A stretch of 64,000 bases of DNA from Desulfurococcales archaeon (GTDB lineage: Archaea; Thermoproteota; Thermoprotei_A; Sulfolobales; Desulfurococcaceae). The notes under the pieces are model-generated. The model was not told where the DNA came from. It saw only the letters and a list, made by a program, of their open reading frames with translations, and made no database searches. The stretch spans positions 416,001 to 480,000 of the forward strand of contig JALVYU010000031.1 in assembly GCA_027022365.1 (NCBI GenBank), written 5' to 3'. The position numbers and the translations under genes are program-made. Of this stretch, positions 1 to 64,000 are shown one piece after another (position 1 is the first letter of the stretch; each line of letters starts with the position of its first letter).

Positions 1-573
1 CTGTATCGGAGGAGCCTATGGGTCTTCCACCTGAACAGCGGGAGCTGTAATGGGTGTGATATAGAGATACTCAACGCCCTAGCCCCTAGACAGGACGCTG
101 AGAGGCTGGGCGTAAAGCTTGTCGGGTCGCCGAGACACGCGGACGCAATACTTTTCACCGGCCCGGTCACGAGGGAAGCCCTGCCCAGTGTTGTCAGAGC
201 CATTCAGGCGGTGCCGGAGCCGAAGATCGTCTTGGCCGTGGGCGCGTGTGCCTGTGGGGGAGGTATCTGGCACGACAGCTACTGTGTCCTAGGGGGGATA
301 CAGGGGCTCTACAGGGTATTGAAGAGCATGGGTGTAGCGCCTCCGAAGACGATCTATGTGCCTGGATGCCCCCCTAAGCCCGAGGCGATAATTCACGGCA
401 TAATGCTGGCCAGGGGGCTTGCGGGACAGAGGCAGGCTAGATCCGAGTACTTCGAGGAGCAGGGCCCGGCGGTGAAGGCCGAGGAGGATCTCCACAGGTT
501 ATTCCATAAGTGCTTCCCGGGACGCCTGCCGCCTAAGACCGCCCGGGTCGAGTGGGGGGTGACACGCTATTGA
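1..573 (+). CDS. Group 4 [NiFe]-hydrogenase small subunit (MbhJ/HycG/NuoB-like), 5'-truncated by window edge
   Basis: Frame 1 is open from base 1: WVFHLNSGSCNGCDIE, GACACGGG, YVPGCPPKPEA Fe-S motifs. Confidence 0.9.
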   Translation: MYRRSLWVFHLNSGSCNGCDIEILNALAPRQDAERLGVKLVGSPRHADAILFTGPVTREALPSVVRAIQAVPEPKIVLAVGACACGGGIWHDSYCVLGGIQGLYRVLKSMGVAPPKTIYVPGCPPKPEAIIHGIMLARGLAGQRQARSEYFEEQGPAVKAEEDLHRLFHKCFPGRLPPKTARVEWGVTRY

Positions 574-854
574 ATACTAGCTGGTTCTTGTCGTTGTACA
601 TACCGGTTATCACCTGTGTCTTCATAGCGGCGATAACGCTGTACATGTACAGGATACTCCGGGGCCCGACGATACCCGACATGGTGCTGGGTATCGACTG
701 TATGAGCTACGACCTAGCCGTCTTTATAGCACTGGTATCGCTGTACTACGATACGTCCTTCCTCATCATAGGCTCCCTCATGATCTCTCTATGGGCGTTC
801 ATGTTCGACGTATACATCTCGAAGTACTACTTGAAGAAGGAGCTGGGTGATTAG
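570..854 (+). CDS. mrpF: Mrp Na+/H+ antiporter subunit F
   Basis: RILRGPTIPDMVLGID motif, 3 TM segments; TTG at 570 overlaps upstream stop. Confidence 0.85.
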   Translation: MNTSWFLSLYIPVITCVFIAAITLYMYRILRGPTIPDMVLGIDCMSYDLAVFIALVSLYYDTSFLIIGSLMISLWAFMFDVYISKYYLKKELGD

Positions 855-1230
855 AATGCTCGGCGAGATAATTCAGCAGATAGTGTTCGGTATAGGTGTG
901 TGCCTAGTAACCATTGGCGCCGTATTCGATCTATTGGCGGCGCTCGGCCTGGTGAGGTTCCCGTGCTTCTACGTCAGAATGCATGCGGCGACCATAGGGG
1001 TTATAGGCGGGGCCGTCGTCCCCCTGATCGGCGTCTCCCTCATCAGCCTCGTCTCCGACCAGCTCGGCCCCTACAGGTTCATGTTTGCGGGTATATCGTT
1101 CTTCACGGCACTGCTGATAATGATCACGGCCCCCGTCGGGACGCACATACTCGCCAACGCTGCACATAAGCTGGATCTATCGCCTAAGGAACCCATTATA
1201 GTTGATAAGATGGGGGAGGATAAGCGTTGA
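847..1230 (+). CDS. mrpG: Mrp antiporter subunit G
   Basis: GLVRFPCFYVRMHAAT and TAPVGTHILANA motifs. Confidence 0.9.
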   Translation: MIRMLGEIIQQIVFGIGVCLVTIGAVFDLLAALGLVRFPCFYVRMHAATIGVIGGAVVPLIGVSLISLVSDQLGPYRFMFAGISFFTALLIMITAPVGTHILANAAHKLDLSPKEPIIVDKMGEDKR

Positions 1231-1475
1231 TCTATCCGTTGCTACTCCTATGCTTCTTCTCGACGGCGGGGATGATCTCGTCGTACCTGGCTATACGAGA
1301 GAAGGACTTGCTGAGGGCGATAGCGTTGTCGGCTGTCCAGTCAGTAGCATTCGCCCTGCTCTACGCGGTGCTGCTAGCACCCGATATACTCCTCGTGTAC
1401 CTCGCGGTCGGCCTCGGGATATACCCGATCATACTCATCTATACAGTAAAGAAGACGAGGAGGTATGAGGAATGA
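1227..1475 (+). CDS. Small Mrp/Mbh membrane subunit (DUF4040, MbhD-like)
   Basis: 82 aa, KDLLRAI...LLAPDI pattern, operon position. Confidence 0.75.
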   Translation: MIYPLLLLCFFSTAGMISSYLAIREKDLLRAIALSAVQSVAFALLYAVLLAPDILLVYLAVGLGIYPIILIYTVKKTRRYEE

Positions 1476-2269
1476 GGAGGGGCATCTCTAGGTCTTCACT
1501 AGTGATAGTCTCGCTCGCACTAGCTCTCTCACTGATACTCGTCTACTTCGCGGCGATGGGAGGCCTAGGCGGCCACCCCTCCGCATCAATAGTGGGCATA
1601 GGCCAGTTCATAGTAAACAACACGTACAACGTGTTTAACAGAACATACTGGGCAGGGAGCCCGGAGGCGGTGACGTCCATTATATGGGATTACAGGGGCT
1701 TCGACACCATTTTCGAGACAACCGTGCTCTTCGCGGCGGTTATGGCGGCCCTCCTCCTAGTCCCCGGAGGCATCAGGGGCCGCATACAAGGGTCTGGAAA
1801 GGACGAGGGGTTGACACTGATTGTTAAGACGGCTTCGAAGATAATATCGTGTATAGTGGTCGTCCTAGCGCTGAACCTGGCCCTGAGGGGATACATATCT
1901 CCCGGAGGAGGCTTCGCGGGCGGCTCATCCTACGCTATAGCCCCGCTGCTTCTGATCGCCGGGTTATCGGTTTTCTACCTTGTACGGCTGGGGTACAGGT
2001 TGTCCCGCGCCATCGGTCTCAGAACCCTTGGGCTGGTGGGCCTAGTTGTTGTTTCGTCCCTACCGCTGCTCTACATGGGCTACATTATCCAGAACCAGGC
2101 AAAGCCCGGCTCGATGTTCCCGGGCTACCCTGTTTTCCTGGGCCCGCTCTACCTCGGCGGATCCCTTATCTACATGAATGTCTTCGAGTTCCTCGTCGTC
2201 TCGATGGAGTTCATCATAATATTCATAGCGATGTTCCTGCTCGACAGGGGGTGTGGCGGCAGTGCTTAG
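1472..2269 (+). CDS. mrpB: Mrp antiporter subunit B
   Basis: VTSIIWDYRGFDTIFE and SPGGGFAGG motifs. Confidence 0.9.
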   Translation: MRRGISRSSLVIVSLALALSLILVYFAAMGGLGGHPSASIVGIGQFIVNNTYNVFNRTYWAGSPEAVTSIIWDYRGFDTIFETTVLFAAVMAALLLVPGGIRGRIQGSGKDEGLTLIVKTASKIISCIVVVLALNLALRGYISPGGGFAGGSSYAIAPLLLIAGLSVFYLVRLGYRLSRAIGLRTLGLVGLVVVSSLPLLYMGYIIQNQAKPGSMFPGYPVFLGPLYLGGSLIYMNVFEFLVVSMEFIIIFIAMFLLDRGCGGSA

Positions 2270-2663
2270 CTGGATACTGGTCTTGTACGTCTACCTTACA
2301 CTCTTCGTGACGGGCGGCATCGCGGTTTACGGAGTTGTCGCGAAGAGGAATATAGTTAAGAAGATCATTGCCCTGACGATCTTTAACGACGCCGTAAACA
2401 CGGTAGCGATATTTATAGGATACCGCTTAATACCCCGCCCGCTCCCACCGATCATGCCAACGATCCATCCTAATAGGCAGATCTACTCGGCATTCATATC
2501 GTCATCGGTTGATCCCCTCCCCCAAGCACTCGTAATAACGGCCATAGTAATAGGTGTAGCCGTCACATGCTTCCTCGCGTTCCTCGCCATAAGGCTCTAT
2601 GATAGGTTCGGCACGACGGATTACCAGGAGATTAAGAGGCTGGTCAGAGGTGGTAAGAGATGA
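2253..2663 (+). CDS. mrpC: Mrp antiporter subunit C
   Basis: NIVKKIIAL and DPLPQALVITAIVIG motifs. Confidence 0.9.
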   Translation: MAAVLSWILVLYVYLTLFVTGGIAVYGVVAKRNIVKKIIALTIFNDAVNTVAIFIGYRLIPRPLPPIMPTIHPNRQIYSAFISSSVDPLPQALVITAIVIGVAVTCFLAFLAIRLYDRFGTTDYQEIKRLVRGGKR

Positions 2664-3148
2664 GGAGATACATTGTCTTGTTCATATTCTACTTCATAAT
2701 CTACTTGTTGCTCTCAGGGGGAACATACTTCACGGACGTCTTCTTCGCCGCCGTAGTTGCCGCCATAGCCTCGGCTCTCACCGCTAAGCTGCTGGTGAGG
2801 AACGAGGAGAAGCTCGAGCTACGCCGCTTATATTACCTACTAAAGTATTTCTTCAGGTACATGCTCGTCGATGAGATCCGTGCACACATCGATGTCGCGC
2901 GCCGTGTATTGACGGGGGAGATCAGGCCTGGCATTGTAGCGGTTCCCTACTATGTCGGCTCCGACTACGCGAAGACATTGATCGCGAACTCTATAACCAA
3001 TACTCCTGGAACCGTCGTGGTCGGCATAGATGATCGTGAGAAGCTCATGTATGTTCACTGGATCGACGTGAAGGCCCTAGATCCCTCTACGTGCAGGATG
3101 TATATCTCGAGGGTGTTCGAGGAATACGCTATGAAAATATTTGAGTAG
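2660..3148 (+). CDS. mrpE: Mrp antiporter subunit E
   Basis: IRPGIVAVP, ANSITNTPGT and MYVHWID motifs. Confidence 0.9.
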   Translation: MRRYIVLFIFYFIIYLLLSGGTYFTDVFFAAVVAAIASALTAKLLVRNEEKLELRRLYYLLKYFFRYMLVDEIRAHIDVARRVLTGEIRPGIVAVPYYVGSDYAKTLIANSITNTPGTVVVGIDDREKLMYVHWIDVKALDPSTCRMYISRVFEEYAMKIFE

Positions 3149-3162
3149 GTGGTGCGTTAGAC

Positions 3163-4725
3163 ATGGTTCCGGCTGTAGACCCGTTACTAGGCCTGGTCGT
3201 GCTCGTACTTGCCCTCGGGGGATTCACGACCCCCCTGATAAGCCGTCTGTCAAGGAATAGATACGCCGTGAGGACGTACCCGCTGATATACTGTGCCGCG
3301 TCATTGGCGATGGCATCGCTGATCATGGAGCATGTATGGGTGGCTGGAGAGCCTGTCGTCTACCTGCTCGGCGGCTGGAGGCCGCCGGTCGGGATACTCT
3401 ATATTGCTGACGGGCTCAGCGCCTTGCTCGGCGTCGTAACCTCGCTGGTTATGCTCCTCATAATGATATATAGTACGGGATATCTCGAGGGCTCCGGGAG
3501 AGAATACACCTACTATTCCCTGATGCTCCTCCTCGAGGCGGGGATGCTTGGATGCATTTACACGGGCGACGTCTTCCATCTCTTCGTCATGCTGGAGGTG
3601 ACCAGCCTGTCCGCGTACGCGCTGGTAGCGTATATCCGTGACAAGCGCGAGGCCCTCTACGCGTCCTACAAGTACGCCATCTACGGCGGCCTCGCCACGA
3701 CAATATATTTCCTGGCGGTGCTGTTCATCTATGGGGGCGTGGGATCCCTCACGATAGGGGATATACATTTGAGGATGGCCGCCTACATGTCCCGGTACGC
3801 TAGGCCGGTCTTCCTGTGCGGGCTCGTATTCACTATCCTCAGCTTCACCGCGTTCCTCTACAAGGCGGCCGTCTTCCCCCTCCACTTCTGGCTCCCCGAC
3901 GCCCATCCGGAGGCGCCGTCTCCTGTATCGGCGGCCCTCTCCGGCCTCGTCGTCAATATAGGTGTCTACGGGATCGTTAGGTTCGCCTACACAATATACC
4001 ATGGCCTCCCCGACCCCGGACTATACAGTTTATCCCTCATGATCACAGGGGGGCTCGGGTGCCTGTCAAGCCTTGTCGGGGCGGTATTGATGGCCAGCTA
4101 TAAGGATGTTAAGAGGATAATAGCCAGCAGCACGATCATGAACATAGGGTTCATGATGATGGGGTACTCGACGGGTTCACCGCTAGGCATAGCCGCCTCA
4201 ACACTCCACCTAATGAACCACTCGTTCGCCAAGAGCCTCGCGTTCCTCTCAAGCGGCGTCCTCATCAAGTCAGCGGGATCAAGGGTTCTCGAGAGGCTCC
4301 GGGGGCTCGGCCGGGCACTGAGGTATGCCGGGATCCCGTTCGCCATATCCCTCCTCTCACTAGCCGGCGTACCGCTCTTCAACGTGTTCGTGAGCGAGTA
4401 CTTGCTGGCAGCATCCTTCATCCACACCGGGAAATGGGTGTTCCTCTGCTTCTTCATGGCATCCTACATCATAAGCACGATCGTCTACCTGAGGATACTC
4501 TACGAAGTATGCCTAAAGACCCCCGCCGCCCCCACAACCCATAGAAGCGGCAGGGAATGGATCCCCGTCGCCGCCATGCTCACCGCCCTATCAATAACCT
4601 GTATAATCACAGGAATACTCAGCGGATACATAATAAGCAAAATAATCATGCCGGCAAGCCAGTGTCTCTACACAAACACAGAATACCTAGAAACAGTGAA
4701 AAAATACCTACTAAACATACACTGA
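3163..4725 (+). CDS. mrpD: Mrp antiporter subunit D (proton-translocating)
   Basis: GGWRPPVGI, DVFHLFVMLE, PLHFWLPDAHPEAPSPVSAALSG. Confidence 0.9.
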   Translation: MVPAVDPLLGLVVLVLALGGFTTPLISRLSRNRYAVRTYPLIYCAASLAMASLIMEHVWVAGEPVVYLLGGWRPPVGILYIADGLSALLGVVTSLVMLLIMIYSTGYLEGSGREYTYYSLMLLLEAGMLGCIYTGDVFHLFVMLEVTSLSAYALVAYIRDKREALYASYKYAIYGGLATTIYFLAVLFIYGGVGSLTIGDIHLRMAAYMSRYARPVFLCGLVFTILSFTAFLYKAAVFPLHFWLPDAHPEAPSPVSAALSGLVVNIGVYGIVRFAYTIYHGLPDPGLYSLSLMITGGLGCLSSLVGAVLMASYKDVKRIIASSTIMNIGFMMMGYSTGSPLGIAASTLHLMNHSFAKSLAFLSSGVLIKSAGSRVLERLRGLGRALRYAGIPFAISLLSLAGVPLFNVFVSEYLLAASFIHTGKWVFLCFFMASYIISTIVYLRILYEVCLKTPAAPTTHRSGREWIPVAAMLTALSITCIITGILSGYIISKIIMPASQCLYTNTEYLETVKKYLLNIH

Positions 4726-5200
4726 CACACAATTAAAGAAGCCAAATAACCCCCAAGCAGATGAAAAACAATAAAGCACAGAACACCCCTCCCAAAAACC
4801 ACCCTCCACCCTCATCCCAGCAACAAAAACAACGCCAGACCAGACAATACCAGACCCAAAGAAGCCATAGAGAGCTCATCCACGGATCAGGCCATAACAC
4901 AATAACACGGGAGCCACTACTACAGAAGTACAGCCTCCCCGCAGAAACAGATGAAGCGAGAACACATAACTAGAAGCCGAGATCACACGTCAAAACCGGG
5001 ACAACCCCCATATAATTATATTAATATGTAATACAGAAAAACAACAAACACCACAGCCCACACAATATAGGAACGCCTCATCCGTAGTATAAGGACAGCG
5101 TAAGGCGAAGAAACAAAACATCAATATGCAGAATAAAAGAGTTGTCCTAACCACTAAATAAGAACGTTGGAATCAAGGTAGTACTGCTTACGGTTATATT

Positions 5201-5896
5201 TTATTCCCTCGCGGCGACAACACTTTGCCCCCCACCATTTCTCGGAGACTTAGAGTCCCCAGTTATCTTCCATAAAGGTTTAACGATAATATTCCTCCCA
5301 ATGATAAGGCCCGCAAAATACTTTAGAAGCCATATCAACCTATATAGCCTAACATAGTCTTCGTCAGAACCGCACCTGAATAAATAATAGTAGCAAAAAT
5401 AATCAGAGCACCGCCTAAATCTAAGCTTAACAAAATTACAGCTAACATCATCAAATTCAGACAAGTCTATCCTCGAACCAAACTCTGTTTTCTCCATTAT
5501 ATCCCTTATACTAGACACAACATTCCTTAGATCAATAAAACCCTGGCTCCTAATCCTGTTACTACTCACAATCTCATATCCAAGAAGGAGACCATCATAT
5601 TTACCATGCACCAGATCACCAAGCTTAACACTCCTGACAAAATACTTGTCGAAAAAAACCAAATACTTATTCAGATCCAAAACATCGTAGACAGTAACAT
5701 AATCAACCCTGTCATATAATGAGACAACAGACAAGAAAGTTAAACCCACATCGAGAAAACCATACTCACTGCTAAAAACACCGTACTCACAATAACCCCC
5801 ATAACAGCCATTAAACCAGCACCTAAAAATCTTCTCTAAAAAATCATCAATAATCATATTCTTACTTGCCATCTTGAAACCTACAATATACATCAA
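5201..5896 (-). CDS. Hypothetical protein divergent from the csm operon
   Basis: 231-aa ORF in AT-rich DNA; no motif confidently recognised. Confidence 0.6.
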   Translation of the reverse strand: MMYIVGFKMASKNMIIDDFLEKIFRCWFNGCYGGYCEYGVFSSEYGFLDVGLTFLSVVSLYDRVDYVTVYDVLDLNKYLVFFDKYFVRSVKLGDLVHGKYDGLLLGYEIVSSNRIRSQGFIDLRNVVSSIRDIMEKTEFGSRIDLSEFDDVSCNFVKLRFRRCSDYFCYYYLFRCGSDEDYVRLYRLIWLLKYFAGLIIGRNIIVKPLWKITGDSKSPRNGGGQSVVAARE

Positions 5897-6213
5897 TGAA
5901 AAACCCTCATTACATTTAGTAATAGTAAATTAATCCCTTCAGGTGTCACATGCATGGGCAAAACTTTATTCTTACATTACTTTCTATATTAATCTCAAAA
6001 TCTTATAGTTACTTTTATATCAATATCAACGTATTGTTAGACTTATTTGTCGGAAAAAATGATACGTGGAATCGTATGGAGCAAGACTAAATGTCATCCT
6101 TTATATAGTTTTTTATCATTTTACACAGAATTTTTATCGAAAAAGGTTTATTTTTATGAATTTTTATAGAAAATATCCACAAGTTATTTTAATCTAAAGT
6201 ACATGGTGGTATC

Positions 6214-6672
6214 GTGTATAGATCGAATGCATTAACAAACATATTCTATACCATTATCAATAAGAAGGACTATGTTAATGCATTGAATCAGCTTAGAAAT
6301 ATACAAGTTTATGGAACAACCATGACTTCTTATCGTAAGATCCATTCACTAATTACGGATGTCGTCGATAAGGTATTATCGTTTGAGCAAGCAGGACAAG
6401 GATCAAGTATTACTAACGAGAAGGTTTCTATGATTGTTTCGGAGTTAGTGAGAGTCTCGCTCCTTGTACTGTATCAGATGAGGCGTGGATTGATTAATCG
6501 AACAGTGGCAGAAGGTTTGCACAGTATTTTAAACACCATTACGTCTACCCTCCAGAATTACCTTAGGAGCAGGGATTCAAAGTATATTGAGCTTGCAAAG
6601 AAACAGGTTGATGCATTAAAGATCATTATTGACGGTATACTGGCACTCCATTATGAAAAATTCAAGAAATAA
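6214..6672 (+). CDS. csm2: Type III small subunit Csm2 (Cas11)
   Basis: 152 aa helical protein, SYRKIH...LYQMRRG...ILALHY pattern, directly upstream of csm3. Confidence 0.7.
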   Translation: MYRSNALTNIFYTIINKKDYVNALNQLRNIQVYGTTMTSYRKIHSLITDVVDKVLSFEQAGQGSSITNEKVSMIVSELVRVSLLVLYQMRRGLINRTVAEGLHSILNTITSTLQNYLRSRDSKYIELAKKQVDALKIIIDGILALHYEKFKK

Positions 6673-6691
6673 GGAGGAGGTGGTAGGTATC

Positions 6692-7654
6692 TTGTCCCAG
6701 GAGAAAGGTTGGATTCGTAGGAGGATCCTAGGTGTATTAACTATAGATTATAGGCTCGTGAATACCACTGGATTACTCATAAGATCTCCGTCCGCAAAAG
6801 CCGTTATCGGTGGACACGATATACAGCCAATGATTATTAAGAAGAAATACGTATTCAGGGAACCTACGGGGGAGGGCGGAGGGAAAACCGAGGGCGTTGA
6901 GGTTGAGGTCCCATTTATTCCCGGATCGAGTATAAAGGGTAGAATGAGGAGTCTTCTAGAACTATATGAGGGTGCACGCCTTTATTTTGATGGTAAAATC
7001 CACATCCATGTTAGGGATCTCAATAGACAGGATAGGTGCAATGATCTAGATCATGCCCTGGATAATCTGTTCGGCTCCCCCTCTATCCAGGTTAAAAATG
7101 TAGCGGAGAAAAAGGATCTACTGAAAGATATTCAGGATAAGATCGCTCCTACTAGGCTTATCGTTGAAGACGTGTTCCCATCGGAGAAATACGTGCTGGA
7201 GTTGCTGAATCGATACGGTGTTGTCAGCAAAGAGGATTTCCTCGAGGAGAAATCCGAGAATAGAATCGACAGAATAACAAGCGCTGCTGACCCTAGGTTT
7301 ATATTACGGGTTAAGCCTGACGTTGAGTTCGCGGGTAGAATGACACTATTACTCTTCGATGTCGACTACAAGTATGATAAGATCAAGGAGTACCTGGATC
7401 TTCTATTGACAGGCTTCAAGCTTATCGAAGACACGTATCTCGGCGGCAGCGGGACACGTGGATATGGTAAGGTAAGATTCAAGGACTTAGTGATAAGGCT
7501 TAGAACACCCGGCTACTACCTAGGTAAAGAAGACGAGATAGAAATTGTAAAAGCCGGTAGCATTGATGAGCTATTAAAGACTAAGGATAAGGTACTAAGC
7601 AAGATCAATGAATATATTGTAAAATATGTCGACGAAGAGCAGTTGTCTGGATAA
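6692..7654 (+). CDS. csm3: Type III backbone RAMP Csm3
   Basis: IGGHD (catalytic Asp), PFIPGSSIKGRMRSLLE, ENRIDR, YLGGSGTRGYGKV; start uncertain (6680 or 6692). Confidence 0.93.
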   Translation: MSQEKGWIRRRILGVLTIDYRLVNTTGLLIRSPSAKAVIGGHDIQPMIIKKKYVFREPTGEGGGKTEGVEVEVPFIPGSSIKGRMRSLLELYEGARLYFDGKIHIHVRDLNRQDRCNDLDHALDNLFGSPSIQVKNVAEKKDLLKDIQDKIAPTRLIVEDVFPSEKYVLELLNRYGVVSKEDFLEEKSENRIDRITSAADPRFILRVKPDVEFAGRMTLLLFDVDYKYDKIKEYLDLLLTGFKLIEDTYLGGSGTRGYGKVRFKDLVIRLRTPGYYLGKEDEIEIVKAGSIDELLKTKDKVLSKINEYIVKYVDEEQLSG

Positions 7655-7671
7655 GGGGGAGCCTAAAGGAA

Positions 7672-8730
7672 TTGATATACTGGTACAAACTACATTTTAC
7701 TTCACCGGTCCACGTCGGTGAGCGTGGAATAGGAGTTGAATCAGTAAGCAACGTCATACACTCAACAACTATTCATGGTGCATTGATAAACGCCCTACTA
7801 TTGCTGAACAGAATCAATCCACGGGACGTGAGAAACATAGATCTAAGGCTTAACACACCAGCACCAATACTCGATATAGAAGGTTCGACCGAGAAGCTCT
7901 TATGGCTGAGAGGCCTCCATATTCTCTGGGCAGAGAAGCTCAGACAGTATCTCAAAGACGATGTACGATTATACAATGAGCTCATTAAGAAGCTTAAGAG
8001 CACATTCCTTGTAACAAGCTCGTTCCTCGATCACGATATACTCGAGTGTCGCGTCGAGATGCATGGGGCAAATAGTCGTGATGAGGAAATCATGATCAGG
8101 TGCGGCGGCGATGAATATAGACTATTAAGTATTGGCGGGTACTTCGGGAACATCATATTAACTAACGATATCGGCGACACAGAGATCGCGGGGATAGCGG
8201 AGCACGAGATAAGGCCTAGGAACAGAATTGATAGAATAACAAGTGCCGCCGAGCCATACCATCTCGGACTGATAAGGTTTCATAAACCATTATTGCTTGG
8301 AATCAAGAATAATTCAAGCATATTATCTCGAAACGATATCGAGGCAGCACTAAGGTTTCTCGGCGATACAGGTATAGGCGGGGAGAGAACATATGGTTTC
8401 GGCAAGTTCTCATTCGAGAAAACAGACGGTATAAGGGTAAACAATGATGATCAAGCTAAGCACGTCGTAGTGCAGGGACTCTATTCTCCCCCGCCAGAAA
8501 AACTCGGTGAAATACTAGGGAATTCAATATACCAGTTAATGATATATGGCTTTAGAAGCGGATATACGGGCATTGTCCGCAAACCCGTGCCCGTGCTCCG
8601 TGAGGGTAGCATCATATATTGTGACGGGGAATGCAACGGCAGAACAGTTATTGATCGCGAGCCCCTGGGAACCATCATAAGATCATTTAATCCCATCACG
8701 ACCCCTTTCAAGACCAGCGATAATACTTAG
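7672..8730 (+). CDS. csm4: Type III RAMP Csm4
   Basis: LHFTSPVHVG, IHSTTIHGAL, GIGGERTYGFGKF, EGS motif. Confidence 0.9.
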   Translation: MIYWYKLHFTSPVHVGERGIGVESVSNVIHSTTIHGALINALLLLNRINPRDVRNIDLRLNTPAPILDIEGSTEKLLWLRGLHILWAEKLRQYLKDDVRLYNELIKKLKSTFLVTSSFLDHDILECRVEMHGANSRDEEIMIRCGGDEYRLLSIGGYFGNIILTNDIGDTEIAGIAEHEIRPRNRIDRITSAAEPYHLGLIRFHKPLLLGIKNNSSILSRNDIEAALRFLGDTGIGGERTYGFGKFSFEKTDGIRVNNDDQAKHVVVQGLYSPPPEKLGEILGNSIYQLMIYGFRSGYTGIVRKPVPVLREGSIIYCDGECNGRTVIDREPLGTIIRSFNPITTPFKTSDNT

Positions 8731-8740
8731 GTGTTACTCC

Positions 8741-9931
8741 ATGAAGTCGAATCTATTCACTAAATACGTACTGGAAGCAAGCGTGGTGTCCGAGGTTTTC
8801 ATCTGGAGCGGTAATGATGTACTGGTTGGTTACGATATAGTCTTTGTGAATGATAGGGCTTACTTAATCGACCATGATCTGATGGCCTCTAAATTGCTCG
8901 AAACAAGTAGCCGGAATATTCTTGGTGAACTGAAGAACGTTTTAGACAGGGGATTAAGTCTTCTGGGATTTTTGAAAAAATATGGCATTAGGGTTGATGA
9001 TATATCGCGGGATACCCTCCCCGTAAAGGATCGAAGGATATTAATGGAAACCTATAGATATGTGAAGGATCATATACGAATGAAAAACAAACCCTATATC
9101 CCGGGATCGGAGATCAAAGGGGTATTGAGAACGGCATTACTTAACTTCTTCGTCAGTACTGGGAAAATACCGAGAAAAACAATTGATGAAATCATGCAAG
9201 GTCTCGATGAAAAGATAATTAAAGAAAAAAATGCTGGATGGGGTGTTGAGAAAATATTTAAGATGATCCTATCATATGAAAACTATAGTAGACGGGTACA
9301 GCAACACTATGTTGATATCCTTCATTACCTACATGTTTCCGACCCTTTAGAGATGAGGAGCAGATACGCCGTTGACACCATAGCCGTTGTTAAACGCACT
9401 GATCCCGGAAAAACCACCGCTATACAGCCCATTATCGGGCTCGAAGAAGGATCGAGGTTTATCTATGAGGTAAACCTGTACAGGCCTATTAGAGAAGATG
9501 CATCCGGATATAGTACTGAAATCGGTAAGTTATTGGAGAAGTACAACAAGGTATATACCGTCTTCTTCGACGCATTAAGGTATTTCTCATTGAAGCTAAT
9601 AGATTATGAGATAAGGCAGTTGAGTAAGCTACCCAGTGCGCGCCAATTCGTAGAGAGGCTTAAGAGCTGGAGAGGCGAAGTCGAGGCCGGGAAAGCCTAT
9701 TATTTCAAGATCGGGTTCGGCGCCGGAATGTATTCTAAAACTATTTATCTTAGCCTTAACAGGAAAGAACAGGCCCAGCTCATAGATATTATGTCTAGGA
9801 AAATAAGGCGGAGGACCAGGGGAAAAATCCATGTATGGGATACACTGACCTTAAAACTAGTTGGTTCACGGTATCCTAGTGAAATCGTCCCCTTCGGCTG
9901 GGTAAGGTTTTCATTTAAAAACATTTCATGA
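8741..9931 (+). CDS. csm5: Type III RAMP Csm5
   Basis: PYIPGSEIKGVLRTA, LHVSD, KIGFGAGMYSKT, PFGWV. Confidence 0.9.
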   Translation: MKSNLFTKYVLEASVVSEVFIWSGNDVLVGYDIVFVNDRAYLIDHDLMASKLLETSSRNILGELKNVLDRGLSLLGFLKKYGIRVDDISRDTLPVKDRRILMETYRYVKDHIRMKNKPYIPGSEIKGVLRTALLNFFVSTGKIPRKTIDEIMQGLDEKIIKEKNAGWGVEKIFKMILSYENYSRRVQQHYVDILHYLHVSDPLEMRSRYAVDTIAVVKRTDPGKTTAIQPIIGLEEGSRFIYEVNLYRPIREDASGYSTEIGKLLEKYNKVYTVFFDALRYFSLKLIDYEIRQLSKLPSARQFVERLKSWRGEVEAGKAYYFKIGFGAGMYSKTIYLSLNRKEQAQLIDIMSRKIRRRTRGKIHVWDTLTLKLVGSRYPSEIVPFGWVRFSFKNIS

Positions 9932-9945
9932 AACGGTGAGCAGTA

Positions 9946-12855
9946 TTGAGTAATTACCTGTATGAATTAATATACAGCGCCCTCCTCCACGATATCGGTA
10001 AGATCAAGAACAGGGTTGAGAAGAGAGGGTTCCACGAAAAGCACAGCGTCGAATTTCTAAGCCTATACGCCGACATGTTCAAAAAGATCGGTACTAGATT
10101 CGATGTTATCGAAAAACTGGTGTTATGTCATCATATCAGCCGCAGAGATCGTAGGGGTAGAGAGGAGCTCCATATATGTAGCAATCTTAGTGATGAGGAG
10201 CAAAGCCTCCTAGGGACGCTTCGCGAGGGGGATCACAAAGCCGCCCCCGACAGGATCACCAGAGAGAATCCTCTCGGCGGTGGAGAAGGCTCGAAGAAGC
10301 TGTTGAAGCTGGTCTCGCCTCTATGGGTTAAAAACTATTACGACCTGACAAAGAACAATGATAAGCCTATAAATATTGAAGACTATGCGGAGAACATTAT
10401 AGCTAATAGCAGGATCTGCTATAATCCTGTACCATTGACTGTTCTTAGCAAGTACGGTTCAGGTGTTTCAACAATCATTAACTCTTACCAGGCCAGTCAA
10501 TGCACTGATGAACAGTATCTTAATGAGTATTATAGGTTGATCCTTAGGGATCTCGAGGACAAGTTCGACAGGCTGAGGGAACTCGTGATCCACGACTACA
10601 TGGATAAAGACACGGTTCTAGCCTCCCTAATCAACTATATAAGGTACTCGCTACTACTCGTACCCGATGACGTCTATAATACATTGTTTCCTGATACAAG
10701 TCTCGCGGTACACTTAATACTGTCTTCGGCCCTCGCTTCTTCATACTATATCGGGGGATCAGATAAGATACGGGTTGCACTCTTAGATCTAAGCGGTATC
10801 CAAAACTATATTGCCTCGTACGCTAAGACCAGCGGCGTGCTGAGACAGATAAGAGGCCGTTCCCTACTCCTACAACTCGTAATGCGTGCATCCGCTGAAT
10901 ACATACTTGATAGACTAGGATTGCCTCCAGTCCATCTCATCCTCCTACGAGGAGATAACGCGTTATTCATTCTGCCCGAGAAGATCAACGACGAGGATAG
11001 CGGCAAACTATTCCTCGACGCCGCAAGAGAGATCGAGGAGAGCATCTATAGGATCTTCCACGGCGACATATATGTTGCAGCAGCAGTATCGGAGCCATTC
11101 ACCCCCCTATATAGCATGCCATGGAAACCCGATTTCGGCGAGAAAGGCTTCTCCAAAGCACTCATCGAACTCGGCGAAAAACTAAGCCTTGACAAGATGA
11201 GGAAGTTCTCACGAATAACCAGCTCGCTAAGCGAACACGTAAGCCTCGATGACAATGATCAAAAAAGTGTAGATGAGTGCGAACTATGTAGAGCAACGCT
11301 ATACAAGGATAAACTCGTCGACATAAGAAAGTATGGTAAAGCCTGTGGACTTGACTACCTAGATGCAGAAAAAGCCTGTCTAGCATGTCTATTCTCCCAT
11401 ATAGCCGGCTACGCTGCCGAGAATCTCAGCTTCATAATAGAGATCCGCGACAAGAAAATAACCGAGAAAATATTCAATGACCTTCTGTCCGGGGAACTAC
11501 CCTCCAAGTTCAGGATCGAGGACTATAAGATAGGTATAATACCATTAGTAGGGCTTGACCGTACATATATACTTATATCATTCCAGGAAAAGAACGCGGA
11601 AAAACATAGTAGTAAAAACGTTGATGAAGAATGGAGGAGACTATATAACTTCCTAATAAACATTGTTATTGATAAAGTCCTCAAAACATACGGATATGAA
11701 ACATATTCTTCAGGAATAAAAACTATCCGTATAACTGTAATGAAGATTAATGACCCGCTCAATTCTATTCCAAAGCAAGAATATTGTGGGGCAAGACTAC
11801 CGACTATGTTAGGTCATGGTATCCGTGTAGTATATAGCTTCACAACATTGTTCACTAACTTTACCACAAAAGGAATGAATGATCTAGGTGAACTCGCGGA
11901 AGTTGATAAAGAAAAAGAGACCTATCTATCATGGATAAAAATCGATATTGACAGGATGGGTGAGAACGGATTATATCTTATTGGAAGTATTAGTCGTTAT
12001 ACTACATTATCGGAGCTCGTCAATTTCTTCACTAACATGCTGGGGTACGAGCTATTAAAGCAGAAATCAAAGCGCTTGGATGGCGGGGAGGAAGGAATAT
12101 GGAGGAAATCTATTGTGGTCTTCAGCGGCGGAGACGATACTCTTATTATATCACGCTTTGTCGAGGGACTCTATTACTTGTACTACTACCATGACTGGTT
12201 CAAGAGGTTCTTCGGCGAAATAAGCGGTAAAGAACCATTGACCGTCTCAGCAGGCATGTTTGTATCGGAGGCAGATTATCCGTCATACCTGGCTTATAAG
12301 GAGGCCTTAAGGCTATTAGAAAAGGCTAAGGACGAGGGAAGAAATAGGATCAGCACGTCTATCCTCGATCTACACGTACCATCAGCAAAGGATACCGTCT
12401 CCTCAAAGCAGCCGAAGAAAACCCTTGAATGGGATAAATTCAAGAATATCATCTCATTATCCACGGATACCACTGTAACAAGTTTCGTCAAAGAACACAA
12501 GGTACTAGCGTTCAAAATAGCGTCTTTAATGGAAAATATCAGCGCCGCATCATACGGCATCCTCAATAGTATAGCGTCCGGATCCCCTATACGGAGGGAA
12601 CAATACAGGGAACTCGCAGAGAAGATCGTTGCATACACTTATGTCTATAAGAAGTTCGAGAAAACAAGTACGGGTGGCTCATCGCTCAAACAAGTACTCG
12701 ACACCATAACGAATAAGCTAGGGGTAGGTGATGCTACGCCGAAAAACCTGATCGATCTAATGGTCAAGGACAAGATAGACGAGATACTGCTTATAACATC
12801 CAGCGTTTACAGGGCATTATCCTTAATCCTACTGAGGATCAAGGAAAACATCTAG
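9946..12855 (+). CDS. cas10: Cas10/Csm1 with HD nuclease and Palm (GGDD) domains
   Basis: ALLHDIGK, DLSGIQNYI, RGRSLLL, CELC...CLAC, KIDIDRMG, FSGGDD. Confidence 0.95.
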   Translation: MSNYLYELIYSALLHDIGKIKNRVEKRGFHEKHSVEFLSLYADMFKKIGTRFDVIEKLVLCHHISRRDRRGREELHICSNLSDEEQSLLGTLREGDHKAAPDRITRENPLGGGEGSKKLLKLVSPLWVKNYYDLTKNNDKPINIEDYAENIIANSRICYNPVPLTVLSKYGSGVSTIINSYQASQCTDEQYLNEYYRLILRDLEDKFDRLRELVIHDYMDKDTVLASLINYIRYSLLLVPDDVYNTLFPDTSLAVHLILSSALASSYYIGGSDKIRVALLDLSGIQNYIASYAKTSGVLRQIRGRSLLLQLVMRASAEYILDRLGLPPVHLILLRGDNALFILPEKINDEDSGKLFLDAAREIEESIYRIFHGDIYVAAAVSEPFTPLYSMPWKPDFGEKGFSKALIELGEKLSLDKMRKFSRITSSLSEHVSLDDNDQKSVDECELCRATLYKDKLVDIRKYGKACGLDYLDAEKACLACLFSHIAGYAAENLSFIIEIRDKKITEKIFNDLLSGELPSKFRIEDYKIGIIPLVGLDRTYILISFQEKNAEKHSSKNVDEEWRRLYNFLINIVIDKVLKTYGYETYSSGIKTIRITVMKINDPLNSIPKQEYCGARLPTMLGHGIRVVYSFTTLFTNFTTKGMNDLGELAEVDKEKETYLSWIKIDIDRMGENGLYLIGSISRYTTLSELVNFFTNMLGYELLKQKSKRLDGGEEGIWRKSIVVFSGGDDTLIISRFVEGLYYLYYYHDWFKRFFGEISGKEPLTVSAGMFVSEADYPSYLAYKEALRLLEKAKDEGRNRISTSILDLHVPSAKDTVSSKQPKKTLEWDKFKNIISLSTDTTVTSFVKEHKVLAFKIASLMENISAASYGILNSIASGSPIRREQYRELAEKIVAYTYVYKKFEKTSTGGSSLKQVLDTITNKLGVGDATPKNLIDLMVKDKIDEILLITSSVYRALSLILLRIKENI

Positions 12856-13390
12856 CGAAACAAAACCCATAAAGCAATGTATCAAATTACCATCACTACT
12901 TTTTATACCCAACAGTAATGCCTACTTTCTAGCACCACGCTCAGCCCCACTAATTATTTCCTTCACCTTATGGGAGAACTTCTTTATCATCGAATACTAG
13001 AATCTTTTTCAAATGGTATCTTTAACTTATCCTTTATGTATCCATTTATTATTAGTAGGCGGTATCTATTTGAATTAAAATAAGCTATTAGATTGACCAG
13101 AATATTCTATCATAAAATCCGTATTTTTACTCGTCCCAGGTTTTCTTAAGATATTCTCTGCCTAGCCCGTGGCATTTAAAATACTCTATAGTATCCTCGC
13201 TGTGAAGTAGCCATTTTATTTAGAAGACCTTAAGAGCACCTAATTAGAGCATGTATGGGTATTGTTCTCCTAGGGATAAATTGTTTATATTGTTTTTGTA
13301 ATTGAGGCTAACAAGTTGTTTGTGGAAAGGACTAAAAATTCTAAAAACCATATATATGTTTAGATCTTCTACTCTGCTGGTGTAGCATTA

Positions 13391-14890
13391 ATGTCAGGTC
13401 TGAAGATACTACTTATTGCCCCTTGGGGATACCCCCCTCTATGGAGGACTAGTAATTATCAATTGAATAATGTGTGGATTGCCGGAAGAACATTTAGTGG
13501 TCGTTGTACGGGTTGTAGTAGTTCTCTCTGCCTCTACTTCACATTAAAGTCGAGTAGCAAGATTGCTGACACATGGCTACTTGTCATAGGATCTGACTCA
13601 GTTATAAGTCCTGAAAAACGTTGGCCTATAAGAGAAAATGTAGAAAAATGGTTTAATGATATAAAGAAACAATTATTCGATACAACCAAGTGTGAGGAAA
13701 TTAGTAAAAAGAGTGAATGGCTTGAAGACATATATGTAGAAGTCGTACCCAGTATAGGCCAGTATTATGGATATTACTTCAAGGGAGACATTATTGAAGT
13801 ATTCGTCGAAGCATACCGTGCTATAACCAACTATATGGAAAAACTGAAACCAAGTATCATAGTACTAGATACCACGCACGGCCTAAACATATTAACAATA
13901 GCTACGCTTTACGCTACAATAGCAGCTTCAATAATATATAATAAGAAAGTCTATATTTTCAACTCAGAGCCCTATCCACCAGGCACAAGAACTAAGGCTT
14001 GCGTCAAAGGAGAGAAACCTGTTCCTATTGATAATACACCCGAGTTAAACATACATGACATATCGACTCTGCAATGGATTATAGATTATTTAAGGGCACT
14101 AAACTTTCTAAGGTATCTTAATGAAAAGCCTTTAGCAAAAATGATCAGAGTCATTGAAGGCATAGAAAATCCGCTCATAAATAAGCTTGTCACAAATATG
14201 ATCTGCATGATTGAGGCATTAAGGACTGGATTACTTGGACTAATATATAATAACAGTAAGTTTTCCAACGGAGAAAACATATCATTCACAATAAGAAGTA
14301 TTGTTGAAAAACTAAAAGAACTACCCAAAATACAGAGGGATAAACCATGGACAAAGCCCATAGTCAGAGACAAGAACGTCGAATACGAACTAAGCATTAA
14401 GGATATCCCGATAAGATATATACCAATACTCGATGCTCTAAGAAAGATCATTGGGGAATTAGAAGGGCTCGCAGAGATTGAATCGTTAAAAGAGTTTACG
14501 AAGCAAATTGCTATACTGCTTGACAGTAAAGGATACTGGGAGAAGAAGCAGATCATTGTACATGAGGCATTCGATCTATTAGATATTGTTGAGGAAATAT
14601 ATGAGAATGAAAAGACAACCGAGATCGATAGAGAATTACTCAGAAAGTACTGGAAGAAAAGGAAAGGTATAAAGGACGATAGGGAAGGAGCGTCGGCGGA
14701 GTCAAGTCACGAGCTCGTTTCGCCCAGAAATTTCGCCGCTCATGCTGCTTTAAACCATAATGTGCTTGAGAAGATCAAGACGAGTGATGATGGAAAAGAT
14801 ATTGTTGAAATAGTTTACAACTACACTGATCTCAAGAAAACAATCAAGCAAATCGGCGATAAAACTAGTCTGATGAAATGTATATCTTGA
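13391..14890 (+). CDS. csx1: CARF-HEPN ribonuclease Csx1
   Basis: APWGYPPLW, LDTTHGLN, NSEPY; C-terminal RNFAAH HEPN motif. Confidence 0.88.
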   Translation: MSGLKILLIAPWGYPPLWRTSNYQLNNVWIAGRTFSGRCTGCSSSLCLYFTLKSSSKIADTWLLVIGSDSVISPEKRWPIRENVEKWFNDIKKQLFDTTKCEEISKKSEWLEDIYVEVVPSIGQYYGYYFKGDIIEVFVEAYRAITNYMEKLKPSIIVLDTTHGLNILTIATLYATIAASIIYNKKVYIFNSEPYPPGTRTKACVKGEKPVPIDNTPELNIHDISTLQWIIDYLRALNFLRYLNEKPLAKMIRVIEGIENPLINKLVTNMICMIEALRTGLLGLIYNNSKFSNGENISFTIRSIVEKLKELPKIQRDKPWTKPIVRDKNVEYELSIKDIPIRYIPILDALRKIIGELEGLAEIESLKEFTKQIAILLDSKGYWEKKQIIVHEAFDLLDIVEEIYENEKTTEIDRELLRKYWKKRKGIKDDREGASAESSHELVSPRNFAAHAALNHNVLEKIKTSDDGKDIVEIVYNYTDLKKTIKQIGDKTSLMKCIS

Positions 14891-15061
14891 TAATGGGATC
14901 CCTGCTGGAAGGAAATCAGTATACATGTTAGTAGACGATCTAGGGATGGGTGTCTTTATTGGTAAACAGTATCTCTAATACTGTATTTCAATTGGTGCCT
15001 CAGTGAGTTTGAGGAAGCTGTTCAACATCATTGATTGATGCTCTGTAAAAACATGTTTTTC

Positions 15062-15895
15062 TCACTGCTTCTCTATGCTTAGCAATGTTTTTGCGAGCCT
15101 GACGGCTTCTGGTAGTGGTCTGCCGTTTATTGTTAGGCCCAGCCTATCGGTTACGGCCCATATCTCCTGGGGCAGCTTCTTCTCTGTGAGTAGCAGGCTG
15201 AGGATCTTCTTCATGTTGTCTGTTAGCTCCAGCTCTATCACTGGTATTTCGATTATTCTTCTCATGTACTCGTGTATGTAGTACGCTGTATCTATTCCGA
15301 GGATGCTCGAGGCCAGGAGGAGGAACCCTGTCTCTGGCTTGAATCCCGCGGTGAGGTTTACTAGGACTCTGTCGTAGTCTCTGCTCTTGGCCACTCTCCA
15401 GGCGATCTTCTCGATGAGGTTCAGGATCCCTCTCCAGAAATCCCTGCCGAAGCCCTCGACCATGACCGCCTCGACGCCTCCGACCCGGTGGCCCTTCCCA
15501 AGGTACTCGTCCCCGAGGCCATGCCTCCCCAGGTACTCCATGATTATCCTCGACGCAAACATGCTCGTACCCGTATCGGTCGGGTACAGGACGATATCGT
15601 GGATCACGCCGCTGTAACCCCTGCTTATCAGCAGGTCTACGTATCCCATGAAGGAGTTCAGCTCGGCGGAGGCCCGACGGGGATCAGACTGCACATACGC
15701 CAGGACATCCCTGAAAACACTGGACGATACACGGGCGTGCTCGCCCGCGTCCTTGTCCCAGAACGAGTCGGGCGCCGCGCGGGACCACTCCCTGAGCCTC
15801 TCCGCGTGCTTCCCGAGTATATCGTATTCAACAGCGTCTCGAGCCGCATTCCTAATAATACTGGTCCCAACCGTTGTCAAGTGGAGAAACCTCAA
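15062..15895 (-). CDS. CARF protein of APE2256/Crn1-like family (candidate cOA ring nuclease)
   Basis: TTVGTSII, SAELNS, YPTDT, VNLTAGFKPE, YYIHE; TTG at 15895 with upstream GGTGGTGA RBS. Confidence 0.8.
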   Translation of the reverse strand: MRFLHLTTVGTSIIRNAARDAVEYDILGKHAERLREWSRAAPDSFWDKDAGEHARVSSSVFRDVLAYVQSDPRRASAELNSFMGYVDLLISRGYSGVIHDIVLYPTDTGTSMFASRIIMEYLGRHGLGDEYLGKGHRVGGVEAVMVEGFGRDFWRGILNLIEKIAWRVAKSRDYDRVLVNLTAGFKPETGFLLLASSILGIDTAYYIHEYMRRIIEIPVIELELTDNMKKILSLLLTEKKLPQEIWAVTDRLGLTINGRPLPEAVRLAKTLLSIEKQ

Positions 15896-16646
15896 GAGAT
15901 CACCACCAACCAGTAGTATTGTTCTAGTAGGAATAAAACATTGTCCGTCTCCCACAGGCCCACCCAGCCCCATATACCCTCTACGTGGACGCTGATCCCC
16001 AGGGCGTCTCCAGGGATCTTGATCTTTTTCAATTATTGGATCTCTGGCGGATGTAAACCGGGGAGTTACCAGGCACCATAGCCCCCAAACACACAACCAG
16101 AACAAAAAAGACGAAATACAAATCATAAAATCACAGCTGAGCCCTCAAACCCTTCCAGAGAGAATATCTCCCATGATCGCGCCACAGCCACATACACTCG
16201 TCAGGAACACCTATTCAGCAAAAACGAACACCAAGCCACAGATAAACACCAACATGAACGACAACAACGTTCCACAGCCTCCCCATAAAAACCCAAGAGA
16301 AAAACTGGTTACCCCTCCCCATCGTTCACAAAACGTTCGTTTCCCCAGTTCATTTTAACTGTTCATTTACGCCGGGAGAACATTGAGGAAAAATAATGCT
16401 GGATACAGCTGAGCTGTATAAACAACCGGACACGAAACAATTCTTCACCCACACCCCGAGCCGTTCAAATACTCGTCCACAGCCCGAGAAACAACTATTA
16501 TAGGGGGCGTTCACGAACAACAGTTCACAAACAATAAATTCGCCCACGTTCACATTTTTACGAACACCTCATCTGTTTCCTCTAATCAAATTTACAGAAG
16601 AATATACTGGAGAAAAATTGAAAGAGAGCCCTGAAAGACCATATTA

Positions 16647-17000
16647 CCTCCAGTTTATTCTTGTTTGTCTCTCGGATAAACACCACCACGTACCCCTTGA
16701 TCAATAATCCGGTGCTCAACCTCTTTCAGTTCTATTTGTTTGTTTCATACCCATGACTTTCAGTTTTCTTTGTTTGTATCGATCACGCTTTGAATACCTT
16801 TCTTACGGGCGTATTCCCAGAACTCATAGCTTTCAGTTATTTGTATTTGTTTCCCTTCAAATCCCGACTACTGGGCGAATAATCCCGAATACGAAGAGAT
16901 AATCTTTCAGTTTTTTGTGTTTGTTTCTGGATGGTTCTCAATTAGCTTCTGGAACGAATACAAGTATATCATCATCCTTTCAGTTCTTTTTGTTTGTTTC
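16647..17000 (-). CRISPR. Mini CRISPR array 1: 6 mutually different ~24-nt repeats (consensus GAAACAAACAAANAAACTGAAAG-like), 5 spacers of 51, 10, 49, 50, 49 nt
   Basis: Repeats at 16647, 16723, 16757, 16830, 16904, 16977 (CTTTCAGTT...TTTGTTTC on +); leader on the right. Confidence 0.88.
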
Positions 17001-17163
17001 TGTTCTTGTTTGTTTATTTGGTTGTTTTAATATTTTATGTTTTGCTCTGGTGTTTTCCCCAACGATCCATTGGCCCGGTGAGAGCCACCATAAACCGGTT
17101 GGTATAGATCAGCGATAAAGTGTTAAGCATAGGCTAACACAGAATATGGTGGGGGTTGTCTTG
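17001..17163. repeat. Leader/bidirectional promoter, left copy of ~164-bp inverted repeat
   Basis: Reverse complement aligns to 20655-20818 with ~19 differences by manual count. Confidence 0.9.
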
Positions 17164-18057
17164 GTTTTGTTTGGGGACTTGTTTGGTGGTAGGTGGTTGT
17201 TTGAGTCGGGTGTTTCCGGGTATTTTTTGCTGCGTGTTGTTGTTAGGGTTGTTTGTGATGGTGGCTGGGTGGTTCTGCCTCCTTTTACGGGGAAGGTTGT
17301 GAAGTCATTACTTATCCGTGGTTTTGGTGGGCTGGATAGTGTTTTTGGCGGTGTGTTTAACCCTAAGCCGATCCATGTCTCGCCCCTGCTTGTTGGTGGT
17401 AGGTGGTTGTGGAAGCGGGGCGGTGAGAGGGGGGTTCTCCGTGTCCGGTGCGGGTCTGAGGCGGTCTTCTATGTTGGGTGTACTGAAGATGTTGCGGGGA
17501 TGGTTTTTAGTGGTGTTGAGGGGCTGAGTGGTGCTGAGCTATTTAATGCCCGCTGGGAGCTCGTCTCCCTGGATATTGAGAGGTATGATCTCCCCTCGGA
17601 GGACCTGGGCATCGGGATCGATGGGCATGACAGGGTTGTCGTGGAGTTTAAGAGCCCCGCCATACTCGTCGATCCCTATAAGGCCTCGCCCAGCAACCCG
17701 AGGTTCCTGCCGCTTGCAGGGGTCTTGTTCTCGTACAATATAGGTGATCTGCTCCGTATGAGGAGGCGGGAGCATAGATGGGAGTCGAGGTTCTGGGCCG
17801 CTGTCGATATTGTCAATGCTGTCCTGCACGAGCATAGACGTATACTGGACAACATATATACCGTCACGTATAACTATGATGGCAGGATAGGCTACGGGGT
17901 CGGCGGCAGGGCGGTCTACTATATCGTTAAGAGGATTATAAGGGAGAAGCCCTGGGTCAAGGCGTTCCTGGAAAACATAATCGTGCATGCAAGGATCATG
18001 GGCGTAGGCTCGAGCAGGGCGAACGGATTCGGCCACGTATCTATAAGGCTAGAGTGA
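17146..18057 (+). CDS. cas6: Cas6 endoribonuclease
   Basis: PPFTGKVVKSLL, PIHVSPL, VEFKSP, C-terminal GVGSSRANGFGHV G-rich loop. Confidence 0.9.
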   Translation: MVGVVLVLFGDLFGGRWLFESGVSGYFLLRVVVRVVCDGGWVVLPPFTGKVVKSLLIRGFGGLDSVFGGVFNPKPIHVSPLLVGGRWLWKRGGERGVLRVRCGSEAVFYVGCTEDVAGMVFSGVEGLSGAELFNARWELVSLDIERYDLPSEDLGIGIDGHDRVVVEFKSPAILVDPYKASPSNPRFLPLAGVLFSYNIGDLLRMRRREHRWESRFWAAVDIVNAVLHEHRRILDNIYTVTYNYDGRIGYGVGGRAVYYIVKRIIREKPWVKAFLENIIVHARIMGVGSSRANGFGHVSIRLE

Positions 18058-18075
18058 CAACCGCCTCATCACCGC

Positions 18076-18816
18076 CTACCCGGCCACGAGGCCCCTGGGT
18101 AATGGCACGTACTCGGCCCTGATCCTCCCCCTATAGCTGTACGTTATCTTGTACATGGGTGCTGCGCGGACGTAGCCTATGATGCTTTTCTCGCCTATGA
18201 AGGGATTGTTTCTCGTGACTAGGACGGCGCTGTAGTCTCTCACGTCTACCCCCATCTCCTTCATGTCGCCTATGTTTACCGGTATGGTTGAGTGGCCCTT
18301 ATACAGTGGGCCCGCCTCTACGATCTTGTCTGGACGGATAATCCTTGCCCTGATTATCCCCCACCGCTTCTTACCGATCCTAATGTATCTCGGCAGGGGC
18401 TTTTGGGGGTCGTGTATGATTATGGTCTTGTACAGGGAGCCGGGCCCCACCGCGTAGTAGTGTACCTGCAGGGGGTGTACCAGCTTCGGCTTAGCCTTCT
18501 CTGGGATCGCCAGTGTCTCCGGCGTCGGCGACAGGAATATCCTTGTATAGGACACGTGGATCGGCTCCGCCGGGTAAACGTAGAAGCCTTCCCTGATGGC
18601 CTCTGAAACCACCCTGTAGCTCGGGGGAATGGTTCTCCCCATGATGGTCTCCGAGCTGTAGCCTAGGAACCCGTAGATCAGCGGGTAGTTGTGTATGAAG
18701 GGGTGCGTACGGATCATGGGGCCCGGGGACAGTGTTGATTCCTTTATGCTCTCCTGCATCTTGGAAAACACTAGTAGTCCGTGGACTTCGAGGTAGGCTA
18801 TGCTTACCGTGCGCAT
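18076..18816 (-). CDS. csc1: Type I-D Cas5 (Csc1)
   Basis: THPFIHNYPLIYGF, YVYPA, LPRYIRIGKKRWG. Confidence 0.85.
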   Translation of the reverse strand: MRTVSIAYLEVHGLLVFSKMQESIKESTLSPGPMIRTHPFIHNYPLIYGFLGYSSETIMGRTIPPSYRVVSEAIREGFYVYPAEPIHVSYTRIFLSPTPETLAIPEKAKPKLVHPLQVHYYAVGPGSLYKTIIIHDPQKPLPRYIRIGKKRWGIIRARIIRPDKIVEAGPLYKGHSTIPVNIGDMKEMGVDVRDYSAVLVTRNNPFIGEKSIIGYVRAAPMYKITYSYRGRIRAEYVPLPRGLVAG

Positions 18817-18819
18817 CTC

Positions 18820-20652
18820 CTACTTCTTCCCCTTCTTCTTTCCTTCCCTGCCAGCCAGCTTTGCGAGCTCGTCATGCTTTGCCTTGGCGTCACTCCACGC
18901 CTCCCTGGCAATATTTTTGAGGTCGGCCTCTCTCCTCACCGTCTCTGCGATGCCGCTGCTTATACAGTATTTGGCGTACGGCGTGGCCTTCCCGATCTCC
19001 CTGATGTAGCCCTTATAGATCGTCAGTGCCTCCTCAGGGGTCTTCGGGGCGGAGGACAGTATTTTAAGGGCCGCCTCATAGCCGCTCCCCACCTCGTAGG
19101 GAGCCGCTATCAGCCCAGCGATCTCAACTGCTACTCTGCCGAAGTGCGTCTGAACGGCGCCGAGGCGATCGATGGTGGCGAGGCTGTAGAGTACTAGTAG
19201 GAGCTCGTTCCACGTCAGGTTCTTCAGGGCGATCTTGCCGACGAACAGTACTCCGGGCTTCACAGCGCGGTCCTGGAGGAGCGCCTGCCCGGTCACGTGG
19301 AGCGCCTCGTCCACCGCGTTCCTCGTGAAGGTGAATGTAGCGTCTTCCTCCCTAACAACAGCGTAGTAGACGTCCCCCTCGACCCTGCTCTTCACATTAT
19401 AGTCTCCGCCCTGGACGGCGAACCCGTAGATGAGGCAGGCCGGGCATCTCCCACAGTACCCGACGCCCTTGGATCCGCCTGTGACGTTTACTATGCACTG
19501 CCACCCGCCGCCCAGCAGCTCCTCGAGAACCGCTGATGTCTCCAGCGTGTAGCTTATCCTGTCGAGCACCACGAGGGCTTGGGCCCCGGCTTTCTCGGCG
19601 TACTCTACTGCTTCCCGGCTGTGCAGCCTAACGTGTGTGGACATGAGCTTCTGCACGGTGTATATGTTGATCAGGCCCGGCCTCCCGGCCTCCACGGCGT
19701 CCCCCCTACCGTACCCGTAGAAGGTGATCCGGGCCGGGAGCTTGACGAGGTCTCCGCCGCCACTCCCGCTCTCCTCAACCTTGCCTACTACGGGCACATC
19801 CAGTGCCTCAAGGTGCTTCTCGATGCCGGGTATCGGCGTCGCCGTGGAGAGTATTGTCAGCGAGCCGCTCTCCGCGAACAGCTTGACCAGTGCCAGGCTG
19901 GAAAGGTAGTCCAAGAGACCCCAGGAATGGTACTCGTCGAAGAAGACGATCGGCTTGCTGCCGAGCCGTAGATTAACCGTTCCCAGCCTGGCAAGCCTGT
20001 CCTTCAAGCCCGTGATTCGGGGCTCCACCCCCTCGAGAATACTGGATATATAGCGCGCCGTCCTCTCGTAGTCGCCGTAGACGCCGAGCAGGACGTAGTA
20101 AAAGAGATCAGGGGTGGCGAGCACGACGCTGTAGTCCGGGTCAATCCTCATCAGCTCACCGCTGATCCTTACGAGCATGTCGAGGTGCCCCAAACCCCTA
20201 AAACCACCAGTCTCGCCGAGCTCCCCCAGGATCCTCCCGCTGATACGGGCCAAGACGAGCTTCTCGCCGCCCGGCCCCACATACAGCCGGAAAACCCTGT
20301 CCCTCCAATCACCGAACACGCTCAAACCATATCCTAGAGCCCTCTCAACAATATTCCCGACACTCCTGAACTGGTCATCCAGCAACTCATTACTAGGATA
20401 AAGACCTAGGCAGCCAAACCCCCTCAAGCCAGCCTCCCGGAAAACCTCATAGCCGAGGAGAAGACACAAAGACTTACCCGCACCAGTAGGAGCAGAAACA
20501 AGGACAACCCCAGGCCCAACACCACCAGAGACAAAACCACCTATAATGCTGAGAACACGCTCCTGAAAACCCCTAAGCCAAAAAGAACCAAACCTCTTAC
20601 CGCTCTTACTAACAAAAACACCTCCAACAGACAAATCATGCACCAACACCAA
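18820..20652 (-). CDS. In-frame chimera: N-terminal Cas3' helicase part fused to C-terminal two-thirds of type I-D Cas7 (Csc2)
   Basis: APTGAGKS, YPSNEL, TPD, DEYH, STATP, then CGRCPACLIYGFA, KSRV, RNAVDE, VKPG, LGAVQTHFG; junction near 19495-19515. Confidence 0.82.
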   Translation of the reverse strand: MVLVHDLSVGGVFVSKSGKRFGSFWLRGFQERVLSIIGGFVSGGVGPGVVLVSAPTGAGKSLCLLLGYEVFREAGLRGFGCLGLYPSNELLDDQFRSVGNIVERALGYGLSVFGDWRDRVFRLYVGPGGEKLVLARISGRILGELGETGGFRGLGHLDMLVRISGELMRIDPDYSVVLATPDLFYYVLLGVYGDYERTARYISSILEGVEPRITGLKDRLARLGTVNLRLGSKPIVFFDEYHSWGLLDYLSSLALVKLFAESGSLTILSTATPIPGIEKHLEALDVPVVGKVEESGSGGGDLVKLPARITFYGYGRGDAVEAGRPGLINIYTVQKLMSTHVRLHSREAVEYAEKAGAQALVVLDRISYTLETSAVLEELLGGGWQCIVNVTGGSKGVGYCGRCPACLIYGFAVQGGDYNVKSRVEGDVYYAVVREEDATFTFTRNAVDEALHVTGQALLQDRAVKPGVLFVGKIALKNLTWNELLLVLYSLATIDRLGAVQTHFGRVAVEIAGLIAAPYEVGSGYEAALKILSSAPKTPEEALTIYKGYIREIGKATPYAKYCISSGIAETVRREADLKNIAREAWSDAKAKHDELAKLAGREGKKKGKK

Positions 20653-20654
20653 GA

Positions 20655-20818
20655 CAAGACAACCCCCACCTTATTCTCTGTTAATTATTGCTTAACACTT
20701 TATCGCTGATCTATACCAACCGGTTTATGGATGCTCTCATTGGGCCAGTGGATCGTTGGTGGGAGTACCCAGAGCAAAACATAAAATATTAAAACAACCA
20801 AATAAACAAACAAAAACG
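20655..20818. repeat. Leader/bidirectional promoter, right copy of inverted repeat
   Basis: Shares perfect 42-bp and 45-bp blocks with the reverse complement of 17001-17163. Confidence 0.9.
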
Positions 20819-21065
20819 GTTACAAACAGATAGAACTGAAAGTTTATCCGTTATCCCCTTGATCTCCTTATCTATTTTTCCTATCTCTACTGTTACAAAC
20901 AGATAGAACTGAAAGTCATTATATCGCTCTTGCTCTTCAGCAGCGCCTTCAGCTCGTCCCTCATAGAAACAAACAGATAGAACTGAAAGCGTCTACGGCA
21001 TGAGCATATGGGAGACCCCGGAGCACGAGACCCTCTACACGGATACAAACAGATAAAACTGAAAG
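20819..21065 (+). CRISPR. Mini CRISPR array 2: 4 repeats (GWWACAAACAGATARAACTGAAAG), 3 spacers of 49, 50, 52 nt
   Basis: Repeats at 20819, 20892, 20966, 21042. Confidence 0.92.
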
Positions 21066-21161
21066 TGTTCCTGTTTTCGGGCTTCGTGATACTAATAATA
21101 GGGTGGGTGCTCCATATCACTTGGTGTGATGGTTAAGGATTGGTGGCGTGAGTGGGTCGTT

Positions 21162-22277
21162 ATGGGTGGCCGGATAGCTCTTCTCCATGCGTTCATGGAT
21201 ATTCTCGGCGGCGGCGAGTATCTTATGTTGCAGATGGCTGTTGCTCTGCGTAGGGTGAACTATGACTTGGACCTGTACACGGTCACGCCTCCTCCGTGGC
21301 GGGATATTGAGCGGATATTCGGGATAAGGGATCCGGAGAAGCTGTTCCGCCGTGTCCATGTCCATGAGGAGCTGAACCCGTTCCGGTTTGGGCGCGGCAG
21401 GTTTGTCCGGCTGAAGCGTCTCCTAGCCTATCATGGCTTCTTCAAGATGTTTAACCGTGAGCGCCTTAGGGACATGTATGACTTGATCGTGGACACGCAG
21501 AGCAATACGGCGTCACCGGTTGATCTCGCCTACATACACTACCCTGTGATAGCGGAGACGTACTCGAAGAAGACCCCCCTCTACGACGCCTACAGCGTCC
21601 TTGTCAAGCTACTCTACCGTCTATGGTTCGGCAAACCTATGAGCAGATTAATAGCAACCAACTCATCTTGGACGGCGAGAATCATAAAGAAATACTATGG
21701 GGTCGAGGCACATGTCCTGCACCCGCCCGTGGACACGAGCGCTTTCCAGGGGAGATGCGGTGGTCCTAGGGAGAAAATAATAGTCACACTATCGCGTCTG
21801 ACCCCGGAGAAGAACATCCCGGCAGTATCCGTAGTCGCATCCATGCTGCCGGGGTACCGCTACATAGTCATGGGGAGGCCCGACGACCGCCGCGTATACG
21901 AGGAGCTCGTCGGGATCCCGGGGCTCGAGGTCCTAACAGATCTGCCCAGGGAGGAAGTGGCGGGGATACTCTGCAGGGCAAAATACTATGTACACCCCCC
22001 GTTCAGGGAGCACTTCGGCATAGCCGTCGTGGAGGCCATGGCGGCAGGTCTGGTTCCATTCGTCTACTATGACAGCGGCTCCTGCACCGACATAGTCTCC
22101 CGTGTCGATAGCCGCCTATGCTATAAGGACGTATCAGAAGTGCCGCGCATGATAAAGTGGATCGAGGAGAAAGGCCTATGGGAGGAGCTGAGCGTGAAGG
22201 CCGGAAGAGCGGCAGAGATGTTTAGTGTGGAGCGCTTCTACGACCGTGTGGCGAGGTTCTTCTCAACACTCTTATAA
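21162..22277 (+). CDS. GT4 (GT-B) glycosyltransferase, ALG11-like
   Basis: GGGE, TNSSWT, VLHPPVD, SRLTPEK, EHFGIAVVEAMAAG. Confidence 0.9.
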   Translation: MGGRIALLHAFMDILGGGEYLMLQMAVALRRVNYDLDLYTVTPPPWRDIERIFGIRDPEKLFRRVHVHEELNPFRFGRGRFVRLKRLLAYHGFFKMFNRERLRDMYDLIVDTQSNTASPVDLAYIHYPVIAETYSKKTPLYDAYSVLVKLLYRLWFGKPMSRLIATNSSWTARIIKKYYGVEAHVLHPPVDTSAFQGRCGGPREKIIVTLSRLTPEKNIPAVSVVASMLPGYRYIVMGRPDDRRVYEELVGIPGLEVLTDLPREEVAGILCRAKYYVHPPFREHFGIAVVEAMAAGLVPFVYYDSGSCTDIVSRVDSRLCYKDVSEVPRMIKWIEEKGLWEELSVKAGRAAEMFSVERFYDRVARFFSTLL

Positions 22278-22340
22278 CCTCCTAGCAAGAACTATATTTG
22301 AACAGCTTATTCATCACCATAATAGACGAGATGAATAGTT

Positions 22341-22949
22341 TTGCAGAACGACTACCTGTCATGGCGTGAGGGCCTAATAGACCGTACAGAGTACCTTGAC
22401 ATACTCTACGCGCTGAAGAGCATCGGCGCCGGAAGAGATGATCCCGTGTTCGAGCTCTGCGCTGGGGCGGGGGGCCTTATACGCTTCCTCCGCGGCAAGG
22501 GCTACAGGCGTGTCAGCGGCTGTGATATCCGCGGCGACGGCGGAGCTGTCCTTACATGTGATCTGAATAAGGGGTTGCCGGGCTACGCGGTGGCGAAGTA
22601 CTATGTTTTCCAGCACTGCCTGGAGCACCTGGATCAGGAGGCCGCGGAGAATATTTTGAGGGAGTGTATGAGGCGGGGCGAGGGCGTTGTTGGCATTCTG
22701 CCGGGCCACATGGTCGGTGACCCGACACACGTCGTGAACCACTACCACTACGAAGAAGTTATGAAACTAGCTAGAGCGAGCAAAGCAGAGTATGTCGTCG
22801 TAGTACCCGATATGGCGAGCTACGTCCACCCGGAGAGCCGGGACTGGCTCCTGGTGCTCAGCCACCACCCCTTCAAGCTGAAGAGACCATGGTGGTTTGT
22901 TCTAGCACATCGATTTATGAGGCGGATGCTCGGGGCGGCGACAAGATGA
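22341..22949 (+). CDS. Class I SAM-dependent methyltransferase
   Basis: VFELCAGAG, GCDI, HCLEHL, DPTH. Confidence 0.8.
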   Translation: MQNDYLSWREGLIDRTEYLDILYALKSIGAGRDDPVFELCAGAGGLIRFLRGKGYRRVSGCDIRGDGGAVLTCDLNKGLPGYAVAKYYVFQHCLEHLDQEAAENILRECMRRGEGVVGILPGHMVGDPTHVVNHYHYEEVMKLARASKAEYVVVVPDMASYVHPESRDWLLVLSHHPFKLKRPWWFVLAHRFMRRMLGAATR

Positions 22950-23845
22950 AGAAGCACGCTGTATTCATAATAGGTTTCCCACGCACCGCTACAACTGGTC
23001 TGTATCAGGACATATGTGTTCGTGCACGTGGTTCAATGACTGTAGCGAGATATAGATCGCCTATATGCATTCACGAGCCGTTCAACCCGGAGGTCGTGGA
23101 AGATATACTCGAAAGAGGTGTGCACAGGCACGACCGTGTCGGCGGGGTCATCAATACATATGATCTCCTGCCTCCGGAAATACTCGGGGAAATAAGGAGC
23201 AATGCGGACTGGCTGGAGGGCTTCATGAAGCACGGGGAGCCCTACTTGGGCCGAGGCTGGCGCAGGATCCTCGACAAGCTATTGGAGTATGCCGAGAAAA
23301 ACAACATGTTATTGATAATCAAGGACGTGTATGCCTGGCCCCGTTTAGGGGAGCTGATAAGAATATATGGTGACCGCGCAGTATTCGTTGTTCCTCTGAG
23401 GAACAGATTCTATGTTCTCCGCAGCCTCAGGAGATGGTTAGAGAGAAGAAGCCGCGTGAAATTATTCAGATGGGCTGATCCAAGGAAGCTCATAGATGCT
23501 AGAAGAGTTGTTAGATATATACGGTACTATATACGTTCACGCCGTGTTATTCAAGCAAACCATATGTTTAGTCTCGCACATTTCTTCAAGTTTTTCTACA
23601 GGCGTATACTTGATAATAGCCTGCCCCCACACGTATTGCTGGAGCTGTATCTTCATAGTACGTACAGCATATATGAGGGACTATGTAGAGCATTCGCTAC
23701 ATGTATTATAAGGCCGGACAGGTTATGCGAAGGAACAAGCACGGGCAGGGTCTTTCCAACAGCGAGAGTTATATCCCCGGTCTTCGAGGACAAGCTAGGC
23801 GATGAACAGCTGAAAGCCGTGGAGCAACTGGTAATTATGGACTAA
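22946..23845 (+). CDS. Sulfotransferase-like P-loop protein
   Basis: IIGFPRTATT (PAPS 5'-PSB-like), HEPFN, IKD, LRN...S; ATGA overlap with upstream gene. Confidence 0.7.
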   Translation: MKKHAVFIIGFPRTATTGLYQDICVRARGSMTVARYRSPICIHEPFNPEVVEDILERGVHRHDRVGGVINTYDLLPPEILGEIRSNADWLEGFMKHGEPYLGRGWRRILDKLLEYAEKNNMLLIIKDVYAWPRLGELIRIYGDRAVFVVPLRNRFYVLRSLRRWLERRSRVKLFRWADPRKLIDARRVVRYIRYYIRSRRVIQANHMFSLAHFFKFFYRRILDNSLPPHVLLELYLHSTYSIYEGLCRAFATCIIRPDRLCEGTSTGRVFPTARVISPVFEDKLGDEQLKAVEQLVIMD

Positions 23846-24403
23846 ACAATAATAGAAAGTCACGGATATTCCTCTTATTGCGAGTTCCGGCGAGGAGATT
23901 TTCTGGTCTACGGAGGGTCTAGGTGGACATAGTTGCTTCTTCCACGCTCACCGCTATAACACGGTGTTCTATGCGTTCTTCCTACTCCTCCGGTAGTGTT
24001 TGAGCTGTTGATGCTGAGCACTCTTATCTCTCGTTCCACGGCCATACGGGTTCCTGCGCCGTGCCCCGATCTTTCCAGAGTACTGGCCTGGACAAGAAGC
24101 GCTGAAGCATACTTGGCTGTACCGGGGCACCGGTTCCAGGGGCTCGCTGATCAGGCGCTTCGATGGAGAGCGGCTATACACTGCTGTATCGGGGCGGCCG
24201 TCCGACTTGGCGATCTAGGGCTAGATACGCAATGAGATACTGTTACAGGCCTGTATAACGACGGCTAATAGAAACGCGCGGGCCCTGAGACTGTAGTGGC
24301 TTTCACTGTTTTTCTCGAGAGGGTTGTTTCTACTATGATTTCGGTGTTTCTATGTAGATGTGTTGCTATTGCCTACGTGTGTTCCTTGTTTTCTTTGTAG
24401 TGA

Positions 24404-24443
24404 AATAGATATCTTTATTTTGGACATATATCTATTGATATAT
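24404..24443. promoter_or_regulatory. Overlapping inverted repeats (operator-like) upstream of ABC operon
   Basis: AATAGATAT-N15-ATATCTATT and ATATATC-N4-GATATAT. Confidence 0.45.
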
Positions 24444-24476
24444 TCTGGTCGGAGATATCTGCCTAGGTGTCATGAT

Positions 24477-25481
24477 ATGGGTGCTGATCAAGACAGGTTC
24501 GCGATAGTTGTTGAGGGCCTGGTCAAGCGTTACGGCAGGATCGTGGCCGTCGATGGTGTTAGCTTCCGCGTCGGGTACGGCGAGGTATTCGGCTTCCTCG
24601 GGCCTAATGGTGCGGGCAAGACCACTACGATCCACGTGCTGGCCACTCTCCTCCGCCCTGACGGCGGCCGTGTACTAGTTGCTGGCCGTGACGTTGTCCG
24701 TGACCCGGTGGGTGTCCGTAGGAGTATAGGCGTCGTCTTCCAGGACCCGAGTCTTGACGGCGAGCTGACCGGTTATGAGAACCTGTATCTTCATGGCAGG
24801 ATCTATGGTTTGAGGGGTGGTTTGCTGGAGGAGCGTATCAAGGAGATGCTTAGGTTCGTCGAGCTCTGGGAGCACAGGGACAGGCTTGTCAAGTACTATA
24901 GTGGTGGTATGAGGCGCCGCCTAGAGATAGCGCGCGCCCTCCTCCACGGGCCCCGGATACTCTTCCTCGACGAGCCCACCCTCGGCCTCGACCCCCAGAC
25001 CAGAGCCCATATCTGGGACTATATCAGGAGGCTGCGCCGCGAGATGGGCGTCACGGTCTTCCTTACTACACATTATATGGAGGAGGCCGAGGCCCTGTGC
25101 GACCGGATAGCGATAATCGATCACGGCAGGATAATAGCCGAGGGATCGCCTGAGGAGCTGAAGCGGATGGCGGGGAACGATATCGTCTACCTCAAGATCA
25201 GGGAGGCGAGGCCAGGGGTATGCGGTTTCTTCGAGGATCTGGCCACGGAGTGCAGGGAGCTCCCCGGGGGAAGGATCGCGTTGAAGGTTGGGGACGCCGT
25301 GAAGTCCCTCCCCGGGATACTCCTCAGGGCCCGGGACAGGGGCTTGGAGGTGCTGGAGGCCAGCTATCATAGGCCGAGACTTAACGATGTCTTCCTATTG
25401 CTAACGGGTCGCGAGATCAGGGAGGAGGGCCCCATGGACATGATCAAGGCAGTGGTCATGAGTAGGAGGTGGAGGCGTTGA
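24477..25481 (+). CDS. ABC-2 exporter ATPase (DrrA-like)
   Basis: GPNGAGKTT, YSGGMRRRL, LFLDEPT. Confidence 0.93.
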   Translation: MGADQDRFAIVVEGLVKRYGRIVAVDGVSFRVGYGEVFGFLGPNGAGKTTTIHVLATLLRPDGGRVLVAGRDVVRDPVGVRRSIGVVFQDPSLDGELTGYENLYLHGRIYGLRGGLLEERIKEMLRFVELWEHRDRLVKYYSGGMRRRLEIARALLHGPRILFLDEPTLGLDPQTRAHIWDYIRRLRREMGVTVFLTTHYMEEAEALCDRIAIIDHGRIIAEGSPEELKRMAGNDIVYLKIREARPGVCGFFEDLATECRELPGGRIALKVGDAVKSLPGILLRARDRGLEVLEASYHRPRLNDVFLLLTGREIREEGPMDMIKAVVMSRRWRR

Positions 25482-26254
25482 GCAAGGCACTGGACGCCCT
25501 CATAGTCATGGCTTATCGCCAGCTGAAGCGCTTCAGGCGTGGGAGGGCGAGGATAGTCTCCAGCATCGTCAACCCGATCATCTGGATTGTTTTCTTCGGG
25601 CTTGGATGGAGCAATGTCTTCAACTTCCCGATGGCCAGGACGATATTTGGGGGCCTAGACTACCTGTCGTTCCTCACGCCGGGAGTCGTTGCCATGTCGG
25701 TGTTTACGGCGTCTTTCATAGGCGGGATAACCGTTATCTGGGACAAGCAGTTCGGCTTCCTCAAGGAGGTACTGGTGGCGCCGGCGCCCCGCTGGGCAAC
25801 AATACTCGGCAGGATAATAGGTGACTCCCTAATAGCCGTGCTCCAGGGACTCATAATACTGGGCCTGAGCTTCCTGGTGGCCCACAGCCTGAACCCGTGG
25901 GGGGTGCCGGCCTCGATACTCTACATGCTGATACTAGGCCTGGCCTTTACCGGGGTAGGCGTGTCGCTCGCACTAAGGATCACGAGCATGGAGGCCTTCC
26001 AGATGATCATAAGCTTCCTCATGCTACCACTAGTATTCCTCAGCGGGGCATTCTACCCGCTCAAATACATGCCGGACTGGATGAAGATACTGGCATACGT
26101 TAACCCGCTAACCTACACCGTGGACGGGATAAGGTACTGGCTGACAGGAGTATCGAGCTTCAACCCGTACCTCGACCTAGCAGTACTATCGGGTCTGGCC
26201 ACGATAGCCGTAGCAGTGGCCGCCAAGCTGTTCAGCAGAGCGACACTGGACTAG
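25469..26254 (+). CDS. ABC-2 exporter permease (DrrB-like)
   Basis: YLSFLTPG, FLSGAFYP, NPLTY; 6 TM segments. Confidence 0.9.
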   Translation: MEALSKALDALIVMAYRQLKRFRRGRARIVSSIVNPIIWIVFFGLGWSNVFNFPMARTIFGGLDYLSFLTPGVVAMSVFTASFIGGITVIWDKQFGFLKEVLVAPAPRWATILGRIIGDSLIAVLQGLIILGLSFLVAHSLNPWGVPASILYMLILGLAFTGVGVSLALRITSMEAFQMIISFLMLPLVFLSGAFYPLKYMPDWMKILAYVNPLTYTVDGIRYWLTGVSSFNPYLDLAVLSGLATIAVAVAAKLFSRATLD

Positions 26255-26370
26255 CCGGGCCGGCAGGGAAAAGATGGATATGATCATAGAAGCTGTTTTT
26301 CCTCCCTCCACCAACATACTTCTCCCGGGAAACACGGTGGCTGGAGCGGTGTTATCAGCTGAACCACATG

Positions 26371-27228
26371 CTATGCCGTACCAGTGTTTTCCCTCACTGA
26401 GATATATAGTGCAGATAGGATCATCGCCATGCCTATGATCTGGGGGAACGTGACGTGTTCGTGGAGCAGTATTACCGAGAATACTGTGGCGAACACAGGC
26501 TCTAGGAGGAAGATCATCGCCGTTGCCGCGGGATCCACGTATCTTTGCCCATATGCCTGCAGGATGAACGCCCCGTCAGCACATGCAACCGCCAAGTAGG
26601 CTATGACAAGCATTACATCGGGCGTGATTCTTGGCGGACCATATATGAGGAGAGCCGGGACTAGGAAGAGCGTGCTGGGCACGAGCTCCGCGTACGTGAA
26701 TGCTATGGGGTCCCTCGGCTTGTACTTGTCGATCAATATTATCTGGGCCGCCCACATAATGGCTCCCAGGAGGACTAGGGTGTCGCCAAGCCCGAAGCCT
26801 CCCCCGGGACTGGTTAGGAGGTAGAGGCCTGCAATGCTTAGGGCTAGGCTCGATGCGAGCCTCCAGCCATACCTTCTCCCCGCCACCGCCACGTAGATGT
26901 GGACGAAGACAACGTTGAGGCCGGTTATGAAGGCCGAGTTGCTCGCTGTAGTGTATCTTGTCCCCCATCCCTGGAGCCACAGGCCTAGAGCGAAAGCTAT
27001 TCCTGTGGCGAGGCCTCCCCGGACACTATCCCCTAGATCCCAGCTTCTGCGAACCCCTAGAACTACGTAGGGAGCGAGGACGGTGGCCGCTATGAGGCTT
27101 CTCAGCCATACATACGTCATAGGATCAACTGTGTCCACCACTACCTTTATCCCGGGGAAACTGCTGCCCCACAGCAGGACAGTCCCTAGCAGCGCCGCTA
27201 TACCTAAGAGTCTCTTGTCCCTGCTCAA
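26371..27228 (-). CDS. EamA/DMT family transporter
   Basis: LLWGSSF, TTASNSAFI, LLEPVFA; ~10 TM segments. Confidence 0.9.
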   Translation of the reverse strand: MSRDKRLLGIAALLGTVLLWGSSFPGIKVVVDTVDPMTYVWLRSLIAATVLAPYVVLGVRRSWDLGDSVRGGLATGIAFALGLWLQGWGTRYTTASNSAFITGLNVVFVHIYVAVAGRRYGWRLASSLALSIAGLYLLTSPGGGFGLGDTLVLLGAIMWAAQIILIDKYKPRDPIAFTYAELVPSTLFLVPALLIYGPPRITPDVMLVIAYLAVACADGAFILQAYGQRYVDPAATAMIFLLEPVFATVFSVILLHEHVTFPQIIGMAMILSALYISVRENTGTA

Positions 27229-27395
27229 CAGACATCATCACGTATTATGAGAGGCCTTCTCCCGACTAATAATGATGACGTGGTGGCCCAAGAGGCTTTG
27301 TAGGATGGGAGAATTGACGTGTTATGGCCTACTCGTGGATGATCGTTGGAGATAAAAAATATTATGTTGGACGCCATGCTACGTGGTTTTGGCTG

Positions 27396-27959
27396 TCAGA
27401 AATCCCAGGGTTCCATTGGGGGCGAGTAGTTGAACCTAAAGACTATGCAGCTATCATTGATTCTCTCGGCGGAGCAGTATATTTCGTCGTAGAAGTCGAG
27501 GATGGGGTATACCTCGTCGTGTGCGAAGATATATGTTTCCTCATCCCTAGCCTTTATCTCTATGTCCGTGACTATCAGCCTTTCGAAAGGCTTGATCATC
27601 CCGCTGATCTCTACGTCATCTGTATGCATGGAGAGTATCTTGTCTATTATCTCGTTTACCTCGGTATCGTATATGTGGCCGAAATAGTAGTCCCCGATCG
27701 TTATCCGCAGAAACGCTGTCAGGAGGGATAGCTCGTAGGGGGTGAGCCAGTGGAAGTGGAGCACGGTCTCCGCAGTGGTTTTCCTGAAGACTTTCTCCAG
27801 GTCCTGGAGTAGATCTCCCGGCACGTTTCTCCCTATCTTCTCCCGTACTACCTCGTACACGGTCTTGGATACTTTCTTCTTCATGACCCCCTTGATCTCG
27901 CTGACTGCTTCATCGTCGAGGAATGGCCCGGCAGAGACTAGTCCTGACACGGCATGCAC
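27396..27959 (-). CDS. Hypothetical protein
   Basis: 187-aa ORF with host-like codon usage and upstream TTTAATAA box. Confidence 0.65.
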   Translation of the reverse strand: MHAVSGLVSAGPFLDDEAVSEIKGVMKKKVSKTVYEVVREKIGRNVPGDLLQDLEKVFRKTTAETVLHFHWLTPYELSLLTAFLRITIGDYYFGHIYDTEVNEIIDKILSMHTDDVEISGMIKPFERLIVTDIEIKARDEETYIFAHDEVYPILDFYDEIYCSAERINDSCIVFRFNYSPPMEPWDF

Positions 27960-28031
27960 CGAGAAACTAGTTATTGGTAATACACATTATATCTGTTATG
28001 TATTATTAAACAGTTTCTTTACACAATAAAC

Positions 28032-28051
28032 GTTATCGGAGCTCCGATAAC
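28032..28051. promoter_or_regulatory. Perfect 20-bp palindrome GTTATCGGAGCTCCGATAAC
   Basis: Self-complementary; matches GTTATC-N8-RATAAC also seen at 32699 and 36277. Confidence 0.65.
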
Positions 28052-28128
28052 TTGTTGCTAGATCCTTATCAATGATACAGATAGCTGAACAAAAAATACA
28101 TAGGGGCGAGAAGCCCCAATGATAGATG

Positions 28129-30088
28129 CTATCGCCTCCGCCGAGCAACCAGTAATGTTATGATCAGCGTCGCCGATCCGGCTATGCCGATAACGATGAG
28201 TGGAGCGGGGAACCGGCTCGACATATGTGTCGTCGCTGCTACTGGAGAGCTACTCTGTGGGGGGCTACTCGTGGTGGGCCCGCTTATCGGCTGAGACATA
28301 GTTTTGCCGGCGGTGGACGTTGTGCTTTCCTGGCTGGTCGTTGATGTCTGTTTGCTAGCTGCTTGGGTCTCCGTACCTGTGCCGGGGTGTTTTGTGATCG
28401 TTGTCTCGGCTGGTTTTGGAGGCGTTATCTGCCCGCCATTGTTCAGCGTCGCTATTTCCTCTGCTCCAGTCTCTCCGGCTATCCTGTAGGCTGTAGCCTC
28501 GATTATTGCCTCGATGTTTTCCCTGTAGTTTTTGAGGGCTTTGACCGGGTCGTTGCCTGCTCCGATGCTGTATAGTGTCTTTATGAAACTGTTTGTAACC
28601 TCCGAGAAGAGGTTGTCAAGCGCGTCCGCCCTGTAGCCGGGATCCATGGCCTTGGGGTTTTGGAGCATCCATAGGTATGCTAGCCTATAATCGATCGCCA
28701 CGACTAGCGTGCTGTTGTTTCCTAGCTTGGCGGGCGGTAATGGTGCTGGTGGGGCGTTGCTGTACGTGATATTCGTGTCCGTGGTGTTGAGCTGCGGCGG
28801 CGTGGAAAGATCTAGTATGGCGTAGCTCACCCCATCCGGCTTCGGTGCATTGCCTAGGGCGTGGGCTGGGAGCGCTACCTGGAGGTCTCCGCCCGCAATG
28901 GGTAGGGGCGAGTCCTTGTAGACCCACATCAGCATTACTGTGGATCCGAGTGTATGGTCTGCCTGTATCTGGATGAACGCGTTGTTCTCTGCGATTATTT
29001 TCTGGAGGAGCAACGAGTCGTTTGTCTCGATGTATCTTGTCAGGGCTTCTTCTAGCTGGCTCTCCGTGTTATTGTATAGTTTTTCCTCGGGGCATACCTG
29101 GAGCGATGGATGGCCCGGGAACCACACATTTATAACTGGGCCTATAGCGCTAGCCTGCACCGGGTCTACTTTTACGGGCAGGCCTAAATAGGTTACGTTA
29201 TAAGTGGTTAAATATTCCTAGTCCGAGGGTTTTCTCAGCCAGCCCTATGATTGCCTCGGGGTTGCTTGAGTTCACTGCCTCCCTGGCTTGCTCGACGAGC
29301 GTGTCGAGGAGGCTCTTGTCCTGGATGATCCTGTCAATCCTCATGGTCACGTTCCTATAGGTTCCGTAAAGGATACCTGTTAGGTCGAGGCTCTCGTCCG
29401 CTAGTGAGAAGTACCCTAGGCTGCGCCACCCGCCCCTGTACCAGTAGTAGGCGTGCCAGTTACGCATGTTTATGAGGAACTCTGCCGTGATATTATACGT
29501 CGTTAGCGGCTGTTGTAGGTAGGCGTATGCTGCGTAGTATAGTCTCATCTCGAGCTCGAAGTAGGTCGTGTTGACGTACTTGTAGATAAACACCGTTTCC
29601 GCGGGACTCAGTACGAGCGGTGCTCCGCCGGAAACGTATTGTTTGATCGGATAGAGAACCTTCACGTCCACGAATAACGCGTGATCAGGGCTGCTGACAT
29701 ACTATGTCCTCACATCCTTGACCACTATGTTATCCGTCCTCGTGCTTCCCAGCACTTCTATCTGATAAGCTACCTCGTGTACGACGGTCCCATTGGGGAG
29801 GCTTAGATCAGAGCTGTAGGAGCCCGTGAAGCAGTGGAGCAGCGGCTCCACGGACTGGGCACTACCCGCTGCCCCGCCTGGGTTCACGCTCGGAACTCGA
29901 TGGTCTTCTGTGAGATAGTAGAGCATTGCCCCAACGTACTCGTTCTCCGTCGTGACGACTATATAGGGGCCCTGCCCTGCCTGGGCATATGCTGTGGTTG
30001 TGCCTGTTAAGGGGATGATTAGTCCTGCTACGAGGATAAGCACGGCTGTCAAGGCCAATATATTTAGGAGGATATGTATGAACAACAC
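28129..30088 (-). pseudogene. Disrupted secreted, C-terminally anchored cell-surface protein
   Basis: Signal peptide, in-frame TAG at 29702-29704, frameshift near 29200, Ser/Thr-rich linker, TM plus RRRR tail. Confidence 0.75.
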
Positions 30089-30252
30089 CTCCAGCGTGCT
30101 CCGGTAGAACTAGTATGCGGCGCCAATAATATGTTTTTCCCACCAAGAAAGGGGCGGGGGAGGAGGAAAACCCTTAAAAACACTATCTAACACCAGGAAC
30201 ACCCGAGCAGAAGAGATCCTGTGGTCCACTCCTCCAAACAGGGTAAGCGCCC

Positions 30253-31266
30253 ATGGAGACGGCTGTGCCGGCACGCCATTACCAGCGGGTGGGAGTCCTC
30301 GCCGAGTGCATGGTGTGCGAGCGCGGCTGCAAGATACCGGTCGATGGCAGGGGGTATTGCCGGAACCGGGTGAACAGGGGTGGCAGGCTCTACTACATGT
30401 TCTACGGGTGCCTGAGCGCGCTGGAGCCGCGGCCTATAGAGGTTAAGCCTCTATATCACTACTATCCCGGCACGTACACGTTGACGTACTCTGGATACGG
30501 ATGCAATTTCCCCTGTCCATGGTGCCAGAACTGGGGGCTTAGCAAAACAGACCCCTCTACCATGCCCTACACCTACGTCTCACCGGAAGAGCTGGTGGAG
30601 AGAGCTGTCAGGGCTGGCTGTAGAGGCGTCTGCGCCAGCTTCAATGAGCCGACGATCCATCTAGAATACGTCTTAGACGTGACGGGGGAAGCGGTGAGGG
30701 AGAACCTCTACTCCTGCATAGTGACCAACGGATACATGAGCTTGGCGAGCCTCAAAGACATGCTGGAGGCGGGCATCACGGGCTACAGCATAGATATCAA
30801 GGGCTGCCCAGAAACCTACAGGAGATTCCTTGGGGCGGACCCAGAGATAGTTTATAGGAACGCCAAATACATCCTCAGCCGTGGAGGACACGTCGAGATG
30901 GTTTACCTAGTTGTGCCGGGAGCTAATGATTGGGGCGAGTGCGTGGACTACGTGCTCTCGAGGCACGCCGACCTCCTAGGAGAAGAGACGCCTCTCCACA
31001 TAAACAGATACTACCCCGCATACATGTACCGGGAACCCCCGACACCCGTTGAGAAGCTCCTCGAGATCAGGGATAAGGCCATGAGGGAATACAACATAAA
31101 ATACGTCTACGTCGGGAACACAAGTCTCCACGAGCTACAGGACACGGTCTGCCCGAGATGCGGTAAGAAGCTCATTGTAAGGAGGCCTGGATACGTAGAA
31201 GTGAAAACAACCAGTGATTACCGGTGCCCAAGGTGTGGGGAGAAGATCCCAGTATACTGTGGATGA
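30253..31266 (+). CDS. Radical SAM enzyme (AmmeMemoRadiSam/PflA-like)
   Basis: CMVCERGC, PIEVKPLYHY, GCNFPCPWCQNW, C-terminal CPRC x2. Confidence 0.88.
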   Translation: METAVPARHYQRVGVLAECMVCERGCKIPVDGRGYCRNRVNRGGRLYYMFYGCLSALEPRPIEVKPLYHYYPGTYTLTYSGYGCNFPCPWCQNWGLSKTDPSTMPYTYVSPEELVERAVRAGCRGVCASFNEPTIHLEYVLDVTGEAVRENLYSCIVTNGYMSLASLKDMLEAGITGYSIDIKGCPETYRRFLGADPEIVYRNAKYILSRGGHVEMVYLVVPGANDWGECVDYVLSRHADLLGEETPLHINRYYPAYMYREPPTPVEKLLEIRDKAMREYNIKYVYVGNTSLHELQDTVCPRCGKKLIVRRPGYVEVKTTSDYRCPRCGEKIPVYCG

Positions 31267-31301
31267 AAGTGGATAGGAAAACCTGTATGTTTCGAATATA
31301 C

Positions 31302-32651
31302 CTAGCCGGCGAGGGATCTTATTATTTCCACTACTTTCACCGGATCCTCCCCCAGCACTCTGATCATGGGTTCTCTAGCATAGTCTCCATGATCATAGAT
31401 GATGTCCGGGACCCTCCCAGTCTCCTTTACGGCTTCGCCGAGGATCCATGGTATCGATGACCCCTCCACTTTCTTCACATCCATGGGCTCCACGCGCCTA
31501 TCCACATAACAGATGCTGTACCCCTTCTCCCTGGCTCTCTCCACCAGCCTCTCATCATACCTTATGTTCGCGGCCGCACGTATCCTCGGATCATATCTCT
31601 GAGCAGCCAGCACTAGTCTCGCCATATGGCTTGAGGCACCAAACCTTATCATGCCGTGAACAACTGGCCTGTTTATTCCCCTTGTTATTCTGCCCTCGAC
31701 CCCGGCGACGTCACGTACTGTGCGGGCGTAGAGGGCTGGGAGACTATAAACTATGTTTGTGCCGACCTCCGGTACCAGGTTGTTCGCTCCCGGTATCCCG
31801 AGGAACATCCTGACCGCTTCCTCGAGGAGCGATAATACCCTGTATTTCTCCGCAGGGATCCATATCCATGCCGCGGGGTTGACTGGCCCGTGGCCGCGGC
31901 CTATTGGTAGGCTGTACTTTATCGCTGTTGTTATGAATTCCTTGGCTTTCCCCACGGCTTCCACTAGGCCGTAGTTCTTGGCTAGTAGCGCCGTTATCGC
32001 CGCGGAGAAACTGCATCCCGTTCCATGCGTATTCTTTGTCTCGATTCTTTCTGCTTTGAAGTAGTAGTGTCTTCCACGGTAATAGAGTACGTCGACGGAT
32101 TCGCTGCCGCCAAGGTGCCCGCCCTTCACGACCGCTGCTTCCGCCCCGTGCTTCTCGACTATTGTTCTCGCGGCCTCCATCATGTCCTCTAGGCCGTTGA
32201 TCCTCATGCCTGATAGGATCTCTGCCTCGGGGATATTTGGCGTAACCAGCACTGCTCTCGGCAACAACTCCCTGATGAGAGCATCAATAGCGTCTTCGCG
32301 TAAGAGCCTAGCACCACTCTTAGCAACCATTACAGGGTCTACTACCAGGGGGAACCCGAGTTCTTCAACTGTCTCCGCCACCGCATGTATTATCTCCTTG
32401 TTGCTCAGCATCCCCGTCTTCCCCGCGTCTATCCCCGTGTCGCGGTAGACCACCCTGATCTGCTCGGCCACAATCTCCGGGGGCAGATCGTGTATCATTG
32501 TGACCTCGTAGGTGTTCTGCGCCGTCACGCTCGTTATGGCTACTGCACCATGTACCCCTAGGGCCATGAACGTCTTGAGGTCTGCCTCGATACCAGCCCC
32601 TCCACCACTGTCTGACCCGGCTATAGTTATAGCTACGGGTACGGCTCTCAT
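31302..32651 (-). CDS. thiD: Bifunctional HMP/HMP-P kinase - thiamine-phosphate synthase ThiDN
   Basis: [30 protein letters not shown]; ThiN part [23 protein letters not shown]. Confidence 0.93.
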
Positions 32652-32688
32652 AGTCTCGCACCATTATATAGAGTTGTGGCTACCGGCG

Positions 32689-32719
32689 TAATAACCTTGT
32701 TATCCAGGAATTGATAACC
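32689..32719. promoter_or_regulatory. Operator-like motif upstream of thiDN
   Basis: TAATAACCTTGTTATCCAGGAATTGATAACC; 25/31 identical to 36267-36297. Confidence 0.65.
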
Positions 32720-32966
32720 CTATTAATAATTCGTTTATCATACGAACACCCGTACAAGTACTCTGGCCAGAACCGAAGACCACTCGACCCAATACCGGCC
32801 CCTATAGCTCTATCCCCACATATTCACCCGTTTCCACCGCGGAACAACAGGGCTCATCCGCCGTCGTGAGGGCATGAATAGCTATGCGTTGCTTCATTGT
32901 TGCGTGGACATGGTTGCCGGATAGCTTATATTGGTTACCCCCTGATCATAGAGTGGATGACCCGCC

Positions 32967-33686
32967 TTGAACAACGTTGAGCTTTTCAGGAAGGGTCTCG
33001 AGAAGATCCATGAAGGATCAATCGGTATGGCCGTAGCTTCATTACTATCCGTTATAGGAGTTGCGCCTGTATTTGTCTCGGCGCCGTTCTCACTAAAGAT
33101 CAGGGTCAGTGTATCGGCCACAGGCCCGCAGGTTCTCCGTCTACCTCCGTTATTTCAGGACTTCATAACAGGTATTCTGGTGCTCGTGGGCATAATAGCA
33201 GTTATTGGCGGCGCCCTATTCCTCATATTCAGTACCGGCTATGTCGTGCCGGGTTATAGGATGGTTAACGCGGGGTCCGGGCATAGGTATAGTCCGCAGT
33301 ACAAGCTGTTATCTGTAGGTTTGTCCCTCACGAGTGTAGCGGAGATCATTATTGGCGCCGCGATAGCCTCGCTCGGGACGGGCCAAATTTTTGGATCAAT
33401 GCTTCAGCATGAAATCCTCGAGTACACGGTACTACTGGGCGTTCTCGCCACGGTATTGTTCGTGTTCAGGCTCGTCGGCTACCTAGGGACGGGGCTGTTC
33501 CTAATACAATTATACAATAGATACAATGACGCGCTATTACTAGCCACGGGAATACTGTTCATAGTCGCTATTCCCCTACCCCTCATAGGCTTCATAGCAT
33601 GGGTATTGACGGCCATAGCGGCTCGCCAGTTAATGGAAAGAATAAGCCAGAGCTCCAGACAAGAGCCCCTGACCACTTATTCCTAG
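32967..33686 (+). CDS. Membrane protein (DUF973-like)
   Basis: KGLEKIHEG start, ~5-6 TM segments, LYNRYND...GIL...IGFIAWVL. Confidence 0.65.
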   Translation: MNNVELFRKGLEKIHEGSIGMAVASLLSVIGVAPVFVSAPFSLKIRVSVSATGPQVLRLPPLFQDFITGILVLVGIIAVIGGALFLIFSTGYVVPGYRMVNAGSGHRYSPQYKLLSVGLSLTSVAEIIIGAAIASLGTGQIFGSMLQHEILEYTVLLGVLATVLFVFRLVGYLGTGLFLIQLYNRYNDALLLATGILFIVAIPLPLIGFIAWVLTAIAARQLMERISQSSRQEPLTTYS

Positions 33687-33871
33687 GAAGAACTAATGAT
33701 GTACACGGGATCTCAGGATCAGAGGGCTTCGTGGCGGTTCTTCACTGTGTGAATAGATGCGCCTAAATAATATAATAATATGTATTATACACACGTGAAT
33801 GCCCTAGGATCGCCCTGCACATTACATACTTTATTTTCTGATAAAACTCTATAGATAGTATACGTGTTTAG

Positions 33872-34246
33872 GTGGAGAGGTACAGTAGATCGATGAGGCT
33901 GCTTCGAGGTCTCCGGATCCTGCTCTATGTTTCGTCGCTAGGTTTACTTGCTTATTTCGAGTACCATTTAAGCCCGGAGATCCTTGGCTGGAGCATGTTC
34001 TTCACAGTACTATATATTGTCGTCCTATCGCTAACGCTTGGACTAGACCACGTGGTTCCCGGGGTTTTCCTCTCATACCTCTTCGCGGGAATTGCTGGGG
34101 ACGTGCTGCTCCTGAGGATTCACGGGGAGCTGATAGGGGGTTCGTGGATATACTATCTCCTGGCGTGCCTCTCCACCGGCGCCGTGTTTTGCTTCCTCGG
34201 CGGCCGAGCTATTGGAGCCGGGCCGGATAAACCCTGCCGTGACTAG
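33872..34246 (+). CDS. 4-TM membrane protein, probably N-terminal fragment of the next ORF
   Basis: Hydrophobic ORF overlapping the next by 35 bp. Confidence 0.55.
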   Translation: MERYSRSMRLLRGLRILLYVSSLGLLAYFEYHLSPEILGWSMFFTVLYIVVLSLTLGLDHVVPGVFLSYLFAGIAGDVLLLRIHGELIGGSWIYYLLACLSTGAVFCFLGGRAIGAGPDKPCRD

Positions 34247-35345
34247 AGGCTCGATAATACTGTGTAGCTTCACATCCATTGTGCTCAGCATCTACTTGTT
34301 CAGGCTGGTCGTGCCGAGCATGCTTACTCTGAGCATGGCCCCTCTACTGATTATTGGTCTCTCGATAATCCTCTATGCTCTCCTCATACTCTACGACCAG
34401 GCATTGTTCCATCTCCTCGTCGGGGCGATCGGCGGATCGCGCTCGAGGCCCGACACGGACAAATACCTGTACTCCCAGGTGCTGGGCTTCTTCCTCTTCA
34501 CCCTCACGATCATCGTTGTCCTGATACCCAATTTCAAGCCCTCCGAGAGACCCTACCTGGCCCTCAGCATACTCTACTCCTACCTGTACGGCGGCCTCTC
34601 ACTATCACTCATAGCCTCGCTTTTCCTCGGCCACTCACTCATCTCCTACCCGCTGGGGAGGAGGCCGGAGATCACCGGCTATCTATCCACAAGCATCAAG
34701 GAGTATGTCAGGCTTAGATATGTTTCCTCGCTCATCAACCTGTTCAAGCACATCGAGGCCAGTCCACGCGGGAGAAAGATCATGAGCGTGGAGGTGGTCG
34801 AGGCTCTCAGGAAGGGCTATGAGGGCCTACCTAGATATGCACGGCTAATGAGGGTTTTCGGGAAGACCAGAGATCTTCTCACGTACCTCGAGAACGTAAG
34901 GGTTCTGGAGGCAAGGCCAGACATACTTAATATGCTCCGCCAGATCGATCCCAGCGGGTATCTCGCAAAGACGTTCGAGACGATCGTGCTCCGGGCGTAC
35001 AGGATGAAGATCATGGGGGACGAAAAATACACTAAGGAGATTAAACAGCTCAAGAGCCTCATACGATCCTACAAGGCGAAGACCAGTGGAGCGGATAGGG
35101 AGAAGATTATCGAGCTGCTCGATAGGCTCCGGAAGCCTAACGTGCTGGACGAACTCGTCTCCGTGTCCAGGCCTAGTCTCCGCCACCTGAGGAACAGGCT
35201 CGTCCACGGGAGGCTCAGCAGGGAGGTCATAATGATCGGTGATAGGCTCGCCGATGACCTCGAGTTCCTCGACGACCCGCTGAGCATGTATGTTCTCTGC
35301 TCCTGCCTCCTCATATACACCGGGATGGTGCTGGGACAGGGTTAA
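34212..35345 (+). CDS. Membrane protein with C-terminal HEPN-like domain
   Basis: 4 TM segments, helical soluble domain ending LRNRLVHG (R-X4-H). Confidence 0.65.
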   Translation: MEPGRINPAVTRGSIILCSFTSIVLSIYLFRLVVPSMLTLSMAPLLIIGLSIILYALLILYDQALFHLLVGAIGGSRSRPDTDKYLYSQVLGFFLFTLTIIVVLIPNFKPSERPYLALSILYSYLYGGLSLSLIASLFLGHSLISYPLGRRPEITGYLSTSIKEYVRLRYVSSLINLFKHIEASPRGRKIMSVEVVEALRKGYEGLPRYARLMRVFGKTRDLLTYLENVRVLEARPDILNMLRQIDPSGYLAKTFETIVLRAYRMKIMGDEKYTKEIKQLKSLIRSYKAKTSGADREKIIELLDRLRKPNVLDELVSVSRPSLRHLRNRLVHGRLSREVIMIGDRLADDLEFLDDPLSMYVLCSCLLIYTGMVLGQG

Positions 35346-35382
35346 TAGGCTGGTTCCCCCCTAAGATGAGATCATACATAAT

Positions 35383-36213
35383 ATGACGCGGTGCATCGTT
35401 ATGGATGCTCTGGGCCAGACGATCCCATATACCGGCGTGACCGTGTACCAGATCATAGTCTTCGCGGCAGCCATAATAGCGGGGTACATACTGGTAAAGA
35501 TAATGGTCTACGTGCTAGGCAAGACTCTCCACAGGCTCAGGGTCCCCGGCATCGTAGAGGGGCTAATCATAGGGATCGCCAAGGCTGTCGGATACATAGT
35601 TGTCATCCTATCAGCCCTACCGCTGATAGGGGTAAACACTGGTGTGGCCGGCCTCGGCTTATCCGCTATCCTTGGCCTGATACTTGGCTTCGGCCTACAG
35701 GACACGTGGGCTAATATGGCGGCAGGGGTATGGCTGGCCGTGATAAGGCCCTTCGATAAGGGCGACTACGTGGAGGTTGCGGGGTACAGCGGTGTTGTTG
35801 AGGGGATAGGCGTCATGTCCACGGTTCTCAGGACATGGGATAACGTAGTGATCACTATACCCAACAAGAATATCTGGGGAGCGCCGATCGTGAACTATAC
35901 GAGGCTACCGATCAGGAGGATAACCCTCAATGTCGGCGTAGCCTACGGCACGGATCTAGACCGCGCGGTAGCGGTAGCTCTAAGCATACTCAAAAACCAC
36001 CCCAAGACCCTGGACGAGCCGGAGCCGCAGGTTGTGGTCACGGAGCTCGGCGACTCCAGTATAAACCTCCAGCTGAGGGTATGGGTGAAGAAGGAGGACT
36101 ACGGGCTGGTCAAGGCGGAGATCATCAAGAAGATCTATGAGGAGTTCACCAGGGCGGACATAGAAATACCGTATCCGCAGCTAGACGTGCACATAAGGGA
36201 TATGCCCCGCTAG
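35383..36213 (+). CDS. mscS: Small-conductance mechanosensitive channel
   Basis: GFGLQDTWANMAAG, RPFDKGD, IPN, VGVAYGTD, IEIPYPQ. Confidence 0.93.
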   Translation: MTRCIVMDALGQTIPYTGVTVYQIIVFAAAIIAGYILVKIMVYVLGKTLHRLRVPGIVEGLIIGIAKAVGYIVVILSALPLIGVNTGVAGLGLSAILGLILGFGLQDTWANMAAGVWLAVIRPFDKGDYVEVAGYSGVVEGIGVMSTVLRTWDNVVITIPNKNIWGAPIVNYTRLPIRRITLNVGVAYGTDLDRAVAVALSILKNHPKTLDEPEPQVVVTELGDSSINLQLRVWVKKEDYGLVKAEIIKKIYEEFTRADIEIPYPQLDVHIRDMPR

Positions 36214-36266
36214 ATGCTCTTTTTTACTTTGTGTATGTTACTCGGCGCTCTATGGTTCGGCCCACT

Positions 36267-36297
36267 TAATAACCAGGTTATCCAAGTAATAATAACC
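36267..36297. promoter_or_regulatory. Operator overlapping TATA box of ECF operon
   Basis: TAATAACCAGGTTATCCAAGTAATAATAACC immediately before the GTG start. Confidence 0.65.
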
Positions 36298-36299
36298 GG

Positions 36300-37769
36300 G
36301 TGAACGAAGCAGTGCTGCTCAAGTACAGCATACGCGGCGCAGGCTACGGGGAGGGCCCGGCCATAATAGAGGATGTAGCAGCGGATCTTGGGGAGGGAGG
36401 GCTGCTCGTGCTCGCGGGCCCCTCGGGCAGCGGCAAGACCACTACACTGCTAGCCATAACCGGTGTTCTCAACAACCTCCTATACGGATGGGTCGAGGGA
36501 GAATCATGGATAGCCGGGATAAACCCGCTGTCCCCCGAAGGCTTCGACGAGATCCCCACGAGGATCGGTGCCGTGCTCCAAGACCCGGACAAGCAGCTGG
36601 CCATGCCAACCCCTTATTCAGAGGTGGCGTTCACCCTTGAGAACCTAGGGTATCCGGAGCATGTTATCCGTGAGAAGACCGTTGAGATGCTTGAGCGGCT
36701 GGGCCTCCGCGACAAGATGTACGCCCACGTCGAGGATCTAAGCGGCGGAGAGAAGAGGAGGCTGACCTTCGCCTCCGCGGTCGTCCATGATCCCCCGCTC
36801 CTGCTCCTCGACGAGCCCTCGGCGAGCATGGATCCGTGGGGGATCAGGGAGGTCAGGGGCTTCATAAGTGATTGGAGACGGCGGGGGAAAGGCGTCTTGG
36901 TCGTCGAGCACAAGCTCCGCTACTTCCTCTGGGATGGCGCGAGGATACAGGTCTACCGCGGCGGTAGAGTGGTACGGGAGCTAGAGGCACCGCTGTCACG
37001 GGGCGAGATCAGGTTTCTCGAGGAGATAGGCGTCGACGCCGGTCCCCCGAGAATAAGGCGTGTCAAGCCCCCCACTGGCTCGAGCCGGGTTCTAGAGGCC
37101 AGGGGCCTCGTGATAGGATACGGGGAAAACATTGTTGCAAGGGATATAGACCTGTACCTTGATAGGGGGGAGGCCGTGGCTATTATCGGGCGCAATGGTG
37201 CTGGTAAGACAACCCTCCTCAAAACACTGGCCGGCGGCCTAGACCCTCTGGACGGCGAAGTATTATTGCTGGGGGAGAAAACCTTCTCGAGACAGAGGAT
37301 CGGCCGGGTCTTCTACGTGCCGCAGACTCCGGACTACCTCTTCGTCGCCCCGAGCCTTGAGGGAGAAGTAAGGGAGATAGCGGGGAAGACTGGGAAACCC
37401 GTGGATTGGATTACGCGCTACATACCATGGTACGGGGAGGCCAGGAAGACGAGTCCCTATAGGCTGAGCCACGGGCAGAGGAGATGGCTATCAATAATCA
37501 TCGCGTACAGCTATGGGGCTCCCGTAATACTGTTGGATGAGCCCAGCAGCGGCCTCGACCTGAGACTATTTAGGAGGCTCGCGGGCCTCGTCGGCAAGCT
37601 CAGGGGGGAGGGTGTATCGTTCCTCATATCGACCCATGACCCCCGCGTTGTCGGGGAGATGTGTAGCCGGGCCTACATCCTGGATCGGGGCAGGCTCCGA
37701 GAAATAGATCGCTATAGGGCTGTGGAACTACTCGAGGAGGAGGCGGGTCTAAGCCTTGAGGAGGCCTAG
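36300..37769 (+). CDS. ECF transporter duplicated ATPase
   Basis: Two Walker A motifs (GPSGSGKT, GRNGAGKT), LSGGEK and LSHGQ signatures. Confidence 0.9.
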   Translation: MNEAVLLKYSIRGAGYGEGPAIIEDVAADLGEGGLLVLAGPSGSGKTTTLLAITGVLNNLLYGWVEGESWIAGINPLSPEGFDEIPTRIGAVLQDPDKQLAMPTPYSEVAFTLENLGYPEHVIREKTVEMLERLGLRDKMYAHVEDLSGGEKRRLTFASAVVHDPPLLLLDEPSASMDPWGIREVRGFISDWRRRGKGVLVVEHKLRYFLWDGARIQVYRGGRVVRELEAPLSRGEIRFLEEIGVDAGPPRIRRVKPPTGSSRVLEARGLVIGYGENIVARDIDLYLDRGEAVAIIGRNGAGKTTLLKTLAGGLDPLDGEVLLLGEKTFSRQRIGRVFYVPQTPDYLFVAPSLEGEVREIAGKTGKPVDWITRYIPWYGEARKTSPYRLSHGQRRWLSIIIAYSYGAPVILLDEPSSGLDLRLFRRLAGLVGKLRGEGVSFLISTHDPRVVGEMCSRAYILDRGRLREIDRYRAVELLEEEAGLSLEEA

Positions 37770-38466
37770 TACGAGCATACTCTTCATCTACGGCCTGGCG
37801 ATCACGCTCCTAGCCTTCATCTACAGGGACCCATACAGCCTCCTACTCATAAGCATACCTAACGCTGTGGCAGGTATTTATCTGGGATACAGGAGGGCTA
37901 AGCTCATAGTGGTGTTGCTTCTCCTCAGCATATGGGGGACGTTCCTCAACGCGTACTTCCTGGCTAATCACGGCCAAGTAGTGGCTGTTCTGGGGCCGCT
38001 GGTGATACGTGAGGGAGCTGTAAGGGCGACGGCCCAGATAGGGCTCCGCCTCCTAGCAATAGCGGGGGCGGCGCTGATCTTCATAGGGGGCGCGGAGCCC
38101 GAGCAGATAATAAGGGATCTGGAGGCCGAGCTCCGACTACCGAAAACAATAACGTTCAGCCTCGCCTACGCTCTCCGCCTCATCCCACTCCTAAGAAGGG
38201 ATTACAGCGAGATAATGTTCTGCCGGCGCCAGAGAGGGTACCGGAGGATCGCTTATCTGCCGGGGGACATCAAGACGCTTCTCCTACCACTGCTCAGCAT
38301 AGCGTATCAGCGCGCCATATGGGCTGGAATAACCGTGGAGCTGAGGGGCTTCAGGAAGAGGAGGCCCCGCTACAGGAGGCCTAGGATAGGCCTTGTCGAA
38401 GCACTCCTGCTCTCATGGCTCGCCCTACAGGTGGTCCTGCCCATCATGGCTGGATGGACAATGTGA
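37756..38466 (+). CDS. ecfT: ECF transporter T component
   Basis: ALRLIP, RQRG and ELRGF (XRX) motifs. Confidence 0.85.
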   Translation: MRRPSTSILFIYGLAITLLAFIYRDPYSLLLISIPNAVAGIYLGYRRAKLIVVLLLLSIWGTFLNAYFLANHGQVVAVLGPLVIREGAVRATAQIGLRLLAIAGAALIFIGGAEPEQIIRDLEAELRLPKTITFSLAYALRLIPLLRRDYSEIMFCRRQRGYRRIAYLPGDIKTLLLPLLSIAYQRAIWAGITVELRGFRKRRPRYRRPRIGLVEALLLSWLALQVVLPIMAGWTM

Positions 38467-38525
38467 TCCCCCACGGCCCCGACCATTATATGCGTGATGA
38501 GGCGTGACGGGCTAGGGATCACATT
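38460..38525 (+). ncRNA. Candidate K-turn small RNA (C/D- or H/ACA-like)
   Basis: 11-bp terminal inverted repeat enclosing CCGA...GTGATGA. Confidence 0.35.
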
Positions 38526-38579
38526 TATAGCAAGCGTTAAATCTATGAAGAACACAATATATAAACCGCAGGTGGTTCC

Positions 38580-39530
38580 ATGCAGTATATCAAGTCCCTC
38601 ATAGTGCTCATAGTCATCGCCGCGATAACCATGTCATCCGCAGTCTACGCGGAGACAACCTACAGTATAAGGTACCACGTGGTAGTCAACGGCGAGGTAA
38701 GCCCTCTGCTGAACATCTCGACCCGTATAAGGTGGGACTACTACTTATCCCTAAACATGACGTTCCACGGAGAAAACGTGACCATATGCTATAGTCTCGA
38801 GGGAGCATTGATCCCGAAGCAGATCACGGCCAGGAGCGCCTGCGGCGTAGTCAACATGACGGAGCTCATGGCCCTGCCACGAGGAACCGGGGGGACAAAC
38901 AACTTACTGCCCACAGTACCCCTGGGGAAAAACATCATGATCCACGGGTACAAGTTCCTCGGAGCAGGCGATTACAAGGGGCTACCAGTCTACAAGTTCC
39001 AGGCAAAGATATCCCCGCCATTCCTTGGCGGCAAAGCGAACGCCTCCATGATCAATGTCTACCTCTACGCCGGGCTACCAATACCCCTCTACGCCTCCGC
39101 CAGCATCAATATCCTCGGAAACCTCAGCGTACTCGTAGACGCTGTTGAGGCGAACCTGCCCAGGAACGTGCCGACAGCATACACGACAACACACTACTAC
39201 GACATAATAGCCGGGGGATTACCGGGGGCACACATAACCGTGGAGGGAGACAAAGGATCATACACGATCAAGGCAACGAACAACGGGGACACAGTGGGCT
39301 ACATAATAGTCATATACAGGAACACAGGGTTGGCATGGGCAGAGATAATCCCGCCCGGACAAACAGTAGCCGTCAAAATACCGGTGGCGCTCCTACAGCA
39401 GGTGAGCCTAGAGACACAGGAGAACATGCAATCACCGGCAAACCAGTACATAGTTGCGGGCACAGCAGTAGCGGTTGCAATCATAGCAACAATACTCATA
39501 TACACAGCCCGTAGAAGAAAGACCTCATAA
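38580..39530 (+). CDS. Secreted, C-terminally membrane-anchored hypothetical protein
   Basis: Signal peptide (AVYA), C-terminal TM plus RRRK. Confidence 0.8.
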   Translation: MQYIKSLIVLIVIAAITMSSAVYAETTYSIRYHVVVNGEVSPLLNISTRIRWDYYLSLNMTFHGENVTICYSLEGALIPKQITARSACGVVNMTELMALPRGTGGTNNLLPTVPLGKNIMIHGYKFLGAGDYKGLPVYKFQAKISPPFLGGKANASMINVYLYAGLPIPLYASASINILGNLSVLVDAVEANLPRNVPTAYTTTHYYDIIAGGLPGAHITVEGDKGSYTIKATNNGDTVGYIIVIYRNTGLAWAEIIPPGQTVAVKIPVALLQQVSLETQENMQSPANQYIVAGTAVAVAIIATILIYTARRRKTS

Positions 39531-39641
39531 AACCGGGCAAACACCATATACGAGAACGCGTTTTTAAACACCCATCCTTAAAGCCCTATGCTCCACCAAC
39601 TACTCGACCCCGCCTTGACTCCAGCCTGCTGAAAGCATCCC

Positions 39642-39953
39642 CTAGTGCTTCGCCCCACTTATTCCCTCTGCCCGATCCATACACAGGGTTGAACCCGTGT
39701 CCCACCCGTTGATCACGTGGAACACCGCCGACGCGACGCCGCGGTCGAACAACCAGCTCCTAAACACCACATACTCTACCATATCCCCTCCAACAGACCA
39801 GATTATCCCGCATCCCCGCCCCCCGAGCACATCCAGGAGCTCGCCCAGCTTCCTCCTCGAAAGCTCCACAACCGCCCACACCCTCGCATACCTCGACAAG
39901 AGAAGCGAAGACAACAAAACCCCCAACACATCCCTATCCAGCACCACGGCCAC
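39642..39953 (-). CDS. Hypothetical small protein
   Basis: 103-aa ORF in skewed DNA; no motif. Confidence 0.35.
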   Translation of the reverse strand: MAVVLDRDVLGVLLSSLLLSRYARVWAVVELSRRKLGELLDVLGGRGCGIIWSVGGDMVEYVVFRSWLFDRGVASAVFHVINGWDTGSTLCMDRAEGISGAKH

Positions 39954-40279
39954 GAGCTAATCCCTACCCACAAGCAAAAGACGAGCATTCCGCCCCACAT
40001 AGATAGGGAAAGCACCAACAACGGAACCGAGTAGCTCCAAAAACACAGCCACAACCAACAAACCATAAAAACACAAGCCCGGCACGAGAACCCCACAACC
40101 AAAAATGAAAAAACAAACATAAACAACGGAAAATCCCGATCTCTCCTGGGAAACCGTGTCTTCTCTATCTGTTTGTTTCTGGTTGTAGATCGTTAGACGG
40201 TGTATTTCTTTAAGGTGAAGTGTTAATGTGATCTATACTGTTCCCGGGTGGTCTTCCCTGCTGTGCCCGGGAGCACCAT

Positions 40280-40404
40280 TAGGCGCTTATTTAAGCTTTT
40301 CTACCCGAGATCCCCATGAGCTTCATGGAGAATCCGGAAACCCGAACCGACAAACCTAAAAACAATAACAAACACATAAACAACCAAAGAAACAACCAAA
40401 AACA
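40280..40404 (+). promoter_or_regulatory. CRISPR leader of array 3
   Basis: TTATTTAAG box, near-palindrome CCATGAGCTTCATGG, A/C-rich tract abutting the first repeat. Confidence 0.7.
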
Positions 40405-41220
40405 GAAACAATAAACAAAAATTGAAAGGCCGAGCAGTCCGTTCGGCAAGAACGTTAAGAGCGACTTCGAAACAATAAACAAAAATTGAAAGGCTTGTCG
40501 CCCAGAGGCATAGCCGCCAATGTAACGATGGTGCGAAACAATAAACAAAAATTGAAAGGATTAATATTATAGACATTCCAGCATTCTGAACAACGATAAG
40601 AAACAATAAACAAAAATTGAAAGACTATGAATCCAGAGAGTAGGGCTAGGGCTATGAACCCGTAGAAACAATAAACAAAAATTGAAAGCTACTATTGTTC
40701 TCCTTTCCCTTATGCTTCTCTCTATTAGGTTTGAAACAATAAACAAAAATTGAAAGTCACATTGATATGTTGTGTGTTCGTAGTAGCTGTCGTAATCAGA
40801 AACAATAAACAAAAATTGAAAGATAATAACAAGAGACTTACTCACAGGTTTTACTACAATGTACGGATGAAACAATAAACAAAAATTGAAAGTTCCTAGC
40901 TATGTGTTCCAGAAGAGCGACCACCCTCCAGCGAAACAATAAACAAAAATTGAAAGCAATCCAAAAGAGCTAGTAATACAACTATGGTACAACTATAAGG
41001 AAACAATAAACAAAAATTGAAAGGCCTTAGTATTGTACCTACAGGGTCTGAATCGGCTTCCTGAAACAATAAACAAAAATTGAAAGGTAGTATATCGTTA
41101 GGGTCTCGTCGCGGTTCAAGTAGAACGGAAACAATAAACAAAAATTGAAAGTATAGCTGTTAGCAGGGTCGCTATTATGTCTCCATCACTAGCAGTGAAA
41201 CAATAGACAAAAATTGAAAA
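40405..41220 (+). CRISPR. CRISPR array 3: 13 repeats GAAACAATAAACAAAAATTGAAAG, 12 spacers of 39-46 nt
   Basis: 12 identical repeats from 40405; degenerate terminal repeat 41197-41220. Confidence 0.97.
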
Positions 41221-41337
41221 GGATTTTATCTATGGGAAATTGACAATATCGGTTTATTTTTTACTTGATTTTTAAGTGTTTTTTGTTAATGTTGATGTAG
41301 TTTTGGAAAAAAAATTGTTAATTGTTTTTGGGTAGTA

Positions 41338-41556
41338 TTAGTTTTGGTAACAATATAGGTATTTGTGAAACACTTTTCTTAGGGCGTCGATTATCGAGGC
41401 TCTGCAGTCGTTTCCCATAGGTACTATTAGTGTTCTTCGGCTATGGATGTATATGAACAGGTATTCTTTACCACAGCCGAAAGCCCTTATTCTTTCGTAT
41501 AGCTTGCATTTTATGAGGTGGGCGTAGTACTCGCTGGGAACAAACTCGACCCTCAT
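41338..41556 (-). CDS. Small hypothetical protein (72 aa)
   Basis: ATG-started ORF between array 3 and an orphan repeat. Confidence 0.5.
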   Translation of the reverse strand: MRVEFVPSEYYAHLIKCKLYERIRAFGCGKEYLFIYIHSRRTLIVPMGNDCRASIIDALRKVFHKYLYCYQN

Positions 41557-41569
41557 GGTATCATCTGAG

Positions 41570-41593
41570 GAGATAATAAGGAAGAACTGAAAG
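41570..41593 (+). repeat. Orphan degenerate CRISPR repeat
   Basis: GAGATAATAAGGAAGAACTGAAAG, 24 nt, ends with the array 1/2 handle. Confidence 0.55.
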
Positions 41594-42156
41594 ACCCTTA
41601 TTAGGATCTACTATATCTGTTTTTCCCCGGAAACGGCTCACTTGATTAATAACTATCTCCACATAATAGCTATAAGGGGGCACAGCATTCCCGCTGTCTT
41701 ACAATTGGTTCTCACTTATTATCTTCGGCGTATCCCGGTATTGTCTAGGCCCGCCACGTACCTAGGATCGAAGAGACGTCAAATAAACATGTTTATTCGA
41801 CAATAACATAGTTAGTTGTTCGCCTTTTGCCTTTGCTAATATATCCTATACGTTATCCCCGTTATACCAGATAATAGCTTGCTTACACCCACAACGCCCT
41901 TACACGAGGATAGCTCGATATAAGTACAATACCATTAGACAGTAGCTTAGTAGTGGTGTCCTATCTGTCTCTAATATTATTGCGGCATAGACTAGATCTT
42001 TTGAGAGAAATAATTATTTTCTCGAGTCAACGAGGATATGTATACAAGGTGTATTTGACTGGTTCTCGGGAAATTTGGGTGTAGTCAGCGGCCAGTTAAA
42101 ATAGTAGCATTGGGATTCCTGAAGAACAAATCAACAAGAGGTTTTGAATGGTATCA

Positions 42157-42831
42157 CTAGGCTCGGTAGATTTTTAGTAATGTTTTCGCCTTGGTTGTGA
42201 GTATGTATTTATTGTCCTTTTTTTCAACCAGGTGTTTTTCTTCGAGCTTCTTCACGGTTTTCCATATTGTTGTTTTTGGCTTTTCCAGTATCTTCGACAG
42301 CTTTGTAAGGGTTATGCCCGGGTTTTCTTGGAGTTTTTCAAGTATTTCTAGCTCTAGTTTTGTCGGTGTTTCGCATATGGGTATGTTTTTTGGATCTATT
42401 TCTATTGATTTGTCTCTTGCCTCGATGTCTATTCTGATATCGATATCTATGTTTTCCTGCTTGATGAGTAATGCAGCAGTATATGCCTCTATAACTAATG
42501 CTCTCAAACCTCCCCCGAGGCTTATCTTGAACTTGCTGTTTCCTCTCAGTATTTCTTTTTTAAAGATGTCCATGATCTGGGAAACAGCGGTCCAGAAGTC
42601 TTCTACGTCTACTCTGTGTAATAGTATGTTTTCCTCCTTGATCCCTGCGAGTCCCGCTATATTTTTTATTTCCTGGACGGCTTTCCTTGTCCTCTCATCA
42701 ATATCCCATGATGGTACCAGTAATACTATTTTTGAGACGCCGCCCATCCCCATGGCTAATAGACTGCGTATAACGTGTCTTTCGTCAAATCCTAGTGTTG
42801 CCAGAAGGATAGTGGTCATTTTATAAGTCAC
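42157..42831 (-). CDS. csa3: CARF-wHTH regulator Csa3
   Basis: ATLGFDERHVIR, SLGGGLRAL, C-terminal HTH; divergent from I-A operon. Confidence 0.9.
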   Translation of the reverse strand: MTYKMTTILLATLGFDERHVIRSLLAMGMGGVSKIVLLVPSWDIDERTRKAVQEIKNIAGLAGIKEENILLHRVDVEDFWTAVSQIMDIFKKEILRGNSKFKISLGGGLRALVIEAYTAALLIKQENIDIDIRIDIEARDKSIEIDPKNIPICETPTKLELEILEKLQENPGITLTKLSKILEKPKTTIWKTVKKLEEKHLVEKKDNKYILTTKAKTLLKIYRA

Positions 42832-42991
42832 CCCTATATCTTGTTGTTAGGTGTTTAGTTTATTAATTGTTTCTCTTTATGAGAACACTTCTTATTTCTG
42901 TTCCTATATTTGGGAATAATTCTGAAACCTAAGAAACGCATAAGATTTATATACCTTTATATCTAGAAAAAGTAAATAGAGGGAGTAGAAA

Positions 42992-43441
42992 ATGTCTGGC
43001 GATGGGTATGAAAATATTGTGAAAATCATCAAGTACTTCATTGAGACGAAGCGATACGGGCCTGTAGACAGAATGGCTATGGCCATGGGTCCTGAAGCAG
43101 TAGAAATAGCGCTTTATGACATGCTCCGAACTATAAGTAGCTTATATGGTAGGAGCATTGTTGTGAGGATGAGGTCAGAAAAAGATGGTAAAGAGTTTAC
43201 AGTGAGGTGCTGTGAATATGATGAGGATAAGAGGCTCGGATACGGTATTTATGGCGATGTAGTCGAGGTACTAGAGGGACAAGGCGAACTAAAAGGTAAG
43301 ATCCAGTGTATGCCGTGCCCGCGTCCCCCTAGAGAAGACGAGGTAAAGGGTTTCCTTGCAAAAGTGAGAGAAGATCCGTCCTACGCGAGAAGACTTGTAT
43401 TAGAGGCTTTTTCAATCCACGTGAAGGGAGAGGGTGAATAA
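42992..43441 (+). CDS. csa5: Type I-A small subunit Csa5 (Cas11)
   Basis: YGPVDRMAMA...ALYDMLR pattern; first gene of the operon. Confidence 0.8.
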   Translation: MSGDGYENIVKIIKYFIETKRYGPVDRMAMAMGPEAVEIALYDMLRTISSLYGRSIVVRMRSEKDGKEFTVRCCEYDEDKRLGYGIYGDVVEVLEGQGELKGKIQCMPCPRPPREDEVKGFLAKVREDPSYARRLVLEAFSIHVKGEGE

Positions 43442-43444
43442 AGA

Positions 43445-44467
43445 ATGGTTTATACGAGCATCTCGGCCCGGATCCTATTAAATATTGAAGCGCTAAATAT
43501 GACTGAAAGCGCCGGCAACTATGTGAAGCATAGAAGAGCACCAGTAGTCATTCCAACGAGTAATGGGTATATTCTCAGATACGTTCCAGTGATCAGTGGT
43601 GAGAGCATAGCTCACGCTTACCAGGAAATACTCGCTAAGATAGCTGAGGAAACAGGCCTACCAGTATGTAGTCTATGTAGGCAGGGCGTATTCCTCAAAC
43701 ACACAGATAAAAACGTGTTCAAAAGAACAGGTATCCCAGCACCCGACTTCAAGAAACCGGAGAGCGTCGAGGAGACAATCGTTAAGCACTGCGTAGTCGA
43801 GGACGTAGGCGGCTTCCTAAACACTGACGCCGCTTTAAAGAGGACGAGCAGATTCTACGCAGGATACATGATCCCAGCACTAGACTCTATCAAGACAAGT
43901 GCTGCAGAGGCACAATTCCATGTCAGATACGATCCCCTGTCGATCCAGACACAAGCAATATATAACATAGAAGCTGGAAGCGCATTATACGTATTAACGC
44001 TCGGGCTAGACATAGACGGAATAGGTGTTTCAAGCATAGCTTTAGAAAACAGTAAGCCGAAACCCCTAGTATCCCCTGAGGAGAGATCTAAGAGGATTGA
44101 GGCAGCATTCAAAGCAATGCATCTACTAGTAACGCAAATGCTCTTCGGAGCAAAAAGAACAAGGTTCATGCCTAACTGGAAGATAATGAGCCTAGCAATA
44201 CTCACTACGCATCCGCTACCCCTGAATGTCCGGCCAGCACATACGAGCAAATACATTGAGGAGACAATAGAATCAGTGAATCATGCCGTAGAACTGCTAG
44301 GTAAGGGGGCATCAAAGATAGAGGAGAAAGCACTCCTAGCATACTATTCGGCGGAAGAAAAACCAGTAGTCGGAGAGTCCAGTGTAAGCATATACGAGGC
44401 CAGGACACCCGACGAAGCATTCAACAAATCCTATGAGTACATACAAGAACTGTTGGGGATGAAGTAA
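43445..44467 (+). CDS. cas7: Type I-A Cas7 (Csa2)
   Basis: EALNMTESAGNYVKHR, VPVISGESIAHAYQ, VEDVGGFL, FGAKRTRF. Confidence 0.95.
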   Translation: MVYTSISARILLNIEALNMTESAGNYVKHRRAPVVIPTSNGYILRYVPVISGESIAHAYQEILAKIAEETGLPVCSLCRQGVFLKHTDKNVFKRTGIPAPDFKKPESVEETIVKHCVVEDVGGFLNTDAALKRTSRFYAGYMIPALDSIKTSAAEAQFHVRYDPLSIQTQAIYNIEAGSALYVLTLGLDIDGIGVSSIALENSKPKPLVSPEERSKRIEAAFKAMHLLVTQMLFGAKRTRFMPNWKIMSLAILTTHPLPLNVRPAHTSKYIEETIESVNHAVELLGKGASKIEEKALLAYYSAEEKPVVGESSVSIYEARTPDEAFNKSYEYIQELLGMK

Positions 44468-44469
44468 GG

Positions 44470-45261
44470 TTGAAGAGCATCTTATTAGTAGATATAGTTT
44501 TTTCATGGGGCCACATGATTAGGCCACCATATCAAAGCGGGGGAGGACAGGCCCTACCCTACCCTCCCCCAACAACCCTGATAGGAGCCTTGGCAGCCCC
44601 GTATCTAAGACTGAGAGAGCCAGTGGAGATCATTTACCATGATAAGAAAGCGTACAGTCCAGCCGCCAAGTTACTAGATATTGTGAGCTACGCCGTTATG
44701 GGCTATCCTAAACCATGCGTAACCGAGATAATTGATATTAACAAATACTACTCCTACGCTTATCTTAGACCCAAATATAAAAAGTATGAAAGATTCTGGT
44801 CAGCCGCTATAGGCACGGGTAAAATATACTCACCATCAAACGCTGTAATCGCATACATAGTCGAGCAGGAATACGGAGAAGAACTAGCCAAGGCAGCATG
44901 GGGGATCACGAGGATCGGTAGCAAGGAAGGACTGGTATCAGTAAGGAGAGTAAAACTGGTAAAACAACCAGCAGTAATCGAAGAACAAAAGACCGTCAGT
45001 ACAATTTTCCCAACACCCCTAAACATAGTAGAGCCTAGGGAAAACTGCAGGATCATCTATTTCTGGAAAATTATGAGGGAAGCATATACTTCGTACATGC
45101 CGAAGGAATACGAAGAATATCTCGACAAATACGTTGTCCCAGAATTCACTAGCAGAGTCTACGGTGGATCTATGAAGGTAAAGCCGCTAGAAAACGCCGT
45201 AGTAGTCGAAACACCATATTCTCCACTCATACTTCCCAAGGAAAAACTAGGTATAAGGTGA
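44470..45261 (+). CDS. cas5: Type I-A Cas5
   Basis: PYPPPTTLIGALA, AWGITRIGSKEGLV. Confidence 0.93.
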   Translation: MKSILLVDIVFSWGHMIRPPYQSGGGQALPYPPPTTLIGALAAPYLRLREPVEIIYHDKKAYSPAAKLLDIVSYAVMGYPKPCVTEIIDINKYYSYAYLRPKYKKYERFWSAAIGTGKIYSPSNAVIAYIVEQEYGEELAKAAWGITRIGSKEGLVSVRRVKLVKQPAVIEEQKTVSTIFPTPLNIVEPRENCRIIYFWKIMREAYTSYMPKEYEEYLDKYVVPEFTSRVYGGSMKVKPLENAVVVETPYSPLILPKEKLGIR

Positions 45262-46415
45262 TACGATATATGAGTGGTCATCTATGCATAGAACTATACC
45301 CGCCCGGCACACTCGGCAGGATCTTCATAGACTTATCACTCAACTATATGGATAAATCCCTTTACAAACTAAGAGACAATACTATATGTATAAATGATCC
45401 AGTCTTGTTCGCCCAAGAAATGGAGGGGTTGCTTGAACAGTTCTATGTTAAAAGAGAAAAATGTTTCTACCTTACAGGTAATGATAACAAAAAAATTGTT
45501 GAGGTTCTAGGATCATTCTATAGTAAAGACGATCTGGCAACAATCATAAGATTTGTCACAAAATCTCTCATAAACGGCGGATACAGCAATGTAGCTAAGA
45601 AAACAACAGCACCAGCCATGGCAAGGATAGAGTTTTTCGAACATTCAAAACCAGGCTATATAGCCCGGATTTCCGATAAACACAAGGAGCACCCATACAA
45701 ACGCATGAACGTATTATCGCTTGCCCTAACAATCTTAGGCGGCTGTATAGCCTATGTGACTCAAAGCGGGAAAAAGTTCATGGTTTATTTTGTTCCACTA
45801 TATTACATCGAACCAATACTAATAAAGAAAATCAAGGGGAAAATAGCGGAATACTATAACTCCCCACCCAGTATTCTCGCCTACATAGCAGTAAAATATG
45901 TAGCAGAGCTCGGAGTAATCAGCGGATCACCGCTTGGTTTCTTAATAACGATAGATAGGTCGGGAAACAGGCCAATTCTCGTACGTAGTGAGCCATTAGC
46001 TAGTGAAGGATTAGAGAAAATTATACCAAATCTATCCAAAACTTCAAGAGAAATTATTGATGCAATACTTGATCTGCTGAAAATATATTATGACGAGCTT
46101 CCAAAAAAGAGAAAGACAGCTAAATTCAAGAGAATTGCAGAATTTGTAGCCCCACTCATAACCATAGTGTTGGATATTTATAGGGCGTCAAGAGGATCTG
46201 GGGAGGCATTATATGACTGTATAAGGACTATAGCCCTTGTCAGGGACAGTATTATCAGCTCATTAGAGAAAGGTGGTAAGAATACTCCTTGGAGAAGACT
46301 ATACTTCATGCTGAAAGACAAAGTCGATCATCCGGTGGGAGCGCTAAATATTCTCATAAGAGATCTATCGAATATAATTAAGCTGGAGGAATGGAGGGGT
46401 ATATACCAGTTTTGA
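45258..46415 (+). CDS. cas8a: Type I-A large subunit Cas8a (CsaX/Csa4-like)
   Basis: Position between cas5 and cas3; LYPPG start, PAMARIEFFE, ALTILGG. Confidence 0.65.
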   Translation: MIRYMSGHLCIELYPPGTLGRIFIDLSLNYMDKSLYKLRDNTICINDPVLFAQEMEGLLEQFYVKREKCFYLTGNDNKKIVEVLGSFYSKDDLATIIRFVTKSLINGGYSNVAKKTTAPAMARIEFFEHSKPGYIARISDKHKEHPYKRMNVLSLALTILGGCIAYVTQSGKKFMVYFVPLYYIEPILIKKIKGKIAEYYNSPPSILAYIAVKYVAELGVISGSPLGFLITIDRSGNRPILVRSEPLASEGLEKIIPNLSKTSREIIDAILDLLKIYYDELPKKRKTAKFKRIAEFVAPLITIVLDIYRASRGSGEALYDCIRTIALVRDSIISSLEKGGKNTPWRRLYFMLKDKVDHPVGALNILIRDLSNIIKLEEWRGIYQF

Positions 46416-48190
46416 GGAAACTTAACGATTTTCTCATTGAGACATATGAGAAACACTATAGTAGGGTGAATAAGCCACTTATAACCATATATGAAGCGCC
46501 AACCGGATATGGTAAATCATCAGTATTCCCATTTATAGCATATAAAATACGCAGTTCAGGAGTATTCTACGGGTACATACACGTATTACCCATGAGAAGC
46601 ATAATCAGGAGCCTATACACAGATCTTTTGGAAGGAAATAAATATCCATTTAACATGATTGAAGACGTGAAAAACAATGTGGGGTATCAAGCAAGCGGTA
46701 TGACTCTATCAGGAAAGGACCCATTCTACACAAAACTATATAATATAACGACGATCGATAGCTTCATGCTAAACATGTTAAAGCTATCTATCGGCGAGCC
46801 CAACACTTACTACAAGCACTATGAAGCAAGCAGGTCAATGATATTTACCTCAATGATAACACTTGATGAAGCCCACTTATACGGAGGCGATCCAGGGGCG
46901 CCAGAAGAGAAACTATATACTAGTTTCACATCTCTAGTCGGTGTCCTCCCCTACCTAAACACGCCCATATCAATAATCTCCGCGACAATCCCCATAAGCC
47001 TGGGAAACGCCATCTATAGGACAATACTGGCTTATACTAGGTCGAAAAACGGCGTGGCGCTGTGGATAAAGTATGGGGATAAGATCAGAGTAAACGGGAA
47101 AGTCATTGGTGAAGCGGTAGATAGAGAATTCGATCAAAGAGTGGAGTCCACTCGATGGAAAACAGAGATCCTATCAATAAGGTTCAATAAGCTCGCAAAA
47201 GAAATAAATGACAAAGCCGAGACAGGGAGGAAAATACTAGTTATAACCAATAAGCCCGTCAGAGCTGTGAATATTTACGAGCACTTAGCATCGATGGATC
47301 TGGATCCTGTTCTGGTTCATGGAAGACTGAAGTACTCGGAAAGAGAATCTATGGAGAAAAGAATACGTGAGGCAAATGTAGTTGTTGCTACCCAGGTAGT
47401 AGAGGCCGGAATAGACGTAAGCTTCGACACTATCTACACTGATCCTGCTCCTCCCACAAGCCTTATTCAAAGAATCGGGAGAATAAACAGGGAACTAAGA
47501 GACAACATAACCGGCCAAGTATTTATCATCAACGATGGTGAGGACAGCTATAAAAATATATATGATCCTGAAATAGTGGTGAATACGCTGAAACTGATCA
47601 AGGAGTACGGGGATAATATAAACTGGAGACTACCTAGGGGAAGAGATTCAAGCGACATCATAGGCTACTATGATTTGATCGAGAAAATCTATCAGGGATT
47701 AACACCAGTAATCGATACAGGGCTTCTCCATGCACTCAAAGAAATAATTCTCTCAGCAAGAATAGGCTGGAGTCAAACGAGGGAGCTAATGTATAAATCA
47801 TGTATGAAAAACACAGGTATTATTAGGAACAGTGTTTTGATACCCGTTTTTCCAGTGGATATCACAGATCAACACTTAGTAAATGATATTACTATTGAAG
47901 AACTATTTGTTGAAGCGGTACCAGTAAGCTTAGCTTGGCTTATAATTAGGGCGAACACTCTTCTTTCAAGGAAATCATTCATACTATATATTGTTTTTGA
48001 CGATAACGGTGAGCCTTATCCTCGCTTTGAAACAGCTCCAAGAGATCCTGCGGAACTAAAGAAGATAATATGTGGAAGTCTATGTGGATACAGGGTTCAT
48101 AGGAACTTATCCCGCGGCAACGGCTTCTTTTCCGGCATAGTAGTCGAACCTAGGCTCTACAAGCCCTGGAAAGGATTGCTGGTTGACTAG
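46391..48190 (+). CDS. cas3: Cas3' helicase
   Basis: APTGYGKS, DEAH, SAT, VHGR, TQVVEAGIDV, QRIGRINR. Confidence 0.95.
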   Translation: MEGYIPVLRKLNDFLIETYEKHYSRVNKPLITIYEAPTGYGKSSVFPFIAYKIRSSGVFYGYIHVLPMRSIIRSLYTDLLEGNKYPFNMIEDVKNNVGYQASGMTLSGKDPFYTKLYNITTIDSFMLNMLKLSIGEPNTYYKHYEASRSMIFTSMITLDEAHLYGGDPGAPEEKLYTSFTSLVGVLPYLNTPISIISATIPISLGNAIYRTILAYTRSKNGVALWIKYGDKIRVNGKVIGEAVDREFDQRVESTRWKTEILSIRFNKLAKEINDKAETGRKILVITNKPVRAVNIYEHLASMDLDPVLVHGRLKYSERESMEKRIREANVVVATQVVEAGIDVSFDTIYTDPAPPTSLIQRIGRINRELRDNITGQVFIINDGEDSYKNIYDPEIVVNTLKLIKEYGDNINWRLPRGRDSSDIIGYYDLIEKIYQGLTPVIDTGLLHALKEIILSARIGWSQTRELMYKSCMKNTGIIRNSVLIPVFPVDITDQHLVNDITIEELFVEAVPVSLAWLIIRANTLLSRKSFILYIVFDDNGEPYPRFETAPRDPAELKKIICGSLCGYRVHRNLSRGNGFFSGIVVEPRLYKPWKGLLVD

Positions 48191-48217
48191 GATTGTTAGC
48201 CGCTGGGGGTCGAAACA

Positions 48218-49066
48218 ATGTATTTCCATGCATACATCGATAAGGATGGCAGGAATTATAGTTTAATAGGGCACTCCATAGACACTCTTCTCGTCGCTTT
48301 AAAGACAAATATCAACAAGAGACTATATACTGTCACTTGCAGGATAATAGAAGGAGATAACCATAGAGAGGTTATTCACTCCTACCTTCTCCTACCGTTT
48401 TTACTACATGACATAGGGAAAATAATGATCATGTACCAAGAGAGACCCGCCAAATGGAATTATGGATACGCGTTCCACGAAATTGTTGGCGGCATACTAA
48501 TGTATAAGATCAGCGAGCAAATCCTCGAGGATGATGTAGCGGGAGTAGATTATCAAATGCTGAGGTATCTCTTGGTGGAATCCGTTAAGAGACACCATTA
48601 TTCAATGAACCGTGGATTAAACGAGTTAATTGAAGCTATGAACAGAGGACTCTTTAAATTCGTGAACGGCGTTTATAATGTTGTGAAAAGAAGTGATCTG
48701 GAAAAATATATTCTAGGCATAAAAACATGCTTAGAGAGATACTCTGAGATGGTGCCCCGCCAACTAAATAACATACTAGATAATATTATTGAAAAAGCTC
48801 TACCAAACATGCGTGACACTCTTTTTAGCCTCTATACAGCTAGAACGTTGGAGCAAAAAATCAAGAAAATAGAGGATTACCTGCGTAGCAAGAATGTTAA
48901 TGAAGCCTTCATATACAACGCCGTATTGACAGGATTAATCTCATTAGCTGATTACACGGCAGCATCAATAGAGAGAAGCAATAAACTAAGAGGATATGCT
49001 TCAAAATTTTACTCCAAGAGCGAAATAAAGGAGATTAATGCTATTATACCGGTCGAGTGCAGATAA
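48218..49066 (+). CDS. cas3HD: Cas3'' HD nuclease
   Basis: LIGHS, LHDIGK, FHE, RHH, LADY. Confidence 0.92.
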   Translation: MYFHAYIDKDGRNYSLIGHSIDTLLVALKTNINKRLYTVTCRIIEGDNHREVIHSYLLLPFLLHDIGKIMIMYQERPAKWNYGYAFHEIVGGILMYKISEQILEDDVAGVDYQMLRYLLVESVKRHHYSMNRGLNELIEAMNRGLFKFVNGVYNVVKRSDLEKYILGIKTCLERYSEMVPRQLNNILDNIIEKALPNMRDTLFSLYTARTLEQKIKKIEDYLRSKNVNEAFIYNAVLTGLISLADYTAASIERSNKLRGYASKFYSKSEIKEINAIIPVECR

Positions 49067-49078
49067 TACCTCGTCTAT

Positions 49079-50017
49079 ATGGGGCTGTATATGATGAGCA
49101 ACAATATTCATTTCTTCCGTGTAGGCTTGTATATTGAGGGTTTTAGGGGTGTTTTGTTCACTGGTAAGCTTGTTAAGACCATTATTATCCGGGTGTTGCC
49201 TGAGCTCGGCGGGTTCTTCCAGCCTTCTCGGTCGGGTTATCCGAAGCTTATCCATGTTTCGCCGCTCTACACCCGTGTCGGTGGGAGGATTAGGTGTGTT
49301 TACAGCAGTATTGACTGCAGGGGCGATACGGCCAGGTGCGGTGGTAGGCCCTCGCAAGTGGTTCTGAATGGGGATTACTGGTTCTATATTGGTTTCTCCG
49401 AGAAGCTGTTGAGCCACGAGAAATTCCTGGAGGCGGTGATGGGTCTCGACGACTGCTTCGTCTTCATGGATCAGAGGGTGTGCGCCGTGCTTAGCGAGCT
49501 AGAGTACATCAATATGAGGGAGGCAATACTCGATACCGCGAGGAGGGTACTGGGGAGCGGTAAGCTCAAGATAGTGTTCTCCTCCCCCACAATGCTGAGG
49601 GATCCCTTCAAGCGGACGAAACACAAGTCACTCATACCCACAGTATTCAACATATTCTCGACACCGCTCTACCTCATGCTGCACAACACGGGCTCCTACA
49701 GCCTCAGGAAATACAGGAGGCAGCTCCTGATACTCCACAAGATCTTCAACGAGCCGTACACCACCCTTAAAACCGTCAAGCTAAAATGGGTCGTCTACAA
49801 GCACAGGCCGGAGCCGACAATAACCGGGTACATGAACCTCTTCATCAACCAGGACTACCTACAGTACTACGGGAGATACATAGACATGGAGAAATACCTG
49901 GGAGAAATACTAACATACATGGCAGCACTAGGCGTAGGAGTAGGAAGAGCAACGGGATTCGGCCACGTAACCGTAGAGCCCGGACAGAAAAAGGAGAACG
50001 CCGCAGAGGGGAAATAA
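49079..50017 (+). CDS. cas6: Cas6 endoribonuclease (second paralog)
   Basis: FTGKLVK, IHVSPL, FSSPT, GVGVGRATGFGHV. Confidence 0.9.
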   Translation: MGLYMMSNNIHFFRVGLYIEGFRGVLFTGKLVKTIIIRVLPELGGFFQPSRSGYPKLIHVSPLYTRVGGRIRCVYSSIDCRGDTARCGGRPSQVVLNGDYWFYIGFSEKLLSHEKFLEAVMGLDDCFVFMDQRVCAVLSELEYINMREAILDTARRVLGSGKLKIVFSSPTMLRDPFKRTKHKSLIPTVFNIFSTPLYLMLHNTGSYSLRKYRRQLLILHKIFNEPYTTLKTVKLKWVVYKHRPEPTITGYMNLFINQDYLQYYGRYIDMEKYLGEILTYMAALGVGVGRATGFGHVTVEPGQKKENAAEGK

Positions 50018-50259
50018 CATCATAGGCTTTTTCAACAAAATAATATCTCATCTAAACACGCACAAAGAAAAACAACTAAGCGAGAACTCCACACAACCAT
50101 GTTCAAGGACAGTATCCTACATCTTGTATTTCTTCGCAAGTAACTTAGACCACATACATTAAACAAGTAATACACGGTCAAAACAAAGCTGAGCACATTA
50201 CGGGTCCTGCATTGCAAACGCCTAAAAGGCATGGCTAATCTAGCCCACTATGTCATTAT

Positions 50260-50626
50260 GAGTAAATATGTCAATGTCATAGCGCTCTTTATCGTATTTT
50301 TCATATCAAGATTATCTCATCCTCTGTTACCAGCGGTTCTCGATGAGATATTGCCATTGCCACGATAACTCAGTCTATGTAGTAGCTGGCAAGCCTATGT
50401 AGCCCGTATGATGCCTCAATGATATATTCTCTAAAGCATGGAACTCCGTCGAATGTCCAGAATATAGTGTTTGTTGCCTCGGATACATAGCCTAGAGGCT
50501 TTTGCTTGTAGTTCGAACAAAAAGATCAAGCTTATTCTTGTCTTGCCCTCTATAAACGCCCTTAAAAGATAAGTTTTTAACCCGTATACTCCCCTATAGA
50601 AGAAGGTACATCATATACACAATCAT
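50260..50626 (-). pseudogene. Decayed VapC (PIN) toxin
   Basis: Fragments LFELQAKA and YID*VIVAMAISHREPLVTED with stops and frameshifts, downstream of antitoxin. Confidence 0.6.
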
Positions 50627-50877
50627 CTCACGATGAACCTCTTATTGGGCTCTCTTCGTAGACCATTAAGCTCTTCCGCAGAGACCTCAGCTATTTTCTC
50701 AGAATATATCAGCTTAATCAATTCTTGTTTACCACTTAGGCTATCCCGCAGCAATTCATTCAATACTCTAGGCATTCCCCTAACCGTACCATACCTCCTA
50801 ATGTTCTCCTTTACTAGTTTTTTATAAATACCGTCATCTAAGATTACGGTAGTATGTTTGGACATATAACCGCCCAA
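50623..50877 (-). CDS. RHH/VapB-like antitoxin
   Basis: TTVILDDGIYKKLVKE...VLNELLR. Confidence 0.7.
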   Translation of the reverse strand: MGGYMSKHTTVILDDGIYKKLVKENIRRYGTVRGMPRVLNELLRDSLSGKQELIKLIYSEKIAEVSAEELNGLRREPNKRFIVR

Positions 50878-50997
50878 GCATTATGATATGTAGAATCATA
50901 TGTATTCTTCTAGGGCCGATAGATAATTCGGTATGCTACTTACTATTTCCATCTATATCGGCCGACTTTGATGCCAACCATTATTGATCTTAGAATA

Positions 50998-51747
50998 TTA
51001 TAGTCTCTTTATAATAGTACGCCTGTTCGTTTCGATGGTGAATATTCCTAGAATTATCGTAAACAATAGTAGGACCAAAAAATCTATACCTAAGCTGAAC
51101 GCTGATCTCCCTATGTATAAATCGTTGATTATGTCAGCATAATATGTTAACGGCGATACATACGATAAGGGTCTCATAAGTATTGGTAGCCTATTTATTG
51201 GAACAAATACTCCGCTTATGAATATAAGTGGCATCCTAACAACACTTGATAATAGGACCGCGTCTGCTGGTACATCGGAGGGTATAGCGGAGAAAAGAAG
51301 GCCCATAAACGAATAACATATCGACGATAGTAGTATGGACGCAATAAGAACAGGTATGTTTGCTGGGCATACACCAAGAAATATCCCAATAGCAATTATA
51401 ACTAATGATATAAAGACTCCGTAGAGCATTGATGCAAGACATGTTCCCATCAATACTAATTCAATAGTTATTGGTCTTGCTAGTATCATTTCAAGTGTCT
51501 TTTGCCTAGTCTCCCACGGTAATATTACAGGTGTGATAGAAGAAGCTGCGAAAAAGGAGGATATGGATAATAACATGGCGACCGCACTACCTATACTTGG
51601 AGATGAACCGATCATAAATGCAAGCCATAAAAACATAGGCATGAATACGCCCATTACGATCGTTGGTCCCTTGAAATAATAAAGTCTCATATCCTTAATG
51701 CTCAAGGCCCATATCTTCTTCAAATAATCACTTATACATGCTACCAT
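50998..51747 (-). CDS. ABC-2 permease
   Basis: FISGVFVP, SPLTY; 6 TM segments. Confidence 0.88.
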   Translation of the reverse strand: MVACISDYLKKIWALSIKDMRLYYFKGPTIVMGVFMPMFLWLAFMIGSSPSIGSAVAMLLSISSFFAASSITPVILPWETRQKTLEMILARPITIELVLMGTCLASMLYGVFISLVIIAIGIFLGVCPANIPVLIASILLSSICYSFMGLLFSAIPSDVPADAVLLSSVVRMPLIFISGVFVPINRLPILMRPLSYVSPLTYYADIINDLYIGRSAFSLGIDFLVLLLFTIILGIFTIETNRRTIIKRL

Positions 51748-51748
51748 A

Positions 51749-52675
51749 TTACTCGCCCCTAACTATTCTGACGAATATGTCCTCGAATGACTGGGATTCT
51801 ATATGTAGATCCTTTATCCTTAGACCTAACCTGTGTTTAATATTCATGATCTTATCCAATACTTCATCTAATTCGTTCTTCTCACATATTATGGTTACCC
51901 ATTTCTCATCGCATGTTACATTGTAATGATCTCTGAGCTCGTTGAGAACGCTAGAATCAATACTGTTATCGAATAAAACCTTTATCTCTATATACTTTCC
52001 ATATCTTATCCTTAGATCATCAGGGGTGCCCTCTGCTATGATTTTTCCCTTATTAATGATCGCCACACGATCACAAAGCATGCCTGCTTCATCAATATTG
52101 TGGGTGGTTAATACTATAGTCTTACCGTTCCTGCGAAGCCCCATAATCATCGACCTGATTTTCCGAGCACTAAAAACATCTAGTCCTGATGTTGGCTCGT
52201 CGAGAAACAATATTTCCGGATCACTGATTAGAGCCATAGCCAGTAAGAGCCTCCTCCTCATCCCCTTAGATAATGTTTTTGCCTTGGAGCTTCTTCTATC
52301 ATATAAACCGAGCTCCTCCAGGAGGAATTTTCCCCTCTCAATAATGGTTTCTTTAGGAATGCAATAGAGCTTGCCTATAAGTACAAGATTATCCCAGACA
52401 CTCAGATCCACATATGGATTCGAAACCTCTGGAACAACGCCTATATGGCTCCGAGCCCCTATAGGGTTTCTATGCACATCAATACCCATTATAAACGCGC
52501 GTCCTCTATCGGGCCTCAATAAACCAGTGATCATCCTTATAGTCGTAGTTTTACCCGCTCCGTTAGGACCCAAAAGACCAAAAATCTCGCCGCGAGATAC
52601 ACTAAAGGAAACACCACGGACAGCCTCAACAGATCCGAAGCTCTTATACAGTCCAATAGCTTCGACCATGGTCAT
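51749..52675 (-). CDS. ABC-2 ATPase
   Basis: GPNGAGKTT, LSKGM, FLDEPT. Confidence 0.92.
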   Translation of the reverse strand: MTMVEAIGLYKSFGSVEAVRGVSFSVSRGEIFGLLGPNGAGKTTTIRMITGLLRPDRGRAFIMGIDVHRNPIGARSHIGVVPEVSNPYVDLSVWDNLVLIGKLYCIPKETIIERGKFLLEELGLYDRRSSKAKTLSKGMRRRLLLAMALISDPEILFLDEPTSGLDVFSARKIRSMIMGLRRNGKTIVLTTHNIDEAGMLCDRVAIINKGKIIAEGTPDDLRIRYGKYIEIKVLFDNSIDSSVLNELRDHYNVTCDEKWVTIICEKNELDEVLDKIMNIKHRLGLRIKDLHIESQSFEDIFVRIVRGE

Positions 52676-53189
52676 ACTGCTCCTTCACCACCAATCTAAT
52701 ACATATGTAGACTTTCATCATATTTCTTAAGATACTGCTTCGACATAGTCAACTTAATCTTTCATCTAATGAACTTTACAACATCTCTATCTCGTATAAT
52801 ATTTCCCATATTTAATTTCTACTCTCATAAGTTGTACTTGAAAAAGCATAATCAATAATATACTACCGCATAAAAGGGATCAAAAACCATGTAATTATCA
52901 AATTATTATATAGTTTTTCATTATAAGATCCAAAGATTGGCTTCTCCAAAAACAGACATATTCTGTATTAGTTCTAATCCAAACAATCCGGGCTTAACAG
53001 GGATAAGTATGCTATGGCTTCAAAAAGGATCTAGATCTTAATTGTGCATTATAAGACACATATTGTGAAGAAGCAGTCATCGCTGGGCTTAAACAGGATA
53101 TGCTCGTGATCACACAGTAAAGAGCAAGAAGAAATCCATGTCCGTGTCTGAATAATTGGGAACGACGGGTTGGAAATAAGCAAAGTATT

Positions 53190-53603
53190 CTATGGTATAA
53201 AGATTGTACTTACACCATGTTTTTCCGCGGTTTCTGCTTGTTTCTTATCGCTTGTCAGTAGCTGCGCTTGTTTCTGGAGGGCTTGGACTATATATAGGGA
53301 ATCATATATTGTTGCCTTATTTTTCAGGGCGAAATCGAATGCGGGTTCTAGGTACTTGTGTTGGGGCTCGATCCTTATGATTTCTTGATCGGTTAGTTTG
53401 AACAGGATGTTCTTCTTTGCATAAGCTATTCCGATTGGTATAGACCGGAATATGGAGTAGTGCTTCCATATAGCATTTAATACTTCTTTGAGCATCAAAT
53501 CTAGGCTGAATACCTCGCTGTACAGGAGGTATTCTCTTATTTCACGCCAGTTCTCTTCTTTAAGAACATATTTGGCAACAGACGAGGCATCAATAACGAT
53601 CAC
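53190..53603 (-). CDS. vapC: VapC PIN-domain toxin
   Basis: IVIDAS, EVLNA, IYDSLY, LLTSD. Confidence 0.92.
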   Translation of the reverse strand: MIVIDASSVAKYVLKEENWREIREYLLYSEVFSLDLMLKEVLNAIWKHYSIFRSIPIGIAYAKKNILFKLTDQEIIRIEPQHKYLEPAFDFALKNKATIYDSLYIVQALQKQAQLLTSDKKQAETAEKHGVSTIFIP

Positions 53604-53820
53604 GGTCTTCCCTCACGCTCCTCGACCCAGAACCCCTAGGCAGGACGGGGTGTTTTTCGAGTTCTCTCTGGATTTCCTCTAGGACAAGACGCTTCTTATA
53701 GTACTTGATCCGCTGCTCTATGAAATCTATTATTTCTTTTTTCCAATCTATTTCCCCCTTTAGCCTATCCATTTCCTCTTTGAGCCTGCGGGGTATTCGT
53801 ATACTTAGGACCGTGCTCAA
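53590..53820 (-). CDS. vapB: VapB RHH antitoxin
   Basis: STVLSIRIPRRLKEEM; overlaps vapC. Confidence 0.88.
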   Translation of the reverse strand: MSTVLSIRIPRRLKEEMDRLKGEIDWKKEIIDFIEQRIKYYKKRLVLEEIQRELEKHPVLPRGSGSRSVREDRDRY

Positions 53821-54088
53821 CCGTTTACACCGATTCCATGGATATTGTATACAGTTATTTAAACCTACCTATTGTTCAATTAACCAATGCAGAACAATAA
53901 CTACTCATTTCCTTATCCCATGAAATACCTTGTTCCCCCATCATGTTCGGAAATCTCGATAATTTCTTTCAAGCGAATACGATAGGATACAATGCGGGTA
54001 TCCATCGTCTAAACGAAGATTGATGTTTTCCCCGCTAGGCTAACCTGCAGATATGCTCTACGGCGTCTTAGCGAGAACCATGTGCCGG

Positions 54089-55426
54089 CTAGGATTTTAT
54101 GTTGATGATTATGGGCGGCTCCTTCTCCACGATTATAATTTCGATACGATCGGCTACGCGCGTGGTATTAGTCAGGTATAGTGTTTCAATAATGTGGCCA
54201 AGCTCTACGGGATCATGTTTTCCGAATATCAGGAAAGCAAAATACTTTTTATTACTAGTTTCCCTTATCCTTAGTTCATCAATATACGTCCTGAGCTGTA
54301 CAGGAGCCTCCTTAGACCTTGTACTCGTCTTAGCCTCCGCAACCAGGGTTATGGGAGAGCTATGGTCGCAGAAGAAATCGGGTCTTAACCCGTGATCAAC
54401 GCTTCTATCCGAGGAGCAGATGAGGCCAAGGCGATCAACGTATTTCTCGTAGATGTACTTGACCCCCTTATTCAAGACGATGTTATGGATGCGATCATAC
54501 CTCTTCGTCTCATCCATTATTCTGAGCTTTTCCTTGAACACTCGTCTCTGGATCTCGGGATCGATCCTCGATGCGGCCTCACATATGCTCTTTAGCGGGC
54601 ATACCCAACAGTACGAATACTCCATATCCTTATTACATAGGCCGAGAATCATGGGCCTGGATAGGACAAAATCATACTTCACGGGATCCTTAGGGTTGAT
54701 GCTGCGGAGAATGCTTGTGACGAGATAGACGCTCTTCCTGCTCCTCGGCAACTCCTTGGTTCTTCCCAGGAAGACCCTAGCGGCTGTCCTCGCTATCTCT
54801 GTGCCCAGGGGGACTAGGAGGCGTTTCTTATCAATGATGCTGGACCATAGCCCGAGGTCGGGGTACTCGTCCCTAGTCATCCATCTAAGGAACAAGTTGA
54901 TCCTCTTGTGTGGGGAACTCTTTTTCCTCGAAAGAAACCTGTTTAGTAGCCCGGCTAGTTCCTTGGAGGGCGCTGAATCCATTGTTTTATGATATATGTG
55001 CTCGGCTATCCCAACATCTATGTCTCCCTCTATACTGGGTATGAGGGATTCCCAGTCTGTTTCATAGTATGTTCTCAAAAGGATCTTGAAGAGAGCCGCA
55101 CTACGATCAAACCTGTGGAAGAACGATGTCTTTTCCAATAGTTTGCCGAGCATATCCTCGAAGTATTTATCGTCGAGGAGATCAAATACCCCGATCCTTT
55201 TCCCGCTTAGATAATATATGATCTCCAGAAACCTTGACCTTATCAGGCTCACCCGCATCTGGAAATCATATAGCGCCGAGAGAAACGCTACCGCTCCTAC
55301 CTCGAAGGGGTCGCGGCCTACAAGCCTCATGTACTCGTGCGGGATGCTTAGCATTGACGTGTATAGATAACGGCTTGACAGAAAATCATACAGGTTATCG
55401 AGCAATAAACGTGTGCTAGAACACAT
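54089..55426 (-). CDS. DUF2400/TIGR02757-like protein with Cys cluster and C-terminal PD-(D/E)XK nuclease-like domain
   Basis: KRINLFLRWMTR, DLGLW, DPVKYDF, C-X8-C-X2-C-X5-C, RPD...AEAK...QLRTY. Confidence 0.75.
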   Translation of the reverse strand: MCSSTRLLLDNLYDFLSSRYLYTSMLSIPHEYMRLVGRDPFEVGAVAFLSALYDFQMRVSLIRSRFLEIIYYLSGKRIGVFDLLDDKYFEDMLGKLLEKTSFFHRFDRSAALFKILLRTYYETDWESLIPSIEGDIDVGIAEHIYHKTMDSAPSKELAGLLNRFLSRKKSSPHKRINLFLRWMTRDEYPDLGLWSSIIDKKRLLVPLGTEIARTAARVFLGRTKELPRSRKSVYLVTSILRSINPKDPVKYDFVLSRPMILGLCNKDMEYSYCWVCPLKSICEAASRIDPEIQRRVFKEKLRIMDETKRYDRIHNIVLNKGVKYIYEKYVDRLGLICSSDRSVDHGLRPDFFCDHSSPITLVAEAKTSTRSKEAPVQLRTYIDELRIRETSNKKYFAFLIFGKHDPVELGHIIETLYLTNTTRVADRIEIIIVEKEPPIIINIKS

Positions 55427-55681
55427 TACTTGTTACCCGGTAAAACACTGGCGTGCCTTGATAATATTTGTTGTGTATCGTGCAGCCCTATAGCGGCTCA
55501 GACCATTAACATCCGGGCCAGTGGCGGGTTATACCCCGTCCTTGTAGCGCGTGCCCGGCTCGGTGCGGTGTGGCCGGGCCCCCGTATGGGATCGGATGAG
55601 CTGTGCTCGCCGGGTTGATTAATCTATTTTAGGCTGATCACCGGTAGTAGATTATGAGGATTGTAGGAGAATTAATACTAG

Positions 55682-56815
55682 TTGTTTAGCGTTACGGCTT
55701 ATCGTTTGAACGGGGTTGATTTGTTGAATCAGCTCTTCATATTCAAGAGGCTTGGGATGCTTACAAGGCTTTTCAGCGATTTAAAGCTAGATATTGATTA
55801 TTCTAATATTGATAAGACTGTGATTGATTACGCCTGGGAGAACTATGGTAAGAACATAGTGTTTAACCTACCCTTCGACATGGTGGAGAGCGGCGAGTTC
55901 ATCAAGGAGGTTTATCCCCACGACGTGCCAGTCGGGCTGGTTGATGATATGGAGAAGTTTGCCCATAATATTTATGATCGTCTCGACTCGTTCGACTATA
56001 TCATGCTCTACAGTGAGAGCCTGCTGGACATAATATCCTTCAGATCCTTCCTGAAGCAGCTAATGCATGTACGTCCCGGCTTTAAGAGGATAATTGTTTT
56101 AAGAATCGATAAGGGCACGGAGAAGGACGATATAGACCTGTTCATCGAGATGTCGAGGATATACGGCTACCGCCCGGTCCTGCTGATCAGGGATGAGAGG
56201 GTGTACGATGACGTCAGGCTTCTCCTCAACCTGGCGGATGCGCGGCACTGCACGACTAAGTGGTTCAATTATGATGTGAAGATCTTCTTTATCAGGGGGA
56301 CTCTTGACACCCTCACCGTTCTCGCTCCAAGCGATAACCCCGACATAGAAATGGTCTCGTTCAGGGACTGTATAGCGTTTCTCTGCCACGGCCACGGGCA
56401 ATTATCGCTTTCATCTATTATCAGCTTTATCTACGAGAACTCTAAGCCAGTGCTAAGGATCGGCGATGTCTTGATCGATGACTCCTTCATAAATATTATA
56501 GAATACATTATGGAGTACAAGAGTATACGGGCTACGAGTAAGCTGGTCGGAATATCATACTCTCGTATCAGGAGGACGATCAAGGACCTGGAGAGAATAG
56601 AGAAGATACTCGGGATACAGCTTATCGAGACTAAGAGGGGGGGCAGCGAGCACGGGAAAACAGTGTTCACCCATATAGGTAGGATCGTGTTTGACAATAT
56701 AAGGGAGCTTTACAGCGAGCTGGTTAAAGCGTATTCCTCCGTGGTAACAAATACGATGGAGGAGCTCAGGGGGAGGGATAATAGGCCGCTCTGCATATTC
56801 CCGCTATCAATCTAG
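55682..56815 (+). CDS. Putative regulator with C-terminal ModE-type wHTH
   Basis: SIRATSKLVGISYSR...LIETKRGGSEHGKTVFT. Confidence 0.7.
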   Translation: MFSVTAYRLNGVDLLNQLFIFKRLGMLTRLFSDLKLDIDYSNIDKTVIDYAWENYGKNIVFNLPFDMVESGEFIKEVYPHDVPVGLVDDMEKFAHNIYDRLDSFDYIMLYSESLLDIISFRSFLKQLMHVRPGFKRIIVLRIDKGTEKDDIDLFIEMSRIYGYRPVLLIRDERVYDDVRLLLNLADARHCTTKWFNYDVKIFFIRGTLDTLTVLAPSDNPDIEMVSFRDCIAFLCHGHGQLSLSSIISFIYENSKPVLRIGDVLIDDSFINIIEYIMEYKSIRATSKLVGISYSRIRRTIKDLERIEKILGIQLIETKRGGSEHGKTVFTHIGRIVFDNIRELYSELVKAYSSVVTNTMEELRGRDNRPLCIFPLSI

Positions 56816-57049
56816 GTGCTCCAGCACGAGGACGTAGTCGTATTCCCCGGGCACTGGCTTCCAGTCCTCCCGGCCTAGTGCGGCAAGTATCTTCCCTAGA
56901 TCCTCGCCGCTAATGTATATTCTGATATTCTTTCCGAGCCTTATGCGCTCCATGACCTTGTCCCCGTATTCCTGGCCGATGCACCTACTGATCGCTTCGT
57001 AGACCAGCCCGTCATCGTACTCCCCTAGGGGCTCGACTATGCCGAACAA
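56807..57049 (-). CDS. Small hydrogenase-operon protein (possibly HycH-like); frame open to ~57120
   Basis: Last ORF of the operon; identity inferred from position only. Confidence 0.5.
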   Translation of the reverse strand: MFGIVEPLGEYDDGLVYEAISRCIGQEYGDKVMERIRLGKNIRIYISGEDLGKILAALGREDWKPVPGEYDYVLVLEHLD

Positions 57050-57089
57050 TACCTCGTAGTGCCTGGTCTCTGCCGATAGCTTGTGCCTC

Positions 57090-57839
57090 TTATACCTGTA
57101 CTCTATGCTTACCCTGTACAGTCCCCGTCTCCCCCTTGATCTTCTCGACTATGTATCCACCGGCTATGCTGTATACTTCTCTGAGCCGGGGGTCTTTAAG
57201 CCTCGAGGCCTTATCCATGATCTTCTCTCTGAGCTCCTCTACTGTTCTCGAGCTATTTATTATCTCGAGCAGATCGTCCAGTATGTAGTCCCGGTCATAG
57301 TAGCCCACATACCTTGTAAGATAGTATCTCAGATCCTTGTAGAGCCTCTCGTTGAAGAGCACGCCGTATCTGCGGTCTAGGACGTGTCTTCTCGGATAGA
57401 GTATCTTCGCCTCGATCTTCTTGTTAACTAGGCCGAGCAGCTGGCCGAGCCCGAAAAGTATTGCTTCGGGCCTGGGCGGGCAGCCGGGTATGTATATGTG
57501 TACGGGGATTATCTTGTCGACCCCGCCGTACACAGCCAGGCTGTCGTAGAAGATCCCCCCGGCGATAGCGCACGCCCCTACAGCGGCGACTATTCTTGGT
57601 TTGGGCGGCATCGCCTCGTATACTCTCTTCAACCCTATCACGGCCTGCCTGTTCACCGAGCCGCTTACAAGCAGTGCATCCGCCTGCCTAGGCGTGGGCA
57701 CGAGCTTCACGCCGAACCTCTCGACATCGTAGAACGGCGTCAGGACGTCGAGTACCTCGATATCGCATCCATTACAGGCGCTGGCATCTACGTGGAATAC
57801 CCATACGCTCCTAAAACGGGGTCTGGGACGCCCTCCCAT
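57090..57839 (-). CDS. hycG: Group 4 hydrogenase small subunit (HycG-like)
   Basis: ACNGCDIE, GACAIAGG, IPGCPPRPEA. Confidence 0.9.
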   Translation of the reverse strand: MGGRPRPRFRSVWVFHVDASACNGCDIEVLDVLTPFYDVERFGVKLVPTPRQADALLVSGSVNRQAVIGLKRVYEAMPPKPRIVAAVGACAIAGGIFYDSLAVYGGVDKIIPVHIYIPGCPPRPEAILFGLGQLLGLVNKKIEAKILYPRRHVLDRRYGVLFNERLYKDLRYYLTRYVGYYDRDYILDDLLEIINSSRTVEELREKIMDKASRLKDPRLREVYSIAGGYIVEKIKGETGTVQGKHRVQV

Positions 57840-58365
57840 ACTTATCAGTCCTCCTACTACGTAGTGCGTCGTGCGAGAAAACCTGTCTTCTACAGTCCCG
57901 GCAGAGGAACATCCTGTCTAGAAGCTCTTTTCTCCTCTCCCTGGGTATTCTTGTCAGCAAAGTGTATGCTCTGTGGATCTGTCTCTCGGTGAACTCCGTG
58001 TACCTGCCGCACCGGGAGCATGTGTGGAGCTCTAGGTTGACCTCGTAGATCAGGTCATCCTTCGACGGCGTGGCCATCTCGAATATGTTGGTGAGAACTA
58101 TGGCTCCCTCGGGGCATACCTCCCAGCACCTGCCGCAGTAGATGCATCTACCGTAGAAGATCCTTATCCTCGCGTATCCCTCCCGGTAGTCGATCTCCTT
58201 CGTTATAGCGTTTGGCGGGCACGCCTCCGCGCATGCGCCGCAGCCGATGCAGAGGTCGGGGTTTATCTCCGGCTTACCCCTCAGCTCCCTCGGGGGCTCG
58301 AGGGGTTCTAGCGGGTACCTGAACGTGACTACCCATTTATCGGTCTTCTCAAAGTACTTCGCCAC
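57811..58365 (-). CDS. hycF: 2x[4Fe-4S] subunit (HycF/NuoI-like)
   Basis: CIGCGACAEACP, CIYCGRCWEVCP, CSRC...CRDC. Confidence 0.9.
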   Translation of the reverse strand: MAKYFEKTDKWVVTFRYPLEPLEPPRELRGKPEINPDLCIGCGACAEACPPNAITKEIDYREGYARIRIFYGRCIYCGRCWEVCPEGAIVLTNIFEMATPSKDDLIYEVNLELHTCSRCGRYTEFTERQIHRAYTLLTRIPRERRKELLDRMFLCRDCRRQVFSHDALRSRRTDKYGRASQTPF

Positions 58366-58371
58366 GGCCCC

Positions 58372-60099
58372 TCACCCTATCCTTGAGGATAGTTTTCTGG
58401 ACTTAGCCCTCAGCTCGTCGTCTGTCATGATCTTCTTCGAGCCTGTATCGACGTCTATAACCAGGTACCTCTCCGTACATGCTAGGCAGGGGTCGACCGA
58501 GGCGTATATTATCGGTGCGTCGGCGAGCCTGTACCCGATGAGCATCTCCTTGACCGGCGGTATGTTGGCGTAGCTGGGGGCCCTTACCCTCCATCTCTGG
58601 ATCTTATTGTATAGGCCGCTCCTAACATAGTGTATGTCCTCGCCCCTGGGCGCCTCGACAACGCCTACAGCCTCCTTGTTCTCCGGGATACCCTTCACGT
58701 CCGCTGCCAGTGGGCCTCCCGGCAGGGCATCAAGGATCTGCTCGATTAGGTCGAGGGACTCGAATACCTCGTCGAGCCGGACAAGCGTTATTGCCAGGAC
58801 ATCCCCCTCGCTGTACACGGGGACGTCGAAGCTGAGCTCCTTGTAGGCCGCATAGGGGTGGTCTCTCCTAACATCTATGTCGAGCCCGGTGGCCCTCGCG
58901 ACAGGGCCTACGACGCCGTAGCTTATAGCCGTATCCCTCGGGAGCACTCCCACGCCACGCGTCCTCTTGACGAGTATCGAGTTGTTCACCAGCATGTTGT
59001 AGAGCTCCCTGTACTCGTACCTGATCTTCTTCACCGAGTCCCTCGCCTTGGCCAGCCTGTCTCCCAGCACGTCCCTCCGGACGCCGCCGACAATGTCCAT
59101 TCCATATGTTTTCCTGTTACCTGTCAGGATCTCGGCCAAGTGCATGATGTGCTCGCGGATCTTCCACGACAGCATGAAGCCCGTGTCGAAGCCCAGTATG
59201 TGGCAGGCGATCCCTACCCATAGGAGGTGGCTCTCGATCCTCTCGATCTCGAGCATGAGGCTCCTGATATACCTTGCCCGGTCAGGGATATCTATGCCGG
59301 CCAGGGACTCGATAGCCTGCACGTAGGATGTCGCGTGGGTGAACCCGCATATCCCGCATATCCTCTCAGCTATGAATGGTATCTGGTTATATGTTAGCCT
59401 CCCCTCAGCTATCTTCTCGATCCCCCTCCAGTTATGGAAGCCCCTGTGCTCCGCATCAACTATTATTTCGCCCTTCACGTATAGCCTCCAGTGTATCGGC
59501 TCGTCGTTGATCATATGGTAGGGCCCCATCCCTATCACGTCAAGATCCTCGTGGCGCCCGACGGGCTTGTAGTCGGGGAGCCCCTCCCTCCAGTCCATCA
59601 CAGGCTTATTGTAGGGGTGGTCCTTCCTCCACGGGTGGGCGTCGTCGGGCCAGTACTCGGGCAACACTAGCTTGCGCTTATCCTTCAGCCCGACGAACTC
59701 TATTCCGTAGAGATCCCTATTCTCCCTCTCATTCCACCAGGCCGCCTTAACCATGTCCGCTATGCTCTGGATTTCTGGGTCGTGTTCGGGCAGATACGCC
59801 CTGACGCCTATGTAGAGGTTCTGCTTGTCGAACGCCACTATGTATGTCAGCGAGAAGTCTCGTCTGAAGTACCTCTCGTCGTTCCCCACGATCACGCTCA
59901 GCCTCGTGTAGGAGAACGTCATCAGCCGCCTGATTATCTCCCTTATGTTCTCCCTCGGTGCGAGGTATATGATTAGATCCTTTGTAGGGCCGTACTTTTC
60001 GGTGTAGAGGCCGTGGAGCTCCCTATCGATAATCCCCACTACCTCTTCTCTCCCCAGATCCTCGATGTTTCTCCTCCAGAAATCTACCAACCAAGCCAC
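58372..60099 (-). CDS. hycE: Group 4 [NiFe]-hydrogenase large subunit (fused NuoC-D, HycE-like)
   Basis: ERENRDLYG, RICGICGFTH (L1), EAPRG, DPCLACTER (L2) plus C-terminal extension. Confidence 0.93.
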   Translation of the reverse strand: MAWLVDFWRRNIEDLGREEVVGIIDRELHGLYTEKYGPTKDLIIYLAPRENIREIIRRLMTFSYTRLSVIVGNDERYFRRDFSLTYIVAFDKQNLYIGVRAYLPEHDPEIQSIADMVKAAWWNERENRDLYGIEFVGLKDKRKLVLPEYWPDDAHPWRKDHPYNKPVMDWREGLPDYKPVGRHEDLDVIGMGPYHMINDEPIHWRLYVKGEIIVDAEHRGFHNWRGIEKIAEGRLTYNQIPFIAERICGICGFTHATSYVQAIESLAGIDIPDRARYIRSLMLEIERIESHLLWVGIACHILGFDTGFMLSWKIREHIMHLAEILTGNRKTYGMDIVGGVRRDVLGDRLAKARDSVKKIRYEYRELYNMLVNNSILVKRTRGVGVLPRDTAISYGVVGPVARATGLDIDVRRDHPYAAYKELSFDVPVYSEGDVLAITLVRLDEVFESLDLIEQILDALPGGPLAADVKGIPENKEAVGVVEAPRGEDIHYVRSGLYNKIQRWRVRAPSYANIPPVKEMLIGYRLADAPIIYASVDPCLACTERYLVIDVDTGSKKIMTDDELRAKSRKLSSRIG

Positions 60100-61034
60100 C
60101 CCATAACGAGCCCGATAAGCGGTATCACGGATGCGAGTATCAGAGGCTTAAACGCCAGGTCAACCCTGTACCTGGGGTATAGGGCCTCTATGACGGAGTA
60201 GACGCTCATCGTGATGAGGAGGAACAGGGTGAAAACGCCTAGGACAAGCACTGATAGCAGTGGCCCCGAGACAAGGGATCGAAGCACCGCCGCCACAGGC
60301 GATACAAGCACCAGCGACACGGGTAGCGATAAGAGTATGTATCTCTTGAGGAGCAGGGCGTAGAGGAACAGCCCGTAGTACCTCCCGCTGAACTCTAGGT
60401 AGGGCCCACCGAGCACCTCCGTCTCGGCCTCGCCCATATCGAACGGGGTGTAGGCGGACTCGATATACGCTAGTATGAAGAGGGATGCTGACAGGAAGAG
60501 AGTGCTTATCCTCAGGTAGTTCCCGGGGAAGCCGTACAGCACCGCGAGGCCGTAGAGGTTCAGCGTCTTCATCTTATACGCTATGCCGACGATCGTGAAC
60601 GCGATGAAGACCTCGAACACCGTCACGGTCAGCGCCTCCCTAGCCGATCCGGCGTTTGAGTACGGGTTCGGCAGCGCTAGTCCTAGCAGGACGACGAGCA
60701 CGGAAACGAATAGCAGCGCGTACAACAGCGTGATGGCGTCAAACACTGTGCTGAACCCTGGGACGTAGGGTATGGGCACCGCCGCCGATAGTACTAGCAT
60801 GGATACGAACACTATGTATGGTGTAACGATCATGAACATGTTCTTGAAGGGCAGAACCGGCTGCAGGCTGAATAGCTTCGATAGATCATATATGGTCTGC
60901 AGCAGCGGCGGCCCGATCCTCCTCTGGACCTTGGCCCTGATCTTGCGTCTCAACCCATCGAGCACCGGGGCCATGAAGGCCCCGAGCAGTATCAGGACGA
61001 TCACCCAGACCGTTCTGAGCATGCACTCGTCCAC
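60084..61034 (-). CDS. hycD: Membrane subunit HycD/NuoH-like
   Basis: RKIRAKVQRRIGPP, PFDMGEAETE, EFSG. Confidence 0.9.
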   Translation of the reverse strand: MDECMLRTVWVIVLILLGAFMAPVLDGLRRKIRAKVQRRIGPPLLQTIYDLSKLFSLQPVLPFKNMFMIVTPYIVFVSMLVLSAAVPIPYVPGFSTVFDAITLLYALLFVSVLVVLLGLALPNPYSNAGSAREALTVTVFEVFIAFTIVGIAYKMKTLNLYGLAVLYGFPGNYLRISTLFLSASLFILAYIESAYTPFDMGEAETEVLGGPYLEFSGRYYGLFLYALLLKRYILLSLPVSLVLVSPVAAVLRSLVSGPLLSVLVLGVFTLFLLITMSVYSVIEALYPRYRVDLAFKPLILASVIPLIGLVMGWLGW

Positions 61035-61038
61035 GGCT

Positions 61039-63069
61039 CTACACCCACCAGAACAAGAGTATTACGAGGATTATCACCGAGAGTATCAGTAAAGCTATGG
61101 TGAACAAGGCTATCGGGGAGACTATGATCAGCCTGGCCATGTTGCCGAACACCCTCACCGCCGCAACCACCGATGATCCGGCGAGCTCGTCGAGCTTGAA
61201 CTCCCTTATCCCAGAATACTTTTCCGCGAGCCCCCGCGCCTTGGCGGCGAACCAGGTGTTCAGGCCGCCGAAGAACCTGGTTATCCTAGAAGCTATGCCG
61301 GAGTAAACTATTTTCGAGGGGATCCTCCACACCAGGCACTCGTATACCTCGTGGGAAAAACCCGTGAGGGGCTCGAAAATCCTCGAGAATTCGATGTATA
61401 GGTGGCTGGGCCGTATAAGGTGCTTGTCGGGCGGGATAATGTATCCCGTCGTCCAGACCCTGCTGGTGACAACGTCTTTGCCCCTATCGATATATCCCAG
61501 CAGCAGGCCGAGGCCGATCGACGCGAACACTATTAGTGGGAAGTAGTAGCCGTAGGGCGAAATAATGTGGATAAGCCCCGCCTCCACGGAGGCGTTGCCG
61601 GCGACGCCGTAGAAGCGCATGGATATACTCGTGAACAAGCCGAAGATCGAGTACAGGCCGAACACTACGAGCAATACGACGGGCACAAGCATCCCAGCCC
61701 TCATCGGATACCCTATCCTCCCCCTCACCACCTTTTTCTCGACTAGCCTAAGCGCCGGGGCCATGTACTTGACGGAGTACAGCAGTGTAAGCGGGGACAA
61801 CGCTATAACCATGGCAGCGATGACGCTGTACAGCGGGGACGCGCCCCTCAGGATCGACGCGTATATTGACAGCTTAGCGATATAGCCCAGCAGGGGCGGT
61901 AGCCCGGCAAGGCTCAGGGAACCAACTATGATGCTGATCATGGCTGTCCTGCTCACCGCGCCGATATTAGCCACGTCGTCGAGGCCGGCGGATCCGTAGA
62001 CATATATGTAGCAGCCGCTCGTCAGGAACAATAGTGTCTTGAAAATACTGTGGGCGAACAGGTAGGCCAGCCCGGCCGCGAGTAGGAGCGCTGAGAGAAC
62101 CCTGTCGAAGCCCAGCGTGATCGCCGAGAGGCTCAGGGGAACCAGTATGTATCCTATCTGTGAGACGCTCGAGTAGGCAAGCAGCCTCTTGGCGTGGTTC
62201 TCGCCCACAGCCTTGATCGAGCCCCAGAAGATCGATAGCAGTGCCTGGACGAGCAACAAGTAGTATAAAATGACCGGGGGGTGCAGGTACCTCAGCATCA
62301 CGCCGAATAACCCGTAGACACCCATCTTTATCATTACGCCGCTGAGAAGCGATGATATGTTGCTAGGCGCGGCCGGGTGGGCGTCGGGGAGCCAGAAGTG
62401 GAGGGGGTATAGGCCCGCTTTAGCCGTGAAGGCGATGTAGAACATGATTATAGAGAGTAGCCAGGCAGGGCTCCGGTCATCAATGATCTTCTCGAGGGAG
62501 CTGAGCTGTAGGGTCCCGTAGCCCGCCCACAGCATGGAGACACCGAGTATAAGGGGGAAACTGTTGAGCAACAGCATCGTGTAGAGATACTGCTTCGTCG
62601 CCCTAACAACGTGTTTCTCCCCGTACTCCCACCCTATCAGGACGATGCTTGTCAGGGTCATTACCTCCCAGAAGAACAGGAATAGGAGCAGGTTATCCGA
62701 TATACACAGCATCGCCATCGAGGAGAGGAACAGTGAAACCATTAGGGAGTAGGCCCAGGCACCGCCTAGCCCCTTGTATATCTCCATGTACTCCATCCCG
62801 TACAGGCTTATGGATAGGCCGGCCAGCCCTATTACTGCTAGGAATAGTGCTGAGAAACTATCTATGCAGAAGTAGCCGTAGAGACAGGCGCTGGACCCCC
62901 TGATCATGATCGTGGACGACAGTATGAGCTGGGAGAGCGAAGCGATGAATACGAATGAGAGGCCAGCCCTGATCGATAACGTGTAGTTGCTTCTGAGAGC
63001 GAGTGGGATGATTATTGCTAGGGCATAGGCTGACGCCATAACCCCGAATAGGGTGCTTGCTAGATCCAT
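61039..63069 (-). CDS. Antiporter-like subunit HycC/HyfB
   Basis: FLFFWEVM, PLHFWLPDAHPAAPSNISSLLSG, KRLLAYSS; start MDLAS at 63069. Confidence 0.88.
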   Translation of the reverse strand: MDLASTLFGVMASAYALAIIIPLALRSNYTLSIRAGLSFVFIASLSQLILSSTIMIRGSSACLYGYFCIDSFSALFLAVIGLAGLSISLYGMEYMEIYKGLGGAWAYSLMVSLFLSSMAMLCISDNLLLFLFFWEVMTLTSIVLIGWEYGEKHVVRATKQYLYTMLLLNSFPLILGVSMLWAGYGTLQLSSLEKIIDDRSPAWLLSIIMFYIAFTAKAGLYPLHFWLPDAHPAAPSNISSLLSGVMIKMGVYGLFGVMLRYLHPPVILYYLLLVQALLSIFWGSIKAVGENHAKRLLAYSSVSQIGYILVPLSLSAITLGFDRVLSALLLAAGLAYLFAHSIFKTLLFLTSGCYIYVYGSAGLDDVANIGAVSRTAMISIIVGSLSLAGLPPLLGYIAKLSIYASILRGASPLYSVIAAMVIALSPLTLLYSVKYMAPALRLVEKKVVRGRIGYPMRAGMLVPVVLLVVFGLYSIFGLFTSISMRFYGVAGNASVEAGLIHIISPYGYYFPLIVFASIGLGLLLGYIDRGKDVVTSRVWTTGYIIPPDKHLIRPSHLYIEFSRIFEPLTGFSHEVYECLVWRIPSKIVYSGIASRITRFFGGLNTWFAAKARGLAEKYSGIREFKLDELAGSSVVAAVRVFGNMARLIIVSPIALFTIALLILSVIILVILLFWWV

Positions 63070-63071
63070 GA

Positions 63072-63998
63072 TCAAATGATCGCACCTCCCCCGGCGATAC
63101 AGGATACTATCCAGTAGGCGAAAACATTCAGCACAATCATCATGGCGATCAGCGCGTCGAGGAGGCCCGGAGAGTAGCCCATTCCCTCCCCGGAGGCCCC
63201 TTCCCCGGGAAACAGTATTGAAGCCAGTATCCTGAAGAAGAACAGGCTGCTCACAAACCATGCGAGGACAGGCACTACGGCGGCCACGCCCATCGAGGCG
63301 AATGTGTTCTTGAGTATCATTATCTTTGCGATGAACAGGTTGAAGGGAGGAGCCCCTTCGACCGCGAGTATGGATGCCGCGAGCAAGAATCCTGCGTGCG
63401 GGTAGAGCCTCCTGATGCGGCCGTAGTCCCCGCCGTAAACGCCCATAGTCATGAACGCCGATGCCTTGGAGAGGCCGTGGCACATAATGTATAGTGGTAG
63501 GAGAAGCGCGAGCGCCCCCATACCCGGCAGCGTCAGGGCAAGCACCATCCACGACATATTGTATATCGTAGACCACGCTAGCATGGAGGAAAGCCTCCTG
63601 GCGCCCCAGTACCAGATGATTGAGATGATCATGGAGACGAGCGATAGGGATACGAGCAGCCACACGTAGTTCTCGGGAAGCCTCATGGCCGAGGCCAGCC
63701 TGTACAGGCCATACACCCCGAGCGGGTCGACTATGCCCGAGAACAGCGCCGAGTAGAGCGGCTCTATATTGTCATATACTTGTTGGACCCAGTAGTGGAA
63801 CGGGAATACACCGGCCTTGCTCACGAACCCCGCGGCGAGCAGTAGCGCCGGGACGACCAGGGTCTCGCCAGTGCTCCTCGTCATGTCGTAGGCGTTGTCG
63901 GCGTATAGGAGGGCGGCGCCGACCAGTATCATGAAACCGGTTATATGCATTGTTAAATAGTAGGTGTAGTGGGGGCCGGTGTCCCGGGACGTTGATAG
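63072..63998 (-). CDS. Second antiporter-like (NuoM/HyfF-like) subunit, truncated by window edge
   Basis: KAGVFPFHYW, HGLSKA, GAPPFNLF; frame open to the window end. Confidence 0.82.
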   Translation of the reverse strand, partial: LSTSRDTGPHYTYYLTMHITGFMILVGAALLYADNAYDMTRSTGETLVVPALLLAAGFVSKAGVFPFHYWVQQVYDNIEPLYSALFSGIVDPLGVYGLYRLASAMRLPENYVWLLVSLSLVSMIISIIWYWGARRLSSMLAWSTIYNMSWMVLALTLPGMGALALLLPLYIMCHGLSKASAFMTMGVYGGDYGRIRRLYPHAGFLLAASILAVEGAPPFNLFIAKIMILKNTFASMGVAAVVPVLAWFVSSLFFFRILASILFPGEGASGEGMGYSPGLLDALIAMMIVLNVFAYWIVSCIAGGGAII

Positions 63999-64000
63999 GA

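Follow-up and report, generated by a model that had tools for sequence, protein, structure and literature searches.

Genes and arrays of the cassette

At its left part, the window (the whole 64,000-nt stretch of DNA that was analysed) carries a CRISPR-Cas cassette in which we found, from left to right, an array reading leftward, a leader, cas6 on the plus strand, csc1 and a Cas3'::Csc2 chimera on the minus strand, a second leader and an array reading rightward. The features are the following.

16649..17000, minus: CRISPR array A, 5 recognisable 24-nt repeats and 1 degenerate terminal repeat
16977-17000, 16904-16927, 16830-16853, 16757-16780, 16723-16746, minus: repeats of array A, with 4, 5, 6, 4 and 3 differences from the consensus
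~16649-16672, minus: degenerate repeat of array A
17001..17145, minus: leader A, the 145-nt intergenic region from the first repeat to the cas6 ATG
17146..18057, plus: cas6, 303 aa, intact, convergent with csc1
18076..18816, minus: csc1 (Cas5d), 246 aa, intact
18820..20652, minus: Cas3'::Csc2 chimera, 610 aa, Cas3'/DEAD match at residues 48-108 and Csc2 match at residues 381-531
18820..19508, minus: Csc2 (Cas7d) part, 3' part of the chimera, C-terminal ~230 residues; lacks the ~94 N-terminal residues of a normal Csc2
19509..19524, minus: deletion junction, 16 nt (GAGGAGCTGCTGGGCG, encoding EELLG), common to cas3'-type and csc2-type contigs of other sequencing runs
19525..20652, minus: Cas3' helicase part, 5' part of the chimera, N-terminal ~376-380 residues; first RecA-like half with SAPTGAGKS, DEYH and SAT motifs
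20653..20818, plus: leader B, the shared core leader being 20673-20818
20819..21065, plus: CRISPR array B, 4 repeats, spacers of 49, 50 and 52 nt
20819-20842, 20892-20915, 20966-20989, 21042-21065, plus: repeats of array B, with 0, 0, 2 and 2 differences from the consensus

Profile matches and repeat mapping confirmed the gene identities and array directions that an earlier note on this DNA had assigned. The repeat is 24 nt long (GxxACAAACAGATAGAACTGAAAG), and the window holds 8 matches to it at three mismatches or fewer, against 0 expected from 100 shuffles. One spacer of array A is shortened to 10 nt; the four arrays of this repeat in the genome together contain 14 regular spacers, all of them unique and 49-53 nt long, so that regular direct repeats, unique spacers and a leader, the hallmarks of a CRISPR array, are all present. 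The spacers had no match outside the arrays in the genome itself, and none turned up when the four arrays were compared by blastn with 50,697 records of phages and viruses.

The unit of leader and mini-array occurs in 4 copies in the genome, two of which are orphans on contig C26, and leader A is one member of this four-copy leader family. Conservation of the leader extends over 13 copies in 4 genomes, and homologues are present in the genomes G182, G181 and G006. In leader A an A/T-rich box (CATAAAATATTAAAACAACCA) lies ~25-45 nt upstream of repeat 1, and leader A also contains the invariant block GATCTATACCAACC. A TATA-like ATAAAG is situated 26-31 nt ahead of the cas6 ATG. A repeat search paired the two leaders as inverted copies, 16977-17050 with 20769-20842 (92% identity) and 17059-17187 with 20631-20759 (83% identity). 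By global alignment 151/170 positions are identical between 16977-17145 and 20673-20842, as are 21/26 in the adjoining 26 nt (17146-17171 versus 20647-20672); over the 39 nt beyond, similarity is at the level of shuffles, 146 of 2000 reaching the observed score. These alignments bear out the earlier proposal that the inverted copies extend to the GGTGGGGG motif and the start-codon region, and similarity ends not much further on. The reading of GGTGGGGG as a ribosome-binding site did not hold on the cas6 side, where it is codons 1-3 of cas6, as the N-terminus MVGVVLV..DL..G.R.LF is conserved in the Cas6 of two other genera. On the opposite side, 20647-20672 duplicates the beginning of cas6 (~26 nt) with AAG in place of ATG, and as a result GGTGGGGG precedes the TTG start of cas3' by a few nt. 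The second leader may have arisen by inverted duplication of a unit composed of the first ~26 nt of cas6, the leader and a repeat, and each leader would double as a putative promoter of its inward gene.

The product of cas6 matches the Pfam families Cas6_N and CRISPR_Cas6 below threshold (23.8 versus 27 bits and 18.2 versus 25 bits, respectively). It is 49% identical to the Cas6 of G182 over residues 3-301, and a profile built from seven homologues matches the Cas6 structures 4ILL (E 1e-10) and 3ZFV (E 8e-10) over nearly the full length. By homology, the protein is a Cas6 endoribonuclease, its catalysis being predicted. The csc1 product exceeds the cut-off of TIGR03159 (46.7 bits against 41.4), is 62% identical to the copy in G006 over residues 2-246 and matches Cas5d 7SBA_H (E 1.6e-4), identifying it as Cas5d/Csc1.

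The Cas3'::Csc2 fusion and its parental alleles

Residues 1-381 of the chimera align with residues 19-397 of the 744-aa Cas3' of G006 at 57% identity, and residues 371-610 with residues 95-332 of the 332-aa Csc2 of the same genome at 65% identity. In the PDB, it matches Csc2 4TXD from residue 160 onward and Cas7d 7SBA from residue 99. The Csc2 family has a single match in the genome, in a 616-aa frame and limited to positions 75-225 of the 282-position model, which leaves the genome with no full-length Cas7d/Csc2 among the matches to this family. A complete Cas3' with two RecA-like halves is likewise missing, residues 1 to ~380 of a 718-744-aa protein being present.

Both parents of the fusion can be recognised in near-identical strains. 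The protein P0002 is a whole 718-aa Cas3' that is identical to the chimera at 367 of 392 aligned positions; over the shared part identity is ~97%, and the two are near-identical up to ...SAVLEE[L/M]LG, past which P0002 reads ADKVAVVTG and the chimera GGWQC. In runs X2 and X8, contigs depart from the window just before 19509, with a loose end that translates by eye as ADKVAVVTGM, matching P0002. On the csc2 side, a contig of run X8 (record 28) departs just after 19524, where by eye ..DVKKHV precedes EELLGGGWQC (compare the Csc2 of G006, EVKKHVEGLVGGEWKC). In run X4 (record 21) the match stops at 19524 and is followed by 248 further letters off the stretch. The fusion itself is found again in P0013, from another assembly, where a frameshift near residue 355 has shifted the same junction into frame 2 and the protein stops at 418 aa; the frameshift could be an assembly error. 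The presence of the fusion in at least three assemblies indicates that it persists in the population.

A class-wide Csc2 search matched 51 of 351 genomes. Most of the matches listed include the beginning of the model, or nearly so, and sit in open frames of ~260-430 aa, a few being fragments, and no other Csc2 match in these 351 genomes lies in a frame longer than 600 aa. Scanning metagenome contigs with P0002 returned one relative only, at 29% identity. Protein searches for Cas10d gave 2 matches with the query from G182 and 6 matches (896-936 aa) with a fragment from G006, none of them tied to the 10,202-nt contig of P0002.

Missing genes and comparison with type I-D loci

According to the part of PMC10212523 that concerns them and to the structures 7SBA and 4TXD, type I-D systems comprise Cas3', Cas10d, Cas7d/Csc2, Cas5d/Csc1 and Cas6d. 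The locus studied here resembles them in that its Csc1, Csc2 part, Cas3' part and Cas6 are homologous, and in its conserved leaders of ~145-170 nt and repeats ending in GAAAG. It differs in that its Csc2 is N-terminally truncated and fused to half a helicase, and in that adaptation genes are missing from the locus. Its spacers are also longer, ~50 nt against the ~35 nt given for Synechocystis I-D in the same part of PMC10212523.

As the earlier note had claimed, Cas10d, nuclease and adaptation genes are absent from the cassette. Beyond the cassette, tblastn with ten Cas10d queries, four from the loci of G182, G191, G006 and G151 and six from protein searches (P0014-P0019), found no match at E <= 1e-3 in the genome, which is 99.97% complete; the Cas10d model TIGR03174 did not match it either, but it matched none of the control genomes. 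A Cas10d large subunit with an HD domain, the gene of which also encodes Cas11d, was thus not detected by these searches, and no Cas11d can be made from it. Considering the order cas10d-csc2-csc1 in G006 and the colinear breakpoints, cas10d would have lain between cas3' and csc2 in the undeleted locus. With respect to adaptation, the only cas1 of the genome is located on contig C39 beside arrays of another, I-A type, repeat, and the I-D-linked Cas1-like genes of G182 and G191 share 27-34% identity with it; the cas1 search revealed no adaptation genes cognate to the I-D arrays.

The closest parallel to the layout is found in G191, a genome of the same order, where mirrored arrays enclose the cas1, cas10d, csc2, csc1, cas3' and cas6 of locus L040. 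The two leaders of L040 with the first repeat are inverted copies, 100% identical over 231 nt, and its repeat also ends in GAACTGAAAG, so that both loci share the arrangement of array, leader, cas genes, leader and array with inverted leader copies. Unlike the locus of the window, L040 possesses cas1, cas10d, a whole csc2 and a whole cas3', and its arrays are long (30 and 45 repeats, with a period of 60-65 nt). There is nothing unusual in the mirror layout. A published system of another subtype and gene content also couples one cas cassette to two arrays whose leaders are related; the same paper describes small arrays, their leaders intact, in a system judged not fully functional any more. We also considered a reduced, nuclease-less type I derivative, such as type IV or a CRISPR-associated transposon, and rejected it, since this needs an intact Cas7 and Cas5, and usually a large subunit, in association with DinG, a transposon or some other partner, and here Cas7 is truncated; the cassette is flanked by a CARF protein and a glycosyltransferase, and no DinG or transposon-type partner was seen among its neighbours.

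Origin and present state of the locus

The locus is a genuine CRISPR locus with two mini arrays facing outward, the remainder of an ordinary type I-D system. Very probably, it is a type I-D locus of the layout usual in the lineage that was recently inactivated in this genome by deletion of its central genes. A deletion between two copies of the 16-nt microhomology would have fused cas3' at codon ~380 to csc2 at codon ~95 with the frame kept, taking with it the helicase's second half, the N-terminal stretch of Cas7d and presumably the whole of cas10d, ~4 kb in total. Left behind are an intact cas6, an intact csc1 (Cas5d), the fusion ORF and small arrays devoid of cognate adaptation genes. Interference of the I-D kind would then be impossible, as a system lacking Cas10d has neither an HD nuclease nor Cas11d and cannot read the PAM.

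Several observations speak against decay. All three ORFs are open, that of the fusion over 610 codons; neither cas6 nor csc1 is damaged when compared with near-identical strains, no indel being listed in 17200-20600 among the contigs of four runs; and the repeats of array B and of the orphan array C are well preserved. The fusion ORF would still be open only by virtue of a young, in-frame deletion. A full I-D locus in relatives and a decaying copy here, the situation that the earlier note had itself set against its proposal, is what was found. The chief value of the analysis lies in correcting this view: what had seemed the window's best prospect for an "undescribed system" appears to be the young wreck of a known one. 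More modestly, the locus provides a clean, dated case of CRISPR-Cas decay, in which a single microhomology deletion would have produced an in-frame Cas3'::Cas7 fusion, and for which public data still contain the parent in intact form as well as an allele that has decayed further by a frameshift. A fused reading frame that stays open inside a cas cassette is not in itself evidence for a new architecture.

Type III complexes borrow crRNAs from type I arrays. It is possible, if rather unlikely, that the I-D effector is dead and that Cas6d and the four mini arrays still make crRNAs (putative 5' handle ACUGAAAG) for loading into the Csm complex of the adjacent type III module, at 6214-12855 of the window; this would supplement recent inactivation by deletion and does not exclude it. 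Consistent with such loading, cas6 is intact and confirmed as a Cas6, arrays B and C retain near-perfect repeats, the Csm3/Csm4/Csm5/Cas10 module, Csx1 and a CARF protein lie 1-10 kb leftward, and the 8-nt end of the repeat is one base off the end of the I-A type repeat, ATTGAAAG. Array A, however, is degenerate, a recent deletion means that the intactness of cas6 needs no selection, and a second Cas6 candidate in the I-A module (49079-50017) makes the type III system independent of the cas6 of the cassette. A stronger form holds that the adjacent Csm complex uses these crRNAs and that this is why Cas6d has been kept along with the four I-D mini arrays, whose spacers are unusually long (~50 nt). 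This form is somewhat more doubtful still; if true, it would be a natural case of a type I system that, as it dies, passes its arrays on to one of type III.

The earlier note saw in the cassette a self-contained, co-regulated minimal Cas5-Cas6-Cas7 effector lacking a large subunit, and the best candidate in the window for an undescribed system. Three ORFs between two arrays and the in-frame fusion in three assemblies would agree with this, but the Cas7 part is without its ~94 N-terminal residues and the helicase part without its second, C-terminal half, near-identical strains carry the intact parental genes, and a frameshifted allele of the fusion exists. In addition, outside the chimera's own cluster no protein covers the whole query: among 10 matches (proteins of 335-1068 residues), P0001 alone reaches 100%. 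A module of this kind is largely refuted and very improbable, and the full I-D locus of the same mirror layout in G191 likewise speaks against an undescribed system.

The suggestion that the 3.4-kb core is an invertible segment, flipping by recombination between the inverted leaders, is equally far from likely: the inverted copies do contain runs of exact identity as long as 45 nt, but no strand-changing joint is listed in the four runs, whose contigs break in the repeated leader and so cannot show a flip, and inversion would be functionally neutral because both leaders face outward in either orientation. Finally, that the chimera is an assembly artefact, as a 44-contig assembly from a metagenome-like source might lead one to suspect, is scarcely credible, given that a 3376-nt Logan contig of run X1 (which may be the source sample) crosses the junction with 0 differences and that the junction recurs in two further protein records on other contigs.

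Genes between two outward-facing arrays

The type I-D remnant occupies 16649-21065 of the window, in an archaeal genome of 1.74 Mb (44 contigs, rated 99.97% complete). It contains two small CRISPR arrays with a common 24-nt repeat, GxxACAAACAGATAGAACTGAAAG, which has 8 matches in the window (at most 3 mismatches) against 0 expected from 100 shuffles. As the arrays read on opposite strands, both are transcribed outward, with the leaders innermost. The coordinates and gene names of the earlier note were correct. The features are:

16649-17000, minus strand: array A, five repeats plus a degenerate sixth
17146-18057, plus strand: cas6; a profile of 7 homologues matches 4ILL and 3ZFV at about E 1e-10
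18076-18816, minus strand: csc1/Cas5d (TIGR03159, 46.7 bits against a cut-off of 41.4)
18820-20652, minus strand: chimeric ORF, 610 aa; residues 48-108 Cas3'/DEAD helicase, 381-531 Csc2/Cas7d
20819-21065, plus strand: array B, four repeats

The cas6 product is a true Cas6. Both cas6 and csc1 are free of damage, as expected so soon after a deletion. The I-D genes (17146-20652) have 54-59% G+C, compared with 45% for the genome and 43% for the type III and I-A modules; across the whole window, blocks of about 40% and 55% alternate.

The cas3'-csc2 junction and the missing effector subunits

In G006, which belongs to the same family, residues 19-397 of the 744-aa Cas3' align to residues 1-381 of the chimera (57% identity), and residues 95-332 of the 332-aa Csc2 to chimera residues 371-610 (65%); the Csc2 family match spans model positions 75-225 of 282 only. 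A search of 5.8 billion proteins returned 10 matches, and full coverage of the chimera came from its own cluster only. This cluster includes P0001, which has 610 aa and differs at one residue, and P0013, which has 418 aa. P0013 shifts frame near residue 355, and its tail is exactly what frame 2 reads over the junction seen here, so that the Csc2 part is untranslated in that assembly. P0002, a 718-aa Cas3', is near-identical to the chimera through ...SAVLEE(L/M)LG and then reads ADKVAVVTG where the chimera has GGWQC.

Contigs from public metagenome runs were aligned to this region. In X2 and X8, contigs depart from the window immediately ahead of 19509; record 28 of X8 departs just after 19524, and the match of X4 record 21 stops at 19524, leaving 248 further letters off the stretch. 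Translated by eye, the loose ends read on into intact Cas3' (ADKVAVVTGM) and into intact Csc2 (..DVKKHV before EELLGGGWQC; G006 counterpart EVKKHVEGLVGGEWKC). The 16 nt between the breakpoints, GAGGAGCTGCTGGGCG on the minus strand, fit both parents, and the fusion is in frame because this microhomology encodes EELLG in both cas3' and csc2. In run X1, which may be the source sample, a 3376-nt contig spans the junction with no difference.

The Csc2 family has one match only in the genome. Compared with solved structures, the Csc2 part starts at position 160 in 4TXD and 99 in the 7SBA Cas7d, so the chimera lacks the N-terminal portion of the Cas7 fold. Ten Cas10d proteins of relatives found no match in the genome at E <= 1e-3; a curated Cas10d model found none in control genomes either, and so is uninformative here. 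According to the review PMC10212523, Cas10d carries the HD nuclease and PAM pocket, encodes Cas11d internally and is the partner that Cas3' contacts. With neither Cas10d nor a whole Cas7d, we infer that I-D interference is impossible; the I-D effector is dead. The genome's sole cas1 is on contig C39, adjoining arrays of another repeat, GAAACAATA(A/G)ACAAAAATTGAAAG.

Inverted leaders and the paired-array layout

The first repeat plus leader (16977-17145 and 20673-20842) are identical at 151 of 170 aligned positions, and the adjoining 26 nt (17146-17171 and 20647-20672) at 21 of 26. For a 65-nt extension beyond the leader core the observed score was reached by 0 of 2000 shuffles, while the outer 39 nt did no better than shuffles (146 of 2000), sharing G/T-rich composition only. 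The 26-nt extension is the cas6 start. In the Cas6 proteins of relatives G182 and G181, whose cas6 does not adjoin a leader, MGGVLLVTDLVGSRRLF is the homologue of the N-terminus encoded here, MVGVVLVLFGDLFGGRWLF; GGTGGGGG therefore represents codons 1-3 of cas6. In the copy before cas3', ATG has become AAG, and GGTGGGGG precedes by a few nt the TTG at 20652, the point at which homology with other Cas3' proteins sets in. The inverted leader copies of the earlier note are thus real and reach the cas6 start, but the motif it took for a ribosome-binding site is, at cas6, coding sequence.

Leader B probably arose by inverted duplication of a unit comprising the first ~26 nt of cas6, the leader and a repeat. 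The mirrored layout is older than the deletion, because 19796-20690 is covered by an X8 contig belonging to a slightly different strain. On the leader A side, the 145-nt leader must contain the cas6 promoter. A TATA-like ATAAAG is found 26-31 nt upstream of the cas6 ATG, with the same box upstream of cas3' in leader B; such a promoter would yield a leaderless cas6 mRNA. The bidirectional unit put forward previously, with a putative promoter each way, is plausible.

Of the 63 genomes of the family, 5 have homologous leaders, this one counted; G182 has 13 matches. When 13 copies taken from 4 genomes were aligned, two conserved blocks emerged upstream of the repeat: GATC.ATACCAACC, at a distance of about 110-125 nt, and CATAAAAT.TT.AAACAACCA, at about 30-50 nt. 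The second is a TATA-like box suitably spaced for a putative pre-crRNA promoter. The same leader and mini-array unit is found twice more in the genome, both times as an orphan surrounded by housekeeping genes, on contig C26:

G000:C26:140980-141450 (about 141.0-141.45 kb), minus strand: orphan mini array, leader as in the window arrays
G000:C26:188964-189432 (188.96-189.43 kb), plus strand: orphan mini array, leader as in the window arrays

Compared with leader B over 154-170 nt, their leaders show 96% and 88% identity. These arrays have 4-5 repeats each and are distant from any cas gene.

In the complete genome G191, from the same order, the I-D genes (Cas1-like, cas10d of 855 aa, csc2, csc1, cas3' of 660 aa, a 282-aa gene and cas6) stand between mirrored arrays of 30 and 45 repeats (GATGATACGAAAGAGAACTGAAAG), whose leaders plus first repeat are inverted copies, 100% identical over 231 nt. 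This full locus resembles that of the window in its inverted leaders but, unlike it, retains cas10d. The paired-array mirror layout is ordinary. The G006 genes run cas10d, csc2, csc1, and cas6 is convergent, as it is in the window. In G182 (locus L039, contig C35), a Cas1-like gene, a 276-aa gene, cas10d and csc2 run divergently from cas3', so gene order is not fixed in the I-D lineage. Of 351 genomes in the class, 51 have Csc2; the 5 other genomes of the genus have none, and one of them, G004, retains just a degenerate mini array whose repeat belongs to the family found in the window (locus L062, contig C98). Across the genus, the I-D system seems to be disappearing. The proposal of an undescribed minimal Cas5-Cas6-Cas7 system is refuted on the earlier note's own terms: relatives carry the full locus, and the present one is a young, decaying type I-D member with an ordinary paired-array layout.

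Neighbouring systems and spacers

Further CRISPR features lie in the window:

6214-12855, left of the I-D locus: type III module (Csm3, Csm4, Csm5, Cas10/Csm1)
13391-14890, left of the I-D locus: Csx1
15062-16126, minus strand: Cas_APE2256/CARF protein, weak ring-nuclease match
40405-41220: second CRISPR array, 13 repeats of GAAACAATAAACAAAAATTGAAAG, period 63-70 nt
43445-50017: type I-A interference module (Csa2/Cas7, Cas5a, 385-aa protein, Cas3', Cas3'', weak Cas6 candidate at 49079-50017)

No family matched ORF 5201-5896 or ORF 6214-6672. The second array is upstream of the I-A module, whose 385-aa protein (45258-46415) is possibly Cas8a. That the Csm module, Csx1 and the CARF protein use crRNAs of the I-D arrays is conceivable, although we consider it unlikely.

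Regular spacers of the I-D arrays measure 49-53 nt. Array A looks frozen and drifting, each repeat being 3-6 positions off consensus and one spacer down to 10 nt; repeats are well kept in array B and in array C, another of the genome's four arrays with this repeat. X4 contigs on 16750-17010 have these repeats with different spacers between them (39 letters without a match lie between repeat copies), indicating that arrays of the I-D repeat vary between strains of the population.

Arrays of this lineage have a period of ~71-77 nt, that is, spacers of ~47-53 nt, in 4 genomes of 3 genera (G000, the present genome, G182, G006 and G004); the long-period arrays comprise those of the window locus, the two C26 orphans and loci L060, L063, L065, L069, L074 and L062. 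Spacers of this length would mean a longer Cas7d backbone; for Synechocystis, PMC10212523 reports about 35 nt. The I-D arrays of G191, in contrast, have a period of 60-65 nt.
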